A stretch of DNA of 64,000 nt. Source: Thermodesulfobacteriota bacterium. Lineage in GTDB: Bacteria > Desulfobacterota_D > UBA1144 > Nemesobacterales > Mycalebacteriaceae. The DNA is taken from contig OZ242184.1 of the NCBI GenBank assembly GCA_965205855.1, positions 512,001 to 576,000 of the forward strand. The letters are read 5' to 3'. Position numbers and translations under genes: made by a program. This document shows, piece by piece, positions 1 through 64,000 of this stretch. Position 1 is the first letter of the stretch; each line of letters begins with the position of its first letter. The notes beneath the pieces are model-generated. The model was not told the origin of the DNA and ran no database searches. It saw only the letters and a program-made list of their open reading frames with translations.

Positions 1-1490
1 GTGAGCGGCGGCCCAATCATCACTGACAGCCGGGGCCAGACCCCGACCCCGACCGAGGGTCAGAGACTGGAAGCAGCGACTGGCACCATTACCGACGCCA
101 GGGGCAGCTTCAGTTATCAATGGACTGCCAATAGAGTGGCTATCAGCGGCGCGGACAGGGCGCGCTACACCCCGACCCAGGCCGAGGTGGGCAAGATGAT
201 AAGGGTTATTGTGTCCTACACTGATACGCAGAGTGCTAACCGGCGCCTGACCAGCATTCCCGTCGGGCCGGTAGTCAATGTCAATGACGCGCCCACCGGA
301 GTACCGATCATTGCCGGCATCCCGACCCAAGGTCGGACCCTGACGGCGGATACCTCGGGCATTGAAGATGAAGATGGTCTGAATAGAGCGGTTTTCACCT
401 ATCAATGGAATACGCGTGTCAGGGGCACGGACACGGCAATTGATGGAGCCACCGCCAGTACCTACACCCTGAGCCAGTCCGAGGTGGGCGAGAGAATCAC
501 CCTGAGCGTCGGCTACACCGATGATGAAAACATGGACGAGGGTCCTCTGACCAGCGTTTCCGTCGGGCCGGTGTCCAATGCCAATGTTCGTCCCACCGGC
601 GAGGTGACCATTGATGGCACCCCGACCGAGGGTGAGACTCTGACGGCGAATACCGATGCCATTGAAGATGAGGATGGTCTGAGTAGAGCGGTTTTCACCT
701 ATCAATGGAATACGCGTGTCGGTGGCACGGACACGGCAATTGATGGAGCCACCGCCAGTACCTACACCCTGAGCCAGTCCGAAGTGGGCGAGAGAATCAC
801 CCTGAGCGTCGGCTACACCGATGATGAAAACATGGACGAGGGGCCTCTGACCAGCGTTTCCGTCGGGCCGGTGTCCAATGTTAATGACGCGCCCACCACC
901 AGCGGTCTGGCGGTTACGACAGACGAGGATATCGCCTATACCTTTGGGTTGGCCGACTTTTCCTTTACCGATGTCGACACTGGCGATAGCCTGGAGCAAG
1001 TGCGCATCGATACCCTGCCCGACGCTGGCAGCGGCAACCTGACCCTGAACAACACAGCGGTGACCGCGATGCAAGAGATTGCGGTTGGGGATATTACGAA
1101 TCTGGTCTATACCCCGGCGGCCAATGTCAACGGCGCTGCGACCTTCACCTTCAGCGTCTCTGACGGCACTGCCTTCAGTGCGTTCGCCACGGCAACCGTG
1201 ACCGTTACCGCGGTCAATGACCGGCCCACTGGCAGTGTAACCATCACCGGCACGGCGACCGAGGGCACGACCCTGACGGCGAACACCGATGGCATCAGCG
1301 ATGCCGATGGCCCTGATACCCTGACATTTAGCTATCAATGGCTATCGGGTTTCAGTCCGATAGCCGGTGCGAACGGAAGCACCTACATCCTGACCCCGGC
1401 CGATGTGGGCCAGTTTATCAGCGTGGCCGTCCGCTATACCGATGCTAATAACATGACCCATAGTGTGAGTAGTGCTCCCTTCGGGCCGGT
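1..1490 (+). repeat. ~1.5-kb block present three times (1, 7726, 60070)
   Basis: Offsets 7725 and 60069, confirmed by identical antisense ORFs at 216/7941/60285 and 513/8238/60582. The match to the 60070 copy extends to ~1935/62004. Confidence 0.95.
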
Positions 1491-4400
1491 GATCGTGGCG
1501 GGCACGGTGACGGTTTCCATTGCGCCCCCCGGCGCCGCAGTCGATGAGGGCGATCCCGCGACCTTCACCGTGACCCTGTCGGGTTCTCCCACGGATGAAG
1601 TGGTGGTGAACTATGCCACCTCGCCCGACACGGCGGTGGCGGCTGATTTCACCGATACCAGTGGCACGCTGACCTTCGCCGCGAACGCGAGCGGGGCCGC
1701 CCTGAGCCAGGATATCAGCGTACCGACGACGGACGATAGCGAGACCGAGGGCGATGAGACCTTCACCCTGACCCTGAGCGCGAACACTGCCAGCCCACTA
1801 CCGGCAGGTGTCACTCTGGACACGACCACGGCCCAGGCGACCATCGCAGCCAACGATGCACCGGTCAACAGCCCGCCCACCACCAGCGATCTGACGGTCA
1901 CCACAAACGAGGATACCGACTATACCTTTGCGGCGTCCGACTTCCCCTTTACCGATACCGACATGGACGATAGTCTGGAAGAGGTGCGCATCGATAGCCT
2001 GCCCGCCAGCACCAGCGGCAGCCTGGCGCTGAACGGCACAGCAGTGGCTGTGGACCAAGTGATTGCCGTTGCCGATATCCCGACTCTGGTCTATACCCCG
2101 GTGACCAATGTCAACGGCGATGCGACCTTCACCTTCAGCGTCTCCGACGGCACTGCCTTTAGTGCCACGCCCGCCACGGCAACCGTCAGCGTTACCGCAG
2201 TTAATGACGCGCCCACCATCACTGGCACCCCCGCCACAATGGTGATGCAAGGGGTGGCCTATAGCTTTATGCCGGACGGCGCAGATGTCGATACTGGCGA
2301 CACGCTGGTATATGCCATCACCAATATGCCAAGCTGGGCCAATTTCGATGCCGCGACCGGGGCCTTGACCGGCACGCCACAGAGCACCGATGTCGGTACC
2401 ACCACGGGCATTATCATCAGCGTCACCGATAACAATATCGCCGCGCCAGTAGAACTGCCCGCCTTCGACATCGAAGTCACCGCCACCCCCAACAGCCCGC
2501 CCACCACCAGCGACCTGATGGTCATGACAGACGAGGATACCGACTATACCTTTGCGGCGTCCGACTTCCCCTTTACCGATACCGACATGGACGATAGTCT
2601 GGAAGAGGTGCGCATCGATAGCCTGCCCGACAGCGGTAGCCTGACCCTAGGCGGCACAGAGGTTAACGAGGGGCAAGCGATTGCCGTTGCCGATATCCCG
2701 ACTCTGGTCTATACCCCGGTGACCAATGTCAACGGCGATGCGACCTTCACCTTCAGCGTCTCCGACGGCACTGCCTTTAGTGCCACGCCCGCCACGGCAA
2801 CCGTCACCGTGACCGCGGTCAATGACGCGTCCACTGGCAGTGTAACCATCACCGGCACGCCCCAGGTGGGCGAGACCCTGACGGCGGAGACCGGTGGCAT
2901 TAGCGATGCCGATGGCCTTACGAACGTGACTTTCGCGTATCAATGGCTGGAGGATGGCGGGAACCTTACCGGGGAGGCCTCGCCGACTCTCGCCTTGACG
3001 AGTGCGCATTTGGGTACGGATATTGAGGTACGGGTCAGCTTTACAGACAATGCCGGCAACAATGAAACACTAACCAGCAGCTCGGTCAACATTGGAGCGG
3101 CGGGCACGGTCAACAGCCCGGCGACGGGAGAACTGAGGATTTTCGGCACGCCCCGGGTGGGTGAGACCCTGAGGGCGTTCCCCCTGAGGATTGCGGATAC
3201 CGATGGTCTTGGCGACTTCAGCTATCAATGGCTGGCGAATGGCGTGGACCTTACCGGGGAGAACTCGCGAACTCTCGACTTGACCTCGGCGCATCAGGGC
3301 GCGGCGATTGCGGTACGGGTCAGCTTTACCGACGATGCCGGCAACGATGAAAGCCTGACCAGCGACTCGGTCACCATTGAGGCGGCACCCCCCACCGCTG
3401 TAATTGCACCGATTGATCCGGCGCTGTTGCTTACTGAGAATGGCGTGGAGGGCGTGGATGGTGGCATTGCCATCACCCTGGATGGCAGTGGCAGTGCCAC
3501 CAACCCCCCGGGCGGCACCCTGACCTACGCCTGGACTGAGCTCACACGAACGGGCATCGCCCTGACCGGCGCGGCCACGGCTATGCTCAGTTTCACCACG
3601 CCCGCCCGTGCGGAGTTAGCCGAGAGGCTGGTCTTCCGACTGACTGTGACCGACACCGCCAGCAATTCGACGGGCACCAGAGTCATTGGGGTAACGGTTC
3701 TGCCTGCTATGGTTGAGCCTCTTGTCGCTGTGGCTGGGCCAGATCAGACCGTGGCCACAGGCGCTATGGTGACGCTGGATGGTAGCGCCAGTACCGGTCC
3801 AGGAACCCTGTCCTATAACTGGGCGCAGAGTATCATTCCCGGCGCCGCACCTATCCAATTGGACAATTTTGGGTCTGCCATGCCGGTTTTTACTGCGCCG
3901 AACGTGACCACTACCAGGAATTTGGAGTTCAGATTGCAAGTGATGGCATCCGGCCTCAGCAGCAATTTCGACGAAGTCACCATTACCGTCGTGGGCGTGC
4001 CGAACATCTCGGCCAGCGTCAACAGCCTGATCGCCCCCATAGGCGTTGCCATCGAGCCGATCACCATCACCTCGACAGACGGTGGCACGGTGGCCAGTTA
4101 CAGCATCGCTCCGGCCATTGGCAATGGTCTGTCCTTTGATGAGAGCACCGGCACTATCTCCGGCACGCCAGATGCCGCCGCCGCTGAGGTCGTCTACACC
4201 ATCACTGCGGAAAATGTCAGCGGCACGGACACCGTCGAGGTTGCCATCACCGCCCCCGATGGCAATCTGCCTCCGGTGGCCAATGCCGGCACCGACCGTA
4301 CGGTTAGACCCGCTCTGAACTCTGTGGTCGAACTGGACGGCAGCGCCAGTTTTGACCCCGAGGGCGGGGCCCTGATCTACGCCTGGACCCAGAACGGCAC

Positions 4401-7400
4401 TCCCGACGTCGGCCTGACCGAAGAGAACACCGCAACCCCGAGGTTCACCCTGACCCAGGCCCTGCTTGATCAGTTGGCGGGAGAACCCACACTGAACTTC
4501 TCTTTGACAGTCACCGACGCCGCGAATGAGGCTTCTGTATCTGACAGCGTAGATATTCGCTTCGATATGACGCCCCCGGTTATCAGCCTGAACGGCGATT
4601 CTTCGGTATCCATCGTGGAGGGCGGCACCTATACGGACGCCGGTGCGACGGCTATGGACGCTGTTGACGGGAATATTACCGCTCGGATCACAACGACCGT
4701 TGCCTACAACGACGACACCATCACTATGCCCAGCGCGGACGGCAACGATCCCAACAGCGTTCCTGATGTAGATACCAACACGCCCGGTATCTACACCATC
4801 ATCTACAGGGTGGCGGATGCGGCGGGCAACACTGCCACGCCGCTTATCCGCGCAGTCAGGGTTCTGGACGGAAGTGCTCCGGTTATCACCCTGTTAGGCG
4901 AGGCCGAGATAACCATAGCGGCGGATACTGCCTATACGGATGCCCGTGCGACGGCCACGGACGCTGTTGACGGGGATGTTAGCGGCGAGATAACAGCGGC
5001 CATAGTCTACGATAACAACACAGCCGACACCGGCGACGACGAGACGGTCACTGCGGTAGATACCGCCAGGGTCGGCGTCTACACCATCACCTACAACGTG
5101 GAAGATGCGGCGGGCAACGCTGCCACGGCGGTCAGCCGCAGGGTTACTGTCGAGGACAGAACCGCCCCGGTCATTGACCGGAACGGCCCTTTTAGGGTAT
5201 CCATCGGACAGGGCGAGACCTATACGGACGCGGGTGCGACGGCCACGGACGCTGTTGACGGGGATATTACCACTCGGATCACAACGACCATTGTCTACAA
5301 TAACAACAGCTCCGGCACTGGCGACGACATAACGGTCACTGCGGTCGATACCGGCAGGCTCGGCGTCTACAACATCACCTACAATGTGACAGATACGGCG
5401 GGCAATGCTGCCGCGCCAAGGCGCAGGAGGGTTACTGTCACCCCGGACAGAACTGCTCCGGTTATTAGCTTGGTCGGCGCTTCTATGGTATCCATCGAGC
5501 AGGGCGGCACCTATACGGAAGCCGGTGCGACGGCCACGGACGCTGTTGACGGGGATGTTAGCGGAGATATTACGGTGAGCATTGTCTACAATAACAACAC
5601 CAGCGACGACGAGACGGACGACGAGACGGTTAATGCGGTCAATACCAGCAGGGTTGGCGTCTACACCATCACCTACAGGGTGACAGATGATGCGGGCAAT
5701 GATGCCACGGCGGTCGAGCGCACAGTCGCGGTCGAGGACGTAACGCCCCCGGTTATCAACCGGCTCGGCGCTTTTAGGGTATCCATCGAGCAGGGCGCCA
5801 CCTATGCGGACGCCGGGACGGCGGCCACGGACAATGTTGACGGTGATATTGGCGACCGAGTCAGTTTGAGCTTTGTCTACAATAACAACACCCCCGACCC
5901 CGCCGACAACATAGCGGTCGCTGCGGTCGATACCAGCAGGGTCGGCGTCTACACCATCACCTATAACGTGACAGATGTAGCGGGCAACGCTGCCGTGCCA
6001 AGGAGCAGGGAGGTCACTGTCGAGGAAGGAACTGCCCCGGTTATCACCCTGGTCGGCGATTCTGCGGTATCCATTGACCAGTTCGCCACCTATACGGACG
6101 CGGGGGCGACAGCCATGGACGCTACTGACGGGAATATTACCAACCGGATAACAGCGACCATCGTCTACAACAACAACACCGCTGGCACCGGCGACGACGA
6201 GACGGTTAATGCAGTCGATACCCTCAGGGTCGGCGTCTACACCATCACCTACAGGGTGGCAGATGCGGCGGGCAACGTTGCCACGCCGGTCAGCCGCACA
6301 GTCGAGGTCGAGGACGTAACGGCCCCGACTATCAGCCTGAACGGCGATTTTTCGGTATCCATCGCAGCGGGCGCGAACTATATTGATGAAGGGGCGACAG
6401 CATCGGACCATACTGACGGGGATATTACCAGCGCGATCATGGCGACCGTTGTCTACAATAACAACACCGACGACGAGACGGACGACGAGACGGTTACTGC
6501 AGTCGATACCGGCAGGGTCGGCATCTACACCATCACTTACCGCGTGGAAGATGCGGCGGGCAACGCTGCCACGCCGGTCAGCCGCACAGTCGAGGTCGAG
6601 GACAGAACTGCCCCGGTTATCAGCCGGAACGGCCCTTATAGGGTATCCATCGAACAGGGCGAGACCTATACGGACGCCGGTGCGACGGCCACGGACAACA
6701 TTGACGGAAATATTACCGATCAGATCACAACGACCATCGTCTACAATAACAACACCGCCAACACCGGCGACGACGAGACGGTTACTGCAGTCGATACCAG
6801 CAGGGTTGGCGTCTATACCATCACCTACAACCTGACAGATGCGGCGGGCAATGATGCCGCGCGGGTCAGGCGCAGGCAGGTTACTGTCACCCCGGACAGA
6901 ACTGCCCCGGTTATCAGCCTGTTAGGCGATGCCGAGATAACCATAGCGGCGGATACTACATATACTGATGCCGGTGCGACAGCCACGGACGTTGTTGACG
7001 GGGATGTTAGCGGCCTGATCACAGCGACCATCGTCTACAATAACAACACCGCCAACATCGGCGACGACGAGACGGTCACTGCAGTCGATACCGGCAGGGT
7101 CGGCACCTACGCCATCACCTACAACGTGTCAGATGCGGCGGGCAACGATGCCACGCCGGTCAGCCGCAGGGTCACTGTCGAGGATCAAACGGCCCCGGTT
7201 ATCACACGGAACGGCTCTTTTGCGGTATCCATCGTAGCGGGAGCGAACTATATTGAAAGCGCGACAGCCACGGACAATATTGACGGGGATATTACCGCTC
7301 GAATCACAACGACCATCGTCTACAACAACAACACCGCCAACACTGGCGACGACGAGACGGTCAATGCGGTCAATACCGGCAGGGTCGGCGTCTACAACAT

Positions 7401-10400
7401 CACCTACAACGTGACAGATGTGGCGGGCAACGCTGCCACGCCGGTCGAGCGCAGGGTTACTGTCGCGGATCAAACTGACCCGGTCATTAGCCTGAACGGC
7501 CTTGCTACGGTATCCATCGAACAGGGCGCTGTCTATGCTGATGCCGGGGCGAGGGCCACGGACAATATTGACGGGGATATTACCGCCCGGATCACAGCGA
7601 CCATTACCGACAGCAGTGGCAACGCGATTGCTGCGGTGGATACCGGCACGCCCGGCGTCTACACCATCACCTACAGGGTGGCAGATGTGGCGGGCAACGA
7701 AGCCGAGGTTTCCAGAATTGTCACCGTGAGCGGCGTCCCAATCATCACTGACAGCCAGGGCCAGACCCCGACCCCGACCGAGGGTCAGAGACTGGCGGTA
7801 GCGACCGACACCATTATCGACGCCCAGGGTAGCTTCAGTTACCAATGGACTGCCGATGGAGTGGCGATCAGCGGCGCGAACAGGGCGCGCTACACCCCGA
7901 CCCAGGCCGAGGTGGGCAAGATGATAAGGGTTATTGTGTCCTACACTGATACGCAGAGTGCTAACCGGCGTCTGACCAGCATTCCCGTCGGGCCGGTAGT
8001 CAATGTCAATGACGCGCCCACCGGAGTACCGATCATTGCCGGCATCCCGACCCAAGGTCGGACCCTGACGGCGGATACCTCGGGCATTGAAGATGAAGAT
8101 GGTCTGAATAGAGCGGTTTTCACCTATCAATGGAATACGCGTGTCGGTGGCACGGACACGGCAATTGATGGAGCCACCGCCAGTACCTACACCCTGAGCC
8201 AGTCCGAGGTGGGCGAGAGAATCACCCTGAGCGTCGGCTACACCGATGATGAAAACATGGACGAGGGGCCTCTGACCAGCGTTTCCGTCGGGCCGGTGTC
8301 CAATGCCAATGTTCGTCCCACCGGCGAGGTGACCATTGATGGCACCCCGACCGAGGGTGAGACTCTGACGGCGAATACCGATGCCATTGAAGATGAGGAT
8401 GGTCTGAGTAGAGCGGTTTTCACCTATCAATGGAATACGCGTGTCGGTGGCACGGACACGGCAATTGATGGAGCCACCGCCAGTACCTACACCCTGAGCC
8501 AGTCCGAAGTGGGCGAGAGAATCACCCTGAGCGTCGGCTACACCGATGATGAAAACATGGACGAGGGGCCTCTGACCAGCGTTTCCGTCGGGCCGGTGTC
8601 CAATGTTAATGACGCGCCCACCACCAGCGGTCTGGCGGTTACGACAGACGAGGATATCGCCTATACCTTTGGGTTGGCCGACTTTTCCTTTACCGATGTC
8701 GACACTGGCGATAGTCTGGAGCAAGTGCGCATCGATACCCTGCCCGACGCTGGTATCGGCAGCCTGTCCCTGAGCGGCACAGCGGTGACCGCGATGCAAG
8801 AGATTGCGGTTGGGGATATTACGAATCTGGTCTATACCCCGGTGGCCAATGTCAACGGCGCTGCGACCTTCACCTTCAGCGTCTCCGACGGCACTGCCTT
8901 CAGTGCGTCCGCCACGGCAACCGTGACCGTTACCGCGGTCAATGACCCGCCCACTGGCAGTGTAATCATCACCGGCACGGCGACCGAGGGCCAGACCCTG
9001 ACGGCGAACACCGATGGCATCAGCGATGCCGATGGCCCTGATACCCTGACATTCAGCTATCAATGGCTATCGGGTTTCAGTCCGATAGCCGGCGCGAACG
9101 GAAGCACCTACATCCTGACCCCGGCCGATGTGGGCCAGTTTATCAGCGTGTCCGTCCGCTATACCGATGCTAATAACATGACCCATAGTGTGAGTAGTGC
9201 TCCCTTCGGGCCGGTGGCTGATAATACCCCGCCCATCGCTGATGCCGGTGATGATCAGATTGTGGAAAAAGGCGCGACCGTCACCCTTGACGGCAGTGGC
9301 AGTAGCGATCCCGAGGGCGCGAACCTGACCTACGCCTGGGAACAGACCAGCGGAACCCCGACGGTGACTCTGAATGATACCAGCGCACAAAGCCCGACCT
9401 TTACCGTTCCAGACACAATAACAGCGGGTACTGCCGGCACCCTTAACTTCACCCTGACCGTCACCGAAGCCAGCGCGGGTCGGCTTTCCTCAACCGACCG
9501 CGTTCAGGTACGCATCAGACCGCTATTCCGGGACACAGTGAGCGACCAGACCTATATCCAGAATGTGGCCATAACCGACCTGCAATTGCCCGATGCCCTT
9601 GGTCAGGGCGAGACCTTCACCCTGGTCAGGGCGGGGTCGTCTACAGCCCTGCCGACCGGGCTGACATTTAATGCAGAGACACGCACACTGTCCGGCACCC
9701 CGGAAATAATCGGAACCTTTGACCTGACCTACACCGTAACGGACAGGTTCGGTGGAACCGACACACTGGAATTCAGCATCACTATCACCCCCAATACCCC
9801 GCCCATCGCCGATGCCGGGGATGATCAGATTGTGGAAAAAGGCACGACCGTCACCCTTGACGGCAGTGGCAGTAGCGATCCCGAGGGCGCGAGCCTGACC
9901 TACTCCTGGAGACAGACCGGGGGCCCGAATGCCACCCTGAATGATGTCAACGCACAAAGCCCGACCTTCACCCTTCCAGACAGAATAAGACCGGGTGCTA
10001 CTACTGGCGTCCTTATCTTCACCCTGACCGTCACCGAAGTCGGCGCGGGCGGACTTTCCTCAACCGACAGCGTCCGGGTACTCATCAGACCGCTGCTTCA
10101 GGACACAGTGAGCGACCAGACCTATATCCGGGATGTGGCTATAACCGATCTGCAATTGCCCGATGCCCTTGGTCAGGGCAACACCTTCACCCTGGTCAGG
10201 GATGGGTCGGCTCCAGCCCTGCCGACCGGGCTGACATTCAATGCAAGGACACGCACACTGTCCGGCACCCCGACAATAATCGGAACCTTTAACTTGATCT
10301 ACACCGTAAGGGACAGGTTCGGTGGAACCGACACACTGGAGTTTAGCATCACCATCATCCCCAATACCCCGCCCATCGCCGATGCCGGGGATGATCAGGT

Positions 10401-13400
10401 TGTGGAAAAAGGCACGATCGTCACCCTTGACGGCAGTGGCAGTAACGATCCCGATGGCTCGAGCTTGAACTACGCCTGGGAACAGACCAGCGGAACCCCG
10501 ACGGTGACTCTGAATAATACCAGCGCACAAAGCCCGACCTTTACCGTTTCGGACACAATAGCAACGGATGACGGCATACTTGTGTTCAGCCTGACCGTCA
10601 CCGAAGCCGACACGGGGCTCTCCTCTACAGCCGACAGCGTCGAAATACGCATCAGACCGCTACTCCGGGACACAGTGAGCAACCAGACCTATATCCAGAA
10701 TGTGGCCATAACCGACCTGCAATTGCCCGATGCCCTTGGTCAGGGCGAGACCTTCACCCTGGTCAGGGCGGGGTCGTCTACAGCCCTGCCGACCGGGCTG
10801 ACATTTAATGCAGAGACACGCACACTGTCCGGCACCCCGGAAATATCCGGAATCTTTGACCTGATCTACACCGTAACGGACAGGTTCGGTGGAACCGATA
10901 CACTGGAATTCAGCATTACCATCATCCCCAATACCCCGCCCATCGCCGATGCCGGGGATGATCAGATTGTGGAAAAAGGCACGACCGTCACCCTTGACGG
11001 CAGTGGCAGTAGCGATCCCGAGGGTGCGAGCCTGACCTACGCCTGGGAACAGACCAGCGGAACCCCGACGGTGACTCTGAATAATACCAGCGCACAAAGC
11101 CCGACCTTTACCGTTTCGGACACAATAGCAACGGATGACGGCATACTTGTGTTCAGCCTGACCGTCACCGAAGCCGACACGGGGCTCTCCTCTACAGCCG
11201 ACAGCGTCGAAATACGCATCAGACCGCTACTCCGGGACACAGTGAGCAACCAGACCTATATCCAGAATGTGGCCATAACCGACCTGCAATTGCCCGATGC
11301 CCTTGGTCAGGGCGAGACCTTCACCCTGGTCAGGGCGGGGTCGTCTACAGCCCTGCCGACCGGGCTGACATTTAATGCAGAGACACGCACACTGTCCGGC
11401 ACCCCGGAAATATCCGGAATCTTTGACCTGATCTACACCGTAACGGACAGGTTCGGTGGAACCGATACACTGGAATTCAGCATTACCATCACCCCCAATA
11501 CCCCGCCCACCTCAAGCGGTCTGGCGGTCACCACCGACGAGGATGCCGAATATACCTTTGCGGTTGTCGACTTCCCCTTTACCGATGCCGACGGCAATAG
11601 CCTGCAAGCGGTGCGCATCGATAGCCTGCCCGCCAGCGGTAGCCTGACCTTGGGCGGTACGGCGGTTAACGAGGGGCAAGAGATAGCCGTTGCGAATATT
11701 CCGACCTTGGTCTATACCCCGGTGGCCAATGCCAACGGCGATGTGACCTTCGACTTCAGCGTCTCCGATGGCGCTGACTTCAGTGAGTCCTCCACGGCGG
11801 TACTGACCATAGAAGCGTCAAATGACACTGCGACGGGATTGCCTACAATTACGGGCACGGCGAACGAGGGAGAGGTACTGACGGCGGATGTCTCTGGTAT
11901 TGAGGATATAGATGGTCTGCCCGAGCTGTCCATGTTCACCTATCAATGGAATACGCGGGTCGGGAGCACGGACACGCCGATTAACAACGCGACCACCGAA
12001 ACCTACACCCCGACCGAGGACGAGGTGGGCGAGTTTATCACGGTGACGGTCATCTTCACAGATGGCGGTGGCACGCGTGAAAGCCTTACAAGTGAGTCAA
12101 CGATGGAGGTGACAGATATTGTCAGGGTGTTAACGACGGACGAGGCGTTGCGTCTCAACGCGGAGCCACCGACCACGGACACGACGGGAAGTATTATCAT
12201 GTTGTCGACCAGCGAAGAAGTAATCCTTGATAACGCTAATGGTGAGGATTTCACAGTTACCTCAACCCTGAATGGCGAAACAATACCTCACGAGGTTACC
12301 GATATCAGGGCGGGCAGTATCGTACTGGAGGTGACCCCGGCAATCGGGTTCGGATCTCTCATCGTGGTTTCCTATAGTCCGGTTCAAGGTTCCATTACGG
12401 GTGTCAATACGGGCAATCCGGTGGTTCCGTTCAGTATAAGTGTGAACAACGCGGTACGGCCGTTGAATGAAGACCTGGATCGTGAAGGGAGGAAAACGTT
12501 GTTGACGCACCTTGCGGGTGTTCAGAGCGATCTGGTGATAAGTACGGTACAGAACCACCTGAGGGCGCTGGACGGAGGCAACCGTGTGAGCGTTCCACGA
12601 CATGCGGGCGTAGAGACAGAGGGAGAAGGCAAATACGTTGAATACGAGAACGTCCGTGAGATGCTGTCTCATCTGGAGTTTGATCTTTCCCTGAACAGTC
12701 TGATGGGGTCGAATGAGGAGTGGCGCAAGACCGGTATTTCGTCCGCCGGGTTAGAGAGTTCGACTGATTTGTCATCGCCGCGGACACTTACCCTGTGGGG
12801 AGGAGGAGGCGAGACGCGTCTGGACAACAATTACAATACATCCGGTGACGACAATCGCTATGACGGTCGTGTGTGGTCTTACAACACAGGTTTGGATTAC
12901 CGTCCCTCGGAGTCTTTGACCTTGGGTGCGGCAGTGGGTTATTTGGACAGTGAACTGACAACCACCTACAACGAAGGCACCTATGAGGAGAAGATGGTAT
13001 CGGTGTCACCGTACCTGCTGTATGAGAGTCCGTGGGGTCTGGATATATCCCTGTTCGGGGGCTACGGAATAGGAGATGTTGACCTGACGGGGACGTTTGG
13101 GCAGGCGAGCACGCCGTTTGTGGCATTTACCGACAGTAATCTGTTATTTGGCGCGGTGCGTGTGTCGGGTGCGATGAAGTTTTTGGATAACAGTTTGGAA
13201 GTGGTACCGAATGTGAGTCTGCTCGGCAGTCGCAAGAGGCTGGAGGGATATACGGACAGCAGCAACCGTGAGATTGGCGAGACCACGGCGTCAGTGCTTC
13301 GCCTGACTCCGGGTTTTGAGGTGAGTTACCGTGTGAAGTTTTCAGGAGTAACGTTGAGGCCGTTTGCGAGCGGAGGTTTGATATTTGATTTATTGGATAC

Positions 13401-13857
13401 GGTGAATGATGACGATATGACGTACAGTGTTGGCGGTGGAATGCGTTTTGAAACCGAGGTGGGTTTGAGCGGTTCTGTGGAGGGTCAGCGTGAGCTGGGT
13501 CGTGAAGCGGTAGAGCAACGGCGCTTTGTGGGCGCGTTGTCTTACGGTATTGCTGTGGGCAGGAATGGGAGAGCGGGGACTGTGACGCCGTCTGTAGGTA
13601 TTAATCACGCATCCGGGGATGATGTGTCCGCAGAGGGATTGTCACAGGCATACGTGCTGGAATACACCACGAGAGGTGGAGGCCACAGTATTAGTTTTGA
13701 GCATGACAGGTCGGAAGAGGAGGGAGCGCGTTCCGGTCTGGGTTATCGTTACGGAGCAGAGATTATGCCGGGATTGAACTTGGAGGCAACAGTGTCGTCC
13801 CCGAATGTTGAAAAACGTGAGGTTAAGGGATTTGTTGGCATGAAACTCCGGTTTTAA
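1..13857 (+). CDS. Giant Ig-repeat adhesin/autotransporter, gene 1 (5'-truncated by window edge)
   Basis: Open frame of 4618 codons from base 1. The GTG at 1 is an internal Val: the same DNA is mid-gene at 7726 and 60070. Contains cadherin-like, Calx-beta, He_PIG, PKD-like and 11 DUF5011-like modules, then an autotransporter-like barrel ending in Phe. Confidence 0.92.
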   Translation: MSGGPIITDSRGQTPTPTEGQRLEAATGTITDARGSFSYQWTANRVAISGADRARYTPTQAEVGKMIRVIVSYTDTQSANRRLTSIPVGPVVNVNDAPTGVPIIAGIPTQGRTLTADTSGIEDEDGLNRAVFTYQWNTRVRGTDTAIDGATASTYTLSQSEVGERITLSVGYTDDENMDEGPLTSVSVGPVSNANVRPTGEVTIDGTPTEGETLTANTDAIEDEDGLSRAVFTYQWNTRVGGTDTAIDGATASTYTLSQSEVGERITLSVGYTDDENMDEGPLTSVSVGPVSNVNDAPTTSGLAVTTDEDIAYTFGLADFSFTDVDTGDSLEQVRIDTLPDAGSGNLTLNNTAVTAMQEIAVGDITNLVYTPAANVNGAATFTFSVSDGTAFSAFATATVTVTAVNDRPTGSVTITGTATEGTTLTANTDGISDADGPDTLTFSYQWLSGFSPIAGANGSTYILTPADVGQFISVAVRYTDANNMTHSVSSAPFGPVIVAGTVTVSIAPPGAAVDEGDPATFTVTLSGSPTDEVVVNYATSPDTAVAADFTDTSGTLTFAANASGAALSQDISVPTTDDSETEGDETFTLTLSANTASPLPAGVTLDTTTAQATIAANDAPVNSPPTTSDLTVTTNEDTDYTFAASDFPFTDTDMDDSLEEVRIDSLPASTSGSLALNGTAVAVDQVIAVADIPTLVYTPVTNVNGDATFTFSVSDGTAFSATPATATVSVTAVNDAPTITGTPATMVMQGVAYSFMPDGADVDTGDTLVYAITNMPSWANFDAATGALTGTPQSTDVGTTTGIIISVTDNNIAAPVELPAFDIEVTATPNSPPTTSDLMVMTDEDTDYTFAASDFPFTDTDMDDSLEEVRIDSLPDSGSLTLGGTEVNEGQAIAVADIPTLVYTPVTNVNGDATFTFSVSDGTAFSATPATATVTVTAVNDASTGSVTITGTPQVGETLTAETGGISDADGLTNVTFAYQWLEDGGNLTGEASPTLALTSAHLGTDIEVRVSFTDNAGNNETLTSSSVNIGAAGTVNSPATGELRIFGTPRVGETLRAFPLRIADTDGLGDFSYQWLANGVDLTGENSRTLDLTSAHQGAAIAVRVSFTDDAGNDESLTSDSVTIEAAPPTAVIAPIDPALLLTENGVEGVDGGIAITLDGSGSATNPPGGTLTYAWTELTRTGIALTGAATAMLSFTTPARAELAERLVFRLTVTDTASNSTGTRVIGVTVLPAMVEPLVAVAGPDQTVATGAMVTLDGSASTGPGTLSYNWAQSIIPGAAPIQLDNFGSAMPVFTAPNVTTTRNLEFRLQVMASGLSSNFDEVTITVVGVPNISASVNSLIAPIGVAIEPITITSTDGGTVASYSIAPAIGNGLSFDESTGTISGTPDAAAAEVVYTITAENVSGTDTVEVAITAPDGNLPPVANAGTDRTVRPALNSVVELDGSASFDPEGGALIYAWTQNGTPDVGLTEENTATPRFTLTQALLDQLAGEPTLNFSLTVTDAANEASVSDSVDIRFDMTPPVISLNGDSSVSIVEGGTYTDAGATAMDAVDGNITARITTTVAYNDDTITMPSADGNDPNSVPDVDTNTPGIYTIIYRVADAAGNTATPLIRAVRVLDGSAPVITLLGEAEITIAADTAYTDARATATDAVDGDVSGEITAAIVYDNNTADTGDDETVTAVDTARVGVYTITYNVEDAAGNAATAVSRRVTVEDRTAPVIDRNGPFRVSIGQGETYTDAGATATDAVDGDITTRITTTIVYNNNSSGTGDDITVTAVDTGRLGVYNITYNVTDTAGNAAAPRRRRVTVTPDRTAPVISLVGASMVSIEQGGTYTEAGATATDAVDGDVSGDITVSIVYNNNTSDDETDDETVNAVNTSRVGVYTITYRVTDDAGNDATAVERTVAVEDVTPPVINRLGAFRVSIEQGATYADAGTAATDNVDGDIGDRVSLSFVYNNNTPDPADNIAVAAVDTSRVGVYTITYNVTDVAGNAAVPRSREVTVEEGTAPVITLVGDSAVSIDQFATYTDAGATAMDATDGNITNRITATIVYNNNTAGTGDDETVNAVDTLRVGVYTITYRVADAAGNVATPVSRTVEVEDVTAPTISLNGDFSVSIAAGANYIDEGATASDHTDGDITSAIMATVVYNNNTDDETDDETVTAVDTGRVGIYTITYRVEDAAGNAATPVSRTVEVEDRTAPVISRNGPYRVSIEQGETYTDAGATATDNIDGNITDQITTTIVYNNNTANTGDDETVTAVDTSRVGVYTITYNLTDAAGNDAARVRRRQVTVTPDRTAPVISLLGDAEITIAADTTYTDAGATATDVVDGDVSGLITATIVYNNNTANIGDDETVTAVDTGRVGTYAITYNVSDAAGNDATPVSRRVTVEDQTAPVITRNGSFAVSIVAGANYIESATATDNIDGDITARITTTIVYNNNTANTGDDETVNAVNTGRVGVYNITYNVTDVAGNAATPVERRVTVADQTDPVISLNGLATVSIEQGAVYADAGARATDNIDGDITARITATITDSSGNAIAAVDTGTPGVYTITYRVADVAGNEAEVSRIVTVSGVPIITDSQGQTPTPTEGQRLAVATDTIIDAQGSFSYQWTADGVAISGANRARYTPTQAEVGKMIRVIVSYTDTQSANRRLTSIPVGPVVNVNDAPTGVPIIAGIPTQGRTLTADTSGIEDEDGLNRAVFTYQWNTRVGGTDTAIDGATASTYTLSQSEVGERITLSVGYTDDENMDEGPLTSVSVGPVSNANVRPTGEVTIDGTPTEGETLTANTDAIEDEDGLSRAVFTYQWNTRVGGTDTAIDGATASTYTLSQSEVGERITLSVGYTDDENMDEGPLTSVSVGPVSNVNDAPTTSGLAVTTDEDIAYTFGLADFSFTDVDTGDSLEQVRIDTLPDAGIGSLSLSGTAVTAMQEIAVGDITNLVYTPVANVNGAATFTFSVSDGTAFSASATATVTVTAVNDPPTGSVIITGTATEGQTLTANTDGISDADGPDTLTFSYQWLSGFSPIAGANGSTYILTPADVGQFISVSVRYTDANNMTHSVSSAPFGPVADNTPPIADAGDDQIVEKGATVTLDGSGSSDPEGANLTYAWEQTSGTPTVTLNDTSAQSPTFTVPDTITAGTAGTLNFTLTVTEASAGRLSSTDRVQVRIRPLFRDTVSDQTYIQNVAITDLQLPDALGQGETFTLVRAGSSTALPTGLTFNAETRTLSGTPEIIGTFDLTYTVTDRFGGTDTLEFSITITPNTPPIADAGDDQIVEKGTTVTLDGSGSSDPEGASLTYSWRQTGGPNATLNDVNAQSPTFTLPDRIRPGATTGVLIFTLTVTEVGAGGLSSTDSVRVLIRPLLQDTVSDQTYIRDVAITDLQLPDALGQGNTFTLVRDGSAPALPTGLTFNARTRTLSGTPTIIGTFNLIYTVRDRFGGTDTLEFSITIIPNTPPIADAGDDQVVEKGTIVTLDGSGSNDPDGSSLNYAWEQTSGTPTVTLNNTSAQSPTFTVSDTIATDDGILVFSLTVTEADTGLSSTADSVEIRIRPLLRDTVSNQTYIQNVAITDLQLPDALGQGETFTLVRAGSSTALPTGLTFNAETRTLSGTPEISGIFDLIYTVTDRFGGTDTLEFSITIIPNTPPIADAGDDQIVEKGTTVTLDGSGSSDPEGASLTYAWEQTSGTPTVTLNNTSAQSPTFTVSDTIATDDGILVFSLTVTEADTGLSSTADSVEIRIRPLLRDTVSNQTYIQNVAITDLQLPDALGQGETFTLVRAGSSTALPTGLTFNAETRTLSGTPEISGIFDLIYTVTDRFGGTDTLEFSITITPNTPPTSSGLAVTTDEDAEYTFAVVDFPFTDADGNSLQAVRIDSLPASGSLTLGGTAVNEGQEIAVANIPTLVYTPVANANGDVTFDFSVSDGADFSESSTAVLTIEASNDTATGLPTITGTANEGEVLTADVSGIEDIDGLPELSMFTYQWNTRVGSTDTPINNATTETYTPTEDEVGEFITVTVIFTDGGGTRESLTSESTMEVTDIVRVLTTDEALRLNAEPPTTDTTGSIIMLSTSEEVILDNANGEDFTVTSTLNGETIPHEVTDIRAGSIVLEVTPAIGFGSLIVVSYSPVQGSITGVNTGNPVVPFSISVNNAVRPLNEDLDREGRKTLLTHLAGVQSDLVISTVQNHLRALDGGNRVSVPRHAGVETEGEGKYVEYENVREMLSHLEFDLSLNSLMGSNEEWRKTGISSAGLESSTDLSSPRTLTLWGGGGETRLDNNYNTSGDDNRYDGRVWSYNTGLDYRPSESLTLGAAVGYLDSELTTTYNEGTYEEKMVSVSPYLLYESPWGLDISLFGGYGIGDVDLTGTFGQASTPFVAFTDSNLLFGAVRVSGAMKFLDNSLEVVPNVSLLGSRKRLEGYTDSSNREIGETTASVLRLTPGFEVSYRVKFSGVTLRPFASGGLIFDLLDTVNDDDMTYSVGGGMRFETEVGLSGSVEGQRELGREAVEQRRFVGALSYGIAVGRNGRAGTVTPSVGINHASGDDVSAEGLSQAYVLEYTTRGGGHSISFEHDRSEEEGARSGLGYRYGAEIMPGLNLEATVSSPNVEKREVKGFVGMKLRF
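4564..7725 (+). repeat. 11 tandem DUF5011-like Ig modules (gene 1)
   Basis: Repeated D.T.PVI.L.G...SI..G.TY.DAGATA.D..DG.I...VDT...G.YTITY.V.D.AGN motif, most with a YNNNT..TGDDETV loop insertion. Confidence 0.8.
9223..11496 (+). repeat. 4 tandem PKD-like + He_PIG di-domain units (567-570 bp)
   Basis: NTPPIADAGDDQ starts at 9223, 9793, 10363 and 10930; the last two units are almost identical. Confidence 0.9.
12170..12460 (+). other. SwmB-like Ig domain preceding the linker helix and barrel (also in genes 2 and 3)
   Basis: Pattern GSIIMLSTSEE...DFTVT...VLEV..AI..G..IVVSY.P....GNPV.PFS..V.N resembles SwmB-type repeats; recognised by eye only. Confidence 0.5.
12781..13854 (+). other. C-terminal autotransporter-like beta-barrel with ~100-aa extension (gene 1)
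   Basis: LWGGGG...YDGRVWSYNTGLDYR...LGAAVGY...SVSPY motifs typical of type Va translocators, amphipathic strands, terminal Phe. Confidence 0.85.
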
Positions 13858-13876
13858 AAACAAATTAAATTTATAG

Positions 13877-13905
13877 TTGCAAAATGTTCGGAAGAAGAAT
13901 AAAAT
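13877..13905 (+). promoter_or_regulatory. Putative sigma70 promoter of gene 2
   Basis: TTGCAA (13877-13882), 17 bp, TAAAAT (13900-13905), 18 bp before the ATG. Confidence 0.65.
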
Positions 13906-13923
13906 AACTTCTCAATAATAAAT

Positions 13924-16900
13924 ATGCCTGTCAAAAAACGACATATTAGTGACTTCATGTTAACTTGCCTGAGGGTGGTGGCTGGTTTCTGCGCGCTGGT
14001 GCTCTTCTCGCTGGGGCTATCGGCAACCGCGGCCCATGCAGTTCATGAAGTTCAAGGCTTCAGCCTCACCGGCACCCCCATCCAGGGTGGGACGCTGACG
14101 GTTACAGGCACTAATTTAACCTCCGGGCATCCCGGCGAAATCCCCGTCTATTCATGGAGGTATTTTACTGGTGCTCCGCTCTCCGAAACCTCCAACACCT
14201 ACCAGCTCACCCAGGCCGATGTGGGCAGATTTCTCATAGTGAGCGTCTCAACTGGGGATCAAACGAGAAGCCTCGGCACATTGGATGAGATAGTCAACAG
14301 CAATCTCCGGCCCACCGGCACGGTGCCCATCACCGGCAATCTGAGCGAGAATGAGACCCTTGGGGTGAATCTCTCCGGCCTGCGCGATGACGATGGCCTG
14401 CCCAACCGCTCAACATTTAGCTATCAGTGGTCTCGTTCCGATGCGGGTACTAATCTTGTTTCCATTAGCGGCGCCACCGGGCGCACCTACACCCTGACCC
14501 AGTCCGATGTGGGCAACCACATCACCCTGACCATCTCATATACCGACCGCGAGAACCGTCAGGAGACATACAGAACGACTACCTCAGGTCAGATAGCCAA
14601 TGTCAATGTCCCGCCCACCGGATTACCGGCCATTAGCGGCACCCGGACCGAGGGTCGGACCCTGACGGCCATTACCGATGCCATTGAAGATAGGGATGGT
14701 CTGGAAAATGCGGTTTTCACCTATCAATGGAATACGCGGATAGGAAGCACGGACACGCCGATTTCCGGCGCGACCCAGCGCACCTACATACCGACCCAGG
14801 CCGATGTCGGCCGGATGGTCACCGTGACCGTCCGCTACACCGATGATGAAAACAGTGCCGAGGGCCCCCTGACCAGCGCACCCACGACGGTGTTCGCTCA
14901 ACAACAAACAACGCGTGCTCTGAGCGCGACAGTAACGCCTCTTTCCATCACCCCGGGTGATGGTCCTGTGGAGATGTTTCCCGACTTGACCGTGATAGGA
15001 ACAATACCTAATTTAGTTCAAATAAGAGTCTTGAACCGGGGTGACTTGGTAAATGAAGATGCCGTGACCACCCCGTTCGTGCGCTTGCACGATCCGGTTG
15101 TGCCCGGGTTTAACTTTCAAGCCTCCCCCACCAACATCACCAGTGATAGTAGGGTATTCACCAGTTTTGCGCAAGAGCCACCGAGCCAAAACGCAGAGGC
15201 GTGGCAAACTTTGCTCCGGAGCGTCGCCTTTCAGGCACCGGCTGATACTGGCGGACGCAAGATTCAACTCAGAGTTGAGGCGTCTTACGATAATGGATCT
15301 TCCTACTTAAACATGCTGTCCCGAACCCTCAATATCGTGGGCCCCGCGCCCAACAACCCGCCCACATCAAGCGGGCTGGCGGTCAGCACGCCTGAGGACA
15401 CCCCCTATACCTTTGAGGCGGACGACTTTCCCTTTACCGATGCCGACACTGGCGATAGACTGCAACGAGTGAGCATCAATGACCTGCCTGCCAGAGGCAC
15501 CCTGACCCTCGGCGGCGGAGCAGTGCTCGCAGGGCAAGTGATTAACGTTACCGCTATTCCGACTCTGGTCTATACCCCGCCGGAAAATGCCAACGGTGAT
15601 GACATCTTCACCTACAGCGTCTACGACGGCACCACCTTCAGCACCGCCACTACCATGGCAACCATCACTATCAACCCGGTCAATGACCCGCCCACCGGCG
15701 CGGTGACCATCGATGGCATGCCGGCCCAGAATCAGACCCTGACTGCGGTAACCGATGCCATTGTCGAACCCGATGGTCTGGAAAATGCGGTTTTCACCTA
15801 CCAATGGAATACGCGGGTCGGGAGCACGGACACGCCGATTAGCAACGCGACCTCCGAAACCTACACCCTGACCCAGGGCGATGTGGGCGAGATGATCACC
15901 GTGACCGTGCGCTATACCGATGCCGGGGGCGAGGATGAAGGGCCGCTGACCAGCGCGCCCACAGAGGCGGTGGCCAATGTCAATGACCCGCCTGTCGGCA
16001 CGGCAATTACGTTGCCCGTGCCGAGCGTGACGGGGGGCGCAGAGACGGTTGATTTGAATAGCATTTTTACCGACCCCGATGGCGATGCCCTGATATATAC
16101 CGCAAGCTCTGGTGATGAAAGCGTGCTCAGGGTGTCGGTGACGGACAGTACGTTGACCCTCATCCCGGTTACCAGAGGCACCGCAACCCTCACGCTCAGG
16201 GCCAATGATAGAAACGGGGGCAACGGCGAACTGAGGATTGTGGCAACGGTGGGCAATAGTCCGCCCATCATCCCGGAAATTGTGCTGCCGGTGTTTACCT
16301 CCTTCTCGGGAGAACAGGGACCCTTTGAGCTGAGCGACATTCCCAGGGGGGTGGACCCTGACGGCGATATAACGACCTACACCGTGGTCTCTGATGATCT
16401 TAACATCGCCGAGGGGATGATAGATGCGTCACACCCGCTATACAGGCTGTTTGTTACCCCGTTCGACATCGGTAACGCCAACCTCACCATCACGGCCAAT
16501 GATGGCAATGGCGGCACGGATACCCGGGTGGTTGCGGTGCAGGTGCTGGGGTTCAACCGGTCGCCTGTGCGCACGATGGTCGTCCCGATGGTGCCTGAGC
16601 TGAGTCTGCCGGCGGGGCCACAAGAGGTTGAACTGAGTGGCACTTATACAGACCCTGATGGCGATGATGATGCTTTGACTTATCAAGCGGTGTTTTTTGA
16701 CACGGAAGATCCGAACCCGGATTTCGAAGAAGAAGATGTGGTCACCTGGGCAGTCACGGGCAGTACGCTGACCCTGACCCCGGTGGGTCCTGGTACCCTC
16801 AGGCTCGGTATCCGAGCGCTTGATAGCCGCCTTCCGCCCGGCAGAGCCGGCGGGCTGATACTTCCCGTCACGGTGATTAACAGCCCGGTCAGTGGCAATG

Positions 16901-19900
16901 TGATTATTGATGGCGTCCCTGAACGGGACCAGACTCTGACGGCGGACACCTCCGGCATTAGCGATGCCGATGGCCCCGATCCCCTGCCATTCACCTATCA
17001 ATGGAATAGGAACAACGGAACCACGAGCGAGCCGATCCCCGGCGCAAACGAGGAAACCTACACTCTGACCGATGATGACGTGGGGAACAGCATCAGCGTG
17101 ACCGTCGACTACACCGATAGAGGGGGTACCGACGAGGGGCCCCTGACCAGTACGCTCACGGCGCAGGTCATTGGCACGGTGGCGGTTTCCATTGCGCCCC
17201 CTGACGCTCCCGTCGATGAGGGCGAAGACGCCACCTTCACGGTGACTTTATCGCATTCTACCGCGAATGACATCGTGCTGAACTATGCCACCTCGGTGGC
17301 GCCTGAGGACACGGCGGAGCAGAGCGATTTCATGGCGACGAGCAGCACCTTGACCTTTTCGCCGGGCGCGGCTCTGAGCCAGACCTTCACGGTATCGGTG
17401 GAAGACGATGAACTGGTGGAAGGCGACGAGACCTTCACGGCGACCCTGAGCGCGAACTCTGCCAGCCCGCTACCAGTGGGCGTTAGTCTGGCGACGGCGA
17501 CGGCCCAGGCGACCATCGCGGCCAACGGCACGGCGACGGTGTCGGTCATTAGCGGCGGCAATACTGTGCCCGAAGACCAGGACATCACCTTTGCCGTGCA
17601 ACTGTCGGGGGCTCCGGGATCGGATGTGGTGGTGAACTACACCGCTTCGGTCGAGGCCGGCGACACGGCGATGGCGAGCGATTTCACAGAAACCACTGGC
17701 ACGCTGACCTTCCCGGCGGGCACGAGCGAGTTGAGCCAGACTTTCACTGTGGGGGTGGTTAACGATAACCTGCCGGAAGACAACGAGACCTTCACGGTGA
17801 CCCTGAGTGAGAACCCTGACAACCCGCTACCGGCAGGGTTCACCCTGGACATGGACATGCAAACGGCACGCGGGACAATCGCGGCGAGCGATGAGGCGAC
17901 GATATCCCTCGCCGGGCCCAGAGACCCGGTGATCGAGGGTGAGAATGCCGTGTTCACCGTGACCCTGTCGGCCTCGCCTGTGGGCGATGGCTTGACGGTG
18001 GGCTTTAGCACCTCCATTGAGTCAGACGACACCGCCCAGGCAAATGATTTCACCGAGACCAGCGGCGCGCAGACCTTCTTCATGGGCACGAACGCCCTGA
18101 CCCAGACCATCGTTGTGCCGGTGACCGACGATAACGAAGTCGAGAACAGCGAGACCTTCACGCTAACCCTGATGAATGACGGCGACGGGGGTTCTGTCTT
18201 CCCGCCAGGTTTCATCCTCAACCCGTCGGCCAGCAGCGCCAAGGCGGCCATCGTGGGCAGAAATAATGCGCCCACCACCGTCGGGCTGGGGGCTTTGATA
18301 GACGAGGATACCTCCCATACCTTTGTGGCGGACGACTTCAACTTTACCGATGCCGACATGAGCGATATGCTGGAACAAGTGCGCATCGATAGCCTGCCCG
18401 CCACGGGCGACCTGACCCTGAACGGCACAGCGGTCAACGCGATGCAAGAGATTACCGTTACCGATATCGACAACGGCAGTCTGGTCTATACCCCGGCGGA
18501 CAATGTCAACGGTGCTTCGACCTTCGACTTTAGCCTCTCCGACGGCACTGACTTCAGTGAGTCCGCCGTGGCAACCATCCTCATTCGCGCGGTCAATGAT
18601 GAGCCCAGCGGCACGGTGACGATCAGCGGCACGGCCCGGGTGGGCGAGACCCTGATGGCGAACACCGGCGGCATCAGCGATGTCGATGGTCCCGATCCCC
18701 TGACATTCACCTACCAATGGAATACGCACTCCGGCGGCGTGGATACGGCCATCAGCGGCGCGAACTCTGCAACCTACACCCCGACCACGGGCGATGAGGG
18801 CGAGATGATCACCGTGACGGCCAGATTCACCGATGACGGTGGTATGCGTGAAAGCCTGACCAGCGCGCCCACGGCGGCGGTGGCGATGATGTCCCCGCCC
18901 CCGCCCTTGCCTGACCTGAGCGGCACCACAACGCCCCTTCCAGTCACGCCGGGGGGTGATGCGGTGGTGGTCTTTCCCGATTTGGTGGTGAGCGATGCAG
19001 ATGCAAACCCTGTAGTCATAAGAGTAAGAGTCGAGAACCCGGATGACTTGAATGCTGGCGATACCCTGGCCTTCAGCGGTACTCCGAATACGAGCGGGAT
19101 TCAGGTGCAGTTTTTTCCCGCCGCCGGAATTATAGGTACTTCTAATGATACATTGTTTGGCGGTTTTGCGTCCGGGACACCCCCAGGCGCAGATAGATGG
19201 CAGGGTTTGCTCAGGAACCTCACCTTTGCGGCACCCGCCGGTAGTGGCGGACGCGAGATTCGATTATTCGTTCAGGTGCGATACAGTCTTAGTGGTTCCG
19301 ACTCCTCCGACACCCTGACCCGAACCCTCAATATCGGCGCGCCGGCGGCCAACAGCCCGCCGACGGGGCTTCCGACCATCACCGGCACGCCCCGGGTGGG
19401 GGTGACCCTGACGGCAAACACCAGCGGCATCAGCGATGCCGATGGTCCCGATCCCCTGCCGTTCACCTATCAATGGAATACCCACGCCGGCGGCACGGAC
19501 ACGGCCATCAACAACGCGACCTCCGCAACCTACCTCCTGACCGCGGACGAAATGGGCGATCAAATCACCGTGTCTGTGCGTTATACCGATGCCGGGAACA
19601 CCAACGAAGGGCCGCTGACCAGCGTGCCCACGGCGGCGGTGGCGATGATGTCCCCGCTTGAACTGAGCGGGACGACAACGCCCCTTCCGGTCACGCCGGG
19701 GGGTGCTCCGGTGGCGATCTTTCCCGATTTGAGCATAGACACAGGGCGGCCCAATACCTTTAGACTAAGAGTCGAGAGTGCGGCTAATCTGAACTCTGGC
19801 GATGCGGTGACGCTCGCTGCTGCTGCGGAGAGGAGAAATTATGACATTTTATTTATACCCATCGCTAGTGTTGGTGCATCGCAAAACATAATAGTCGGCG

Positions 19901-22900
19901 TTAGTACCCCCGACAACGATGACGAAGCCCCAGAGCGGTGGCATAACCTGCTCCGGCACTTCACCTTTCAGGCACCCGCTGGTAGTGGCGGACGCGAGGT
20001 TCGATTCATCGCTGAGTTAACGGTCTCGGACCTTGTTAGCGGTAACGATGTCGTTGAAACCCTGACCCGAACCCTCACTATCAGCGCGCCGGCCAACACC
20101 CCGCCCACCACCAGCGGGCTGACGGTCACGACGCTTGAGGATACCGCCTATACCTTTGCAGCGGGTAATTTCAACTTTAACGATGCCGACTCCGGCGATA
20201 ACCTGGTAGAGGTGCGCATCGATAGCCTGCCCGCCAGCGCCGGCGGCAGCCTGGCGCTGAGCGGCACAGCGGTTATCGCGGGGCAAGTGATTCCCGTTGC
20301 CGGTATTCCGAATCTGCGCTATACCCCGGCGCTCAATGTCAACGGCGCTGCGACCTTCACCTTCAGCGTCTCCGACGGTACTGACTTCAGTACCCCGCCC
20401 GCCACGGCAACCGTGACCGTAAACGCGGTCAATGATGATCCCAGCGGCACGGTGACCATCACCGGCACCGCGACCGTGGGCGAGACCCTGACGGCGAACA
20501 CCGACGGCATTAGCGATGCCGATGGCCCTGATATGCTGTCATTCACCTATCAATGGCTTGCGGGTGGCATTCCTATCAACAACGCGACCTCCCCAACCTA
20601 CCTCCTGACCGGGGACGAATTAGGCGAGATGATCAGTGTGGACATCAGCTACATGGATGCCAATGACATTGAGGGAGGTGTTGTCAGTGATCCCGTCGGG
20701 CCGGTGCTCGCGGCGGACATGGTGACAGTTTCCATTGCGGGCCCCGGCGCTTCGGTCGATGAGGGCGATCCTGCCACCTTCACCGTGACCCTGTCGGGTT
20801 CTCCCGCGGATGAAGTGGTGGTGAATTATGCCACCTCGGACGAAACGGCGACCGAGGGGAGCGATTTCACCGCCCCGGCCGCTGATGCGGCGCTGACCTT
20901 CGCGGCGAATACGACCACTCTGACCCAGGACATCAACATAGCGACGACGGACGATAGCGATACCGAGGGCGACGAGACCTTCACCCTGACCCTGAGCGCG
21001 CCCAGCGGGGGTTTTCCGGCAGGGGTCACCCTGGGCACGACCACGGCCCAGGCGACCATCGCAGCCAGCGATGCGCCGGCCAACACCCCGCCCACCAGTA
21101 CGACAGACCTTGCCGTGACCGGGTTAACCGTAACGTCGGGGGCGCAGACCTTTGATCTCGAGGACAATTTCGATGACGCGGACAGCAGCGATACCTTGAC
21201 CTATACCGCGGACTCTGGTAATGAAACCATCTTCACGGTGGCGGTCGCGGGCAGCATGCTGACCATTACCCCGGTCAGCAGGGGTACCGCCACCCTCACG
21301 CTTACCGCCGATGATGGCAATGGCGGCACTATCAGCCAGACCCCGTCGGTGACCGTGAACAACAGCAGGCCCACTGCCCGTGCCGGTTCAGATTCGACAG
21401 CGGACAAAGGTAGCCTCATCACGCTTGATGGCTCTGGCAGTTCCGACCCGGATGCGAGCGACATGCTGACGTATCTATGGACGCAGCAGCCTGGCAGCAC
21501 CCCGGTGACTTTAAGCGATCCGACAGCAGAGCAACCGACGTTCACCATTCCAACCGTAATAGAGCGCGGTTTTACTTTTGTTTTCAGGCTGGTCGTTAGC
21601 GACGGGGCGCTCTCGTCCACCAACAGGGCTGAAGTCACCATCTTTACCCGACCGATATTTCCGTTCCCCACGACCCTTGATGATCAGACCTATGTGGTGG
21701 GCAACCAAATTGATGATCTGACTTTGCCCACGGCACTGGACATTTTCGGCAATCCCAATACCTATGCGCTGAGCCCCCTGCCGCCTGGACTGTCCTTTAA
21801 TACTACTAACCGCACACTGTCTGGTACGCCGACCCAGGCTGGAACCTTTGACCTGACCTACACCGCGACGAGTAACTTTGGCACGGATTCACGCAGCTTT
21901 AGCATTGCGGTGATTAACCTCCCGACCATCACCGGCACTCCGACCGAGGGTGAGGAGCTAACGGCAGACGCCTCTGCAATTATCGCGGCCAACGGGCTTG
22001 ACGAATCCGACATCAGCTACCAATGGCAGGCGGATGGCGTAGATATTGCCAACGCGACCTCCATCACCTACACCCTGAGCACGGACGATATCGGTAAGAG
22101 GATCACCGTGACGGCCAGCTTCACCGTTGGCGCAACGAGTGAAGAACGAACCAGCGCGCCCACGGCGGCGGTGGCGGCGCCGGGCAACATCCCGGCGACG
22201 GGAGAGCCGACCATCAGCGGCATTCTTCAAGTGGGCCAGACCCTGACAGCGGACACATCTGGAATTGTCGATGCCGATGGGCCTGCCGCACCCGCCTTCA
22301 GCTACCAATGGCAGGCGGACGGCCAGGATATTGCCGGCGCGACCGCCATCACCTATATCCCGACTGCGGGCGATGTCGGTGATGTGATCACCGTGACGGC
22401 CATCTTCACCGATGACGTGGGAACGCGTGAAGAACGGACCAGTGCCCCCACGGCGGTGATCCAGACCAATACCCGCCCCACCGCCAATGCCGGTTCAGGT
22501 TCGACAGGGGCCAAAGGTAGCCTCATCACGCTCGATGGCTCTGGCAGTAACGACCCCGACGGCGATAATGCGAATCTGACGTATCTATGGACGCAGGTGC
22601 CGCTGGATAACGGCGGCGGCATCCCGGTGACTTTAAGCGATCCGACAGCACAGCAACCGACGTTCACCATTCCAACCGTAATAGAGCGCGAATTTACTTT
22701 TCGTTTCAATTTGGTCGTTAACGACGGAGCGCTCTCGTCCACCAACACCGCCCGAGTCGAAATTTTTACCCGACCGAGATTTGGGTTCCCCGAGACCCTT
22801 GTTGATCAGACCTATGTGGTGGGCAACCAAATTGATGATCTGACTTTGCCCACGGCACTGGATACTGTAGGCAATCCCAATACCTATGCGCTGAGCCCCC

Positions 22901-25900
22901 TGCCGCCTGGACTGTCCTTTAATACTACTAACCGCACACTGTCTGGTACGCCGACCCAGTCTGGAACCTTTGACCTGACCTACGTCGCGACGAGTAGCAT
23001 TGGCACGGATTCACGCAGCTTTAGCATTGCGGTGGTTGACCCCGTGACGGTTTCCATTGCGCCCCCTGGCGCCGCAGTCGATGAAGGCGATCCCGCGACC
23101 TTCACCGTGACCCTGTCGGGTTCTCCCACGGATGAAGTGGTGGTGGACTATGCCACCTCGCCCGACACGGCGGTGGCGGCTGATTTCACCGATACCGACG
23201 GCACGCTGACCTTCGCGGCAGGCGCGACCGACCTGAGCCAGGACATCAGCGTACCGACGACGGACGATAGCGAGACCGAGGGCGATGAGACCTTCACCCT
23301 GACCCTGAGTGCGAACACCAACAGCCCACTACCGGCAGGTGTCACTCTGGACACGACCACGGCCCAGGCGACCATCGCAGCCAGCGATGCGCCGGTCAAC
23401 AACCCGCCCACCACCAGCGCGTTCACGGTCACCACAAACGAGGATACCGACTACACCTTTGCGGTGGCCAACTTCCCCTTTGCCGATACCGACACGGGCG
23501 ATATGCTGGAGCAAGTGCGCATCGATAGCCTGCCCGACGGCGCCGACGGCAACCTGACCCTGAACAACACAGCGGTCATCGTGGCCCAAGAGATTGCCGT
23601 TGCGGATATTCCGAACCTGGTCTATACCCCGGTGACCAATGTCAACGGCACGGACAGCTTCACCTTCAGCGTCTCCGACGGCACTGCCTTTAGTGCCACG
23701 CCCGCCACGGCAACCGTCACCATTAACTCGGTCAATGATGATCCTAGTGGCGAGGTGACGATCAGCGGCATTCCCCGGGTGGGGGAGACCCTGACGGCGA
23801 ACACCGCCGGCATTACCGATGCCGATGGCCCTGCTACTCTGTCATTCACCTATCAATGGCTTGCGGGTAACACTCCTATCAGCAACTCGGACTCCCCGAC
23901 CTACATCCTGACCGGGAACGAATTAGGCGAGATGATCAGCGTGGATGTCAGCTACATGGATGCCGATGGCTTTGAGGGAGGTTTTGTCAGTGACCCCGTC
24001 GGACCGGTGGTGGCTGCAAGCACCCCGAATACCCCGCCGACCTCGAGCGATCTGGCGGTCACCATAGACGAGGATACCCCCCATACCTTTGCGGTGGCCG
24101 ACTTCCCCTTTAGCGATGTCGACACCAGCGACAGCCTGCAACAGGTGAGCATCGATAGACTGCCTACAACCGGCAGCCTGACCCTCGGTGGCGCATCGGT
24201 TAGAGCGGGGCAAGAGATTGCCGTTGCCAGTATTCCGAACCTGTTCTATACCCCGGTCGCAAATGCCAACGGCACGGACACCTTCACTTACAGAGTCTCT
24301 GACGGCACTGCCTTCAGTGCGGTAGCCACGGCAACCATCACCATTAACGCGGTCAATGACGATCCCACCGGCACGGGTCTGACAGTGCCGGGCTTGAGTC
24401 TGGCCGGGGGCGCACAGACGGTTGATTTGAATAGTGTGTTTAGCGACCCTGACGGCGATACGTTGAGCTACGAGGCAGAGTCTGATGATGAAGACATCGT
24501 TACGGTAGCGGTAGCGGGCAGTATGCTGACCATAACCCCGGTGGGTGCCGGTACGGCGACGCTGACGCTCAGGGCCAATGATGGCAATGGTGGCACGGTC
24601 GAGCAGACGGTGATGGCAACGGTGGGCAACAGTGCTCCCACCACCAGCGGTCTGGCGGTCACCACCGACGAGGATGCCGAATATACCTTTGCGGTTGTCG
24701 ACTTCCCCTTTACCGATGCCGACGGCGATAATTTGCAACAGGTGCGCATCGATAGCCTGCCCGCCAGCGGTAGCCTGACCTTGGGCGGTACGGCGGTTAA
24801 CGAGGGGCAAGAGATAGCCGTTGCGAATATTCCGACCTTGGTCTATACCCCGGTGGTCAATGCCAACGGCGATGTGACCTTCGACTTCAGCGTCTCCGAC
24901 GGCACTGACTTCAGTGAGTCCTCCACGGCGGTCCTGACCATAGAAGCGTCAAATGACCCTGCGACGGGATTGCCTACAATTACGGGCACGGCGAACGAGG
25001 GAGAGGAACTGACGGCGGATGTCTCTGGTATTGAGGATATAGATGGTCTGCCCGAGCTGTCCATGTTCACCTATCAATGGAATACGCGGGTCGGGAGCAC
25101 GGACACGCCGATTAACAACGCGACCACCGAAACCTACACCCCGACCGAGGACGAGGTGGGCGAGTTTATCACGGTGACGGTCTTCTTCACAGATGGCGGT
25201 GGCACGCGTGAAAGCCTTACAAGTGAGTCAACGATGGAGGTGACAGATATTGTCAGGGTGTTAACGATGGACGAGGCGTTGCGTCTCAACGCGGAGCCAC
25301 CGACCACGGACACGACGGGAAGTATTATCACGTTGTCGACCAGCGAAGAAGTAATCCTTGATAACGCTAATGGTGAGGATTTCACCGTTACCTCAACCCT
25401 GAATGGCGAAACAGTACCTCACGAGGTTACCGGTATCAGGGCGGGCAGTATCGTACTGGAGGTGACTCCGGCAATCGGGTTCGGGTCTCTCATCGGAGTT
25501 TCCTATAATCCGGTTCAAGGTTCCATTACGGGTGCCGTTACGGGCAATCCGGTGGTTCCGTTCAGTATAAGTGTGAACAACGCGGTACGGCCGTTGAATG
25601 AAGACCTGGATCGTGAAGGGAGGAAAACGTTGCTGACGCACCTTGCGGGTGTTCAGAGCGATCTGGTGATAAGTACGGTACAGAACCACCTGAGGGCGCT
25701 GGACGGAGGCAACCGTGTGAGCGTTCCACGACATGCGGGTGTAGAGACAGAGGGAGAAGGCAAATACGTTGAATACGAGAACGTCCGTGAGATGCTGTCT
25801 CATCTGGAGTTTGATCTTTCCCTGAACAGTCTGATGGGGTTGAATGAGGAGTGGCGCAAGATCGGTATTTCGTCCGCCGGGGCAGAGGGTTCGTTAGCGC

Positions 25901-27006
25901 CGGTTGTGGGAACTGATTTGTCATCGCCGCGGACACTTACCCTGTGGGGAGGAGGAGGCGAGACGCGTCTGGACAACGATTACAATACATCCGGTGACGA
26001 CAATCGCTATGACGGTCGTGTGTGGTCTTACAACACAGGTTTGGATTACCGTCCCTCGGAGTCTTTGACCTTGGGTGCGGCAGTGGGTTATCTGGACAGT
26101 GAACTGACGACCACCTACAACGAAGGCACCTATGATGAGAAGATGGTATCGGTGTCACCGTACCTGCTGTATGAGAGTCCGTGGGGTCTGGATATATCCC
26201 TGTTTGGGGGCTACGGAATAGGAGATGTTGACCTGACGGGGACGTTTGGGCAGGCGAGCACGCCGTTCGCGGCCTCTGCCGACAGTAATCTGTTATTTGG
26301 CGCGGTGCGTGTGTCGGGTGCGATGAAGTTTTTGGATAACAGTTTGGAAGTGGTACCGAATGTGAGTCTGCTCGGCAGTCGCAAGAGGCTGGAGGGATAT
26401 ACGGACAGCAGCAACCGTGAGATTGGTGAGACCACGGCGTCAGTGCTTCGCCTGACTCCGGGTTTTGAGGTGAGTTACCGTGTGAAGTTTTCAGGAGTAA
26501 CGTTGAGGCCGTTTGCGAGCGGAGGTTTGATATTTGATTTATTAGATACGGTGAATGATGACGATATGACTTACAGTGTTGGCGGTGGAATGCGTTTTGA
26601 AACCGAGGTGGGTTTGAGCGGTTCTGTGGAGGGTCAGCGTGAGCTGGGTCGTGAAGCGGTAGAGCAACGGCGCTTTGTGGGCGCGTTGTCTTACGGTATT
26701 GCTGTGGGCAGGAATGGGAGAGCGGGGACTGTGACGCCGTCTGTAGGTATTAATCACGCATCCGGGGATGATGTGTCTGCAGAGGGATTGTCACAGGCAT
26801 ACGTGCTGGAATACACCACGAGAGGTGGAGGCCACAGTATTAGTTTTGAGCATGACAGGTCGGAAGAGGAGGGAGCGCGTTCCGGTCTGGGTTATCGTTA
26901 CGGAGCAGAGATTATGCCGGGATTGAACTTGGAGGCAACAGTGTCGTCCCCGAATGTTGAAAAACGTGAGGTTAAGGGATTTGTTGGCATGAAACTCCGG
27001 TTTTAA
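13924..27006 (+). CDS. Giant Ig-repeat adhesin/autotransporter, gene 2 (4360 aa)
   Basis: Complete ORF. Sec-type signal (MPVKKR...GFCALVLFSLGLSATAAHA), several Calx-beta, cadherin-like and PKD/He_PIG modules, C-terminal barrel nearly identical to gene 1. Alternative in-frame ATG at 13957. Confidence 0.93.
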   Translation: MPVKKRHISDFMLTCLRVVAGFCALVLFSLGLSATAAHAVHEVQGFSLTGTPIQGGTLTVTGTNLTSGHPGEIPVYSWRYFTGAPLSETSNTYQLTQADVGRFLIVSVSTGDQTRSLGTLDEIVNSNLRPTGTVPITGNLSENETLGVNLSGLRDDDGLPNRSTFSYQWSRSDAGTNLVSISGATGRTYTLTQSDVGNHITLTISYTDRENRQETYRTTTSGQIANVNVPPTGLPAISGTRTEGRTLTAITDAIEDRDGLENAVFTYQWNTRIGSTDTPISGATQRTYIPTQADVGRMVTVTVRYTDDENSAEGPLTSAPTTVFAQQQTTRALSATVTPLSITPGDGPVEMFPDLTVIGTIPNLVQIRVLNRGDLVNEDAVTTPFVRLHDPVVPGFNFQASPTNITSDSRVFTSFAQEPPSQNAEAWQTLLRSVAFQAPADTGGRKIQLRVEASYDNGSSYLNMLSRTLNIVGPAPNNPPTSSGLAVSTPEDTPYTFEADDFPFTDADTGDRLQRVSINDLPARGTLTLGGGAVLAGQVINVTAIPTLVYTPPENANGDDIFTYSVYDGTTFSTATTMATITINPVNDPPTGAVTIDGMPAQNQTLTAVTDAIVEPDGLENAVFTYQWNTRVGSTDTPISNATSETYTLTQGDVGEMITVTVRYTDAGGEDEGPLTSAPTEAVANVNDPPVGTAITLPVPSVTGGAETVDLNSIFTDPDGDALIYTASSGDESVLRVSVTDSTLTLIPVTRGTATLTLRANDRNGGNGELRIVATVGNSPPIIPEIVLPVFTSFSGEQGPFELSDIPRGVDPDGDITTYTVVSDDLNIAEGMIDASHPLYRLFVTPFDIGNANLTITANDGNGGTDTRVVAVQVLGFNRSPVRTMVVPMVPELSLPAGPQEVELSGTYTDPDGDDDALTYQAVFFDTEDPNPDFEEEDVVTWAVTGSTLTLTPVGPGTLRLGIRALDSRLPPGRAGGLILPVTVINSPVSGNVIIDGVPERDQTLTADTSGISDADGPDPLPFTYQWNRNNGTTSEPIPGANEETYTLTDDDVGNSISVTVDYTDRGGTDEGPLTSTLTAQVIGTVAVSIAPPDAPVDEGEDATFTVTLSHSTANDIVLNYATSVAPEDTAEQSDFMATSSTLTFSPGAALSQTFTVSVEDDELVEGDETFTATLSANSASPLPVGVSLATATAQATIAANGTATVSVISGGNTVPEDQDITFAVQLSGAPGSDVVVNYTASVEAGDTAMASDFTETTGTLTFPAGTSELSQTFTVGVVNDNLPEDNETFTVTLSENPDNPLPAGFTLDMDMQTARGTIAASDEATISLAGPRDPVIEGENAVFTVTLSASPVGDGLTVGFSTSIESDDTAQANDFTETSGAQTFFMGTNALTQTIVVPVTDDNEVENSETFTLTLMNDGDGGSVFPPGFILNPSASSAKAAIVGRNNAPTTVGLGALIDEDTSHTFVADDFNFTDADMSDMLEQVRIDSLPATGDLTLNGTAVNAMQEITVTDIDNGSLVYTPADNVNGASTFDFSLSDGTDFSESAVATILIRAVNDEPSGTVTISGTARVGETLMANTGGISDVDGPDPLTFTYQWNTHSGGVDTAISGANSATYTPTTGDEGEMITVTARFTDDGGMRESLTSAPTAAVAMMSPPPPLPDLSGTTTPLPVTPGGDAVVVFPDLVVSDADANPVVIRVRVENPDDLNAGDTLAFSGTPNTSGIQVQFFPAAGIIGTSNDTLFGGFASGTPPGADRWQGLLRNLTFAAPAGSGGREIRLFVQVRYSLSGSDSSDTLTRTLNIGAPAANSPPTGLPTITGTPRVGVTLTANTSGISDADGPDPLPFTYQWNTHAGGTDTAINNATSATYLLTADEMGDQITVSVRYTDAGNTNEGPLTSVPTAAVAMMSPLELSGTTTPLPVTPGGAPVAIFPDLSIDTGRPNTFRLRVESAANLNSGDAVTLAAAAERRNYDILFIPIASVGASQNIIVGVSTPDNDDEAPERWHNLLRHFTFQAPAGSGGREVRFIAELTVSDLVSGNDVVETLTRTLTISAPANTPPTTSGLTVTTLEDTAYTFAAGNFNFNDADSGDNLVEVRIDSLPASAGGSLALSGTAVIAGQVIPVAGIPNLRYTPALNVNGAATFTFSVSDGTDFSTPPATATVTVNAVNDDPSGTVTITGTATVGETLTANTDGISDADGPDMLSFTYQWLAGGIPINNATSPTYLLTGDELGEMISVDISYMDANDIEGGVVSDPVGPVLAADMVTVSIAGPGASVDEGDPATFTVTLSGSPADEVVVNYATSDETATEGSDFTAPAADAALTFAANTTTLTQDINIATTDDSDTEGDETFTLTLSAPSGGFPAGVTLGTTTAQATIAASDAPANTPPTSTTDLAVTGLTVTSGAQTFDLEDNFDDADSSDTLTYTADSGNETIFTVAVAGSMLTITPVSRGTATLTLTADDGNGGTISQTPSVTVNNSRPTARAGSDSTADKGSLITLDGSGSSDPDASDMLTYLWTQQPGSTPVTLSDPTAEQPTFTIPTVIERGFTFVFRLVVSDGALSSTNRAEVTIFTRPIFPFPTTLDDQTYVVGNQIDDLTLPTALDIFGNPNTYALSPLPPGLSFNTTNRTLSGTPTQAGTFDLTYTATSNFGTDSRSFSIAVINLPTITGTPTEGEELTADASAIIAANGLDESDISYQWQADGVDIANATSITYTLSTDDIGKRITVTASFTVGATSEERTSAPTAAVAAPGNIPATGEPTISGILQVGQTLTADTSGIVDADGPAAPAFSYQWQADGQDIAGATAITYIPTAGDVGDVITVTAIFTDDVGTREERTSAPTAVIQTNTRPTANAGSGSTGAKGSLITLDGSGSNDPDGDNANLTYLWTQVPLDNGGGIPVTLSDPTAQQPTFTIPTVIEREFTFRFNLVVNDGALSSTNTARVEIFTRPRFGFPETLVDQTYVVGNQIDDLTLPTALDTVGNPNTYALSPLPPGLSFNTTNRTLSGTPTQSGTFDLTYVATSSIGTDSRSFSIAVVDPVTVSIAPPGAAVDEGDPATFTVTLSGSPTDEVVVDYATSPDTAVAADFTDTDGTLTFAAGATDLSQDISVPTTDDSETEGDETFTLTLSANTNSPLPAGVTLDTTTAQATIAASDAPVNNPPTTSAFTVTTNEDTDYTFAVANFPFADTDTGDMLEQVRIDSLPDGADGNLTLNNTAVIVAQEIAVADIPNLVYTPVTNVNGTDSFTFSVSDGTAFSATPATATVTINSVNDDPSGEVTISGIPRVGETLTANTAGITDADGPATLSFTYQWLAGNTPISNSDSPTYILTGNELGEMISVDVSYMDADGFEGGFVSDPVGPVVAASTPNTPPTSSDLAVTIDEDTPHTFAVADFPFSDVDTSDSLQQVSIDRLPTTGSLTLGGASVRAGQEIAVASIPNLFYTPVANANGTDTFTYRVSDGTAFSAVATATITINAVNDDPTGTGLTVPGLSLAGGAQTVDLNSVFSDPDGDTLSYEAESDDEDIVTVAVAGSMLTITPVGAGTATLTLRANDGNGGTVEQTVMATVGNSAPTTSGLAVTTDEDAEYTFAVVDFPFTDADGDNLQQVRIDSLPASGSLTLGGTAVNEGQEIAVANIPTLVYTPVVNANGDVTFDFSVSDGTDFSESSTAVLTIEASNDPATGLPTITGTANEGEELTADVSGIEDIDGLPELSMFTYQWNTRVGSTDTPINNATTETYTPTEDEVGEFITVTVFFTDGGGTRESLTSESTMEVTDIVRVLTMDEALRLNAEPPTTDTTGSIITLSTSEEVILDNANGEDFTVTSTLNGETVPHEVTGIRAGSIVLEVTPAIGFGSLIGVSYNPVQGSITGAVTGNPVVPFSISVNNAVRPLNEDLDREGRKTLLTHLAGVQSDLVISTVQNHLRALDGGNRVSVPRHAGVETEGEGKYVEYENVREMLSHLEFDLSLNSLMGLNEEWRKIGISSAGAEGSLAPVVGTDLSSPRTLTLWGGGGETRLDNDYNTSGDDNRYDGRVWSYNTGLDYRPSESLTLGAAVGYLDSELTTTYNEGTYDEKMVSVSPYLLYESPWGLDISLFGGYGIGDVDLTGTFGQASTPFAASADSNLLFGAVRVSGAMKFLDNSLEVVPNVSLLGSRKRLEGYTDSSNREIGETTASVLRLTPGFEVSYRVKFSGVTLRPFASGGLIFDLLDTVNDDDMTYSVGGGMRFETEVGLSGSVEGQRELGREAVEQRRFVGALSYGIAVGRNGRAGTVTPSVGINHASGDDVSAEGLSQAYVLEYTTRGGGHSISFEHDRSEEEGARSGLGYRYGAEIMPGLNLEATVSSPNVEKREVKGFVGMKLRF
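25930..27003 (+). other. C-terminal autotransporter-like beta-barrel (gene 2)
   Basis: Nearly identical copy of 12781-13854. Confidence 0.85.
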
Positions 27007-27054
27007 AACCAAGGCGTTTTCCCGTCTTGCTGTCGTAAGAGAATGACTTTGTAG

Positions 27055-27077
27055 TTGTGGGTTTTCCAACGCCACAA
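27055..27077 (+). terminator. Weak hairpin after gene 2 (possible terminator or mRNA stabiliser)
   Basis: TTGTGG-GTT...AAC-g-CCACAA stem with one bulge; no U-tract follows. Confidence 0.2.
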
Positions 27078-27216
27078 GCGGTTAATGTAAATAGTTTGCC
27101 AAAAGTATTACCAGACATGGCGGTGTTATACCCTAGCCTGTGCAATTAGGTTAAAGACACTTTTAGTCAGTTGCCAGAGATGGCGTTTGAGGCGAGTAGT
27201 CGTTCTATTTAAGAAC

Positions 27217-27245
27217 TTGACAGTGAAAAATACCTAAACTACACT
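27217..27245 (+). promoter_or_regulatory. Putative strong sigma70 promoter of gene 3
   Basis: TTGACA (27217-27222), 17 bp, TACACT (27240-27245). Confidence 0.8.
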
Positions 27246-27257
27246 TTGTATCTACAA
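27246..27257. promoter_or_regulatory. Inverted repeat TTGTA-TC-TACAA over the predicted TSS; GntR/HutC-type operator candidate
   Basis: Matches the TGTA-N2-TACA pattern known for HutC-subfamily regulators; lies immediately after the -10. Confidence 0.45.
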
Positions 27258-27269
27258 TTGGCACAGTGT

Positions 27270-27291
27270 GTGGTTTGATCGATCAAACCAC
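27270..27291. promoter_or_regulatory. Perfect 22-bp palindrome GTGGTTTGATCGATCAAACCAC (operator or RNA hairpin candidate)
   Basis: Exact self-reverse-complement, ~25 bp downstream of the -10. Confidence 0.7.
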
Positions 27292-27438
27292 TGGCAAACT
27301 ACAAGACGGTTTATAGAATGCAACTTAACCTAAGCGATAATGACTAGTCCTACTGTTAGGAAAATACCCATAAATAAGTCCGTCAAAACCTGGCGCACCA
27401 GTCTCCTGAGCGGGCATTGTACGAAGCGGAGAGTATGC

Positions 27439-30400
27439 ATGGCTACTTCAAAATCTTCCCCATCGCCATTTCATTTTTTAGAGACAGCCTTCCTATCCAC
27501 TGCGCGTTTCTGCGTCGCAGCTTTTTTTTTGCTGATACTCTCGGCAACCGGGGCCAGTGCGCAGAACACCCTGCCCACCGGAGTACCGACCATTAGCGGC
27601 ACTCTGATCGAAGGCAGGGAACTGACGGCGGATACCTCGGGCATCAGCGATGCCGATGGCCCCGATCCCCTGCCGTTCACCTATCAATGGAACCGGAACG
27701 ACGGAACCACGGATACGGCAATCAGCGGCGCGGACTCTGCAACCTACACCCTGACCCAGGACGATGTCGGCGAGATGATCACCGTGACCGTCCGCTATAC
27801 CGATGCCAATAACACCAACGAAAGCCTGACCAGCGCGCCCACGTCGGCGATTACGGCGAATATGCCGCCCACCGCCAATGCCGGTTCAAATCAGAGGTGG
27901 GGCAAGGGCACAGAAGTCACGCTTGATGGCACGGGCAGTGACGATCCCGATGGCGATAATGCGGCCCTGACCTACCTTTGGGAACGGACTGCCGGCGCCA
28001 CCACGGTGACTTTAAGCGATACGACAGCCGCACAACCAACCTTCACCATTCCAACCCTGATACCGTCATCCGTCCCGGCCTCGTACACTTTCAGGCTGAT
28101 CGTTAGTGACGGGCAGGCATCGTCCGCCGCCGCCACCGTCAGAATCTTTATCAGACCGCTGTTTCAGGCAACCATCGCCAATCAGACCTTCAGCGTGGGC
28201 AATGCAATTACGCCTATAACTTTGCCCGAGGCGCGGGACGGGCCCAATTCATTGCCAAGTACCAATACCTATACGCTGGCTCCTCTGCCGGCTGGACTGG
28301 CCTTTGATCCTGCCAGCCGCACACTGTCTGGTACGCCGAGCAATCTTGGGACGTACAACCCGGTCTACACCGCGACAAATGGGGACGGAGACACGGATTC
28401 ACTGAGCTTTAGCATTGAAGTGACCACCAATACCCCGCCCACCACAACCGGGCTGACGGCCACGACTGCTGAGGACACCCCCTATACCTTTGCGGCGGGT
28501 AATTTCAACTTCGACGATGCCGAAAGCGGCGATAGCCTGCAACAAGTGCGCATCGCTACGCTACCCGCCAGCACCAGCGGCAGCCTGGCGCTGAACGGTA
28601 CGCTGGTCACCGTGCCCCAAGAGATTGCCGTTGCCGATATTCCGAATCTGGTCTATACCCCGGCGCTCAATGTCAACGGCGCTGCGACCTTCACCTTCAG
28701 TGTCTCCGACGGCACCGCCTTCAGTACCACCGCCACGGCAACCATCACCGTGACCGCGGTCAACGACCCGCCCATCATCGCCCAGGGGCTGACGGTGCCT
28801 GGCCTGGGTCTGACAGGGGGCCCACGGACGTTTGATCTGAGTAGCCTGTTTAGCGACATCGATGGCGATGCTCTGACCTACACCGTAAGCATCAGTAATG
28901 GAAGCGTGGCCTTTGTGACGGTCATCGCGGGCAGTGTGCTGAACATTGCCCCGCGAAACGAAGGCACCACAACCATCACGATCACGGCCGATGATGGCAA
29001 TGGCGGCACTGCCGAGCAGGTGGTGACCGTAACGGTGGTAGAAGCCCTCCCCACCGCTGTGATTACCTCAAATTACGACAGTCTGGTGAGGCTTGAGAGC
29101 GGATTTGAAGGTGTAGATGGTGGCGTTACCATCACATTTGACGGCAGCGCCAGTTTCGATCCCAGTGGCGCTCCTCTGACTTACCGCTGGGAGATGATTA
29201 ACTCCGATAACACCGGGGTTGACCTGGTGGGTACCGAAGCGATCTTTGAATTCACTACACCGCCCCGAATGGTGGGTCGAGTGCAAATGTTTCAATTTAC
29301 TCTCGTCGTAACCAACACTGTTACTAATTTCAGTTCACCCGGTTTCCCACACGGGCTCCCACCTATCGTTAACGTCACGGTCTTGCCGACTGGTGCCAAT
29401 AATGACCCCACCGGGTCACCGACCATCACTGGCAGCCTGAGCCAGGGCCAGACCCTGACGGCGTCGCGCGGCGACATTCAAGACCCCGATGGTCTGGTTA
29501 ATGTGGTTTTCAGTTATCAATGGAATAGGCACGATGCCGGCATGGACACGCCGATCAGCGGGGCCACCGGGAGCAGCTACCGGCTGACCCCGGACGATGT
29601 GGACGAGTTGATCACCGTGACCGCCAGCTATAGAGATAACCAACGAACCGACGAAAGTGTGACCAGTGCTCCCGTCGGGCCGGTGGCGGCGCCCGCTCTC
29701 CCCCCCAGCGCTGTGATTACCTCAAATTACGACAGTCTGGTGAGGCTTAATAACGGATCCAGGGGCGTAGACGGTGGCGTCACCATCCGGTTTGACGGCA
29801 GCGGCAGTTCCGATCCCGGTGGCGGTTCCCTGATCTACTCCTGGCGGTTGCTTGACACCGAGACCGGCGGGTTTACCGAGCTGGGCACCGAAGCGACCTT
29901 TGAATACACCACACCGTCCCGAATGACTGAATCTCAAGATTTTCTAATCTATCTCGTCGTGACCAACACTGCTAATCTGAGTTCACCCGGGTTGGCAGAT
30001 TCTGAGACCATCAGTGTCTTTCCGGATAGCAGCAATGCCCCACCCAGCGGATTACCGACCGTTAGCGGCAACGCGACCCTGGGCGCAACCCTGACGGTGA
30101 ATACCTCCGGCATCAGCGATGCCGATGGCCCTGCTAATCTGTCATTCACCTATCAATGGAATACGCGGGTCGGGAGCACGGACACGCCGATCAGCGGAGC
30201 CACCGGGAACAGCTACCAGCTGACCCCGGACGAAGTGGGCGAGTTGATCACCGTGACGGCCCTGTATACGGATAATCAAATCACCGACGAAAGTGTGACC
30301 AGTGATCCCGTCGGGCCAGTGGCGTTGGCTGGCACTGGCGCGAATACCCCGCCCACCTCAAGCGGGCTGTCGGCTACGATAAACGAGGATACCTCCTATA

Positions 30401-33400
30401 CCTTCGCGACGGGCGACTTCACCTTTAACGATGCCGACGGCGATAGCCTGCAACGGGTGCGCATCGATACCCTGCCCGGTAGCGGCAGCCTGGCCCTGAA
30501 CAACGTAGCCGTCATCCTGGGGCAAGAGATTGCCGCCACCGCTATCCCCAATCTGGTCTATACCCCGGGCGCAAACGTTAATGGCACGGACAGCTTCACC
30601 TACAGCGTCTCTGACGGCACTGACTTCAGTGCCACATTCGCTACGGCAACCATAGCCATTAACGCGGTCAACGACGACCCCACTGGCGAGGTGACCATTA
30701 GCGGCATCCTGGCCGAGGGTCAGACCCTGACGGCGAACACCGACAGCATCAGCGATGCCGATGGCCCTGCTAGCCTGTCATTCACCTATCAATGGTTTGC
30801 GGGTACCAGTCAGATCAGCGGCGCAAACATGAGAACCTACACCCCGACCCAGGGCAATGTGGGCCAGATGATCAGCGTGGACGTCAGCTACATGGATGCC
30901 AATGGCATTGAAGGAGGTTTCTTCAGTGGTCCCGTCGGACCGGTGCTGGCGGCCAATGCTCCCCCCGTCGCTGTGGTTACCTCAGATTACGACAGTCTGG
31001 TGAGCACTACTTTAAATTTTAGTGGCGTAGATGGTGGCGTCACCATCACATTTGACGGCAGCGGCAGTTTCGATCCCAGTGGCGCTCCTCTGACTTACCG
31101 ATGGGAAACGCTTAACTCCGCGAGCACCGGGGTTGTAGTGGTGGGTACCGAAGCGATCTTTGAATACACTACACCGCCCCGAATGGTGGGTCGAGTGCAA
31201 GTGTTTCAATTTGCTCTCGTCGTGACCAACACTGTTAGTAATGTCAGTTCACCCAATTTCCTATCCGGGAACGCACCCATCACTTCTGTCTCGGTCTGGC
31301 CGGATGGCAATAACGACCCCACCGGGTCACCGACCATCACTGGCAACCCGACCCAGGGTCGGATCCTGACGGCGTCGCCCGGCGACATTCAAGATACGAA
31401 TGGCCTGACTAATGTGGTTTTCAGCTATCAATGGAATAGGCACGATGCTGGCACGGACACGCCGATCAGCGGGGCCACCGGGGACAGCTACCGGCTGACC
31501 CCGGCCGATGTGGGCGAGGAGATCACCGTGACCGCCAGCTATAGAGATAACCAACAAACCGACGAAAGTGTGACCAGTGCTCCCGTCGGGCCGGTGGCGG
31601 CGCCCTCTCTTCCCCCCAGCGCTGTGGTTACCTCAAATTACGACAGTCTGGTGAGGCGTGATAGCGGAGAGGAGGGCGTAGACGGTGGCGTCACCATCCG
31701 GTTTGACGGCAGCGCCAGTTCCGATCCAGGTGGCGGTTCCCTGACCTACTCCTGGCGGTTGCTTAACACCGAGACCGGCGGGTTTACCGAGCTGGGTACC
31801 GAAGCGACCTTTGAATACACTACACCGACCCGAATGGCTCAAGCTCAAAATTTCCTGATCCAGCTCATCGTGACCAACTCTGCTGGTATAAGTTCGCCCG
31901 AGTTGGCAAATCCTGAGGTTGTCAGGGTCTTGTCGGATAGCGGCAATACCCCACCCACCGGATTACCGACCATTAGCGGCAACGCGGCCGTGGGCGCGAC
32001 CCTGACGGCGGACACCGACGGCATCAGCGATGCCGATGGCCCTGATCCCCTGTCATTCACCTATCAATGGTTTGCGAACGACGGAACCACGAACGAGGCG
32101 ATCAGCGGCGCGACCTCTGCGACCTACATCCTGACCCCGGACGAAATGGGCGATCAAATCACCGTGACCGTCAGCTATACCGATGCTGGCAGCACCGACG
32201 AGACCCTGACCAGCGCGCCCACGATAGCGGTCGCGGCGAGCAGTACCTCTAATACCCCGCCGACCTCAAGCGGACTGACGGTCTCGACAGAAGAGGATAC
32301 CGCCCACAGCTTTGCGGCGGCCGAGTTCACCTTTGCCGATGCCGACGGCGATGCCCTGCACAGCCTGCGCATCGACACGCTGCCCGCCACCGGCAGCCTG
32401 ACCCTTGATGGCGCTGCGGTTATCGCCGGGGATGTGATCCCCGCCGCCGGGATCGGGACCCTCGTCTATACCCCGGCCGCGAATGCCACCGGCGATGTCA
32501 GTTTCACCTTCAGCCTCTCCGACGACTCCGACGGCACCACCTTCGGCGCAACCGCCACGGCAACCGTCACCATCGACGCCGTCAATGATGCGCCGACCAC
32601 GAGCGGGCTGACGGTCTCGACACAAGAGGATACCGCTCACAGCTTTACGGCGGGCGAGTTCAACTTTGCCGATGCGGACGGCGATGACCTTGACAGCCTG
32701 CGCATCGACACGCTGCCCGCAACCGGCAGCCTGACCCTCGACGGCACTGCGGTGACCGCGGGGGATGTGATCGCCGCCGCCGGTATCTCGAACCTTGTCT
32801 ATACCCCGGCTGAGAATGCCACCGGCGATGACACCTTCACCTTCAGCCTCTCCGACGGCACCGCCTTTGGCGCAACCGCCACGGCAACCGTCAGCATCGG
32901 CGCGGAGAATGACGCGCCGACCACGAGCGGGCTGGCGGTCTCGACGCAAGAGGATACCGCCCACAGCTTTACGGCGGGCGAGTTCAACTTTACCGATGCG
33001 GACGGCGATGCCCTGGACAGCCTGCGCATCGACACGCTGCCCGCAACTGGCAACCTGACCCTCGACGGCACTGCGGTGACCGCGGGGGATGTGATCGCCG
33101 CCGCCGGTATCTCGAACCTTGTCTATACCCCGGCTGAGAATGCCACCGGCGATGTCACCTTCACCTTCAGCCTCTCCGACGGCACCGTCTTTGGCGCAAC
33201 CGCCACGGCAACCGTCACCGTGACTGCGGTTAATGACGCACCCACCGCCGATGCTGGTGCTGACCAGGCCGTCGCCGAAGGCGCCAGCGTCACCCTGAAC
33301 GGCAGCGGCAACGATCCCGAGAACGCGAGCCTGAGCTACACCTGGACTCAGACCAGCGGAACCCCGATGGTGACCCTGACCGACGCGGACACCGCCACAC

Positions 33401-36400
33401 CGACCTTCACCGCCCCCGAGAACCTCTTGGCTGATGCGGTGCTGGTCTTTTCCCTGATCGTGAACGATGGCGTGAGTGACTCGTCTGCCGCTACCGTCAC
33501 CATCACCACCACCGCCGGCACCAATGACCCGCCCACCGCCGATGCTGGTGTTGACCAGACCGTCGCCGAGGGCGCCAGCGTCACCCTGAACGGCAGCGGC
33601 AACGATCCCGAGAACGCGAACCTGAGCTACACCTGGACGCAGGCCAGCGGAACCCCGATGGTGACCCTGACCGACGCGGACACCGCCACGCCGACCTTCA
33701 CCGCCCCCGAGAACCTCTTGGCTGATGCGGTGCTGGTCTTTTCCCTGATCGTGAACGATGGCGTGAGTGACTCTCAAGCCGCTACCGTCACCATCACCAC
33801 CACCGCCGGCACCAATGACCCGCCCACCGCCGATGCTGGTGTTGACCAGACCGTCGCCGAAGGCGCCAGCGTCACCCTGAACGGCAGCGGCAACGATCCC
33901 GAGAACGCGAACCTGAGCTACACCTGGACGCAGGCCAGCGGAACCCCGATGGTGACCCTGACCGACGCGGACACCGCCACGCCGACCTTCACCGCCCCCG
34001 AGAACCTCTTGGCTGATGCGGTGCTGGTCTTTTCCCTGATCGTGAACGATGGCGTGAGTGACTCTCAAGCCGCTACCGTCACCATCACCACCACCGCCGG
34101 CACCAATGACCCGCCCACCGCCGATGCTGGTGTTGACCAGACCGTCGCCGAAGGCGCCAGCGTCACCCTGAACGGCAGCGGCAACGATCCCGAGAACGCG
34201 AACCTGAGCTACACCTGGACGCAGGCCAGCGGAACCCCGATGGTGACCCTGACCGACGCGGACACCGCCACGCCGACCTTCACCGCCCCCGAGAACCTCT
34301 TGGCTGATGCGGTGCTGGTCTTTTCCCTGATCGTGAACGATGGCGTGAGTGACTCTCAAGCCGCTACCGTCACCATCACCACCACCGCCGGCCAGAATGA
34401 CCCGCCCACCGCCGATGCTGGTGTTGACCAGACCGTCGCCGAGGGCGTCAGCGTCACCCTGAACGGCAGCGGCAACGATCCCGAGAACGCGAACCTGAGC
34501 TACACCTGGACGCAGGCCAGCGGAACCCCGATGGTGACCCTGACCGACGCGGACACCGCCACGCCGACCTTCACCGCCCCCGAGAACCTCTTGGCTGATG
34601 CGGTGCTGGTCTTTTCCCTGATCGTGAACGATGGCGTGAGTGACTCTCAAGCCGCTACCGTCACCATCACCACCACCGCCGGCCAGAATGACCCGCCCAC
34701 CGCCGATGCTGGTGTTGACCAGACCGTCGCCGAGGGCGCCAGCGTCACCCTGAACGGCAGCGGCAACGATCCCGAGAACGCGAACCTGAGCTACACCTGG
34801 ACGCAGGCCAGCGGAACCCCGATGGTGACCCTGACCGACGCGGACACCGCCACGCCGACCTTCACCGCCCCCGAGAACCTCTTGGCTGATGCGGTGCTGG
34901 TCTTTTCCCTGATCGTGAACGATGGCGTGAGTGACTCTCAAGCCGCTACCGTCACCATCACCACCACCGCCGGCCAGAATGACCCGCCCACCGCCGATGC
35001 TGGTGTTGACCAGACCGTCGCCGAGGGCGCCAGCGTCACCCTGAACGGCAGCGGCAACGATCCCGAGAACGCGAACCTGAGCTACACCTGGACGCAGGCC
35101 AGCGGAACCCCGATGGTGACCCTGACCGACGCGGACACCGCCACGCCGACCTTCACCGCCCCCGAGAACCTCTTGGCTGATGCGGTGCTGGTCTTTTCCC
35201 TGATCGTGAACGATGGCGTGAGTGACTCTCAAGCCGCTACCGTCACCATCACCACCACCGCCGGCCAGAATGACCCGCCCACCGCCGATGCTGGTGTTGA
35301 CCAGACCGTCGCCGAGGGCGCCAGCGTCACCCTGAACGGCAGCGGCAACGATCCCGAGAACGCGAACCTGAGCTACACCTGGACGCAGGCCAGCGGAACC
35401 CCGATGGTGACCCTGACCGACGCGGACACCGCCACGCCGACCTTCACCGCCCCCGAGAACCTCTTGGCTGATGCGGTGCTGGTCTTTTCCCTGATCGTGA
35501 ACGATGGCGTGAGTGACTCTCAAGCCGCTACCGTCACCATCACCACCACCGCCGGCCAGAATGACCCGCCCACCGCCGATGCTGGTGTTGACCAGACCGT
35601 CGCCGAGGGCGCCAGCGTCACCCTGAACGGCAGCGGCAACGATCCCGAGAACGCGAACCTGAGCTACACCTGGACGCAGGCCAGCGGAACCCCGATGGTG
35701 ACCCTGACCGACGCGGACACCGCCACGCCGACCTTCACCGCCCCCGAGAACCTCTTGGCTGATGCGGTGCTGGTCTTTTCCCTGATCGTGAACGATGGCG
35801 TGAGTGACTCTCAAGCCGCTACCGTCACCATCACCACCACCGCCACCCCCAATAATCCGCCCACCACCAACGCACCTCTGACCGTGCCTGGCCTGAGTCT
35901 GGCGGCGGGTGAGCAGACGGTTGATCTGAGTAACGGGTTTAGCGACGCTGACGGCGATATGTTGAGCTACGAGGCAGAGTCTGAAGATGAAGACATCGTT
36001 ACGGTGAGTGTCGCGGGCAGTACGCTAACCATAACCCCGGTGGGTGCCGGTACGGCGACGCTAACGCTCAGGGCCAATGATGGCAATGGTGGCACGGTCG
36101 AGCAGACGGTGATGGCAACGGTGGGCAACAGTGCGCCCACGACCAGTACAACGATTACGGTGTCGGCGTTAACTGTGGCCGGGGGTGAACAGACGGTTGA
36201 ACTGAGTAACGGGTTTAGCGACGCTGACGGCGATATGTTGAGCTACGAGGCAGAGTCTGATGATGAGGACATCGTTACGGTAGCGGTAGCGGGCAGTATG
36301 CTGACCATAACCCCGGTGGGTGCCGGTACGGCGACGCTAACGCTCAGGGCCAATGATGGCAATGGTGGCACGGTCGAGCAGATGGTGATGGCAACGGTGG

Positions 36401-39400
36401 GCAACAGTGCGCCCACGACCAGTACAACGATTACGGTGCCGGCGTTAACTGTGGCCGGGGGTGAACAGACGGTTGATTTGAATAGTGGGTTTATCGACCC
36501 TGACGGCGACACGTTGAGCTACGAGGCAGAGTCTGATGATGAAGACATCGTTACGGTAGCGGTAGCGGGCAGTATGCTGACCATAACCCCGGTGGGTAAC
36601 GGTACGGCGACGCTGACGCTCAGGGCCAATGATGGCAATGGTGGCACGGTCGAGCAGACGGTGATGGCAACGGTGGGCAACAGTGCGCCCACGACCAGTA
36701 CAACGATTACGGTGCCGGCGTTAACTGTGGCCGGGGGTGAACAGACGGTTGAACTGAGTAACGGGTTTAGCGACGCTGACGGCGATATGTTGAGCTACGA
36801 GGCAGAGTCTGATGATGAGGACATCGTTACGGTGAGTGTCGCGGGCAGTACGCTGACCATAACCCCGGTGGGTAACGGTACGGCGACGCTGACGCTCAGG
36901 GCCAATGATGGCAATGGTGGCACGGTCGAGCAGACGGTGATGGCAACGGTGGGCAACAGTGCGCCCACGACCAGTACAACGATTACGGTGCCGGCGTTAA
37001 CTGTGGCCGGGGGTGAACAGACGGTTGAACTGAGTAACGGGTTTAGCGACGCTGACGGCGATACGTTGAGCTACGAGGCAGAGTCTGATGATGAAGACAT
37101 CGTTACGGTGAGTGTTGCGGGCAGTACTCTGACCATTATCCCGGTGGGTAACGGTACGGCGACGCTGACGCTCAGGGCCAATGATGGCAATGGTGGCATG
37201 GTCGAGCAGACGGTGATGGCAACGGTGGGCAACAGTGCGCCCACGACCAGTACAACGATTACGGTGCCGGCGTTAACTGTGGCCGGGGGTGAACAGACGG
37301 TTGATTTGAATAGTGGGTTTATCGACCCTGACGGCGATATGTTGAGCTACGAGGCAGAGTCTGATGATGAAGACATCGTTACGGTAGCGGTAGCGGGCAG
37401 TATGCTGACCATAACCCCGGTGGGTGCCGGTACGGCGACGCTGACGCTCAGGGCCAATGATGGCAATGGTGGCATGGTCGAGCAGACGGTGATGGCAACG
37501 GTGGGCAACAGTGCGCCCACGACCAGTACAACGATTACGGTGCCGGCGTTAACTGTGGCCGGGGGTGAACAGACGGTTGATTTGAATAGTGGGTTTATCG
37601 ACCCTGACGGCGATATGTTGAGCTACGAGGCAGAGTCTGATGATGAAGACATCGTTACGGTGAGTGTTGCGGGCAGTACTCTGACCATTATTCCGGTGGG
37701 TAACGGTACGGCGACGCTGACGCTCAGGGCCAATGATGGCAATGGTGGCATGGTCGAGCAGACGGTGATGGCAACGGTGGGCAACAGTGCGCCCACGACC
37801 AGTACAACGATTACGGTGCCGGCGTTAACTGTGGCCGGGGGTGAACAGACGGTTGATTTGAATAGTGGGTTTAGCGACCCTGACGGCGATACGTTGAGCT
37901 ACGAGGCAGAGTCTGATGATGAAGACACCGTCACGGTGAGTGTCGCGGGCAGTACTCTGACCATTATTCCGGTGGGTAACGGTACGGCGACGCTGACGCT
38001 CAGGGCCAATGATGGCAATGGTGGCATGGTCGAGCAGACGGTGATGGCAACGGTGGGCAACAGTGCGCCCACGACCAGTACAACGATTACGGTGCCGGCG
38101 TTAACTGTGGCCGGGGGTGAACAGACGGTTGATTTGAATAGTGGGTTTATCGACCCTGACGGCGATATGTTGAGCTACGAGGCAGAGTCTGATGATGAAG
38201 ACATCGTTACGGTGAGTGTTGCGGGCAGTACTCTGACCATTATTCCGGTGGGTAACGGTACGGCGACGCTGACGCTCAGGGCCAATGATGGCAATGGTGG
38301 CATGGTCGAGCAGACGGTGATGGCAACGGTGGGCAACAGTGCGCCCACGACCAGTACAACGATTACGGTGCCGGCGTTAACTGTGGCCGGGGGTGAACAG
38401 ACGGTTGATTTGAATAGTGGGTTTAGCGACCCTGACGGCGATACGTTGAGCTACGAGGCAGAGTCTGATGATGAAGACACCGTCACGGTGAGTGTCGCGG
38501 GCAGTACTCTGACCATTATCCCGGTGGGTAACGGTACGGCGACGCTAACGCTCAGGGCCAATGATGGCAATGGTGGCACGGTCGAGCAGACGGTGATGGC
38601 AACGGTGGGCAACAGTGCGCCCACGACCAGTACAACGATTACGGTGCCGGCGTTAACTGTGGCCGGGGGTGAACAGACGGTTGATTTGAATAGTGGGTTT
38701 ATCGACCCTGACGGCGATATGTTGAGCTACGAGGCAGAGTCTGATGATGAAGACATCGTTACGGTGAGTGTTGCGGGCAGTACTCTGACCATTATTCCGG
38801 TGGGTAACGGTACGGCGACGCTGACGCTCAGGGCCAATGATGGCAATGGTGGCATGGTCGAGCAGACGGTGATGGCAACGGTGGGCAACAGTGCGCCCAC
38901 GACCAGTACAACGATTACGGTGCCGGCGTTAACTGTGGCCGGGGGTGAACAGACGGTTGATTTGAATAGTGGGTTTAGCGACCCTGACGGCGATACGTTG
39001 AGCTACGAGGCAGAGTCTGATGATGAAGACACCGTCACGGTGAGTGTCGCGGGCAGTACTCTGACCATTATTCCGGTGGGTAACGGTACGGCGACGCTGA
39101 CGCTCAGGGCCAATGATGGCAATGGTGGCATGGTCGAGCAGACGGTGATGGCAACGGTGGGCAACAGTGCGCCCACGACCAGTACAACGATTACGGTGCC
39201 GGCGTTAACTGTGGCCGGGGGTGAACAGACGGTTGATTTGAATAGTGGGTTTATCGACCCTGACGGCGATACGTTGAGCTACGAGGCAGAGTCTGATGAT
39301 GAAGACACCGTCACGGTGAGTGTCGCGGGCAGTATGCTGACCATAACCCCGGTGGGTAACGGTACGGCGACGCTGACGCTCAGGGCCAATGATGGCAATG

Positions 39401-41817
39401 GTGGCACGGTCGAGCAGACGGTGATGGCAACGGTGGGCAACAGTGCGCCCACCTCAAGCGGTCTGGCAGTCAGGACAAACGAGGATATCCCCCATACCTT
39501 TGCGGTTGTCGATTTCCCCTTTACCGATGCCGACGGGGATAGTTTGCAACAGGTGCGCATCGATACGCTACCCGCAACCGGCAGCCTGACCCTGAACGGC
39601 ACAGAGGTCACCGCACCGCAAGAGATTGCCGTTGCCGATATTCCCGATCTGGTCTATACCCCGGCCGCAAATGCCAACGGCATGGACAGCTTCGACTTCA
39701 GCGTCTCCGATGGCACTGACTTCAGTGAGTCCTCCACGGCGGTACTGACCATAGAAGCGTCAAATGACCCTGCGACGGGATTGCCTACAATTACGGGCAC
39801 GGCGAACGAGGGAGAGGAACTGACGGCAGATGTCTCTGGTATTGAGGATATAGATGGTCTGCCCGAGCTGTCCATGTTCACCTATCAATGGAATACGCGG
39901 GTCGGGAGCACGGACACGCCGATTAACAACGCGACCACCGAAACCTACACCCCGACCGATGGCGAGGTGGGCGAGTTTATCACGGTGACGGTCATCTTCA
40001 CAGATGGCGGTGGCACGCGTGAAAGCCTTACAAGTGAGTCAACGATGGAGGTGACAGATATTGTCAGGGTGTTAACGATGGACGAGGCGTTGCGTCTCAA
40101 CGCGGAGCCACCGACCACGGACACGACGGGCAGTATTGTCACGTTGTCAACCAGCGAAGAAGTAATCCTTGATAACGCTAATGGTGAGGATTTCGACGTT
40201 ACCTCAACCCTGAATGGCGAAACAATACCTCACGAGGTTACCGATATCAGGGCGGGCAGTATCGTACTGGAGGTGACCCCGGCAATCGGGTTCGGGTCTC
40301 TCATCGGAGTTTCCTATAGTCCGGTTCAAGGTTCCATTACGGGTGCCGTTACGGGCAATCCGGTGGTTCCGTTCAGTATAAGTGTGAACAACGCGGTACG
40401 GCCGTTGAATGAAGACCTGGATCGTGATGGCAGGAAAACGTTGTTGACGCACCTCACGATTGTTCAGAGCGATCTGGTGATAAGCACGGTACAGAACCAC
40501 CTGAGGGCGCTGGACGGAGGCAACCGTGTGAGCGTTCCACGACATGCGGTTGTAGAGACAGAGGGAGAAGGCAAATACGTTGAATACGAGAACGTCCGTG
40601 AGATGCTGTCTCATCTGGAGTTTGATCTTTCCCTGAACAGTCTGATGGGGTCGAATGAGGAGTGGCGCAAGACCGGTATTTCGTCCGCCGGGTTAGAGAG
40701 TTCGTTAGCGCCGGTTGTGGGAACTGATTTGTCATCGCCGCGGACACTTACCCTGTGGGGAGGAGGAGGCGAGACGCGTCTGGACAACGATTACAATACA
40801 TCCGGTGACGACAATCGCTATGACGGTCGTGTGTGGTCTTACAACACAGGTTTGGATTACCGTCCCTCGGAGTCTTTGACCCTGGGTGCGGCAGTGGGTT
40901 ATCTGGACAGTGAACTGACGACCACCTACAACGAAGGCACCTATGATGAGAAGATGGTATCGGTGTCACCGTACCTGCTGTATGAGAGTCCGTGGGGTCT
41001 GGATATATCCCTGTTCGGGGGCTACGGAATAGGAGATGTTGACCTGACGGGGACGTTTGGACAGGCGAGCACGCCGTTTGTGGCATTTACCGACAGTAAT
41101 CTGTTATTTGGCGCGGTGCGTGTGTCGGGTGCGATGAAGTTTTTGGATAACAGTTTGGAAGTGGTACCGAATGTGAGTCTGCTCGGCAGTCGCAAGAGGC
41201 TGGAGGGATATACGGACAGCAGCAACCGTGAGATTGGTGAGACCACGGCGTCAGTGCTTCGCCTGACTCCGGGTTTTGAGGTGAGTTACCGTGTGAAGTT
41301 TTCAGGAGTAACATTGAGGCCGTTTGCGAGCGGAGGTTTGATATTTGATTTACTGGATACGGTGAATGATGACGATATGACTTACAGTGTTGGCGGTGGA
41401 ATGCGTTTTGAAACCGAGATGGGTCTGAGCGGTTCTGTGGAAGGTCAGCGTGAGCTGGGTCGTGAAGCGGTAGAGCAACGGCGCTTTGTGGGCACGTTGT
41501 CTTACGGTATTGCTGTGGGCAGGAATGGGAGAGCGGGGACTGTGACGCCGTCTGTAGGTATTAATCACGCATCCGGGGATGATGTGTCCGCAGAGGGATT
41601 GTCACAGGCATACGTGCTGGAATACACCACGAGAGGTGGAGGCCACAGTATTAGTTTTGAGCATGACAGGTCGGAAGAGGAGGGAGCGCGCTCCGGTCTG
41701 GGTTATCGTTACGGAGCAGAGATTATGCCGGGATTGAACTTGGAGGCAACAGTGTCGTCCCCGAATGTTGAAAAACGTGAGGTTAAGGGATTTGTTGGCA
41801 TGAAACTCCGGTTTTAA
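27439..41817 (+). CDS. Giant Ig-repeat adhesin/autotransporter, gene 3 (ORF opens at 27340; probable start ATG 27439)
   Basis: ATG 27439 has a GGAGAG SD-like motif just upstream and gives a signal peptide ending LSATGASA|QN. Contains 9x291-bp and 13x276-bp tandem arrays and the shared C-terminal barrel. Confidence 0.9.
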   Translation: MATSKSSPSPFHFLETAFLSTARFCVAAFFLLILSATGASAQNTLPTGVPTISGTLIEGRELTADTSGISDADGPDPLPFTYQWNRNDGTTDTAISGADSATYTLTQDDVGEMITVTVRYTDANNTNESLTSAPTSAITANMPPTANAGSNQRWGKGTEVTLDGTGSDDPDGDNAALTYLWERTAGATTVTLSDTTAAQPTFTIPTLIPSSVPASYTFRLIVSDGQASSAAATVRIFIRPLFQATIANQTFSVGNAITPITLPEARDGPNSLPSTNTYTLAPLPAGLAFDPASRTLSGTPSNLGTYNPVYTATNGDGDTDSLSFSIEVTTNTPPTTTGLTATTAEDTPYTFAAGNFNFDDAESGDSLQQVRIATLPASTSGSLALNGTLVTVPQEIAVADIPNLVYTPALNVNGAATFTFSVSDGTAFSTTATATITVTAVNDPPIIAQGLTVPGLGLTGGPRTFDLSSLFSDIDGDALTYTVSISNGSVAFVTVIAGSVLNIAPRNEGTTTITITADDGNGGTAEQVVTVTVVEALPTAVITSNYDSLVRLESGFEGVDGGVTITFDGSASFDPSGAPLTYRWEMINSDNTGVDLVGTEAIFEFTTPPRMVGRVQMFQFTLVVTNTVTNFSSPGFPHGLPPIVNVTVLPTGANNDPTGSPTITGSLSQGQTLTASRGDIQDPDGLVNVVFSYQWNRHDAGMDTPISGATGSSYRLTPDDVDELITVTASYRDNQRTDESVTSAPVGPVAAPALPPSAVITSNYDSLVRLNNGSRGVDGGVTIRFDGSGSSDPGGGSLIYSWRLLDTETGGFTELGTEATFEYTTPSRMTESQDFLIYLVVTNTANLSSPGLADSETISVFPDSSNAPPSGLPTVSGNATLGATLTVNTSGISDADGPANLSFTYQWNTRVGSTDTPISGATGNSYQLTPDEVGELITVTALYTDNQITDESVTSDPVGPVALAGTGANTPPTSSGLSATINEDTSYTFATGDFTFNDADGDSLQRVRIDTLPGSGSLALNNVAVILGQEIAATAIPNLVYTPGANVNGTDSFTYSVSDGTDFSATFATATIAINAVNDDPTGEVTISGILAEGQTLTANTDSISDADGPASLSFTYQWFAGTSQISGANMRTYTPTQGNVGQMISVDVSYMDANGIEGGFFSGPVGPVLAANAPPVAVVTSDYDSLVSTTLNFSGVDGGVTITFDGSGSFDPSGAPLTYRWETLNSASTGVVVVGTEAIFEYTTPPRMVGRVQVFQFALVVTNTVSNVSSPNFLSGNAPITSVSVWPDGNNDPTGSPTITGNPTQGRILTASPGDIQDTNGLTNVVFSYQWNRHDAGTDTPISGATGDSYRLTPADVGEEITVTASYRDNQQTDESVTSAPVGPVAAPSLPPSAVVTSNYDSLVRRDSGEEGVDGGVTIRFDGSASSDPGGGSLTYSWRLLNTETGGFTELGTEATFEYTTPTRMAQAQNFLIQLIVTNSAGISSPELANPEVVRVLSDSGNTPPTGLPTISGNAAVGATLTADTDGISDADGPDPLSFTYQWFANDGTTNEAISGATSATYILTPDEMGDQITVTVSYTDAGSTDETLTSAPTIAVAASSTSNTPPTSSGLTVSTEEDTAHSFAAAEFTFADADGDALHSLRIDTLPATGSLTLDGAAVIAGDVIPAAGIGTLVYTPAANATGDVSFTFSLSDDSDGTTFGATATATVTIDAVNDAPTTSGLTVSTQEDTAHSFTAGEFNFADADGDDLDSLRIDTLPATGSLTLDGTAVTAGDVIAAAGISNLVYTPAENATGDDTFTFSLSDGTAFGATATATVSIGAENDAPTTSGLAVSTQEDTAHSFTAGEFNFTDADGDALDSLRIDTLPATGNLTLDGTAVTAGDVIAAAGISNLVYTPAENATGDVTFTFSLSDGTVFGATATATVTVTAVNDAPTADAGADQAVAEGASVTLNGSGNDPENASLSYTWTQTSGTPMVTLTDADTATPTFTAPENLLADAVLVFSLIVNDGVSDSSAATVTITTTAGTNDPPTADAGVDQTVAEGASVTLNGSGNDPENANLSYTWTQASGTPMVTLTDADTATPTFTAPENLLADAVLVFSLIVNDGVSDSQAATVTITTTAGTNDPPTADAGVDQTVAEGASVTLNGSGNDPENANLSYTWTQASGTPMVTLTDADTATPTFTAPENLLADAVLVFSLIVNDGVSDSQAATVTITTTAGTNDPPTADAGVDQTVAEGASVTLNGSGNDPENANLSYTWTQASGTPMVTLTDADTATPTFTAPENLLADAVLVFSLIVNDGVSDSQAATVTITTTAGQNDPPTADAGVDQTVAEGVSVTLNGSGNDPENANLSYTWTQASGTPMVTLTDADTATPTFTAPENLLADAVLVFSLIVNDGVSDSQAATVTITTTAGQNDPPTADAGVDQTVAEGASVTLNGSGNDPENANLSYTWTQASGTPMVTLTDADTATPTFTAPENLLADAVLVFSLIVNDGVSDSQAATVTITTTAGQNDPPTADAGVDQTVAEGASVTLNGSGNDPENANLSYTWTQASGTPMVTLTDADTATPTFTAPENLLADAVLVFSLIVNDGVSDSQAATVTITTTAGQNDPPTADAGVDQTVAEGASVTLNGSGNDPENANLSYTWTQASGTPMVTLTDADTATPTFTAPENLLADAVLVFSLIVNDGVSDSQAATVTITTTAGQNDPPTADAGVDQTVAEGASVTLNGSGNDPENANLSYTWTQASGTPMVTLTDADTATPTFTAPENLLADAVLVFSLIVNDGVSDSQAATVTITTTATPNNPPTTNAPLTVPGLSLAAGEQTVDLSNGFSDADGDMLSYEAESEDEDIVTVSVAGSTLTITPVGAGTATLTLRANDGNGGTVEQTVMATVGNSAPTTSTTITVSALTVAGGEQTVELSNGFSDADGDMLSYEAESDDEDIVTVAVAGSMLTITPVGAGTATLTLRANDGNGGTVEQMVMATVGNSAPTTSTTITVPALTVAGGEQTVDLNSGFIDPDGDTLSYEAESDDEDIVTVAVAGSMLTITPVGNGTATLTLRANDGNGGTVEQTVMATVGNSAPTTSTTITVPALTVAGGEQTVELSNGFSDADGDMLSYEAESDDEDIVTVSVAGSTLTITPVGNGTATLTLRANDGNGGTVEQTVMATVGNSAPTTSTTITVPALTVAGGEQTVELSNGFSDADGDTLSYEAESDDEDIVTVSVAGSTLTIIPVGNGTATLTLRANDGNGGMVEQTVMATVGNSAPTTSTTITVPALTVAGGEQTVDLNSGFIDPDGDMLSYEAESDDEDIVTVAVAGSMLTITPVGAGTATLTLRANDGNGGMVEQTVMATVGNSAPTTSTTITVPALTVAGGEQTVDLNSGFIDPDGDMLSYEAESDDEDIVTVSVAGSTLTIIPVGNGTATLTLRANDGNGGMVEQTVMATVGNSAPTTSTTITVPALTVAGGEQTVDLNSGFSDPDGDTLSYEAESDDEDTVTVSVAGSTLTIIPVGNGTATLTLRANDGNGGMVEQTVMATVGNSAPTTSTTITVPALTVAGGEQTVDLNSGFIDPDGDMLSYEAESDDEDIVTVSVAGSTLTIIPVGNGTATLTLRANDGNGGMVEQTVMATVGNSAPTTSTTITVPALTVAGGEQTVDLNSGFSDPDGDTLSYEAESDDEDTVTVSVAGSTLTIIPVGNGTATLTLRANDGNGGTVEQTVMATVGNSAPTTSTTITVPALTVAGGEQTVDLNSGFIDPDGDMLSYEAESDDEDIVTVSVAGSTLTIIPVGNGTATLTLRANDGNGGMVEQTVMATVGNSAPTTSTTITVPALTVAGGEQTVDLNSGFSDPDGDTLSYEAESDDEDTVTVSVAGSTLTIIPVGNGTATLTLRANDGNGGMVEQTVMATVGNSAPTTSTTITVPALTVAGGEQTVDLNSGFIDPDGDTLSYEAESDDEDTVTVSVAGSMLTITPVGNGTATLTLRANDGNGGTVEQTVMATVGNSAPTSSGLAVRTNEDIPHTFAVVDFPFTDADGDSLQQVRIDTLPATGSLTLNGTEVTAPQEIAVADIPDLVYTPAANANGMDSFDFSVSDGTDFSESSTAVLTIEASNDPATGLPTITGTANEGEELTADVSGIEDIDGLPELSMFTYQWNTRVGSTDTPINNATTETYTPTDGEVGEFITVTVIFTDGGGTRESLTSESTMEVTDIVRVLTMDEALRLNAEPPTTDTTGSIVTLSTSEEVILDNANGEDFDVTSTLNGETIPHEVTDIRAGSIVLEVTPAIGFGSLIGVSYSPVQGSITGAVTGNPVVPFSISVNNAVRPLNEDLDRDGRKTLLTHLTIVQSDLVISTVQNHLRALDGGNRVSVPRHAVVETEGEGKYVEYENVREMLSHLEFDLSLNSLMGSNEEWRKTGISSAGLESSLAPVVGTDLSSPRTLTLWGGGGETRLDNDYNTSGDDNRYDGRVWSYNTGLDYRPSESLTLGAAVGYLDSELTTTYNEGTYDEKMVSVSPYLLYESPWGLDISLFGGYGIGDVDLTGTFGQASTPFVAFTDSNLLFGAVRVSGAMKFLDNSLEVVPNVSLLGSRKRLEGYTDSSNREIGETTASVLRLTPGFEVSYRVKFSGVTLRPFASGGLIFDLLDTVNDDDMTYSVGGGMRFETEMGLSGSVEGQRELGREAVEQRRFVGTLSYGIAVGRNGRAGTVTPSVGINHASGDDVSAEGLSQAYVLEYTTRGGGHSISFEHDRSEEEGARSGLGYRYGAEIMPGLNLEATVSSPNVEKREVKGFVGMKLRF
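27522..27530 (+). repeat. T9 homopolymer in the gene 3 signal-peptide coding region
   Basis: gcagc-TTTTTTTTT-gctg; the longest homopolymer I noticed in the window. Confidence 0.85.
33232..35850 (+). repeat. 9 x 291-bp near-perfect tandem repeat (97-aa PKD-like domain)
   Basis: Unit starts at 33232, 33523, 33814, 34105 ... 35560; only a few SNPs between units. Confidence 0.97.
35851..39438 (+). repeat. 13 x 276-bp tandem repeat (92-aa Ig-like domain)
   Basis: Unit starts at 35851, 36127, 36403 ... 39163; ends just before aacagtgcg at 39439. Confidence 0.97.
40741..41814 (+). other. C-terminal autotransporter-like beta-barrel (gene 3)
   Basis: Nearly identical copy of 12781-13854. Confidence 0.85.
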
Positions 41818-41865
41818 AAACAAGGTGTTTTCCCGTCTTGCTGTCGTAAGAGAATGACTTTGTAG

Positions 41866-41894
41866 TTGTGGGTTTTCCAAAAGAAGAATAAAAT
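41866..41894 (+). promoter_or_regulatory. Putative sigma70 promoter of gene 4
   Basis: TTGTGG (41866-41871), 17 bp, TAAAAT (41889-41894); aligns without gaps to the gene 2 promoter. Confidence 0.55.
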
Positions 41895-41912
41895 AACTTC
41901 TCAATAATAAAT

Positions 41913-44900
41913 ATGCCAGTCAAAAAACGACATATTAGTGACTTCATGTTAACCCGCCTGAGGGTGGTGGCCGGTTTCTGCCTGCTGCTGCTCTTCTCGC
42001 TGGGGCTATCGGCAACCGCGGCCCATGCACTCCACCAGTCGACTAATCCGAGAATCTTAGGAGGCAACAACCCGGTGGAGGGTCAGGCCCTGAGCGCAGC
42101 GATAAGTAATGCCCTGACCGATCATAGTTCGGGATTCAACCTCGAAGTCTATCGCTGGGAGCGTTCGAGTCCTGGTAGTAGCAGTGGTTTCATTAGTATC
42201 CCAGGTTTTCTCGCGGGCAGTAACAACTACGCCCCGACCCAGTCCGACGTGGGCAGATTTCTCCGAGCGCGTGTCACATTTACTGACAACCTCACCGGAG
42301 AGGTGACTAGTAGAATAGTCGGTCCCACGTCCAGGGTGGTGGCCAATGCCAATGACGACCCCAGAGGGTTGGCCATCGCTGGTGTCCCGGTTCTGGGTCA
42401 GGAACTGACGGCGAATACCTCCCGCCTTGCCGATGAAGATGGTCTGCCCAACCCGTCCGAATTCACCTATCAATGGAATACGCGGGTCGGCACCACGGAC
42501 ACGCCGATTCCCAACGCGACCTCCAGAACCTACACCCTGACCCAGTCCGAGCTCGGTAAGAGAATCACCCTGACCCTCCGCTATACCGATAGTTTTAACA
42601 CGCAGGAGAGTACGACTAGTGCTGCTACGGCGGAGGTGCGCCTCAATGACCCGCCCAGCGGGTTGACCATCGCCGGTGCCCTGACCGTGGGTGAGGAGCT
42701 GACGGCGGATACCTCTACCCTTGCCGATGAAGATGGTCTGCCGGCTGAGTCCGAGTTCAGCTATCAATGGCGGGCCGATGGCGTGGACATCGCCAACGCC
42801 ACCGACCGTAGCTATGTCCTGACCCCGGCCAATATCGGCAGTCAGATCACCGTGACCCTCAGCTACACCGATAACCTTAGCAAGCAGGAGAGCCTGACCA
42901 GCCCGGCCCGTGGCCCGGTGCAGTCTGACAATAATGCGCCGACCATCACGGGCACTCCGCCCTTGGCACAAGTGGGCGCGTCCTACAGTTTCATGCCGGT
43001 GGGCGAGGATGCGGATGGCGATACGCTGATCTATACCCTCAGCGGCGCACCCGGCTGGCTTAGTATCAACCCCACCACCGGAGCCCTGACCGGCACGCCG
43101 GGCAACGCCGATGTCGGCACCACCACAGGGATTGTGATCGACGTTACCGACGGCATCATCGCCGCGCCGGTGGAACTGGCGTTTGCGCTCACCGTCAATG
43201 GCCCGCCCACCGGCGAGGTGATCATCCTGGATAGTGGCCGACCGATCGTGGGTCAGGTTCTGACAGCGGATGCCTCCGGCCTTGGCGATGCCAATGGTCT
43301 GTCCGACCGATCCGCGTTCAGCTACCAATGGTTTGCGGACAGCGCGCCGATCAGGGGAGCGAACCTGCGCACCTACACCCCGGACGAGGTAGGCGAGGTA
43401 ATTTTCGTGATTGTCAGCTATACCGATGACGATGGCGTGGATGAGGACGTGTCCAGTGCGAGCATCAGGGTGTTCAACCAACTGCCCACCGCGGATGCCG
43501 GTCCGAATCAGAGCTTGAGCAAAGGCACAGAAGTCACGCTTGATGGCAGTGGCAGTTCCGATCCCGAGGGCGCGAGCCTGACCTATCTCTGGTCGCAGGT
43601 TGACGGCACTACGGTGACTTTAAGCAGTACGACGGCAGCACGGCCAACGTTCACCATACCAAACCTGATACCGACAGATGATCCGGACTCGCTTACTTTC
43701 AGTCTGGTCGTCTCTGACGTGCATGATGCATCGTCCACCAACGAGGAAACCGTCAGAATTTTTATCAGACCGCTGTTTCGGGAAGCCATTGCCGATCAAA
43801 CCTACAGCCTGGGCAATGAGATTGATGATCTGATGTTGCCTGCGGCACTGACGCAAGAGGGCACCTCGGGGGATGTCTATGCGCTGTCTTCTGTGCCCGC
43901 CGGGCTCTCCTTTGATCCTGCTACCCGCATATTGTCCGGTACGCCGACAGTGCTTGGGATGTTTGGCTTGACCTACACCGTAACGACTGCGGACGGTGGA
44001 ACCGATACACTGGAATTTTCCATCACCATCACTGCGGTCAACAACCCGCCCACAGGCGTGGTGACCATTGATGGCATTTTGACCGAGGATGAAGTCCTGA
44101 CGGCAAACACCTCCACCCTTGCCGATGAAGATGGTCTGCCCGCTGAGTCCACATTCACCTATCAATGGCTTGCGGATGGCGTGGAGATTCCCGGTGCGAC
44201 CCTGCGTACCTACATCCTGACCCAGGCCGATGTCGACCAGATACTCAGCGTGCTCGTCCGCTATACCGATGATGGTGGCACGGATGAGAGCGTGACCAGC
44301 GCACCGCGTGGGACGGTGGCCAATGTCAATGACCCGCCCACCGGCGCGGTGACCATCGCCGGCAGCCTGGTCATGGGTGAGGAACTGACGGCGGATACCT
44401 CTGCCCTGCGCGATGAGGATGGTCTGCCCGCTGAGTCCACATTCCGCTATCGGTGGCGGGCGAATGGTATATCTATTCCCGGCGCGACCGCGACCATGCG
44501 CACCTACAGACTGACCGCGGCCGAAGTGGGTGCGGAAATCAGCGTGAGGGTGAGCTACTTCGATCTCTTCTTCATGGCTGAGCGCATAACCAGTGAACCG
44601 CGGGGACCGGTGATCGGCACCAATGAAGCGCCGACCATCAGCGGCACGCCCGCCACCATGGTGGCCGAAGACAGCGAATACCGCTTCACGCCGGTGGGCG
44701 GGGATGCGGATGGCCATACCCTGATCTATACAATCGACAACCGTCCCGACTGGGCCGACTTCGACCCCGCCACCGGGGCTCTGACCGGCACGCCCGGCAA
44801 TGCCGATGTCGGCACCACCACAGGAATTGTGATCAGCGTGACCGACGGCATCATCGCCGCGCCGGTGTCATTGCCGGCCTTTTTTATCACCGTCATCAAC

Positions 44901-47900
44901 ACCAATGACCCGCCCACAGGCGAGGTGACCATAGAAGGCACCCTGATCCTGGGCGAGGAACTGACGGCGGATACCTCTGCCCTTGCCGATGACGACGGTC
45001 TGCCCGACCCTGCCACATTCACCTATCAATGGTTTGCGCGGGACGGTGCCACGGACACGCCAATCTTCGGCGCGATGATGCGCACCTACACCCTGACCCC
45101 GAACGAGATCGACAAGCGGATTGGCGTGAGGGTGTCCTACATAGACGACCGCCGCACCAGGGAGTCTCTGGAGGCCGTCACCGGCGGTTCCGTCTCTGAA
45201 ATCAACCTTCCTCCCACCGGCGCGGTGACCATCCGCGGCACCCTGACCACGGGTGAGGAACTGACGGCGGATACCTCTGCGCTGGGCGATGAGAATGGTC
45301 TGCCCGCTGAGTCCACATTCACCTACCAATGGCTTGCGGATGACACGGAGATTTCCGGTACGACCGGGCGCACCTACAGGCTAACCCCGAACGAGGTTGG
45401 CCGGGTGATCACCGTGCTCGTCCGCTATACCGATGATGATGGCACGGCTGAGCGCGTGACCAGCGCACCGCGTGGGCCGGTGGTCGGCAGCAACCAAGCG
45501 CCGACCATTGGCGGCACCCCCGCCACCACGGTGGCCGAAGACAGCGCATACAATTTCATGCCGGAGGGCGGGGATGCGGATGGCAATATCCTGACCTATA
45601 CCCTTATCGGCGCACCCGGCTGGCTTATCATCAACCCCGTCACGGGGGAACTGACCGGCACGCCAACCAACGATGATGTCGGCACCACCACCGGAATTGT
45701 GATCGGCGTGACCGATGGCATCATCGCCGCGCCGGTGGAACTGCCAGCGTTTGACCTCAGAGTGACCAACACCAACGACGCGCCCACCGGCGGGGTGACC
45801 ATCACCGGCAGCCTGACAATGGGCGGAGAACTGACGGCGGATACTTCCACCCTTGCCGATGCCGATGGTCTGCCCGCTGAGTTCACATTCACCTATCAAT
45901 GGAATACGCGGGACGGCGCCACGGACACGCCGATTTCCGGCGCGACTCTGCGCACCTACACCCCGACCCAGGACGAGGTCGACCAGATACTCAGCGTGCT
46001 CGTCCGCTATACCGACGATGATGGCGCGACTGAGAGCGTGACCAGCGCACCGCGAGGGCCGGTGGTCAATGCCAATGACGCGCCGACCATTGACGGCACG
46101 CCCGTCACCACGGTGGCCGAAGACAGCGAATACAGCTTCACGCCGGTGGGCATGGATGTGGATGGCAATTTCCTGACCTACGCCATCAGCGGCGCACCCG
46201 GCTGGCTCAGCATCGACCCCGCCACGGGGGAACTGACCGGCACGCCAACCAACGATGATGTCGGCACTACCACCGGCATTGTGATCAGCGTGACCGACGG
46301 CATCATCGCCGCGCCGGTGGAACTGCCGGCGTTTGACCTCACCGTGACCAACACAAACGACGCGCCCACCGGCGCGGTGACCATCAGCGGCATCCTGACT
46401 ATGGGCGAGGAACTGACGGCGGATACCTCCACCCTTGCCGATGATGATGGTCTGCCCGAGCCGTCCACGTTCACCTATCAATGGCTTGCGGATGGCGTGG
46501 AGATTCCGGGTGCGACCCTGCGCACCTACACTCTGACCCCGGACGAGGTCGGTCAGACCATCAGCCTGGTCGTCCGCTATACCGATCTTCGGAGTAGTGA
46601 AGAGGAAGTGACCAGCGCACCGCGGGGGCCGGTGGCCAATGCCAATACCCCGCCGACCATTGGCGGCGTCCCCGCCACCACGGTGGCCGAAAACAGCGAA
46701 TATAGCTTCACACCGGTGGGCATGGATGTGGATGGCCATACCCTGATCTATGCCATTACGGTCACGCCCGCCTGGGCCGACTTCAACCCCGCCACCGGGG
46801 CTTTGACCGGCACGCCCACCAACGCCGATGTCGGCACCACCACTGGCATTGTGATCAGCGTGACCGACGGCATCGCCGCGCCGGTGGAACTGCCAGCGTT
46901 TGCTCTCACCGTTACTGACATCAACAACCCGCCCACTGGCGCGGTGACCGTCAACGGCATCCTGACCACGGGTGAGCAACTGACGGCGGATACCTCTGCC
47001 CTTGCCGATGACGATGGTCTGCCCGACCGGAGCACATTCTTCTACCGATGGATTGCGCGCAGCGGCACCACGGACAGGACTCTCCTCGTAGGGCCGTTTG
47101 ACACCTACACCCTGACCGCGGACGAGGTGGATGCGCAAATCAGAGTGACGGTGAGTTACTTCGATTTCAATGACACGGATGAGAACCTGACCAGTGCGCC
47201 GCGTGGGCCGGTGAAGTCTGACAATAGCCCGCCGACCATCGGTGGCACCCCCGCCACCACGGTGGTTGAAGGCAGCGCATACAACTTCACGCCGGAGGGC
47301 GGGGATGAGGATGTCGGCGACACGCTGGTGTATGCCATCACGGTCACGCCCGACTGGGCCGACTTCGACCCCGCCACCGGGGCTTTGACCGGCACGCCCA
47401 CCAACGATGATGTCGGCACCACAACTGGCATTGTGATCAGCGTTACCGACGGCATCATCGCCGCGCCGCTGGAACTGCCGGCGTTTGACATCACCGTTAC
47501 CAATATCAATACAGTGCCCACCGGCGGTGTGACCATCAGCGGCACGCTGACTATGGGCGAGGTGCTGACGGCGGATACTTCCACCCTTGCCGATGGAGAT
47601 GGTCTGCCCGATGAGTCCGGATTCCGCTATACATGGCAGGCGGATTTCACGTCGATACCCAACGCGACCATGCGTACCTACACCCTGACCCCGGCCGAAA
47701 TCGGCAAGAGGATCCTCGTGATCGTCCGCTATACCGATGGTCAGGGCAGGGCGGAGAACGTGTTTAGTGAACTCCGGGGGCCGGTGGTTGGCACCAACAC
47801 CCCGCCGACCATCAGCGGCGTCCCCGCCACCACGGTGGCCGAAGACAGCGAATACCTCTTCACGCCGACGGGCATGGATGCGGATAGTGACGACACGCTG

Positions 47901-49169
47901 GTGTATGCCATCACGGTCACGCCCGCCTGGGCCGACTTCAACCCCGCGACTGGGGCTCTGACCGGCACACCCACCAACGATGATGTTGGGATTACCACAG
48001 GAATTGTGATCAGCGTAACCGATGGCATCATCGCCGCGCCGCTGGAACTGCCGGCGTTTGACCTCACCGTTACCAACACCAACGACCCGGCCACCGGCGC
48101 GGTGACCATCAGCGGCATCCCGGTTATGGGCACGACCCTGACGGCGGATACCTCTGCCCTTGCCGATGACGATGGTCTGCCCGAGCCGTCCACATTCACC
48201 TATCAATGGCTTGCTAATGGCTTGGAGATTCCCGGCGCGACCGGGCCCACCTACACCCTGACCCCGGACGAGGTCGGTCAGACCATCAGCGCGATAGTCG
48301 AGTTCACCGATGACCGGAACACAGTTGAGCGCGTGACCAGCGCACCGCTTGGGCCGGTGGTCAATGCCAATAGCCCGCCGACCATCGGTGGTACCCCCGC
48401 CACCACGGTGGCCGAAGACAGCGAATACCGCTTCACGCCGGAGGGCGAGGATGCGGATGGCGATACCCTGATCTACGCCCTCAGTGGCGCACCCGGCTGG
48501 CTCAGCATCGACCCCGCCACCGGGGCGCTGACCGGCACGCCCACCAACGATGATGTCGGCACCACCACAGGAATTGTGATCAGCGTTACCGACGGCATCA
48601 TCGCCACGCCGGTGGAACTGCCGGCGTTTGACCTCACCGTGACCAACACCAACGACCCGGCCACCGGCGCGGTGACCATCGATGGCATTTTGACCGAGGA
48701 TGAGGTCCTGACAGCAAACACGTCCACTCTTGCCGATGACGATGGTCTGCCCGATGAGTCCACATTCACCTATCAATGGTTTACGGACGACGGAACCGCG
48801 AGCGAGCAAATCAGCGGCGCTAACATGAGAACCTACACCCTGACCCAGAGCGATGTGGGCGAGATGATCACCGTGACGGTCAGCTATACCGATGACCGGA
48901 ACACCCTTGAGAGGCACACCAGCGATGCCACACAGCTGGTGACCAACATCAATGACGCACCCACCGGTCGCCCGAGCATCGACGGCACCCCGACCGAGGA
49001 TGAGGAACTGACGGCGAATACCTCTGCCCTTGCCGATGAGGATGGTCTGCCCGATGAGTCCACATTCACCTATCAATGGTTTACGGACGACGGAACCGCG
49101 AGCGAGCAAATCAGCGGCGCTAACATGAGAACCTACACCCTGACCCAGAGAGCAAATCAGCGGCGCTAA
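41913..49169 (+). CDS. Gene 4 N-terminal fragment (2418 aa; signal peptide plus Ig repeats, no anchor)
   Basis: ORF track; ends in out-of-frame residues RANQRR generated by the duplication. Confidence 0.75.
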   Translation: MPVKKRHISDFMLTRLRVVAGFCLLLLFSLGLSATAAHALHQSTNPRILGGNNPVEGQALSAAISNALTDHSSGFNLEVYRWERSSPGSSSGFISIPGFLAGSNNYAPTQSDVGRFLRARVTFTDNLTGEVTSRIVGPTSRVVANANDDPRGLAIAGVPVLGQELTANTSRLADEDGLPNPSEFTYQWNTRVGTTDTPIPNATSRTYTLTQSELGKRITLTLRYTDSFNTQESTTSAATAEVRLNDPPSGLTIAGALTVGEELTADTSTLADEDGLPAESEFSYQWRADGVDIANATDRSYVLTPANIGSQITVTLSYTDNLSKQESLTSPARGPVQSDNNAPTITGTPPLAQVGASYSFMPVGEDADGDTLIYTLSGAPGWLSINPTTGALTGTPGNADVGTTTGIVIDVTDGIIAAPVELAFALTVNGPPTGEVIILDSGRPIVGQVLTADASGLGDANGLSDRSAFSYQWFADSAPIRGANLRTYTPDEVGEVIFVIVSYTDDDGVDEDVSSASIRVFNQLPTADAGPNQSLSKGTEVTLDGSGSSDPEGASLTYLWSQVDGTTVTLSSTTAARPTFTIPNLIPTDDPDSLTFSLVVSDVHDASSTNEETVRIFIRPLFREAIADQTYSLGNEIDDLMLPAALTQEGTSGDVYALSSVPAGLSFDPATRILSGTPTVLGMFGLTYTVTTADGGTDTLEFSITITAVNNPPTGVVTIDGILTEDEVLTANTSTLADEDGLPAESTFTYQWLADGVEIPGATLRTYILTQADVDQILSVLVRYTDDGGTDESVTSAPRGTVANVNDPPTGAVTIAGSLVMGEELTADTSALRDEDGLPAESTFRYRWRANGISIPGATATMRTYRLTAAEVGAEISVRVSYFDLFFMAERITSEPRGPVIGTNEAPTISGTPATMVAEDSEYRFTPVGGDADGHTLIYTIDNRPDWADFDPATGALTGTPGNADVGTTTGIVISVTDGIIAAPVSLPAFFITVINTNDPPTGEVTIEGTLILGEELTADTSALADDDGLPDPATFTYQWFARDGATDTPIFGAMMRTYTLTPNEIDKRIGVRVSYIDDRRTRESLEAVTGGSVSEINLPPTGAVTIRGTLTTGEELTADTSALGDENGLPAESTFTYQWLADDTEISGTTGRTYRLTPNEVGRVITVLVRYTDDDGTAERVTSAPRGPVVGSNQAPTIGGTPATTVAEDSAYNFMPEGGDADGNILTYTLIGAPGWLIINPVTGELTGTPTNDDVGTTTGIVIGVTDGIIAAPVELPAFDLRVTNTNDAPTGGVTITGSLTMGGELTADTSTLADADGLPAEFTFTYQWNTRDGATDTPISGATLRTYTPTQDEVDQILSVLVRYTDDDGATESVTSAPRGPVVNANDAPTIDGTPVTTVAEDSEYSFTPVGMDVDGNFLTYAISGAPGWLSIDPATGELTGTPTNDDVGTTTGIVISVTDGIIAAPVELPAFDLTVTNTNDAPTGAVTISGILTMGEELTADTSTLADDDGLPEPSTFTYQWLADGVEIPGATLRTYTLTPDEVGQTISLVVRYTDLRSSEEEVTSAPRGPVANANTPPTIGGVPATTVAENSEYSFTPVGMDVDGHTLIYAITVTPAWADFNPATGALTGTPTNADVGTTTGIVISVTDGIAAPVELPAFALTVTDINNPPTGAVTVNGILTTGEQLTADTSALADDDGLPDRSTFFYRWIARSGTTDRTLLVGPFDTYTLTADEVDAQIRVTVSYFDFNDTDENLTSAPRGPVKSDNSPPTIGGTPATTVVEGSAYNFTPEGGDEDVGDTLVYAITVTPDWADFDPATGALTGTPTNDDVGTTTGIVISVTDGIIAAPLELPAFDITVTNINTVPTGGVTISGTLTMGEVLTADTSTLADGDGLPDESGFRYTWQADFTSIPNATMRTYTLTPAEIGKRILVIVRYTDGQGRAENVFSELRGPVVGTNTPPTISGVPATTVAEDSEYLFTPTGMDADSDDTLVYAITVTPAWADFNPATGALTGTPTNDDVGITTGIVISVTDGIIAAPLELPAFDLTVTNTNDPATGAVTISGIPVMGTTLTADTSALADDDGLPEPSTFTYQWLANGLEIPGATGPTYTLTPDEVGQTISAIVEFTDDRNTVERVTSAPLGPVVNANSPPTIGGTPATTVAEDSEYRFTPEGEDADGDTLIYALSGAPGWLSIDPATGALTGTPTNDDVGTTTGIVISVTDGIIATPVELPAFDLTVTNTNDPATGAVTIDGILTEDEVLTANTSTLADDDGLPDESTFTYQWFTDDGTASEQISGANMRTYTLTQSDVGEMITVTVSYTDDRNTLERHTSDATQLVTNINDAPTGRPSIDGTPTEDEELTANTSALADEDGLPDESTFTYQWFTDDGTASEQISGANMRTYTLTQRANQRR

Positions 49170-49940
49170 CATGAGAACCTACACCCTGACCCAGAGCGAG
49201 GTGGGCAAGAACATCGTCGTGGAAGTCTCCTACCGGGATCTTCAGGGCGGCAATGAGACGGTGCGAAGCGCCGATTCCTTTGGGCCGGTGGACAATGTCG
49301 ATCAACCCCCGACCATAAGTAGCGTTCCGCCCGTCAGCAGCGACCCCGATTCGCCCACTACCTTCAGGGTGTCTCCGGGCGAGCCCTTTTTATTCAGGAT
49401 AACGGCCGAGGATTTGGATGGCGACGGGGTCCAGATCATACCAAGAGCTTTACTTGGTAGTTGGCTCTCGTTCCTCCCTCTCTTCGAAGAGACCGATTTC
49501 GAAAACGGTTTCGGTATCGCTGAAGTTTCCGGCACGCCGGGCAGTGCGGATATCGGCAGCACAACGATGGGTGGTTTTGATGTCTTTACCACCAATCTTT
49601 CTGAGCAAAGGAGCGACACTCTGCCCGTCTTTTTTATCGAGGTGATTGACAATAGCCTACCGACCATTGGCGGCACCCCGACGGAGGCGGTCGAAGACAG
49701 CGCCTACAACTTCACGCCGGAGGGCGAGGATGCGGATGGCGACACCCTGACCTATATGATCGAGAACCTGCCCGCCTGGGCCAGCTTCAACTCCGCGACC
49801 GGGGCGCTGACCGGCACGCCCGGCAACGACGATGTTGGGATGACCACAGGAATTGTGATCAGCGTTACCGACGGCATCATCGCCACGCCGGTGGAACTGC
49901 CGGCCTTTGATCTCACCGTCATCAACACCAATGACCCCGC
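44030..49940 (+). repeat. Alternating He_PIG-like / 'TGAVTI..GEELTADTS' Ig modules (~580-bp period), gene 4
   Basis: Repeated PTIGGTPATTVAEDS...ALTGTP.N.DVGTTTGIVISVTDG and ADTSALADDDGLP..STFTYQW motifs. Confidence 0.85.
49105..49196 (+). repeat. Perfect 2 x 46-bp tandem duplication causing the gene 4 frameshift
   Basis: agcaaatcagcggcgctaacatgagaacctacaccctgacccagag occurs at 49105 and again at 49151. The paralogous unit 300 bp upstream (48805-48850) has one copy. Confidence 0.97.
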
Positions 49941-52900
49941 CACCGGTCGCCCTGGGATACAAGTGGCCACGAGTGAGGGGGGCATGGAACCGAACCGCTT
50001 TATAGAATTTACCGCTTTACCCGAATCCATTGTCGATCAGGATGGTCTGCCCGAAGAGGATTATTCCGGGTTACAACGTCCGTTCACCTACCAATGGAAT
50101 AGGCACGAGGCAGGCGTGGACACGGCGATTCCCGGCGAGACCTCAAAATTCTACCGTCAGCCCGTTGCCGATTTCGGCGATAGAGTCACCCTGACTGTCG
50201 TCAGCTTCACCGATCTTCGGGGTGGCAATGAGGGGCCCCTGACCAGCGCTCCCGCGTTGGCGATGGGGATCAATCTGTTTGCCACCGGCGAGGTGACCAT
50301 CGACGGTGACCTGATCGAGGATCAGACCCTGACGGCAAATACCGAAACCCTTGGCGATCCAAATGGCCTGCCCGACCCGTCCACATTCACCTATGTATGG
50401 GAAAGGCAACCGGCCGGTCAGCTCTCCCGCCCTATCTCCGGCGCGACATCCAACACCTACGTCCTGACCCAGGCCGATGTGGGCGCGCGTATTAGAGTGA
50501 TTGTCCACTACACCGATCTTGATGGCTTTACTCGCAATGCACCCCCCGGGGATAGTGAGGAAGACGTTGAAATTGGGGTAGCCTCTAATTTCCGTGGGCC
50601 CGTGGCGAATTTCAGCCACGCCTCCACCGGCGGGGTGAGTATCACCAATGCCGACGGAGAGCCGCTCACCGGCGCCCAGGGGGAGCCGCCGCCCGCCGGC
50701 ATCCCGCCCCCGGCCGAGGATCAGATGCTGACAGCGGATGCCTCTGCCATTGAAGATGCGGATGGTCTGCCCGATGAGTCCACGTTCACCTATCAATGGA
50801 ATACGCGCGACGGCGCCACAGACACGCCGATTCCCGGCGCGACCGGGCGCACCTACACCCTGACCCAGAGCGAGGTCGACAAGCCCGTCACCCTGAGGGT
50901 CAGCTTCATTGATGGCGACGGGACGGAGGAAAATCAGACCAGTGAGGCAACGGCGGAGGTGACCAATGTCAATGACCTGCCCACCGGCGCGGTGACCATC
51001 AACGGCATTTTGACCGACGGCGCGGAACTGACGGCGAACATCTCTGCCCTTGTTGATGAGGATGGCCTGCCCGATGAGTCCGAATTCGAATATGAATGGT
51101 TTGCGAATTTCACGCCTATCACCGATGCGACTGAGCGAACCTATACCCTGACCCAGGCCGAAGTGGGCAAGAGTATCACCCTGACCGTCCGCTACACTGA
51201 CCTTCAGGGCGTGGATGAGAGCCTGACCAGCCTTCTTACGGCGCCGGTGTTCAATGCCGATGACCCCACCACTGGCTTTCCCGACATCATCGGCGACCTC
51301 ATCCAGGGCCAGACCGTGACGGTGGATACCTCCGGCCTGATGGATGAGGATGGTCTGGGCACCTTCACCTATAGATGGCAGCGCTCAGATGGTATGAATC
51401 CTGTTTTTATCGACGGCGCCACCGGTAGCACCTACACCCTGACTCAGGACGATGTGGGTCATTTTCTGTTTGTGTTTGTCGTTCATACCGATCTTCTGGG
51501 TGGCATAACGGGAGAATTACAAGGTGGTACCGACCTTGGTTTTAACGCCTTCGTCCGCAATATCAACGACCCACCCACCGGCCTGACCATCAGCGGTGGG
51601 TTGGTAGTGGGCCAGACGCTCAGCGCGGATACTTCGGCGCTGGTGGATATCGATGGCTTGCCCGATGAGTCCGAGTTCAGTTATCAATGGCAGGCCGATG
51701 GCGTGGACATCGCCAACGCCACCGACCCCAGCTATGTCCTGACCCCGGCAAATATCGACAATCACATCAGCGTTACCCTCAGCTACACGGATAATTTTAG
51801 CGAGAACGAGTCCATCACCAGCCCGGCCCGTGGCCCGGTGCGGGCTGCCGAAATCAATAACGCCCCCAGCACCGGCGGTCTGGCGGTCACGACAGACGAG
51901 GATACCGCGTATACCTTTGCGGCGGCTAACTTCAACTTTAACGATGCCGACACTGGCGATATGCTGGAGCAAGTGCGCATAGATAGCCTGCCCGGTACCG
52001 GCAATCTGACCCTGAACGGCACAGCGGTTAGCGACGGACAAGAGATTGTTACCGGCGCTATCCCCAATCTGGTCTATACCCCGGCGTTGAATTTCAACGG
52101 CAGTGTGAGCTTCCTCTACAGCGTCTCCGACGGCGTTGTCTTCAGCACCCCGCCCGCCAACGCCGCCATCAGCATTACCCCGGTCAATGATTCGCCCACC
52201 GGCGTGGCTCCTGTGCTGCCCGCGCTGGGCCTGGCGGGGGGCGCACAGACGGTTGATTTGAATAGCAGTTTTAGCGACCCCGATGGCGATGGTTTGATCT
52301 ATAGTGCAAGCTCCGTTGATGAAAGCGTGCTCAGGGTGTCGGTGTCGGGCGCTGTGCTGATCCTCACGCCGGTCGCCCTGGGCGCCAGCACCCTCACCAT
52401 CACGGCCGAGGATGGCAACGGCGGCAGCTTCAGCCTGAGCGTGGATGCCACGGTGGGCACTAATAGTCGGCCCAGGATTCCGGATATTGTGCTGCCTGTG
52501 TTGACCGAGTCCGCGGGAGAACAGAGTTTTGAAGTGAGCGACAATGCCACGGGGGTGGACCCTGACGGCGATAGTTTGACCTACACCGTGTTCTCTGATG
52601 ATGAGGGCATCGCCACGGCGAGGATAGATAACTCCCCCCCGCTAATCACCCTGATCATTACCCCGATCAGCATCGGTAGCACCACCTTCACCATCACCGC
52701 CGATGATGGCAATGGCGGCACGGATAGCCGGAGGGTTGCGGTGCAGGTGCTGGGGCCCAACCAGGCTCCTCAGCGCACGACGGTCCCTCTGGTGGCACCT
52801 GAGCTGAGTCGGGCGGCGGGGCCACAAGAGGTTGAGCTGAGCGGCGCTTTTACAGACCCTGATGGCGATGATGATGCTTTGACTTATGATGCGGCCTTTT

Positions 52901-55900
52901 TAAGCGGGGACGCTGATGTGGTCACGTTGGCAGTCACGGGCAGTACGCTGACCCTGACCCCGGTGGGAATTGGTAGCGCCAGTATCAATATCAGTGCGAC
53001 GGATAGCCGGGGCGGCATAGGCGCCGGGGCACTTGATGTTACGGTGAATAACAGCCCACCCAGCGGCGCGGTGAGCATCGATGGCACCCCGACCGAGGAC
53101 GAGGAACTGACGGCGGTAACCGGTGCCATTGTCGATGCCGATGGTCTGGATAACGCGGTTTTCACCTATCAATGGAACCGGAACGACGGAACCACGGACA
53201 CGGCAATCAGCGACGCGACCTCTGCAACCTACACCCTGACCCAGAGCGATGTGGGCGAGGTGATCACCGTGACGGTCAGCTACCAGGATGGAGGAGGCAA
53301 TGATGAGAGTCTGACCAGCGCGCCCACGGAGGCGGTGGCCAATGTCAATGACGAACCCACCGGATTACCGATCATTACCGGCACGGCGACCGAGGATGAG
53401 ACTCTGACGGCGGATACCTCGGGAATTGAAGATGATGATGGCCCTGATACTCTGTCATTCACCTATCAATGGAACCGGAACGACGGAACCACGGACACGG
53501 CAATCAGCGATGCGACCTCTGCAACCTACACCCTGACCCAGAGCGATGTGGGCGAGGTGATCACCGTGACGGTCAGCTACCAGGATGGAGGAGGCAATGA
53601 TGAGAGTCTGACCAGCGCGCCCACGGAGGCGGTGGGCAATGTCAATGACGAACCCACCGGATTACCGATCATTAGCGGCACGGCGACCGAGGATGAGACT
53701 CTGACGGCGGATACCTCGGGAATTGAAGATGATGATGGCCCCGATACTCTGCCGTTCACCTATCAATGGAACCGGAACGACGGAACCACGGATACGGCGA
53801 TCAGCGATGCGACCTCTGCAACCTACACCCTGACCCAGAGCGATGTGGGCGAGGTGATCACCGTGACGGTCAGCTACCAGGATGGAGGAGGCAATGATGA
53901 GAGTCTGACCAGCGCGCCCACGGAGGCGGTGGCGGCGGCCATCACCCCCAATACCCCGCCCACCTCAAGCGGGCTGGATGTTACGCTGGACGAGGATGGC
54001 AGCCATACTTTTGCGGTCGCCCAGTTTAATTTTGCCGATACCGACAGCGGCGATAGCCTGGACGCGGTGCGCATCGATAGCCTGCCCGCCAGCGGCAGCC
54101 TGACCCTGAGCGGCGCAGCGGTTAGCGTCATGGACGTGATTGCCGCCGCCGATATCTCGAACCTGGTCTATACCCCGGTGGCCAATGTCAACGGCGCTGC
54201 GACCTTCACCTTCAGCGTCTCCGACGGCACTGACTTCAGTACCCCGCCTGCTACGGCAACCCTGACCGTTACTCCGGTCAATGACGCGCCCACCACCAGC
54301 GATCTGAGTGCCACTACCGACGAGGATACCGCCTATGACTTTACGGCGAGTGACTTCAACTTTAGCGATGTGGACAGCGGCGATAGCCTGGACGCGGTGC
54401 GCATCGATAGCCTACCCGCCAGCACCAACGGCAGCCTGACGCTAAACGGCACAGCGGTGGCCCTGGCCCAAGAGATTCCCGTTGCCGGTATTCCGAATCT
54501 GGTCTATACCCCGGCGGCCAATGTCCACGGCATGGACAGCTTCACCTTCAGCGTCTCCGACGGCACTGATTTTAGTACCCCGCCCTCCACGGCAACCATC
54601 ACCATTAACTCGGTCAATGATGAGCCCAGCGGCACGGTGACGATCAGCGGCACTCCCCGGGTGGGCCAGACCCTGATGGCGGACACCACCGGCATTACCG
54701 ATGCCGATGGCCCTGATATGCTGTCATTCACCTATCAATGGCTTGCGGGTAGCAATCTTATCAGCAACTCGGACTCCCCAACCTACATCCTGACCGGGGA
54801 CGAATTAGGCGAGATGATCAGTGTGGACGTCAGCTACATGGATGCCGATGGCATTGAGGGAGGTCTTGTCAGTGATCCCGTCGGGCCGGTGATCGCGGCA
54901 AGCACCAACAACCCGCCCACCACCAGCGGACTGACGGCCACGACTGCTGAAGACATCCCCTATACTTTTGCGGCGGGTAATTTCAACTTTAACGATACCG
55001 ACAGCGGCGATAGCCTGGACGCGGTGCGCATCGATAGCCTGCCTGCCAACACCGACGGCAGCCTGGCGCTGAACGGCACAGCGGTGATCGTGACCCAAGA
55101 GATTTCCGTTGCCGGTATTCCGAATCTGGTCTATACCCCGGTGACCAATGTCAACGGCGCTGCGACCTTCACCTTCAGCGTTTCCGACGGCACTGACTTC
55201 AGTACCCCGCCTGCCACGGCAACCCTGACCGTTACTCCGGTCGATGATGATCCCATCGGATTACCGACCATTAGCGGCACGCCCCGGGTGGGTGAGACCC
55301 TGACGGCAAACACCAGCGGCATTAGCGATGCCGATGGCCTTACGAACGTGACTTTCACCTATCAATGGCTGGCGGATGGCGGGCCCCTTAGCGGTGCGAC
55401 CTTGCCGACTCTTGCCTTGACGAGTGCGAATTTGGGTGCGGATATTGAGGTACGGGTCAGCTTTACAGACGATGCCGGCAACAATGAAGTACTGACCAGC
55501 GACCCGGTCAGTATTGAAGCGGCGGCGGCGCCTTTTCCCAGCGCTGTAATTGCACCGATTGCTCCGGCGCTGTTGCTTACTGAGAATGGCGTGGAGGGCG
55601 TGGATGGTGGCGTCACCATCACCCTGGATGGCAGTGGCAGTAGCACCACCCCCCCGGGCGGCACGCTGACCTACGCTTGGACTGAACTCTCGGGAACTGA
55701 CACCGCCCTGACCGGCGCGGTCACGGCTATGCTCAGTTTCACCACGCCCGCCCGTGCGGTGGAGGTCGCGAACCTGGTCTTCCAACTGACTGTGACCGAC
55801 ACCGCCAGCAATTCGGAGGGTTTTACCACCATTGGGGTAACGGTTCTGCCTACTATGGTTGAGCCTGTTGTCGCTGTGGCTGGGCCAGATCAGACCGTGT

Positions 55901-58900
55901 CCGCAGGCGCTACGGTGACGCTGGATGGTAGAGCCAGTACCGGCGGGACCCTGTCCTATAGCTGGGTGCAGACTGCCGCTCCCGGCGCAGGTATCCAATT
56001 GGACGATTTTGAGTCTGCCACGCCAGTTTTTACTGCGCCGGACGTGACCACTACCAGGGATTTGGAGTTCAGATTGCAAGTGATGGGATCCGGCATCAGC
56101 AGCAATTTCGACGAAGTCATCATTACCGTCGTGGGCGCGCCGAACATCTCGTCCGGCGTCAACAGCCTGAGCGCCCCCGTAGGAGTTGCCATCGAGCCGA
56201 TCACCATCACCTCGACAAGCGGCGGCACGGTGGCCAGTTACAGCATAGCTCCGTCCATTGACAATGGCCTGTTCTTTGATGAGAGCACCGGCACTATCTC
56301 CGGCACGCCATTTGCATCCGCCGCTGAGGTGGTCTACACAATCACTGGGGAAAATGTCAGCGGCACGGACACCGTCGAGGTTGCCATCACCGCCACCGAT
56401 GGCAATCTGCCACCGGTAGCCAATGCCGGCACCGACCGTACGGTTAGACCCACTCTGAACTTTGTGGTCGAACTGGACGGCAGCGCCAGTTCCGACCCCG
56501 AGGGCGGGGCCCTGATCTACGTCTGGACCCAGAACGGCGAGCCCGAAGTCGGTCTGACCGGAAGGGACACAGCAACCCCGGGTTTCACCCTGACCCAGTC
56601 CCTGCTTGATCAGTTGTCGGGAGAACCCACGCTGAGCTTCTCTTTGACGGTCACCGATGCCATGAATCAGGCTTCTGCACCTGACAGCGTAGATATTCGC
56701 TTTGATATGACGCCCCCGGTTATCAGCCTGGTCGGCGATTTTTCGGTATCCATCGGAGAGGGCGGCACCTATACGGAAGCCGGTGCGGCGGCCACGGACG
56801 CTGTTGACGGGGATATTAGCGGCGATATCAGAACGGCCATAGTCTACGATAACAACACCGTCGACACCAGCGACGACGATCTGGTTAATGCGGTCGATAC
56901 CGCCAGGGTCGGCATCTACACCATCACCTACAGGGTGGCAGATACGGCGGGCAACGCTGCCACGCCGCTTATCCGCACAGTCGAGGTCGAGGACAGAACT
57001 GCCCCGGCTATCACCCTGTTAGGCGAGGCCGAGATAACCATAGCGGCGGATACTGCCTATACTGATGCCGGTGCGACGGCCATGGACAATGCTGACGGGG
57101 ATATTAGCAGCGATATCAGGACGGCCATAGTCTACGATAACAACACAGCCGACACCGGCGACGACGAGACGGTCACTGCGGTAGATACCGCCAGGGTCGG
57201 CGTCTACACCATCACCTACAACGTGGAAGATGCGGCGGGCAACGTTGCCACGGCGGCCAGCCGCAGGGTCACTGTCGAGGACAGAACCGCCCCGGTCATT
57301 GACCGGAACGGCCCTTATAGGGTATCCATCGGACAGGGCGAGACCTATACGGACGCCGGTGCGACGGCCACGGACAATATTGACGGGGATATTAGCGGCC
57401 AGATCACAGTGAGCATTACCGATAGCAGTGGCACCACGATTACTGCGGTAGATACCGGCAGGGTTGGCGTCTACAACATCACCTACAACGTGACAGATAC
57501 GGCGGGCAATGCTGCTGCGCCAAGGCGCAGGAGGGTTACTGTCACCGCGGACGTAACGCCCCCGGTTATCACCCTGGTCGGCGCTTCTGTGGTATCCATC
57601 GACCAGGGCGGCACCTATACCGACGCCGGTGCGACGGCCACGGACGCTGTTGACGGGGATATTAGCGGCCAGATCACAGTGAGCATAGTCTACAATAACA
57701 ACACCGGCGACGACGAGACGGACGACGAGACGGTTAATGCGGTCAATACCAGCAGGGTTGGCGTCTACACCATCACCTACAGGGTGACAGATGATGCGGG
57801 CAATGATGCCACGGCGGTCGAGCGCACAGTCGAGGTCGAGGACGTAACGCCCCCGGTTCTCAGCCGGCTCGGCGCTTTTAGTGTATCAATCGAGCAGGGC
57901 GCCACCTATGCGGACGCCGGTGCGGCGGCCACGGACAATGTTGACGGTGATATTGGCGACCGGGTCAGACCGAGCTTTGTCTACAATAACAACACCCCCG
58001 ACCCCGGCGACGACATAAGGGTCAATGCGGTAGATACCAGCAGGGTCGGCGTCTACACCATCACCTACAACGTGACAGATGCGGCGGGCAACGCTGCCAC
58101 GCCGGTTGAGCGCAGGGTCACTGTCGAGGAAGGAACTGCCCCGGTTATCACTCTGCTCGGCGATTCTACGGTATCCATCGACCAGTTCGCCACCTATACG
58201 GACGCTGGTGCGACAGCCACGGACGCTGCTGAGGGGAATATTACCAACCGGATCAGAACGACCATCGTCTACAACAACACCGCTGGCACCGGCGACGACG
58301 AGACGGTTAATGCGGTCGATACCCTCAGGGTCGGCGTCTACACCATCACCTACAATGTGGCAGATGCGGCGGGCAATGATGCCACGGCGGTCAGCCGCAC
58401 AGTCACTGTCGCGGACAGAACGGCCCCGGTTATCAACCTGGGCGACCCTGCCAGGGTATCCATCGCAGTGGGAGCGGACTACATTGAACAGGCGACAGCA
58501 TCGGACGATACTGACGGGGATATTACCAGCGCGATCACAGCGACTATCGTCTACAACAACAACACCGCCGACACCGGCGACGACGAGACGGTTAATATGG
58601 TGGATACCAGCAGGCTAGGCATCTACACCATCACCTACAGGGTGGCAGATGTGGCGGGCAACGATACGGCGGTCGAGCGCAGGGTTACTGTCGAGGATCA
58701 AACTGCCCCGGCTATCACCCTGGTCGGCGATTCTGCGGTATCCATCGGGCAGGGCGGCACCTATACGGACGCCGGTGCGACAGCCACGGACAATATTGAC
58801 GGGAATATTACCAACCGGGTCAGCATGAGAATTACCGACAGCAGCGGCACCGTGATTGCTGCGGTCAATACCCGCACGACTGGCGTCTACACCATCACCT

Positions 58901-61900
58901 ACAGAGCGATAGATGCGGCGGGCAACCAGGCCGAGATAACCAGAACAGTCACCGTCAGCCCGGACGGAACTGTCCCGGTTATCAGCCTGTTAGGCGATGC
59001 CGAGATAACCATAGCGGCGGATACTATCTATGCTGATGCCGGTGCGACAGCCACGGACGCTGTTGACGGGGATATTAGCGGCCTGATAACAGCGAGCATC
59101 GTCTACAATAACAACACCGCCAACATCGGCGACGACGAGACGGTCACTGCAGTCGATACCAGCAGGGTCGGCACCTACACCATCACCTACAACGTGTCAG
59201 ATGCGGCGGGCAACGCTGCCACAGCGGTCAGCCGCAGGGTCACTGTCGAGGACAGAACCGCCCCGGTAATTAGCCGGAACGGCCCTTATAGGGTATCCAT
59301 CGGGCAGGGCGAGACCTATACGGACGCCGGTGCGACGGCCACGGACAATATTGACGGGAACGGGACTATTACCGCTGTGATCACAACGACCATTGTCTAC
59401 AATAACAACACCTCCGGCACTGGCGACGACAGGACGGTCACTGCGGTAGATACCGGCAGTGTTGGCGTCTACAACATCACCTACAACGTGACAGACGCGG
59501 CGGGCAATGCTGCCGCGCCAAGGCGCAGGAGGGTTACTGTCGTCGCGGACGGGACTGCTCCGGTTATTAGCCTGCTCGGTCTTGCTACGGTATCCATCGT
59601 GCAGGGTGCTGACTATGCTGATGCCGGTGCGAGGGCCACGGACGATATTGACGGTGATATTACCGCCCTGATCACAGCGACCATTACCGACAGCAGTGGC
59701 GCCGTGATTGCTGCGGTAGATACTGGCACGCCCGGCGTCTACACCATTACCTACAGGGTGTCAGATGTGGCGGGCAACGAAGCCACGGCGGTCATTCGAA
59801 CCCTCAACGTCACCCTGGATGAGACGGCTCCGACCCTCAGTGTGATCGGTTCGGATAGAACCGTCCGGCTGGGTGGTGACTATACGGACGCCGGTGCCAT
59901 TGCGTTTGACAATGGCGTGAATGTTAGGGATCAGATAGAGACGACCATTACCGACAGCATCGGCACCGTGATTGCTGCGGTGGATACCGGCACGCCCGGC
60001 GTCTACACCATCACCTACAGGGTGAGAGATGTGGCGGGCAACGAAGCCGAGGTCTTCAGAATGGTCACCGTGAGCGGCGGCCCAATCATCACTGACAGCC
60101 GGGGCCAGACCCCGACCCCGACCGAGGGTCAGAGACTGGAAGCAGCGACTGGCACCATTACCGACGCCAGGGGCAGCTTCAGTTATCAATGGACTGCCAA
60201 TAGAGTGGCTATCAGCGGCGCGGACAGGGCGCGCTACACCCCGACCCAGGCCGAGGTGGGCAAGATGATAAGGGTTATTGTGTCCTACACTGATACGCAG
60301 AGTGCTAACCGGCGCCTGACCAGCATTCCCGTCGGGCCGGTAGTCAATGTCAATGACGCGCCCACCGGAGTACCGATCATTGCCGGCATCCCGACCCAAG
60401 GTCGGACCCTGACGGCGGATACCTCGGGCATTGAAGATGAAGATGGTCTGAATAGAGCGGTTTTCACCTATCAATGGAATACGCGTGTCGGTGGCACGGA
60501 CACGGCAATTGATGGAGCCACCGCCAGTACCTACACCCTGAGCCAGTCCGAGGTGGGCGAGAGAATCACCCTGAGCGTCGGCTACACCGATGATGAAAAC
60601 ATGGACGAGGGTCCTCTGACCAGCGTTTCCGTCGGGCCGGTGTCCAATGCCAATGTTCGTCCCACCGGCGAGGTGACCATTGATGGCACCCCGACCGAGG
60701 GTGAGACTCTGACGGCGAATACCGATGCCATTGAAGATGAGGATGGTCTGAGTAGAGCGGTTTTCACCTATCAATGGAATACGCGTGTCGGTGGCACGGA
60801 CACGGCAATTGATGGAGCCACCGCCAGTACCTACACCCTGAGCCAGTCCGAAGTGGGCGAGAGAATCACCCTGAGCGTCGGCTACACCGATGATGAAAAC
60901 ATGGACGAGGGGCCTCTGACCAGCGTTTCCGTCGGGCCGGTGTCCAATGTTAATGACGCGCCCACCACCAGCGGTCTGGCGGTTACGACAGACGAGGATA
61001 TCGCCTATACCTTTGGGTTGGCCGACTTTTCCTTTACCGATGTCGACACTGGCGATAGTCTGGAGCAAGTGCGCATCGATACCCTGCCCGACGCTGGTAT
61101 CGGCAGCCTGTCCCTGAGCGGCACAGCGGTGACCGCGATGCAAGAGATTGCGGTTGGGGATATTACGAATCTGGTCTATACCCCGGTGGCCAATGTCAAC
61201 GGCGCTGCGACCTTCACCTTCAGCGTCTCCGACGGCACTGCCTTCAGTGCGTCCGCCACGGCAACCGTGACCGTTACCGCGGTCAATGACCCGCCCACTG
61301 GCAGTGTAATCATCACCGGCACGGCGACCGAGGGCCAGACCCTGACGGCGAACACCGATGGCATCAGCGATGCCGATGGCCCTGATACCCTGACATTCAG
61401 CTATCAATGGCTATCGGGTTTCAGTCCGATAGCCGGCGCGAACGGAAGCACCTACATCCTGACCCCGGCCGATGTGGGCCAGTTTATCAGCGTGTCCGTC
61501 CGCTATACCGATGCTAATAACATGACCCATAGTGTGAGTAGTGCTCCCTTCGGGCCGGTGATCGTGGCGGGCACGGTGACGGTTTCCATTGCGCCCCCCG
61601 GCGCCGCAGTCGATGAGGGCGATCCCGCGACCTTCACCGTGACCCTGTCGGGTTCTCCCACGGATGAAGTGGTGGTGAACTATGCCACCTCGCCCGACAC
61701 GGCGGTGGCGGCTGATTTCACCGATACCAGTGGCACGCTGACCTTCGCCGCGAACGCGAGCGGGGCCGCCCTGAGCCAGGATATCAGCGTACCGACGACG
61801 GACGATAGCGAGACCGAGGGCGATGAGACCTTCACCCTGACCCTGAGCGCGAACACTGCCAGCCCACTACCGGCAGGTGTCACTCTGGACACGACCACGG

Positions 61901-64000
61901 CCCAGGCGACCATCGCAGCCAACGATGCACCGGTCAACAGCCCGCCCACCACCAGCGATCTGACGGTCACCACAAACGAGGATACCGACTATACCTTTGC
62001 GGCGGCTAACTTCAACTTTAACGATGCCGACACTGGCGATATGCTGGAGCAAGTGCGCATAGATAGCCTGCCCGGTACCGGCACCCTGACCCTGAACAAC
62101 ACAGCGGTGACCGCGATGCAAGAGATTGCGGTTGGGGATATTGCGAATCTGGTCTATACCCCGGTGGCCAATGTCAACGGCGCTGCGACCTTCACCTTCA
62201 GCGTCTCCGACGGCACTGTCTTTAGTACCCCGCCCGCCACGGCAACCATCACCATTAACTCGGTCAATGATGATCCTGATGGCGAAGTGACTATCAGCGG
62301 CATTCCCCGGGTGGGGGAGACCCTGACGGCAAACACCTCTGGCATTACCGATGCCGATGGCCCTACGAGCCTGACTTTCACCTATCAATGGCTTGCGAAC
62401 GACGGAACCACGAACGAGGAGATCAACGGCGCGACCTCCGAAACCTACCTCCTGACCGCGGACGAAATGGGCGAGACGATCACTGTGTCCGTGCGCTATA
62501 CCGATGCTGGTAACACGCCGGAAAGCCTGACCAGCGCGCCCACGGAGGCGGTGGTGGCGCCGGGCAACATCCCGGCGACGGGAGAACCGACCATCAGCGG
62601 CATTCTCCAGGTGGGCCAGACCCTGACAGCGGACACCTCTGCAATTACCGATGCCAATGGGCCTACCGCACCCGCCTTCAGCTACCAATGGCAGGCGGAC
62701 GGCCAGGATATTGCCGGCGCGACCGCCATCACCTATATCCCGACTGCGGACGATGTCGGTGATATGATCACCGTGACGGCCATCTTCACCGATGACGGGG
62801 GAACGCGTGAAGAACGGACCAGTGCCCCCACGGCGGCGATCCAGACCAATACCCGCCCCACCGCCAATGCCGGTTCAGGTTCGACAGGGGCCAAAGGTAG
62901 CCTCATCACGCTCAATGGCTCTGGCAGTAACGACCCCGACGGCGATAATGCAAATCTGACGTATCTATGGACGCAGCAGCCTGGCAGCACCCCGGTGACT
63001 TTAAGCGATCCGACAGCACAGCAACCGACGTTCACCATTCCAACCGTAATAGAGCGCGGTTTTACTTTTGTTTTCAGTCTGGTCGTTAGCGACGGGGCGC
63101 TCTCGTCCACCAACAGGGCTGAAGTCACCATCTTTACCCGACCGATATTTCGGTTCCCCACGACCCTTGTTGATCAGACCTATGTGGTGGGCAACCAAAT
63201 TGCTGATCTGGCTTTGCCCACGGCACTGGATATTGTAGGCACTCCCAATATCTATATGCTGAGTCCCCTGCCGCCTGGACTGACCTTTAATACTACTAAC
63301 CGCACACTGTCTGGTACGCCGACCCAGGCTGGAACCTTTGACCTGACCTACGTCGCGACGAGTAGCTTTGGCACGGATTCACGCAACTTTAGCATTGCGG
63401 TGATTAACCTCCCGACCATCACTGGCACTCCGACCGAGGGTGAGGAGCTAACGGCAGACGCCTCTGCAATTATCGCGGCCAACGGGCTTGACGAATCCGA
63501 CATCAGCTACCAATGGCAGGCGGATGGCGTAGATATTGCCAACGCGACCTCCATCACCTACACCCTGAGCACGGACGATATCGGTAAGAGGATCACCGTG
63601 ACGGCCAGCTTCACCGTTGGCTCAACGAGTGAAGAACGAACCAGCGCACCCACGGCGTTGGTGGCGGTGGCGGGCAACATCCCGGCGACGGGAGAACCGA
63701 CCATCAGCGGCATTCTCCAGGTGGGCCAGACCCTGACAGCGGACACCTCTGGAATTACCGATGCCAATGGGCCTGCCGCACCCGCCTTCAGCTACCAATG
63801 GCAGGCGGACGGCCAGGATATTGCCGGCGCGACCGCCATCACCTATATCCCGACTGCGGACGATGTCGGTGATATGATCACCGTGACGGCCATCTTCACC
63901 GATGACGGGGGAACGCGTGAAGAACGGACCAGTGCCCCCACGGCGGTGATCCAGACCAATACCCGCCCCACCGCCAATGCCGGTTCAGGTTCGACAGCGG
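49171..64000 (+). CDS. Gene 4 C-terminal continuation (>4900 aa, open to window end)
   Basis: ATG AGA ACC TAC... at 49171. Spot-translated in this frame at 49981, 50521, 52021, 55201, 57001, 60061 and 63961, always giving repeat-module sequence. Its absence from the ORF track fits there being no stop before 64000. Confidence 0.85.
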   Translation, partial: MRTYTLTQSEVGKNIVVEVSYRDLQGGNETVRSADSFGPVDNVDQPPTISSVPPVSSDPDSPTTFRVSPGEPFLFRITAEDLDGDGVQIIPRALLGSWLSFLPLFEETDFENGFGIAEVSGTPGSADIGSTTMGGFDVFTTNLSEQRSDTLPVFFIEVIDNSLPTIGGTPTEAVEDSAYNFTPEGEDADGDTLTYMIENLPAWASFNSATGALTGTPGNDDVGMTTGIVISVTDGIIATPVELPAFDLTVINTNDPATGRPGIQVATSEGGMEPNRFIEFTALPESIVDQDGLPEEDYSGLQRPFTYQWNRHEAGVDTAIPGETSKFYRQPVADFGDRVTLTVVSFTDLRGGNEGPLTSAPALAMGINLFATGEVTIDGDLIEDQTLTANTETLGDPNGLPDPSTFTYVWERQPAGQLSRPISGATSNTYVLTQADVGARIRVIVHYTDLDGFTRNAPPGDSEEDVEIGVASNFRGPVANFSHASTGGVSITNADGEPLTGAQGEPPPAGIPPPAEDQMLTADASAIEDADGLPDESTFTYQWNTRDGATDTPIPGATGRTYTLTQSEVDKPVTLRVSFIDGDGTEENQTSEATAEVTNVNDLPTGAVTINGILTDGAELTANISALVDEDGLPDESEFEYEWFANFTPITDATERTYTLTQAEVGKSITLTVRYTDLQGVDESLTSLLTAPVFNADDPTTGFPDIIGDLIQGQTVTVDTSGLMDEDGLGTFTYRWQRSDGMNPVFIDGATGSTYTLTQDDVGHFLFVFVVHTDLLGGITGELQGGTDLGFNAFVRNINDPPTGLTISGGLVVGQTLSADTSALVDIDGLPDESEFSYQWQADGVDIANATDPSYVLTPANIDNHISVTLSYTDNFSENESITSPARGPVRAAEINNAPSTGGLAVTTDEDTAYTFAAANFNFNDADTGDMLEQVRIDSLPGTGNLTLNGTAVSDGQEIVTGAIPNLVYTPALNFNGSVSFLYSVSDGVVFSTPPANAAISITPVNDSPTGVAPVLPALGLAGGAQTVDLNSSFSDPDGDGLIYSASSVDESVLRVSVSGAVLILTPVALGASTLTITAEDGNGGSFSLSVDATVGTNSRPRIPDIVLPVLTESAGEQSFEVSDNATGVDPDGDSLTYTVFSDDEGIATARIDNSPPLITLIITPISIGSTTFTITADDGNGGTDSRRVAVQVLGPNQAPQRTTVPLVAPELSRAAGPQEVELSGAFTDPDGDDDALTYDAAFLSGDADVVTLAVTGSTLTLTPVGIGSASINISATDSRGGIGAGALDVTVNNSPPSGAVSIDGTPTEDEELTAVTGAIVDADGLDNAVFTYQWNRNDGTTDTAISDATSATYTLTQSDVGEVITVTVSYQDGGGNDESLTSAPTEAVANVNDEPTGLPIITGTATEDETLTADTSGIEDDDGPDTLSFTYQWNRNDGTTDTAISDATSATYTLTQSDVGEVITVTVSYQDGGGNDESLTSAPTEAVGNVNDEPTGLPIISGTATEDETLTADTSGIEDDDGPDTLPFTYQWNRNDGTTDTAISDATSATYTLTQSDVGEVITVTVSYQDGGGNDESLTSAPTEAVAAAITPNTPPTSSGLDVTLDEDGSHTFAVAQFNFADTDSGDSLDAVRIDSLPASGSLTLSGAAVSVMDVIAAADISNLVYTPVANVNGAATFTFSVSDGTDFSTPPATATLTVTPVNDAPTTSDLSATTDEDTAYDFTASDFNFSDVDSGDSLDAVRIDSLPASTNGSLTLNGTAVALAQEIPVAGIPNLVYTPAANVHGMDSFTFSVSDGTDFSTPPSTATITINSVNDEPSGTVTISGTPRVGQTLMADTTGITDADGPDMLSFTYQWLAGSNLISNSDSPTYILTGDELGEMISVDVSYMDADGIEGGLVSDPVGPVIAASTNNPPTTSGLTATTAEDIPYTFAAGNFNFNDTDSGDSLDAVRIDSLPANTDGSLALNGTAVIVTQEISVAGIPNLVYTPVTNVNGAATFTFSVSDGTDFSTPPATATLTVTPVDDDPIGLPTISGTPRVGETLTANTSGISDADGLTNVTFTYQWLADGGPLSGATLPTLALTSANLGADIEVRVSFTDDAGNNEVLTSDPVSIEAAAAPFPSAVIAPIAPALLLTENGVEGVDGGVTITLDGSGSSTTPPGGTLTYAWTELSGTDTALTGAVTAMLSFTTPARAVEVANLVFQLTVTDTASNSEGFTTIGVTVLPTMVEPVVAVAGPDQTVSAGATVTLDGRASTGGTLSYSWVQTAAPGAGIQLDDFESATPVFTAPDVTTTRDLEFRLQVMGSGISSNFDEVIITVVGAPNISSGVNSLSAPVGVAIEPITITSTSGGTVASYSIAPSIDNGLFFDESTGTISGTPFASAAEVVYTITGENVSGTDTVEVAITATDGNLPPVANAGTDRTVRPTLNFVVELDGSASSDPEGGALIYVWTQNGEPEVGLTGRDTATPGFTLTQSLLDQLSGEPTLSFSLTVTDAMNQASAPDSVDIRFDMTPPVISLVGDFSVSIGEGGTYTEAGAAATDAVDGDISGDIRTAIVYDNNTVDTSDDDLVNAVDTARVGIYTITYRVADTAGNAATPLIRTVEVEDRTAPAITLLGEAEITIAADTAYTDAGATAMDNADGDISSDIRTAIVYDNNTADTGDDETVTAVDTARVGVYTITYNVEDAAGNVATAASRRVTVEDRTAPVIDRNGPYRVSIGQGETYTDAGATATDNIDGDISGQITVSITDSSGTTITAVDTGRVGVYNITYNVTDTAGNAAAPRRRRVTVTADVTPPVITLVGASVVSIDQGGTYTDAGATATDAVDGDISGQITVSIVYNNNTGDDETDDETVNAVNTSRVGVYTITYRVTDDAGNDATAVERTVEVEDVTPPVLSRLGAFSVSIEQGATYADAGAAATDNVDGDIGDRVRPSFVYNNNTPDPGDDIRVNAVDTSRVGVYTITYNVTDAAGNAATPVERRVTVEEGTAPVITLLGDSTVSIDQFATYTDAGATATDAAEGNITNRIRTTIVYNNTAGTGDDETVNAVDTLRVGVYTITYNVADAAGNDATAVSRTVTVADRTAPVINLGDPARVSIAVGADYIEQATASDDTDGDITSAITATIVYNNNTADTGDDETVNMVDTSRLGIYTITYRVADVAGNDTAVERRVTVEDQTAPAITLVGDSAVSIGQGGTYTDAGATATDNIDGNITNRVSMRITDSSGTVIAAVNTRTTGVYTITYRAIDAAGNQAEITRTVTVSPDGTVPVISLLGDAEITIAADTIYADAGATATDAVDGDISGLITASIVYNNNTANIGDDETVTAVDTSRVGTYTITYNVSDAAGNAATAVSRRVTVEDRTAPVISRNGPYRVSIGQGETYTDAGATATDNIDGNGTITAVITTTIVYNNNTSGTGDDRTVTAVDTGSVGVYNITYNVTDAAGNAAAPRRRRVTVVADGTAPVISLLGLATVSIVQGADYADAGARATDDIDGDITALITATITDSSGAVIAAVDTGTPGVYTITYRVSDVAGNEATAVIRTLNVTLDETAPTLSVIGSDRTVRLGGDYTDAGAIAFDNGVNVRDQIETTITDSIGTVIAAVDTGTPGVYTITYRVRDVAGNEAEVFRMVTVSGGPIITDSRGQTPTPTEGQRLEAATGTITDARGSFSYQWTANRVAISGADRARYTPTQAEVGKMIRVIVSYTDTQSANRRLTSIPVGPVVNVNDAPTGVPIIAGIPTQGRTLTADTSGIEDEDGLNRAVFTYQWNTRVGGTDTAIDGATASTYTLSQSEVGERITLSVGYTDDENMDEGPLTSVSVGPVSNANVRPTGEVTIDGTPTEGETLTANTDAIEDEDGLSRAVFTYQWNTRVGGTDTAIDGATASTYTLSQSEVGERITLSVGYTDDENMDEGPLTSVSVGPVSNVNDAPTTSGLAVTTDEDIAYTFGLADFSFTDVDTGDSLEQVRIDTLPDAGIGSLSLSGTAVTAMQEIAVGDITNLVYTPVANVNGAATFTFSVSDGTAFSASATATVTVTAVNDPPTGSVIITGTATEGQTLTANTDGISDADGPDTLTFSYQWLSGFSPIAGANGSTYILTPADVGQFISVSVRYTDANNMTHSVSSAPFGPVIVAGTVTVSIAPPGAAVDEGDPATFTVTLSGSPTDEVVVNYATSPDTAVAADFTDTSGTLTFAANASGAALSQDISVPTTDDSETEGDETFTLTLSANTASPLPAGVTLDTTTAQATIAANDAPVNSPPTTSDLTVTTNEDTDYTFAAANFNFNDADTGDMLEQVRIDSLPGTGTLTLNNTAVTAMQEIAVGDIANLVYTPVANVNGAATFTFSVSDGTVFSTPPATATITINSVNDDPDGEVTISGIPRVGETLTANTSGITDADGPTSLTFTYQWLANDGTTNEEINGATSETYLLTADEMGETITVSVRYTDAGNTPESLTSAPTEAVVAPGNIPATGEPTISGILQVGQTLTADTSAITDANGPTAPAFSYQWQADGQDIAGATAITYIPTADDVGDMITVTAIFTDDGGTREERTSAPTAAIQTNTRPTANAGSGSTGAKGSLITLNGSGSNDPDGDNANLTYLWTQQPGSTPVTLSDPTAQQPTFTIPTVIERGFTFVFSLVVSDGALSSTNRAEVTIFTRPIFRFPTTLVDQTYVVGNQIADLALPTALDIVGTPNIYMLSPLPPGLTFNTTNRTLSGTPTQAGTFDLTYVATSSFGTDSRNFSIAVINLPTITGTPTEGEELTADASAIIAANGLDESDISYQWQADGVDIANATSITYTLSTDDIGKRITVTASFTVGSTSEERTSAPTALVAVAGNIPATGEPTISGILQVGQTLTADTSGITDANGPAAPAFSYQWQADGQDIAGATAITYIPTADDVGDMITVTAIFTDDGGTREERTSAPTAVIQTNTRPTANAGSGSTA
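53161..53935 (+). repeat. ~2.6 x 297-bp near-identical tandem repeat (gene 4)
   Basis: Period seen directly and from antisense ORFs ending at 53280, 53577 and 53874. Confidence 0.9.
56704..60069 (+). repeat. ~12 tandem DUF5011-like modules (gene 4), paralogous to 4564-7725
   Basis: Same motif and largely the same unit order as gene 1, with many substitutions. Confidence 0.8.

Follow-up and report, generated by a model that had tools for sequence, protein, structure and literature searches.

A possible autotransporter barrel of more than 12 strands at the C-terminus of giant Ig-repeat proteins

In reviews, the barrel of classical autotransporters is described as 12-stranded, its pore measuring about 10 x 12.5 Å (PMC9289746), and the debate over how the passenger crosses the membrane centres on this narrowness. 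The window considered here, i.e., the whole analysed stretch of 64,000 nucleotides, raises the question of whether such a barrel can be enlarged: the beta-domain of its gene 1 runs 101 aa past the classical end (13552-13854), a tail which the initial annotation read as six further strands of an 18-stranded barrel. In the following features, Q denotes the 485 aa encoded by window positions 12400-13854, residue n beginning at base 12400+3(n-1).

1..13857, + strand: 3' part of gene 1, a giant autotransporter (ORF list)
12463..12570, + strand: predicted linker alpha-helix, Q22-57 (AF2: 22-57 with pLDDT 84-96 in model 1, 24-57 in model 2)
12649..12780, + strand: conserved pre-barrel segment, Q84-127, HLEFDLSLNSL..., with a nearly invariant F94 (homologue matches, motif HMM)
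12781..13557, + strand: ancestral 12-strand core, Q128-386, strands 1-12 (Pfam, AF2, homologue alignment)
13558..13716, + strand: extension strands 13-15, Q393-406, 413-424 and 429-439 (AF2, amphipathicity, hhalign)
13732..13800, + strand: clade-specific hairpin, Q445-467, GLGYRYGAE / IMPG / LNLEATVS, either strands 16-17 of 18 or, if the barrel has 16 strands, a loop on the extracellular side
13822..13857, + strand: terminal strand VKGFVGMKLRF and stop codon (AF2 strand 474/476-483 in both models)
26701..27003, + strand: gene 2 extension, protein identical to gene 1, DNA different by 1 nt
41512..41814, + strand: gene 3 extension, protein identical to gene 1, DNA different by 1 nt

The open frame of gene 1 comprises 12381 aa in the genome. 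Its passenger of PKD, Big_9, He_PIG and cadherin-like Ig repeats (Pfam, residues encoded by 8800-12399) lies N-terminal to the barrel, which forms the C-terminal end of the ORF (1..13857, + strand, ending in ...VKGFVGMKLRF). Genes 2, 3 and 4 feature an N-terminal Sec signal peptide, in which a hydrophobic core, read by eye, is followed by AHA or ASA. In total, the genome holds five near-identical long beta-domains besides two classical ones, more than the three long-tailed copies (genes 1-3) counted initially. The reported identity of the extension in genes 1-3 applies to the 101-aa protein and does not extend to the DNA, where the 303 nt hold 1 difference between gene 1 and either of the other two, and 2 differences between genes 2 and 3. 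No minus-strand ORF of at least 150 aa in the ORF list overlaps 12400-13857, so that the extension is not explained by an overlapping gene.

All segments quoted in the initial annotation are present, from RTLTLWGGGG at 12781 and RRFVGALSYGI ending at 13551 to TVTPSVGIN, QAYVLEYT, SISFEHD, GLGYRYGAE, LNLEATVS and VKGFVGMKLRF. The continuation of 101 aa beyond RRFVGALSYGI was borne out by the homologue alignment, in which the C-termini of classical homologues (...RFKF, ...RFNF) fall exactly opposite Q384-386 (...ALSYGI), placing the classical end at 13551-13557. In BAM substrates, the final membrane strand is characteristically marked by an aromatic residue at the C-terminus. Here, this beta-signal sits on the end of the extension (...GMKLRF, with F485 invariant in alignment A3), and strand 12 retains a remnant of the old terminal signal as an internal Y-G-[FIL] with a conserved Y382.

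Pfam covers this domain in part. PF03797 matches 12796-13443 (E 7.1e-22, 78.8 bits at a cut-off of 26, profile positions 2-219 of 255); the tail is indeed outside the match, as had been anticipated, which already stops at about 13443 and not at about 13551. At E<=1, the last 585 aa gave Pfam matches to PF03797 and PF13505 only, with none to POTRA, Omp85 (PF01103) or the YadA anchor. Likewise, NCBIfam yielded no match to the domain at E<=1 and a PDB sequence search with the 485 aa no chain at E<=10; accordingly, no described family was found to cover the region end to end. Matches in the ESM Atlas were limited to generic autotransporter clusters, with no structure of this protein among its entries, and a single-protein scan for related loci returned two MAG loci only.

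The distribution of the extension was assessed in the nearest 150 cluster representatives, of which 149 matched the 12-strand core profile. Among these, 63 are classical, i.e., they end within -2 to +12 residues of the end of that profile, 66 carry a further 58-82 aa and 11 a further 90-129 aa; eight have an incomplete core and one is truncated. The extensions fall into discrete length classes (about 68, 90-99 and 114-129 aa) and are conserved across 77 clusters, with almost all extended relatives ending in F, W or Y. In Q, hydrophobic/polar alternation is strong throughout strands 7-18, both clade-specific strands included, and the Kyte-Doolittle face difference in the added strands amounts to 2.0-4.3, strand 14 with 1.25 being the exception. 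Due to its discrete lengths, its conservation in 77 clusters and its strong amphipathicity, the extension is not a chance feature. The clade-specific hairpin is missing from the class with about 68 additional residues and kept in P0006, P0008, P0033 and L001. A genome-based survey covered 120 genomes, all of one order.

Ahead of the barrel, a second feature accompanies the extension. Many homologue matches begin at Q84, and an HMM of this pre-barrel motif, in a partly circular comparison, hit 49 of 67 members of the class extended by about 70 aa, 4 of 11 in the class extended by at least 90 aa and 1 of 63 classical domains. The fold of this segment is uncertain at a pLDDT of just 23-62 in both AF2 models; it is a candidate lumen plug.

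Regarding the origin of the extra strands, profile comparison by hhalign aligned the four-strand extension with strands 9-12 at 93.9% (E 1.5e-7) over 58 columns that stay in register up to the C-termini of both, and with the whole core at 86.8%. None of the five other segment pairs exceeded 23.9%, and scores for a reversed extension stayed at or below 8%; amphipathic beta profiles may align spuriously, a worry which these controls lessen without removing it. The resemblance to strands 9-12 suggests that the final double hairpin was duplicated in tandem. Franklin et al. (2018, PMC6340704) described how outer-membrane barrels gain strands when hairpins or double hairpins are amplified, and in that scheme the extension would correspond to an internal "double hairpin shift" of strands 13-16 on 9-12. 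In the accessible text of that study, growth is mainly N-terminal and no such repeat is tied to autotransporters (PMC6340704), whereas growth here would be C-terminal, with the beta-signal strand itself duplicated.

Both AF2 models extend the barrel beyond 12 strands and differ in how far. A family-wide alignment of 80 sequences gave model 1 (pLDDT 77.4, pTM 0.76), in which 16 consecutive strands are connected by short turns; strands 13-15 show a pLDDT of 64-83 and residues 441-471 fall below 50. A deliberately clade-weighted alignment of 18 sequences gave model 2 (pLDDT 72.2, pTM 0.68; the other four models of this second run scored lower, 67.1-62.7) with 18 strands, the new ones at 445-456 and 459-467 with a pLDDT of 67-73. 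The strand count thus depended on the composition of the alignment: the 18 strands proposed initially, and exactly the six segments quoted for them, are reproduced by the clade-weighted prediction and not by the family-wide one. The enlargement as such is supported by both models at moderate confidence in the added part (pLDDT 51-84, terminal strand 51-67), and in neither does the barrel close after 12 strands and leave the tail as a soluble domain of its own.

Structural comparison with VIA-align ranked EstA first for both models. For model 1, the best scores were obtained with autotransporters (EstA Z 18.8, NalP 18.5, Hbp 17.8, EspP 17.8, AIDA-I 17.7), with 12-strand autotransporters covering residues ~20-384 only at an rmsd of 4.2-4.7. 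FhaC (Z 16.5, 126..484) and CdiB (Z 16.2, 25..485, 311 residues aligned) matched this model from first to last strand. Model 2 was matched over the whole barrel by the 19-strand barrels of VDAC1 (Z 16.1, rmsd 3.5, 64..483) and Tom40 (Z 15.6, rmsd 4.0) and was spanned entirely by the 18-strand OccD2 (Z 13.2, 125..485); here, Omp85 barrels stop at ~450-453 and the autotransporter rmsd rises to 5.4-6.3. An exception is EstA, which ranges over 13..485 of model 2 (Z 18.8, rmsd 4.7) with just 263 residues aligned. Fold matching thus separates barrel sizes poorly: structures with 12, 16 or 19 strands score within about 3 Z units of one another. Foldseek against the PDB was uninformative for both models, listing EstA first and then 22-strand TonB-dependent receptors at a TM of about 0.3-0.4. 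That strand 1 pairs with the last strand and closes the barrel is suggested by the alignment ranges of the models.

That the barrel comprises at least 16 strands is considered likely, and for exactly 18 strands in the clade of genes 1-3 the chances appear balanced. The principal alternative, a 16-strand barrel as in the wider family extended by 68 aa, in which residues ~440-472 connect strands 15 and 16 outside the cell, as a long loop or as a hairpin at the surface, is regarded as rather unlikely. It gains from the deep family alignment, for which AF2 predicts exactly 16 strands and a pLDDT below 50 at 441-471, from the 66 of 149 matched representatives in which about 68 extra residues suffice, and from the clade weighting behind the 18-strand result; moreover, the insertion would fall by strand parity on the extracellular side, where long loops are usual. 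Nevertheless, the faces of the inserted segments alternate cleanly (Kyte-Doolittle differences of 2.2 and 4.3), as strongly as in true wall strands, the two are linked by a turn of 2-4 residues, and P0008 and P0033, which share 31-36% identity with Q, both retain the hairpin. Furthermore, model 2 sets it into the sheet (pLDDT 67-73) and then matches barrels of 18-19 strands end to end.

A type Va barrel of the usual 12 strands, followed by a small separate beta domain, periplasmic or folded into the pore, which AF2 merges wrongly with the wall, is improbable. This explanation draws on the solved PF03797 barrels from the structure searches, all described as 12-stranded (PMC9289746), on the beta-signal-like Y-G-[FIL] in strand 12, as autotransporters are known to contain beta-motifs at internal positions (PMC3419190), and on the position of autotransporters as top structural matches at only moderate confidence in the added part. 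Against it, a separate domain occurs in neither model, the invariant C-terminal aromatic residue now stands at the end of the extension, and the strands of the latter share the amphipathicity of wall strands, are homologues of strands 9-12 in the wall and come in even-strand quanta. In addition, the rmsd to 12-strand autotransporters is 4.2-6.3 Å versus 2.3 Å for a true autotransporter pair (preprint 10.1101/2025.07.27.666995). The initially proposed adaptation to passengers of >400 kDa was rejected because the extension class does not follow protein size: this extension is also carried by proteins of 369-1037 aa, those with a further 58-82 aa have a median length of 593 aa (range 176-1037, fragments included), and the closest relatives of the 18-strand type include proteins of 462, 682 and 704 aa.

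Whether the C-terminal ~360 aa encoded by genes 1-3 act as a type Va-derived translocator and anchor with a barrel of more than 12 strands stands at an even balance. In this enlarged translocator, a classical 12-strand PF03797 barrel would have gained a tandem copy of strands 9-12, resulting in the 16-strand barrel common among the nearest relatives, and the clade of genes 1-3 would have reached 18 by an additional hairpin (GLGYRYGAE / LNLEATVS) inserted ahead of the last strand. If type Va is taken as the guide, Sec would export the protein, ...MKLRF as the new C-terminal strand may serve as beta-signal for BAM and close the barrel against strand 1, and the passenger would cross the membrane while the barrel assembles. 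The long linker helix, and probably also the pre-barrel segment of ~45 aa, may stay behind to plug the widened lumen, and the Ig-repeat fibre would finally be anchored by the barrel. The analysis shows the extension with its discrete lengths, conservation, amphipathicity and likeness to strands 9-12, along with the AF2 strand counts, whereas closure, lumen content and secretion steps are inferred.

With 16-18 strands, the barrel would be of a size undescribed for the autotransporter secretion family; no 16-18-strand autotransporter barrel of such kind was found in the literature searched. A bolder proposal, with a somewhat less than even chance of being correct, is an unrecognised subclass of monomeric autotransporters, in which the PF03797 barrel grew in steps at the C-terminal end, going from 12 strands to 16 and then to 18, possibly more (tails of 114-129 aa), alongside a new pre-barrel plug, and which is dominant in one order of small-genome Alphaproteobacteria and common elsewhere. 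If true, the narrow pore behind two decades of argument on type V translocation is no fixed property of the family, and a natural series of 12-, 16- and 18-strand translocators would be available for testing pore size against passenger secretion, plug and BAM dependence. The enlarged barrel would also offer a clear recent example of barrel growth by C-terminal double-hairpin duplication, beta-signal strand included. As the PF03797 and NCBIfam models truncate or miss the long domains, strand counts taken from the family name would be wrong. Speculatively, a wider translocator might serve surface display if bulkier cargo is tolerated.

Among the known systems, the closest are the type Va translocators (EstA 3kvn, NalP 1uyo, EspP, Hbp 3aeh, AIDA-I 4mee, BrkA 3qq2, AaaA 9oqa), with which strands 1-12 align at Z 15.6-18.8. 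Shared features are the C-terminal PF03797 domain, the C-terminal aromatic beta-signal, the Sec signal peptides of genes 2-4 and a repeat adhesin passenger. The predicted linker helix overlays the pore helix of solved autotransporters and helix H1 of CdiB, the VIA alignments starting at model residues 18-25 for EstA, NalP, Hbp, EspP, AIDA-I and CdiB. In classical autotransporters, the helix runs straight into the barrel, whereas here ~72 residues including the conserved motif lie between helix and strand 1. The polypeptide further continues 101 aa (family-wide about 68) past their last strand, with 16 or 18 strands predicted by AF2 versus 12. In type Vc, each chain of a trimer contributes a four-strand YadA anchor to a 12-strand barrel, and here a single chain gives 16-18 predicted strands; in type Ve, the barrel precedes the passenger, and here it is C-terminal in the ORF. 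The 16-strand Omp85/TpsB barrels of types Vb and Vd (FhaC 4ql0, CdiB 6wil), to which PlpD also belongs, align with model 1 from first to last strand and equal the family extended by 68 aa in strand count. Nevertheless, the resemblance is one of size and not of ancestry, and an Omp85 origin of the extra strands was rejected, because the domain is homologous to PF03797, shows neither POTRA nor PF01103 signals in Pfam at E<=1 and features added strands that resemble its own strands 9-12. The AIDA-I transport unit 4mee, which we take to be a 12-strand barrel, groups with the 12-strand autotransporters in the structure matches. Celik et al. [quoted passage not shown]

The last 101 aa of gene 1 (window positions 13552-13854) are, judged by sequence, a real, discrete and shared extension past the classical end of the autotransporter barrel, because tail lengths measured from a profile of the 12-strand core fall into separate classes. 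All peptides quoted in the initial annotation are present in gene 1, and the extension it proposed beyond the canonical 12-strand end was confirmed: classical sequences end opposite LSYGI, and 63 representatives stop at the core end. The claimed identity of the tail in genes 2 and 3 holds for the protein (101 aa) and fails for the DNA, which differs by one base in each gene. The genes concerned are:

1-13857, plus strand: 3' end of gene 1, belonging to a 12381-aa open frame
13924-27006, plus strand: gene 2, giant
27340-41817, plus strand: gene 3, giant
41913 onward: gene 4, starting within the window

The C-terminal domain of gene 1 (Q; 12400-13854, 485 aa) matched PF03797 only in part, as expected (Q133-348, profile 2-219 of 255), with the match stopping short of the predicted position ~13551; NCBIfam and PDB sequence searches gave no match. 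An exhaustive phmmer search returned 289 cluster representatives at E<=1e-3, the best 150 of which were classified. In an alignment of 80 sequences, 36-38 residues follow the invariant G347 in 15 classical-type sequences, about 101-120 in most others and 129-154 in the clade of Q, and the ...LSYGI of Q sits opposite the classical terminal ...R-F-x-F. The core profile (Q128-386), run over the listed matches, matched 149 of 150, comprising 63 classical sequences (tail -2 to +12 aa beyond the core), 66 with about 70 additional residues (58-82 aa, mode ~68), 11 with at least 90 (90-99 aa in the clade of Q, 114-129 aa in five others), eight with an incomplete core and one truncated fragment; as matches were ranked by similarity to Q, these proportions are not representative of autotransporters in general. 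Fourteen of the 15 classical-type sequences recur in this set, all classed as classical; the representatives P0079 and P0081 are absent from the 80-sequence alignment.

The fold was predicted with AF2. Model 1, based on the 80 family-wide sequences (pLDDT 77.4, pTM 0.76), features a 36-residue helix (22-57) followed by 16 consecutive strands spanning residues 130-483, with pLDDT values of 64-83 for strands 13-15 and 62-67 for the last strand. Residues 441-471, which hold GLGYRYGAE and LNLEATVS, scored below 50. This stretch is carried by just about 5-7 of the 80 aligned sequences, and therefore an 18-sequence clade-weighted alignment (A3) was built, in which the hairpin is aligned across Q, the locus L001 and the representatives P0006, P0008 and P0033. 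The resulting model 2 (pLDDT 72.2, pTM 0.68) has 18 strands, an even number as before; the added strands 445-456 and 459-467 reach pLDDT 67-73, the last strand 51-62, and turns on the expected periplasmic side comprise 2-6 residues. Among 64 extended sequences, strands 13-18 alternate between a hydrophobic and a polar face to the same degree as strands 7-12 do (mean Kyte-Doolittle face difference 1.3-4.3), and the two clade-specific strands of Q score 1.5 versus -2.2 and -2.1 versus 2.3. The extension ends in an aromatic residue (F485, invariant in A3), nearly all extended proteins among the matches listed terminate in F, W or Y, and the old barrel end is now an internal Y-G-[FIL] with conserved Y382. 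The enlarged barrel suggested initially is thus supported by AF2 prediction (16 or 18 strands) together with several independent sequence arguments, which make a barrel of at least 16 strands quite probable; for exactly 18 strands the chances appear evenly balanced.

Comparison of the extension profile with the core by hhalign gave a single match, to strands 9-12 (86.8%, E 4.2e-6, 58 columns), in register up to both C-termini, the runner-up reaching 3%. In a segment control, the same pair scored 93.9% (E 1.5e-7), against 0.3-23.9% for five other segment pairs and at most 8% for the reversed extension. Accordingly, the extension may have arisen when the last double hairpin was duplicated in tandem. 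This fits the 'double hairpin shift', a term of Franklin et al. 2018 (PMC6340704), although the Q-type shift is located at the C-terminus, unlike that described in the available sections of their paper. A conserved pre-barrel segment (Q84-127) accompanies the extension in 49/67 members of the class with about 70 additional residues and 4/11 of the class with at least 90, compared with 1/63 classical ones; this test is partly circular, since the motif was modelled on extended members and the classical matches are more distant.

The two closest loci belong to alphaproteobacterial MAGs (61% and 58% identity). Matches at E<=1e-10 occurred in 28 of 120 genomes, all 120 from the window's own order. 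At 40 of 43 loci the open frame runs 94-119 aa past the end of the core profile; as best matches to a Q-type profile, the 43 loci form a biased sample. The remaining three are the classical L013 and two partial matches. Leaving out the source genome and the two MAGs, and with overlapping loci merged by hand, 29 places in 17 genomes remain, every tail measuring 103-119 aa. Pfam covered none of the extended tails among the 43 loci. Some relatives (among P0087, P0095, P0129, P0134, P0148 and L003-L043) have tails that reach 103-129 aa past the 12-strand core. The last residues of these tails read ...RLNW, ...NLRW or ...KLNF, and their sequence is unlike that of the Q tail; they may represent further barrel sizes (possibly 18-20 strands) or independent extensions. 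The proposal that the enlargement suits passengers above 400 kDa was not borne out, because median protein lengths among the matches listed are 593 aa (about 70 additional residues) and 704 aa (at least 90; range 462-5115), compared with 377 aa for classical members, and because P0035 (369 aa) and P0053 (392 aa) are nearly bare extended barrels.

The source genome is a single contig of 1.40 Mb with 59% G+C. Sec-type signal peptides are found at the N-termini of genes 2-4, and passengers contain PKD, Big_9, He_PIG and cadherin-like Ig repeats (Pfam). Five near-identical long beta-domains, each 353 aa from Pfam start to end, are encoded by five giant genes, besides two classical ones of 245 and 260 aa; the long copies belong to window positions 12775-13854, 25924-27003 and 40735-41814 and contig positions 486832-488580 and 584003-585592. 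The in-window copies show only 14-17 differences over the last 1080 nt, and upstream a 6-aa indel (LAPVVG) and divergent passengers occur; the anchor module looks to be under concerted evolution or gene conversion. Gene 4 (41913-49169) carries its signal peptide and ends one base before the ATG of the next open frame (49171-63999, 4943 aa), which leaves the window; the matching barrel lies outside, in an open frame of just 1719 aa. This region is probably one giant gene broken at two or more points, or a repeat assembly error. Four long autotransporter frames are intact (12381, 10601, 4827 and 4367 aa); they sum to ~96.5 kb, so that ~6.9% of the genome goes to repeat adhesins. The AT-rich 66-nt spacer between genes 1 and 2 (13858-13923) contains a sigma-70-like site (13877-13905, 9/12 matches). 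No terminator-like hairpin follows the gene 1 stop codon, the sole such match (13521-13535) lying inside the coding region. Long antisense ORFs within the repeat-rich passenger genes (minus strand; 7129-9063, 644 aa; 32266-35814, 1182 aa; 45381-49172, 1263 aa) probably arise as a side effect of coding sequence that is repetitive and rich in G+C.

Barrel closure was judged from the ranges of structural alignments with solved barrels. Seven 12-strand autotransporters cover only residues ~18-384 of model 1 (Z 15.6-18.8, rmsd 4.2-4.7), whereas FhaC (126-484, Z 16.5) and CdiB (25-485, 311 residues, Z 16.2) cover the entire barrel. Whole-barrel spans on model 2 were obtained for the 19-strand VDAC1 (64-483, Z 16.1, rmsd 3.5), Tom40, Mdm10 and yeast porin, as well as the 18-strand OccD2, OccAB4, AlgE and Wzi; alignments of 16-strand Omp85 barrels end at ~450-453, and autotransporter rmsd values climb to 5.4-6.3, EstA excepted (Z 18.8, rmsd 4.7). 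As the Z-scores lie close together, the comparison is suggestive of an enlarged barrel and not decisive; Foldseek searches with both models added nothing. Regarding known systems, the available sections of PMC9289746 assign 12 strands to type Va and 16 plus POTRA to types Vb and Vd, and those of PMC3419190 give 12 for every autotransporter barrel studied, with AIDA-I/Ag43 barrels marked 'long-type'. Of three preprints, likewise in their available parts, two feature autotransporters with 12 strands only (bioRxiv 10.1101/2025.07.27.666995 and 10.1101/2025.01.03.631275) and one, whose set comprises 571,760 AlphaFold DB barrel proteins, does not treat their strand numbers (bioRxiv 10.64898/2026.03.07.710327). 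Searches of openly accessible main texts turned up no PF03797 barrel described as having over 12 strands. The anchor appears to be of type Va autotransporter ancestry and would operate in the same manner, but its AF2-predicted strand number departs from 12. On these models, the anchor of genes 1-3 is a type Va-derived translocator outside the 12-strand definition.
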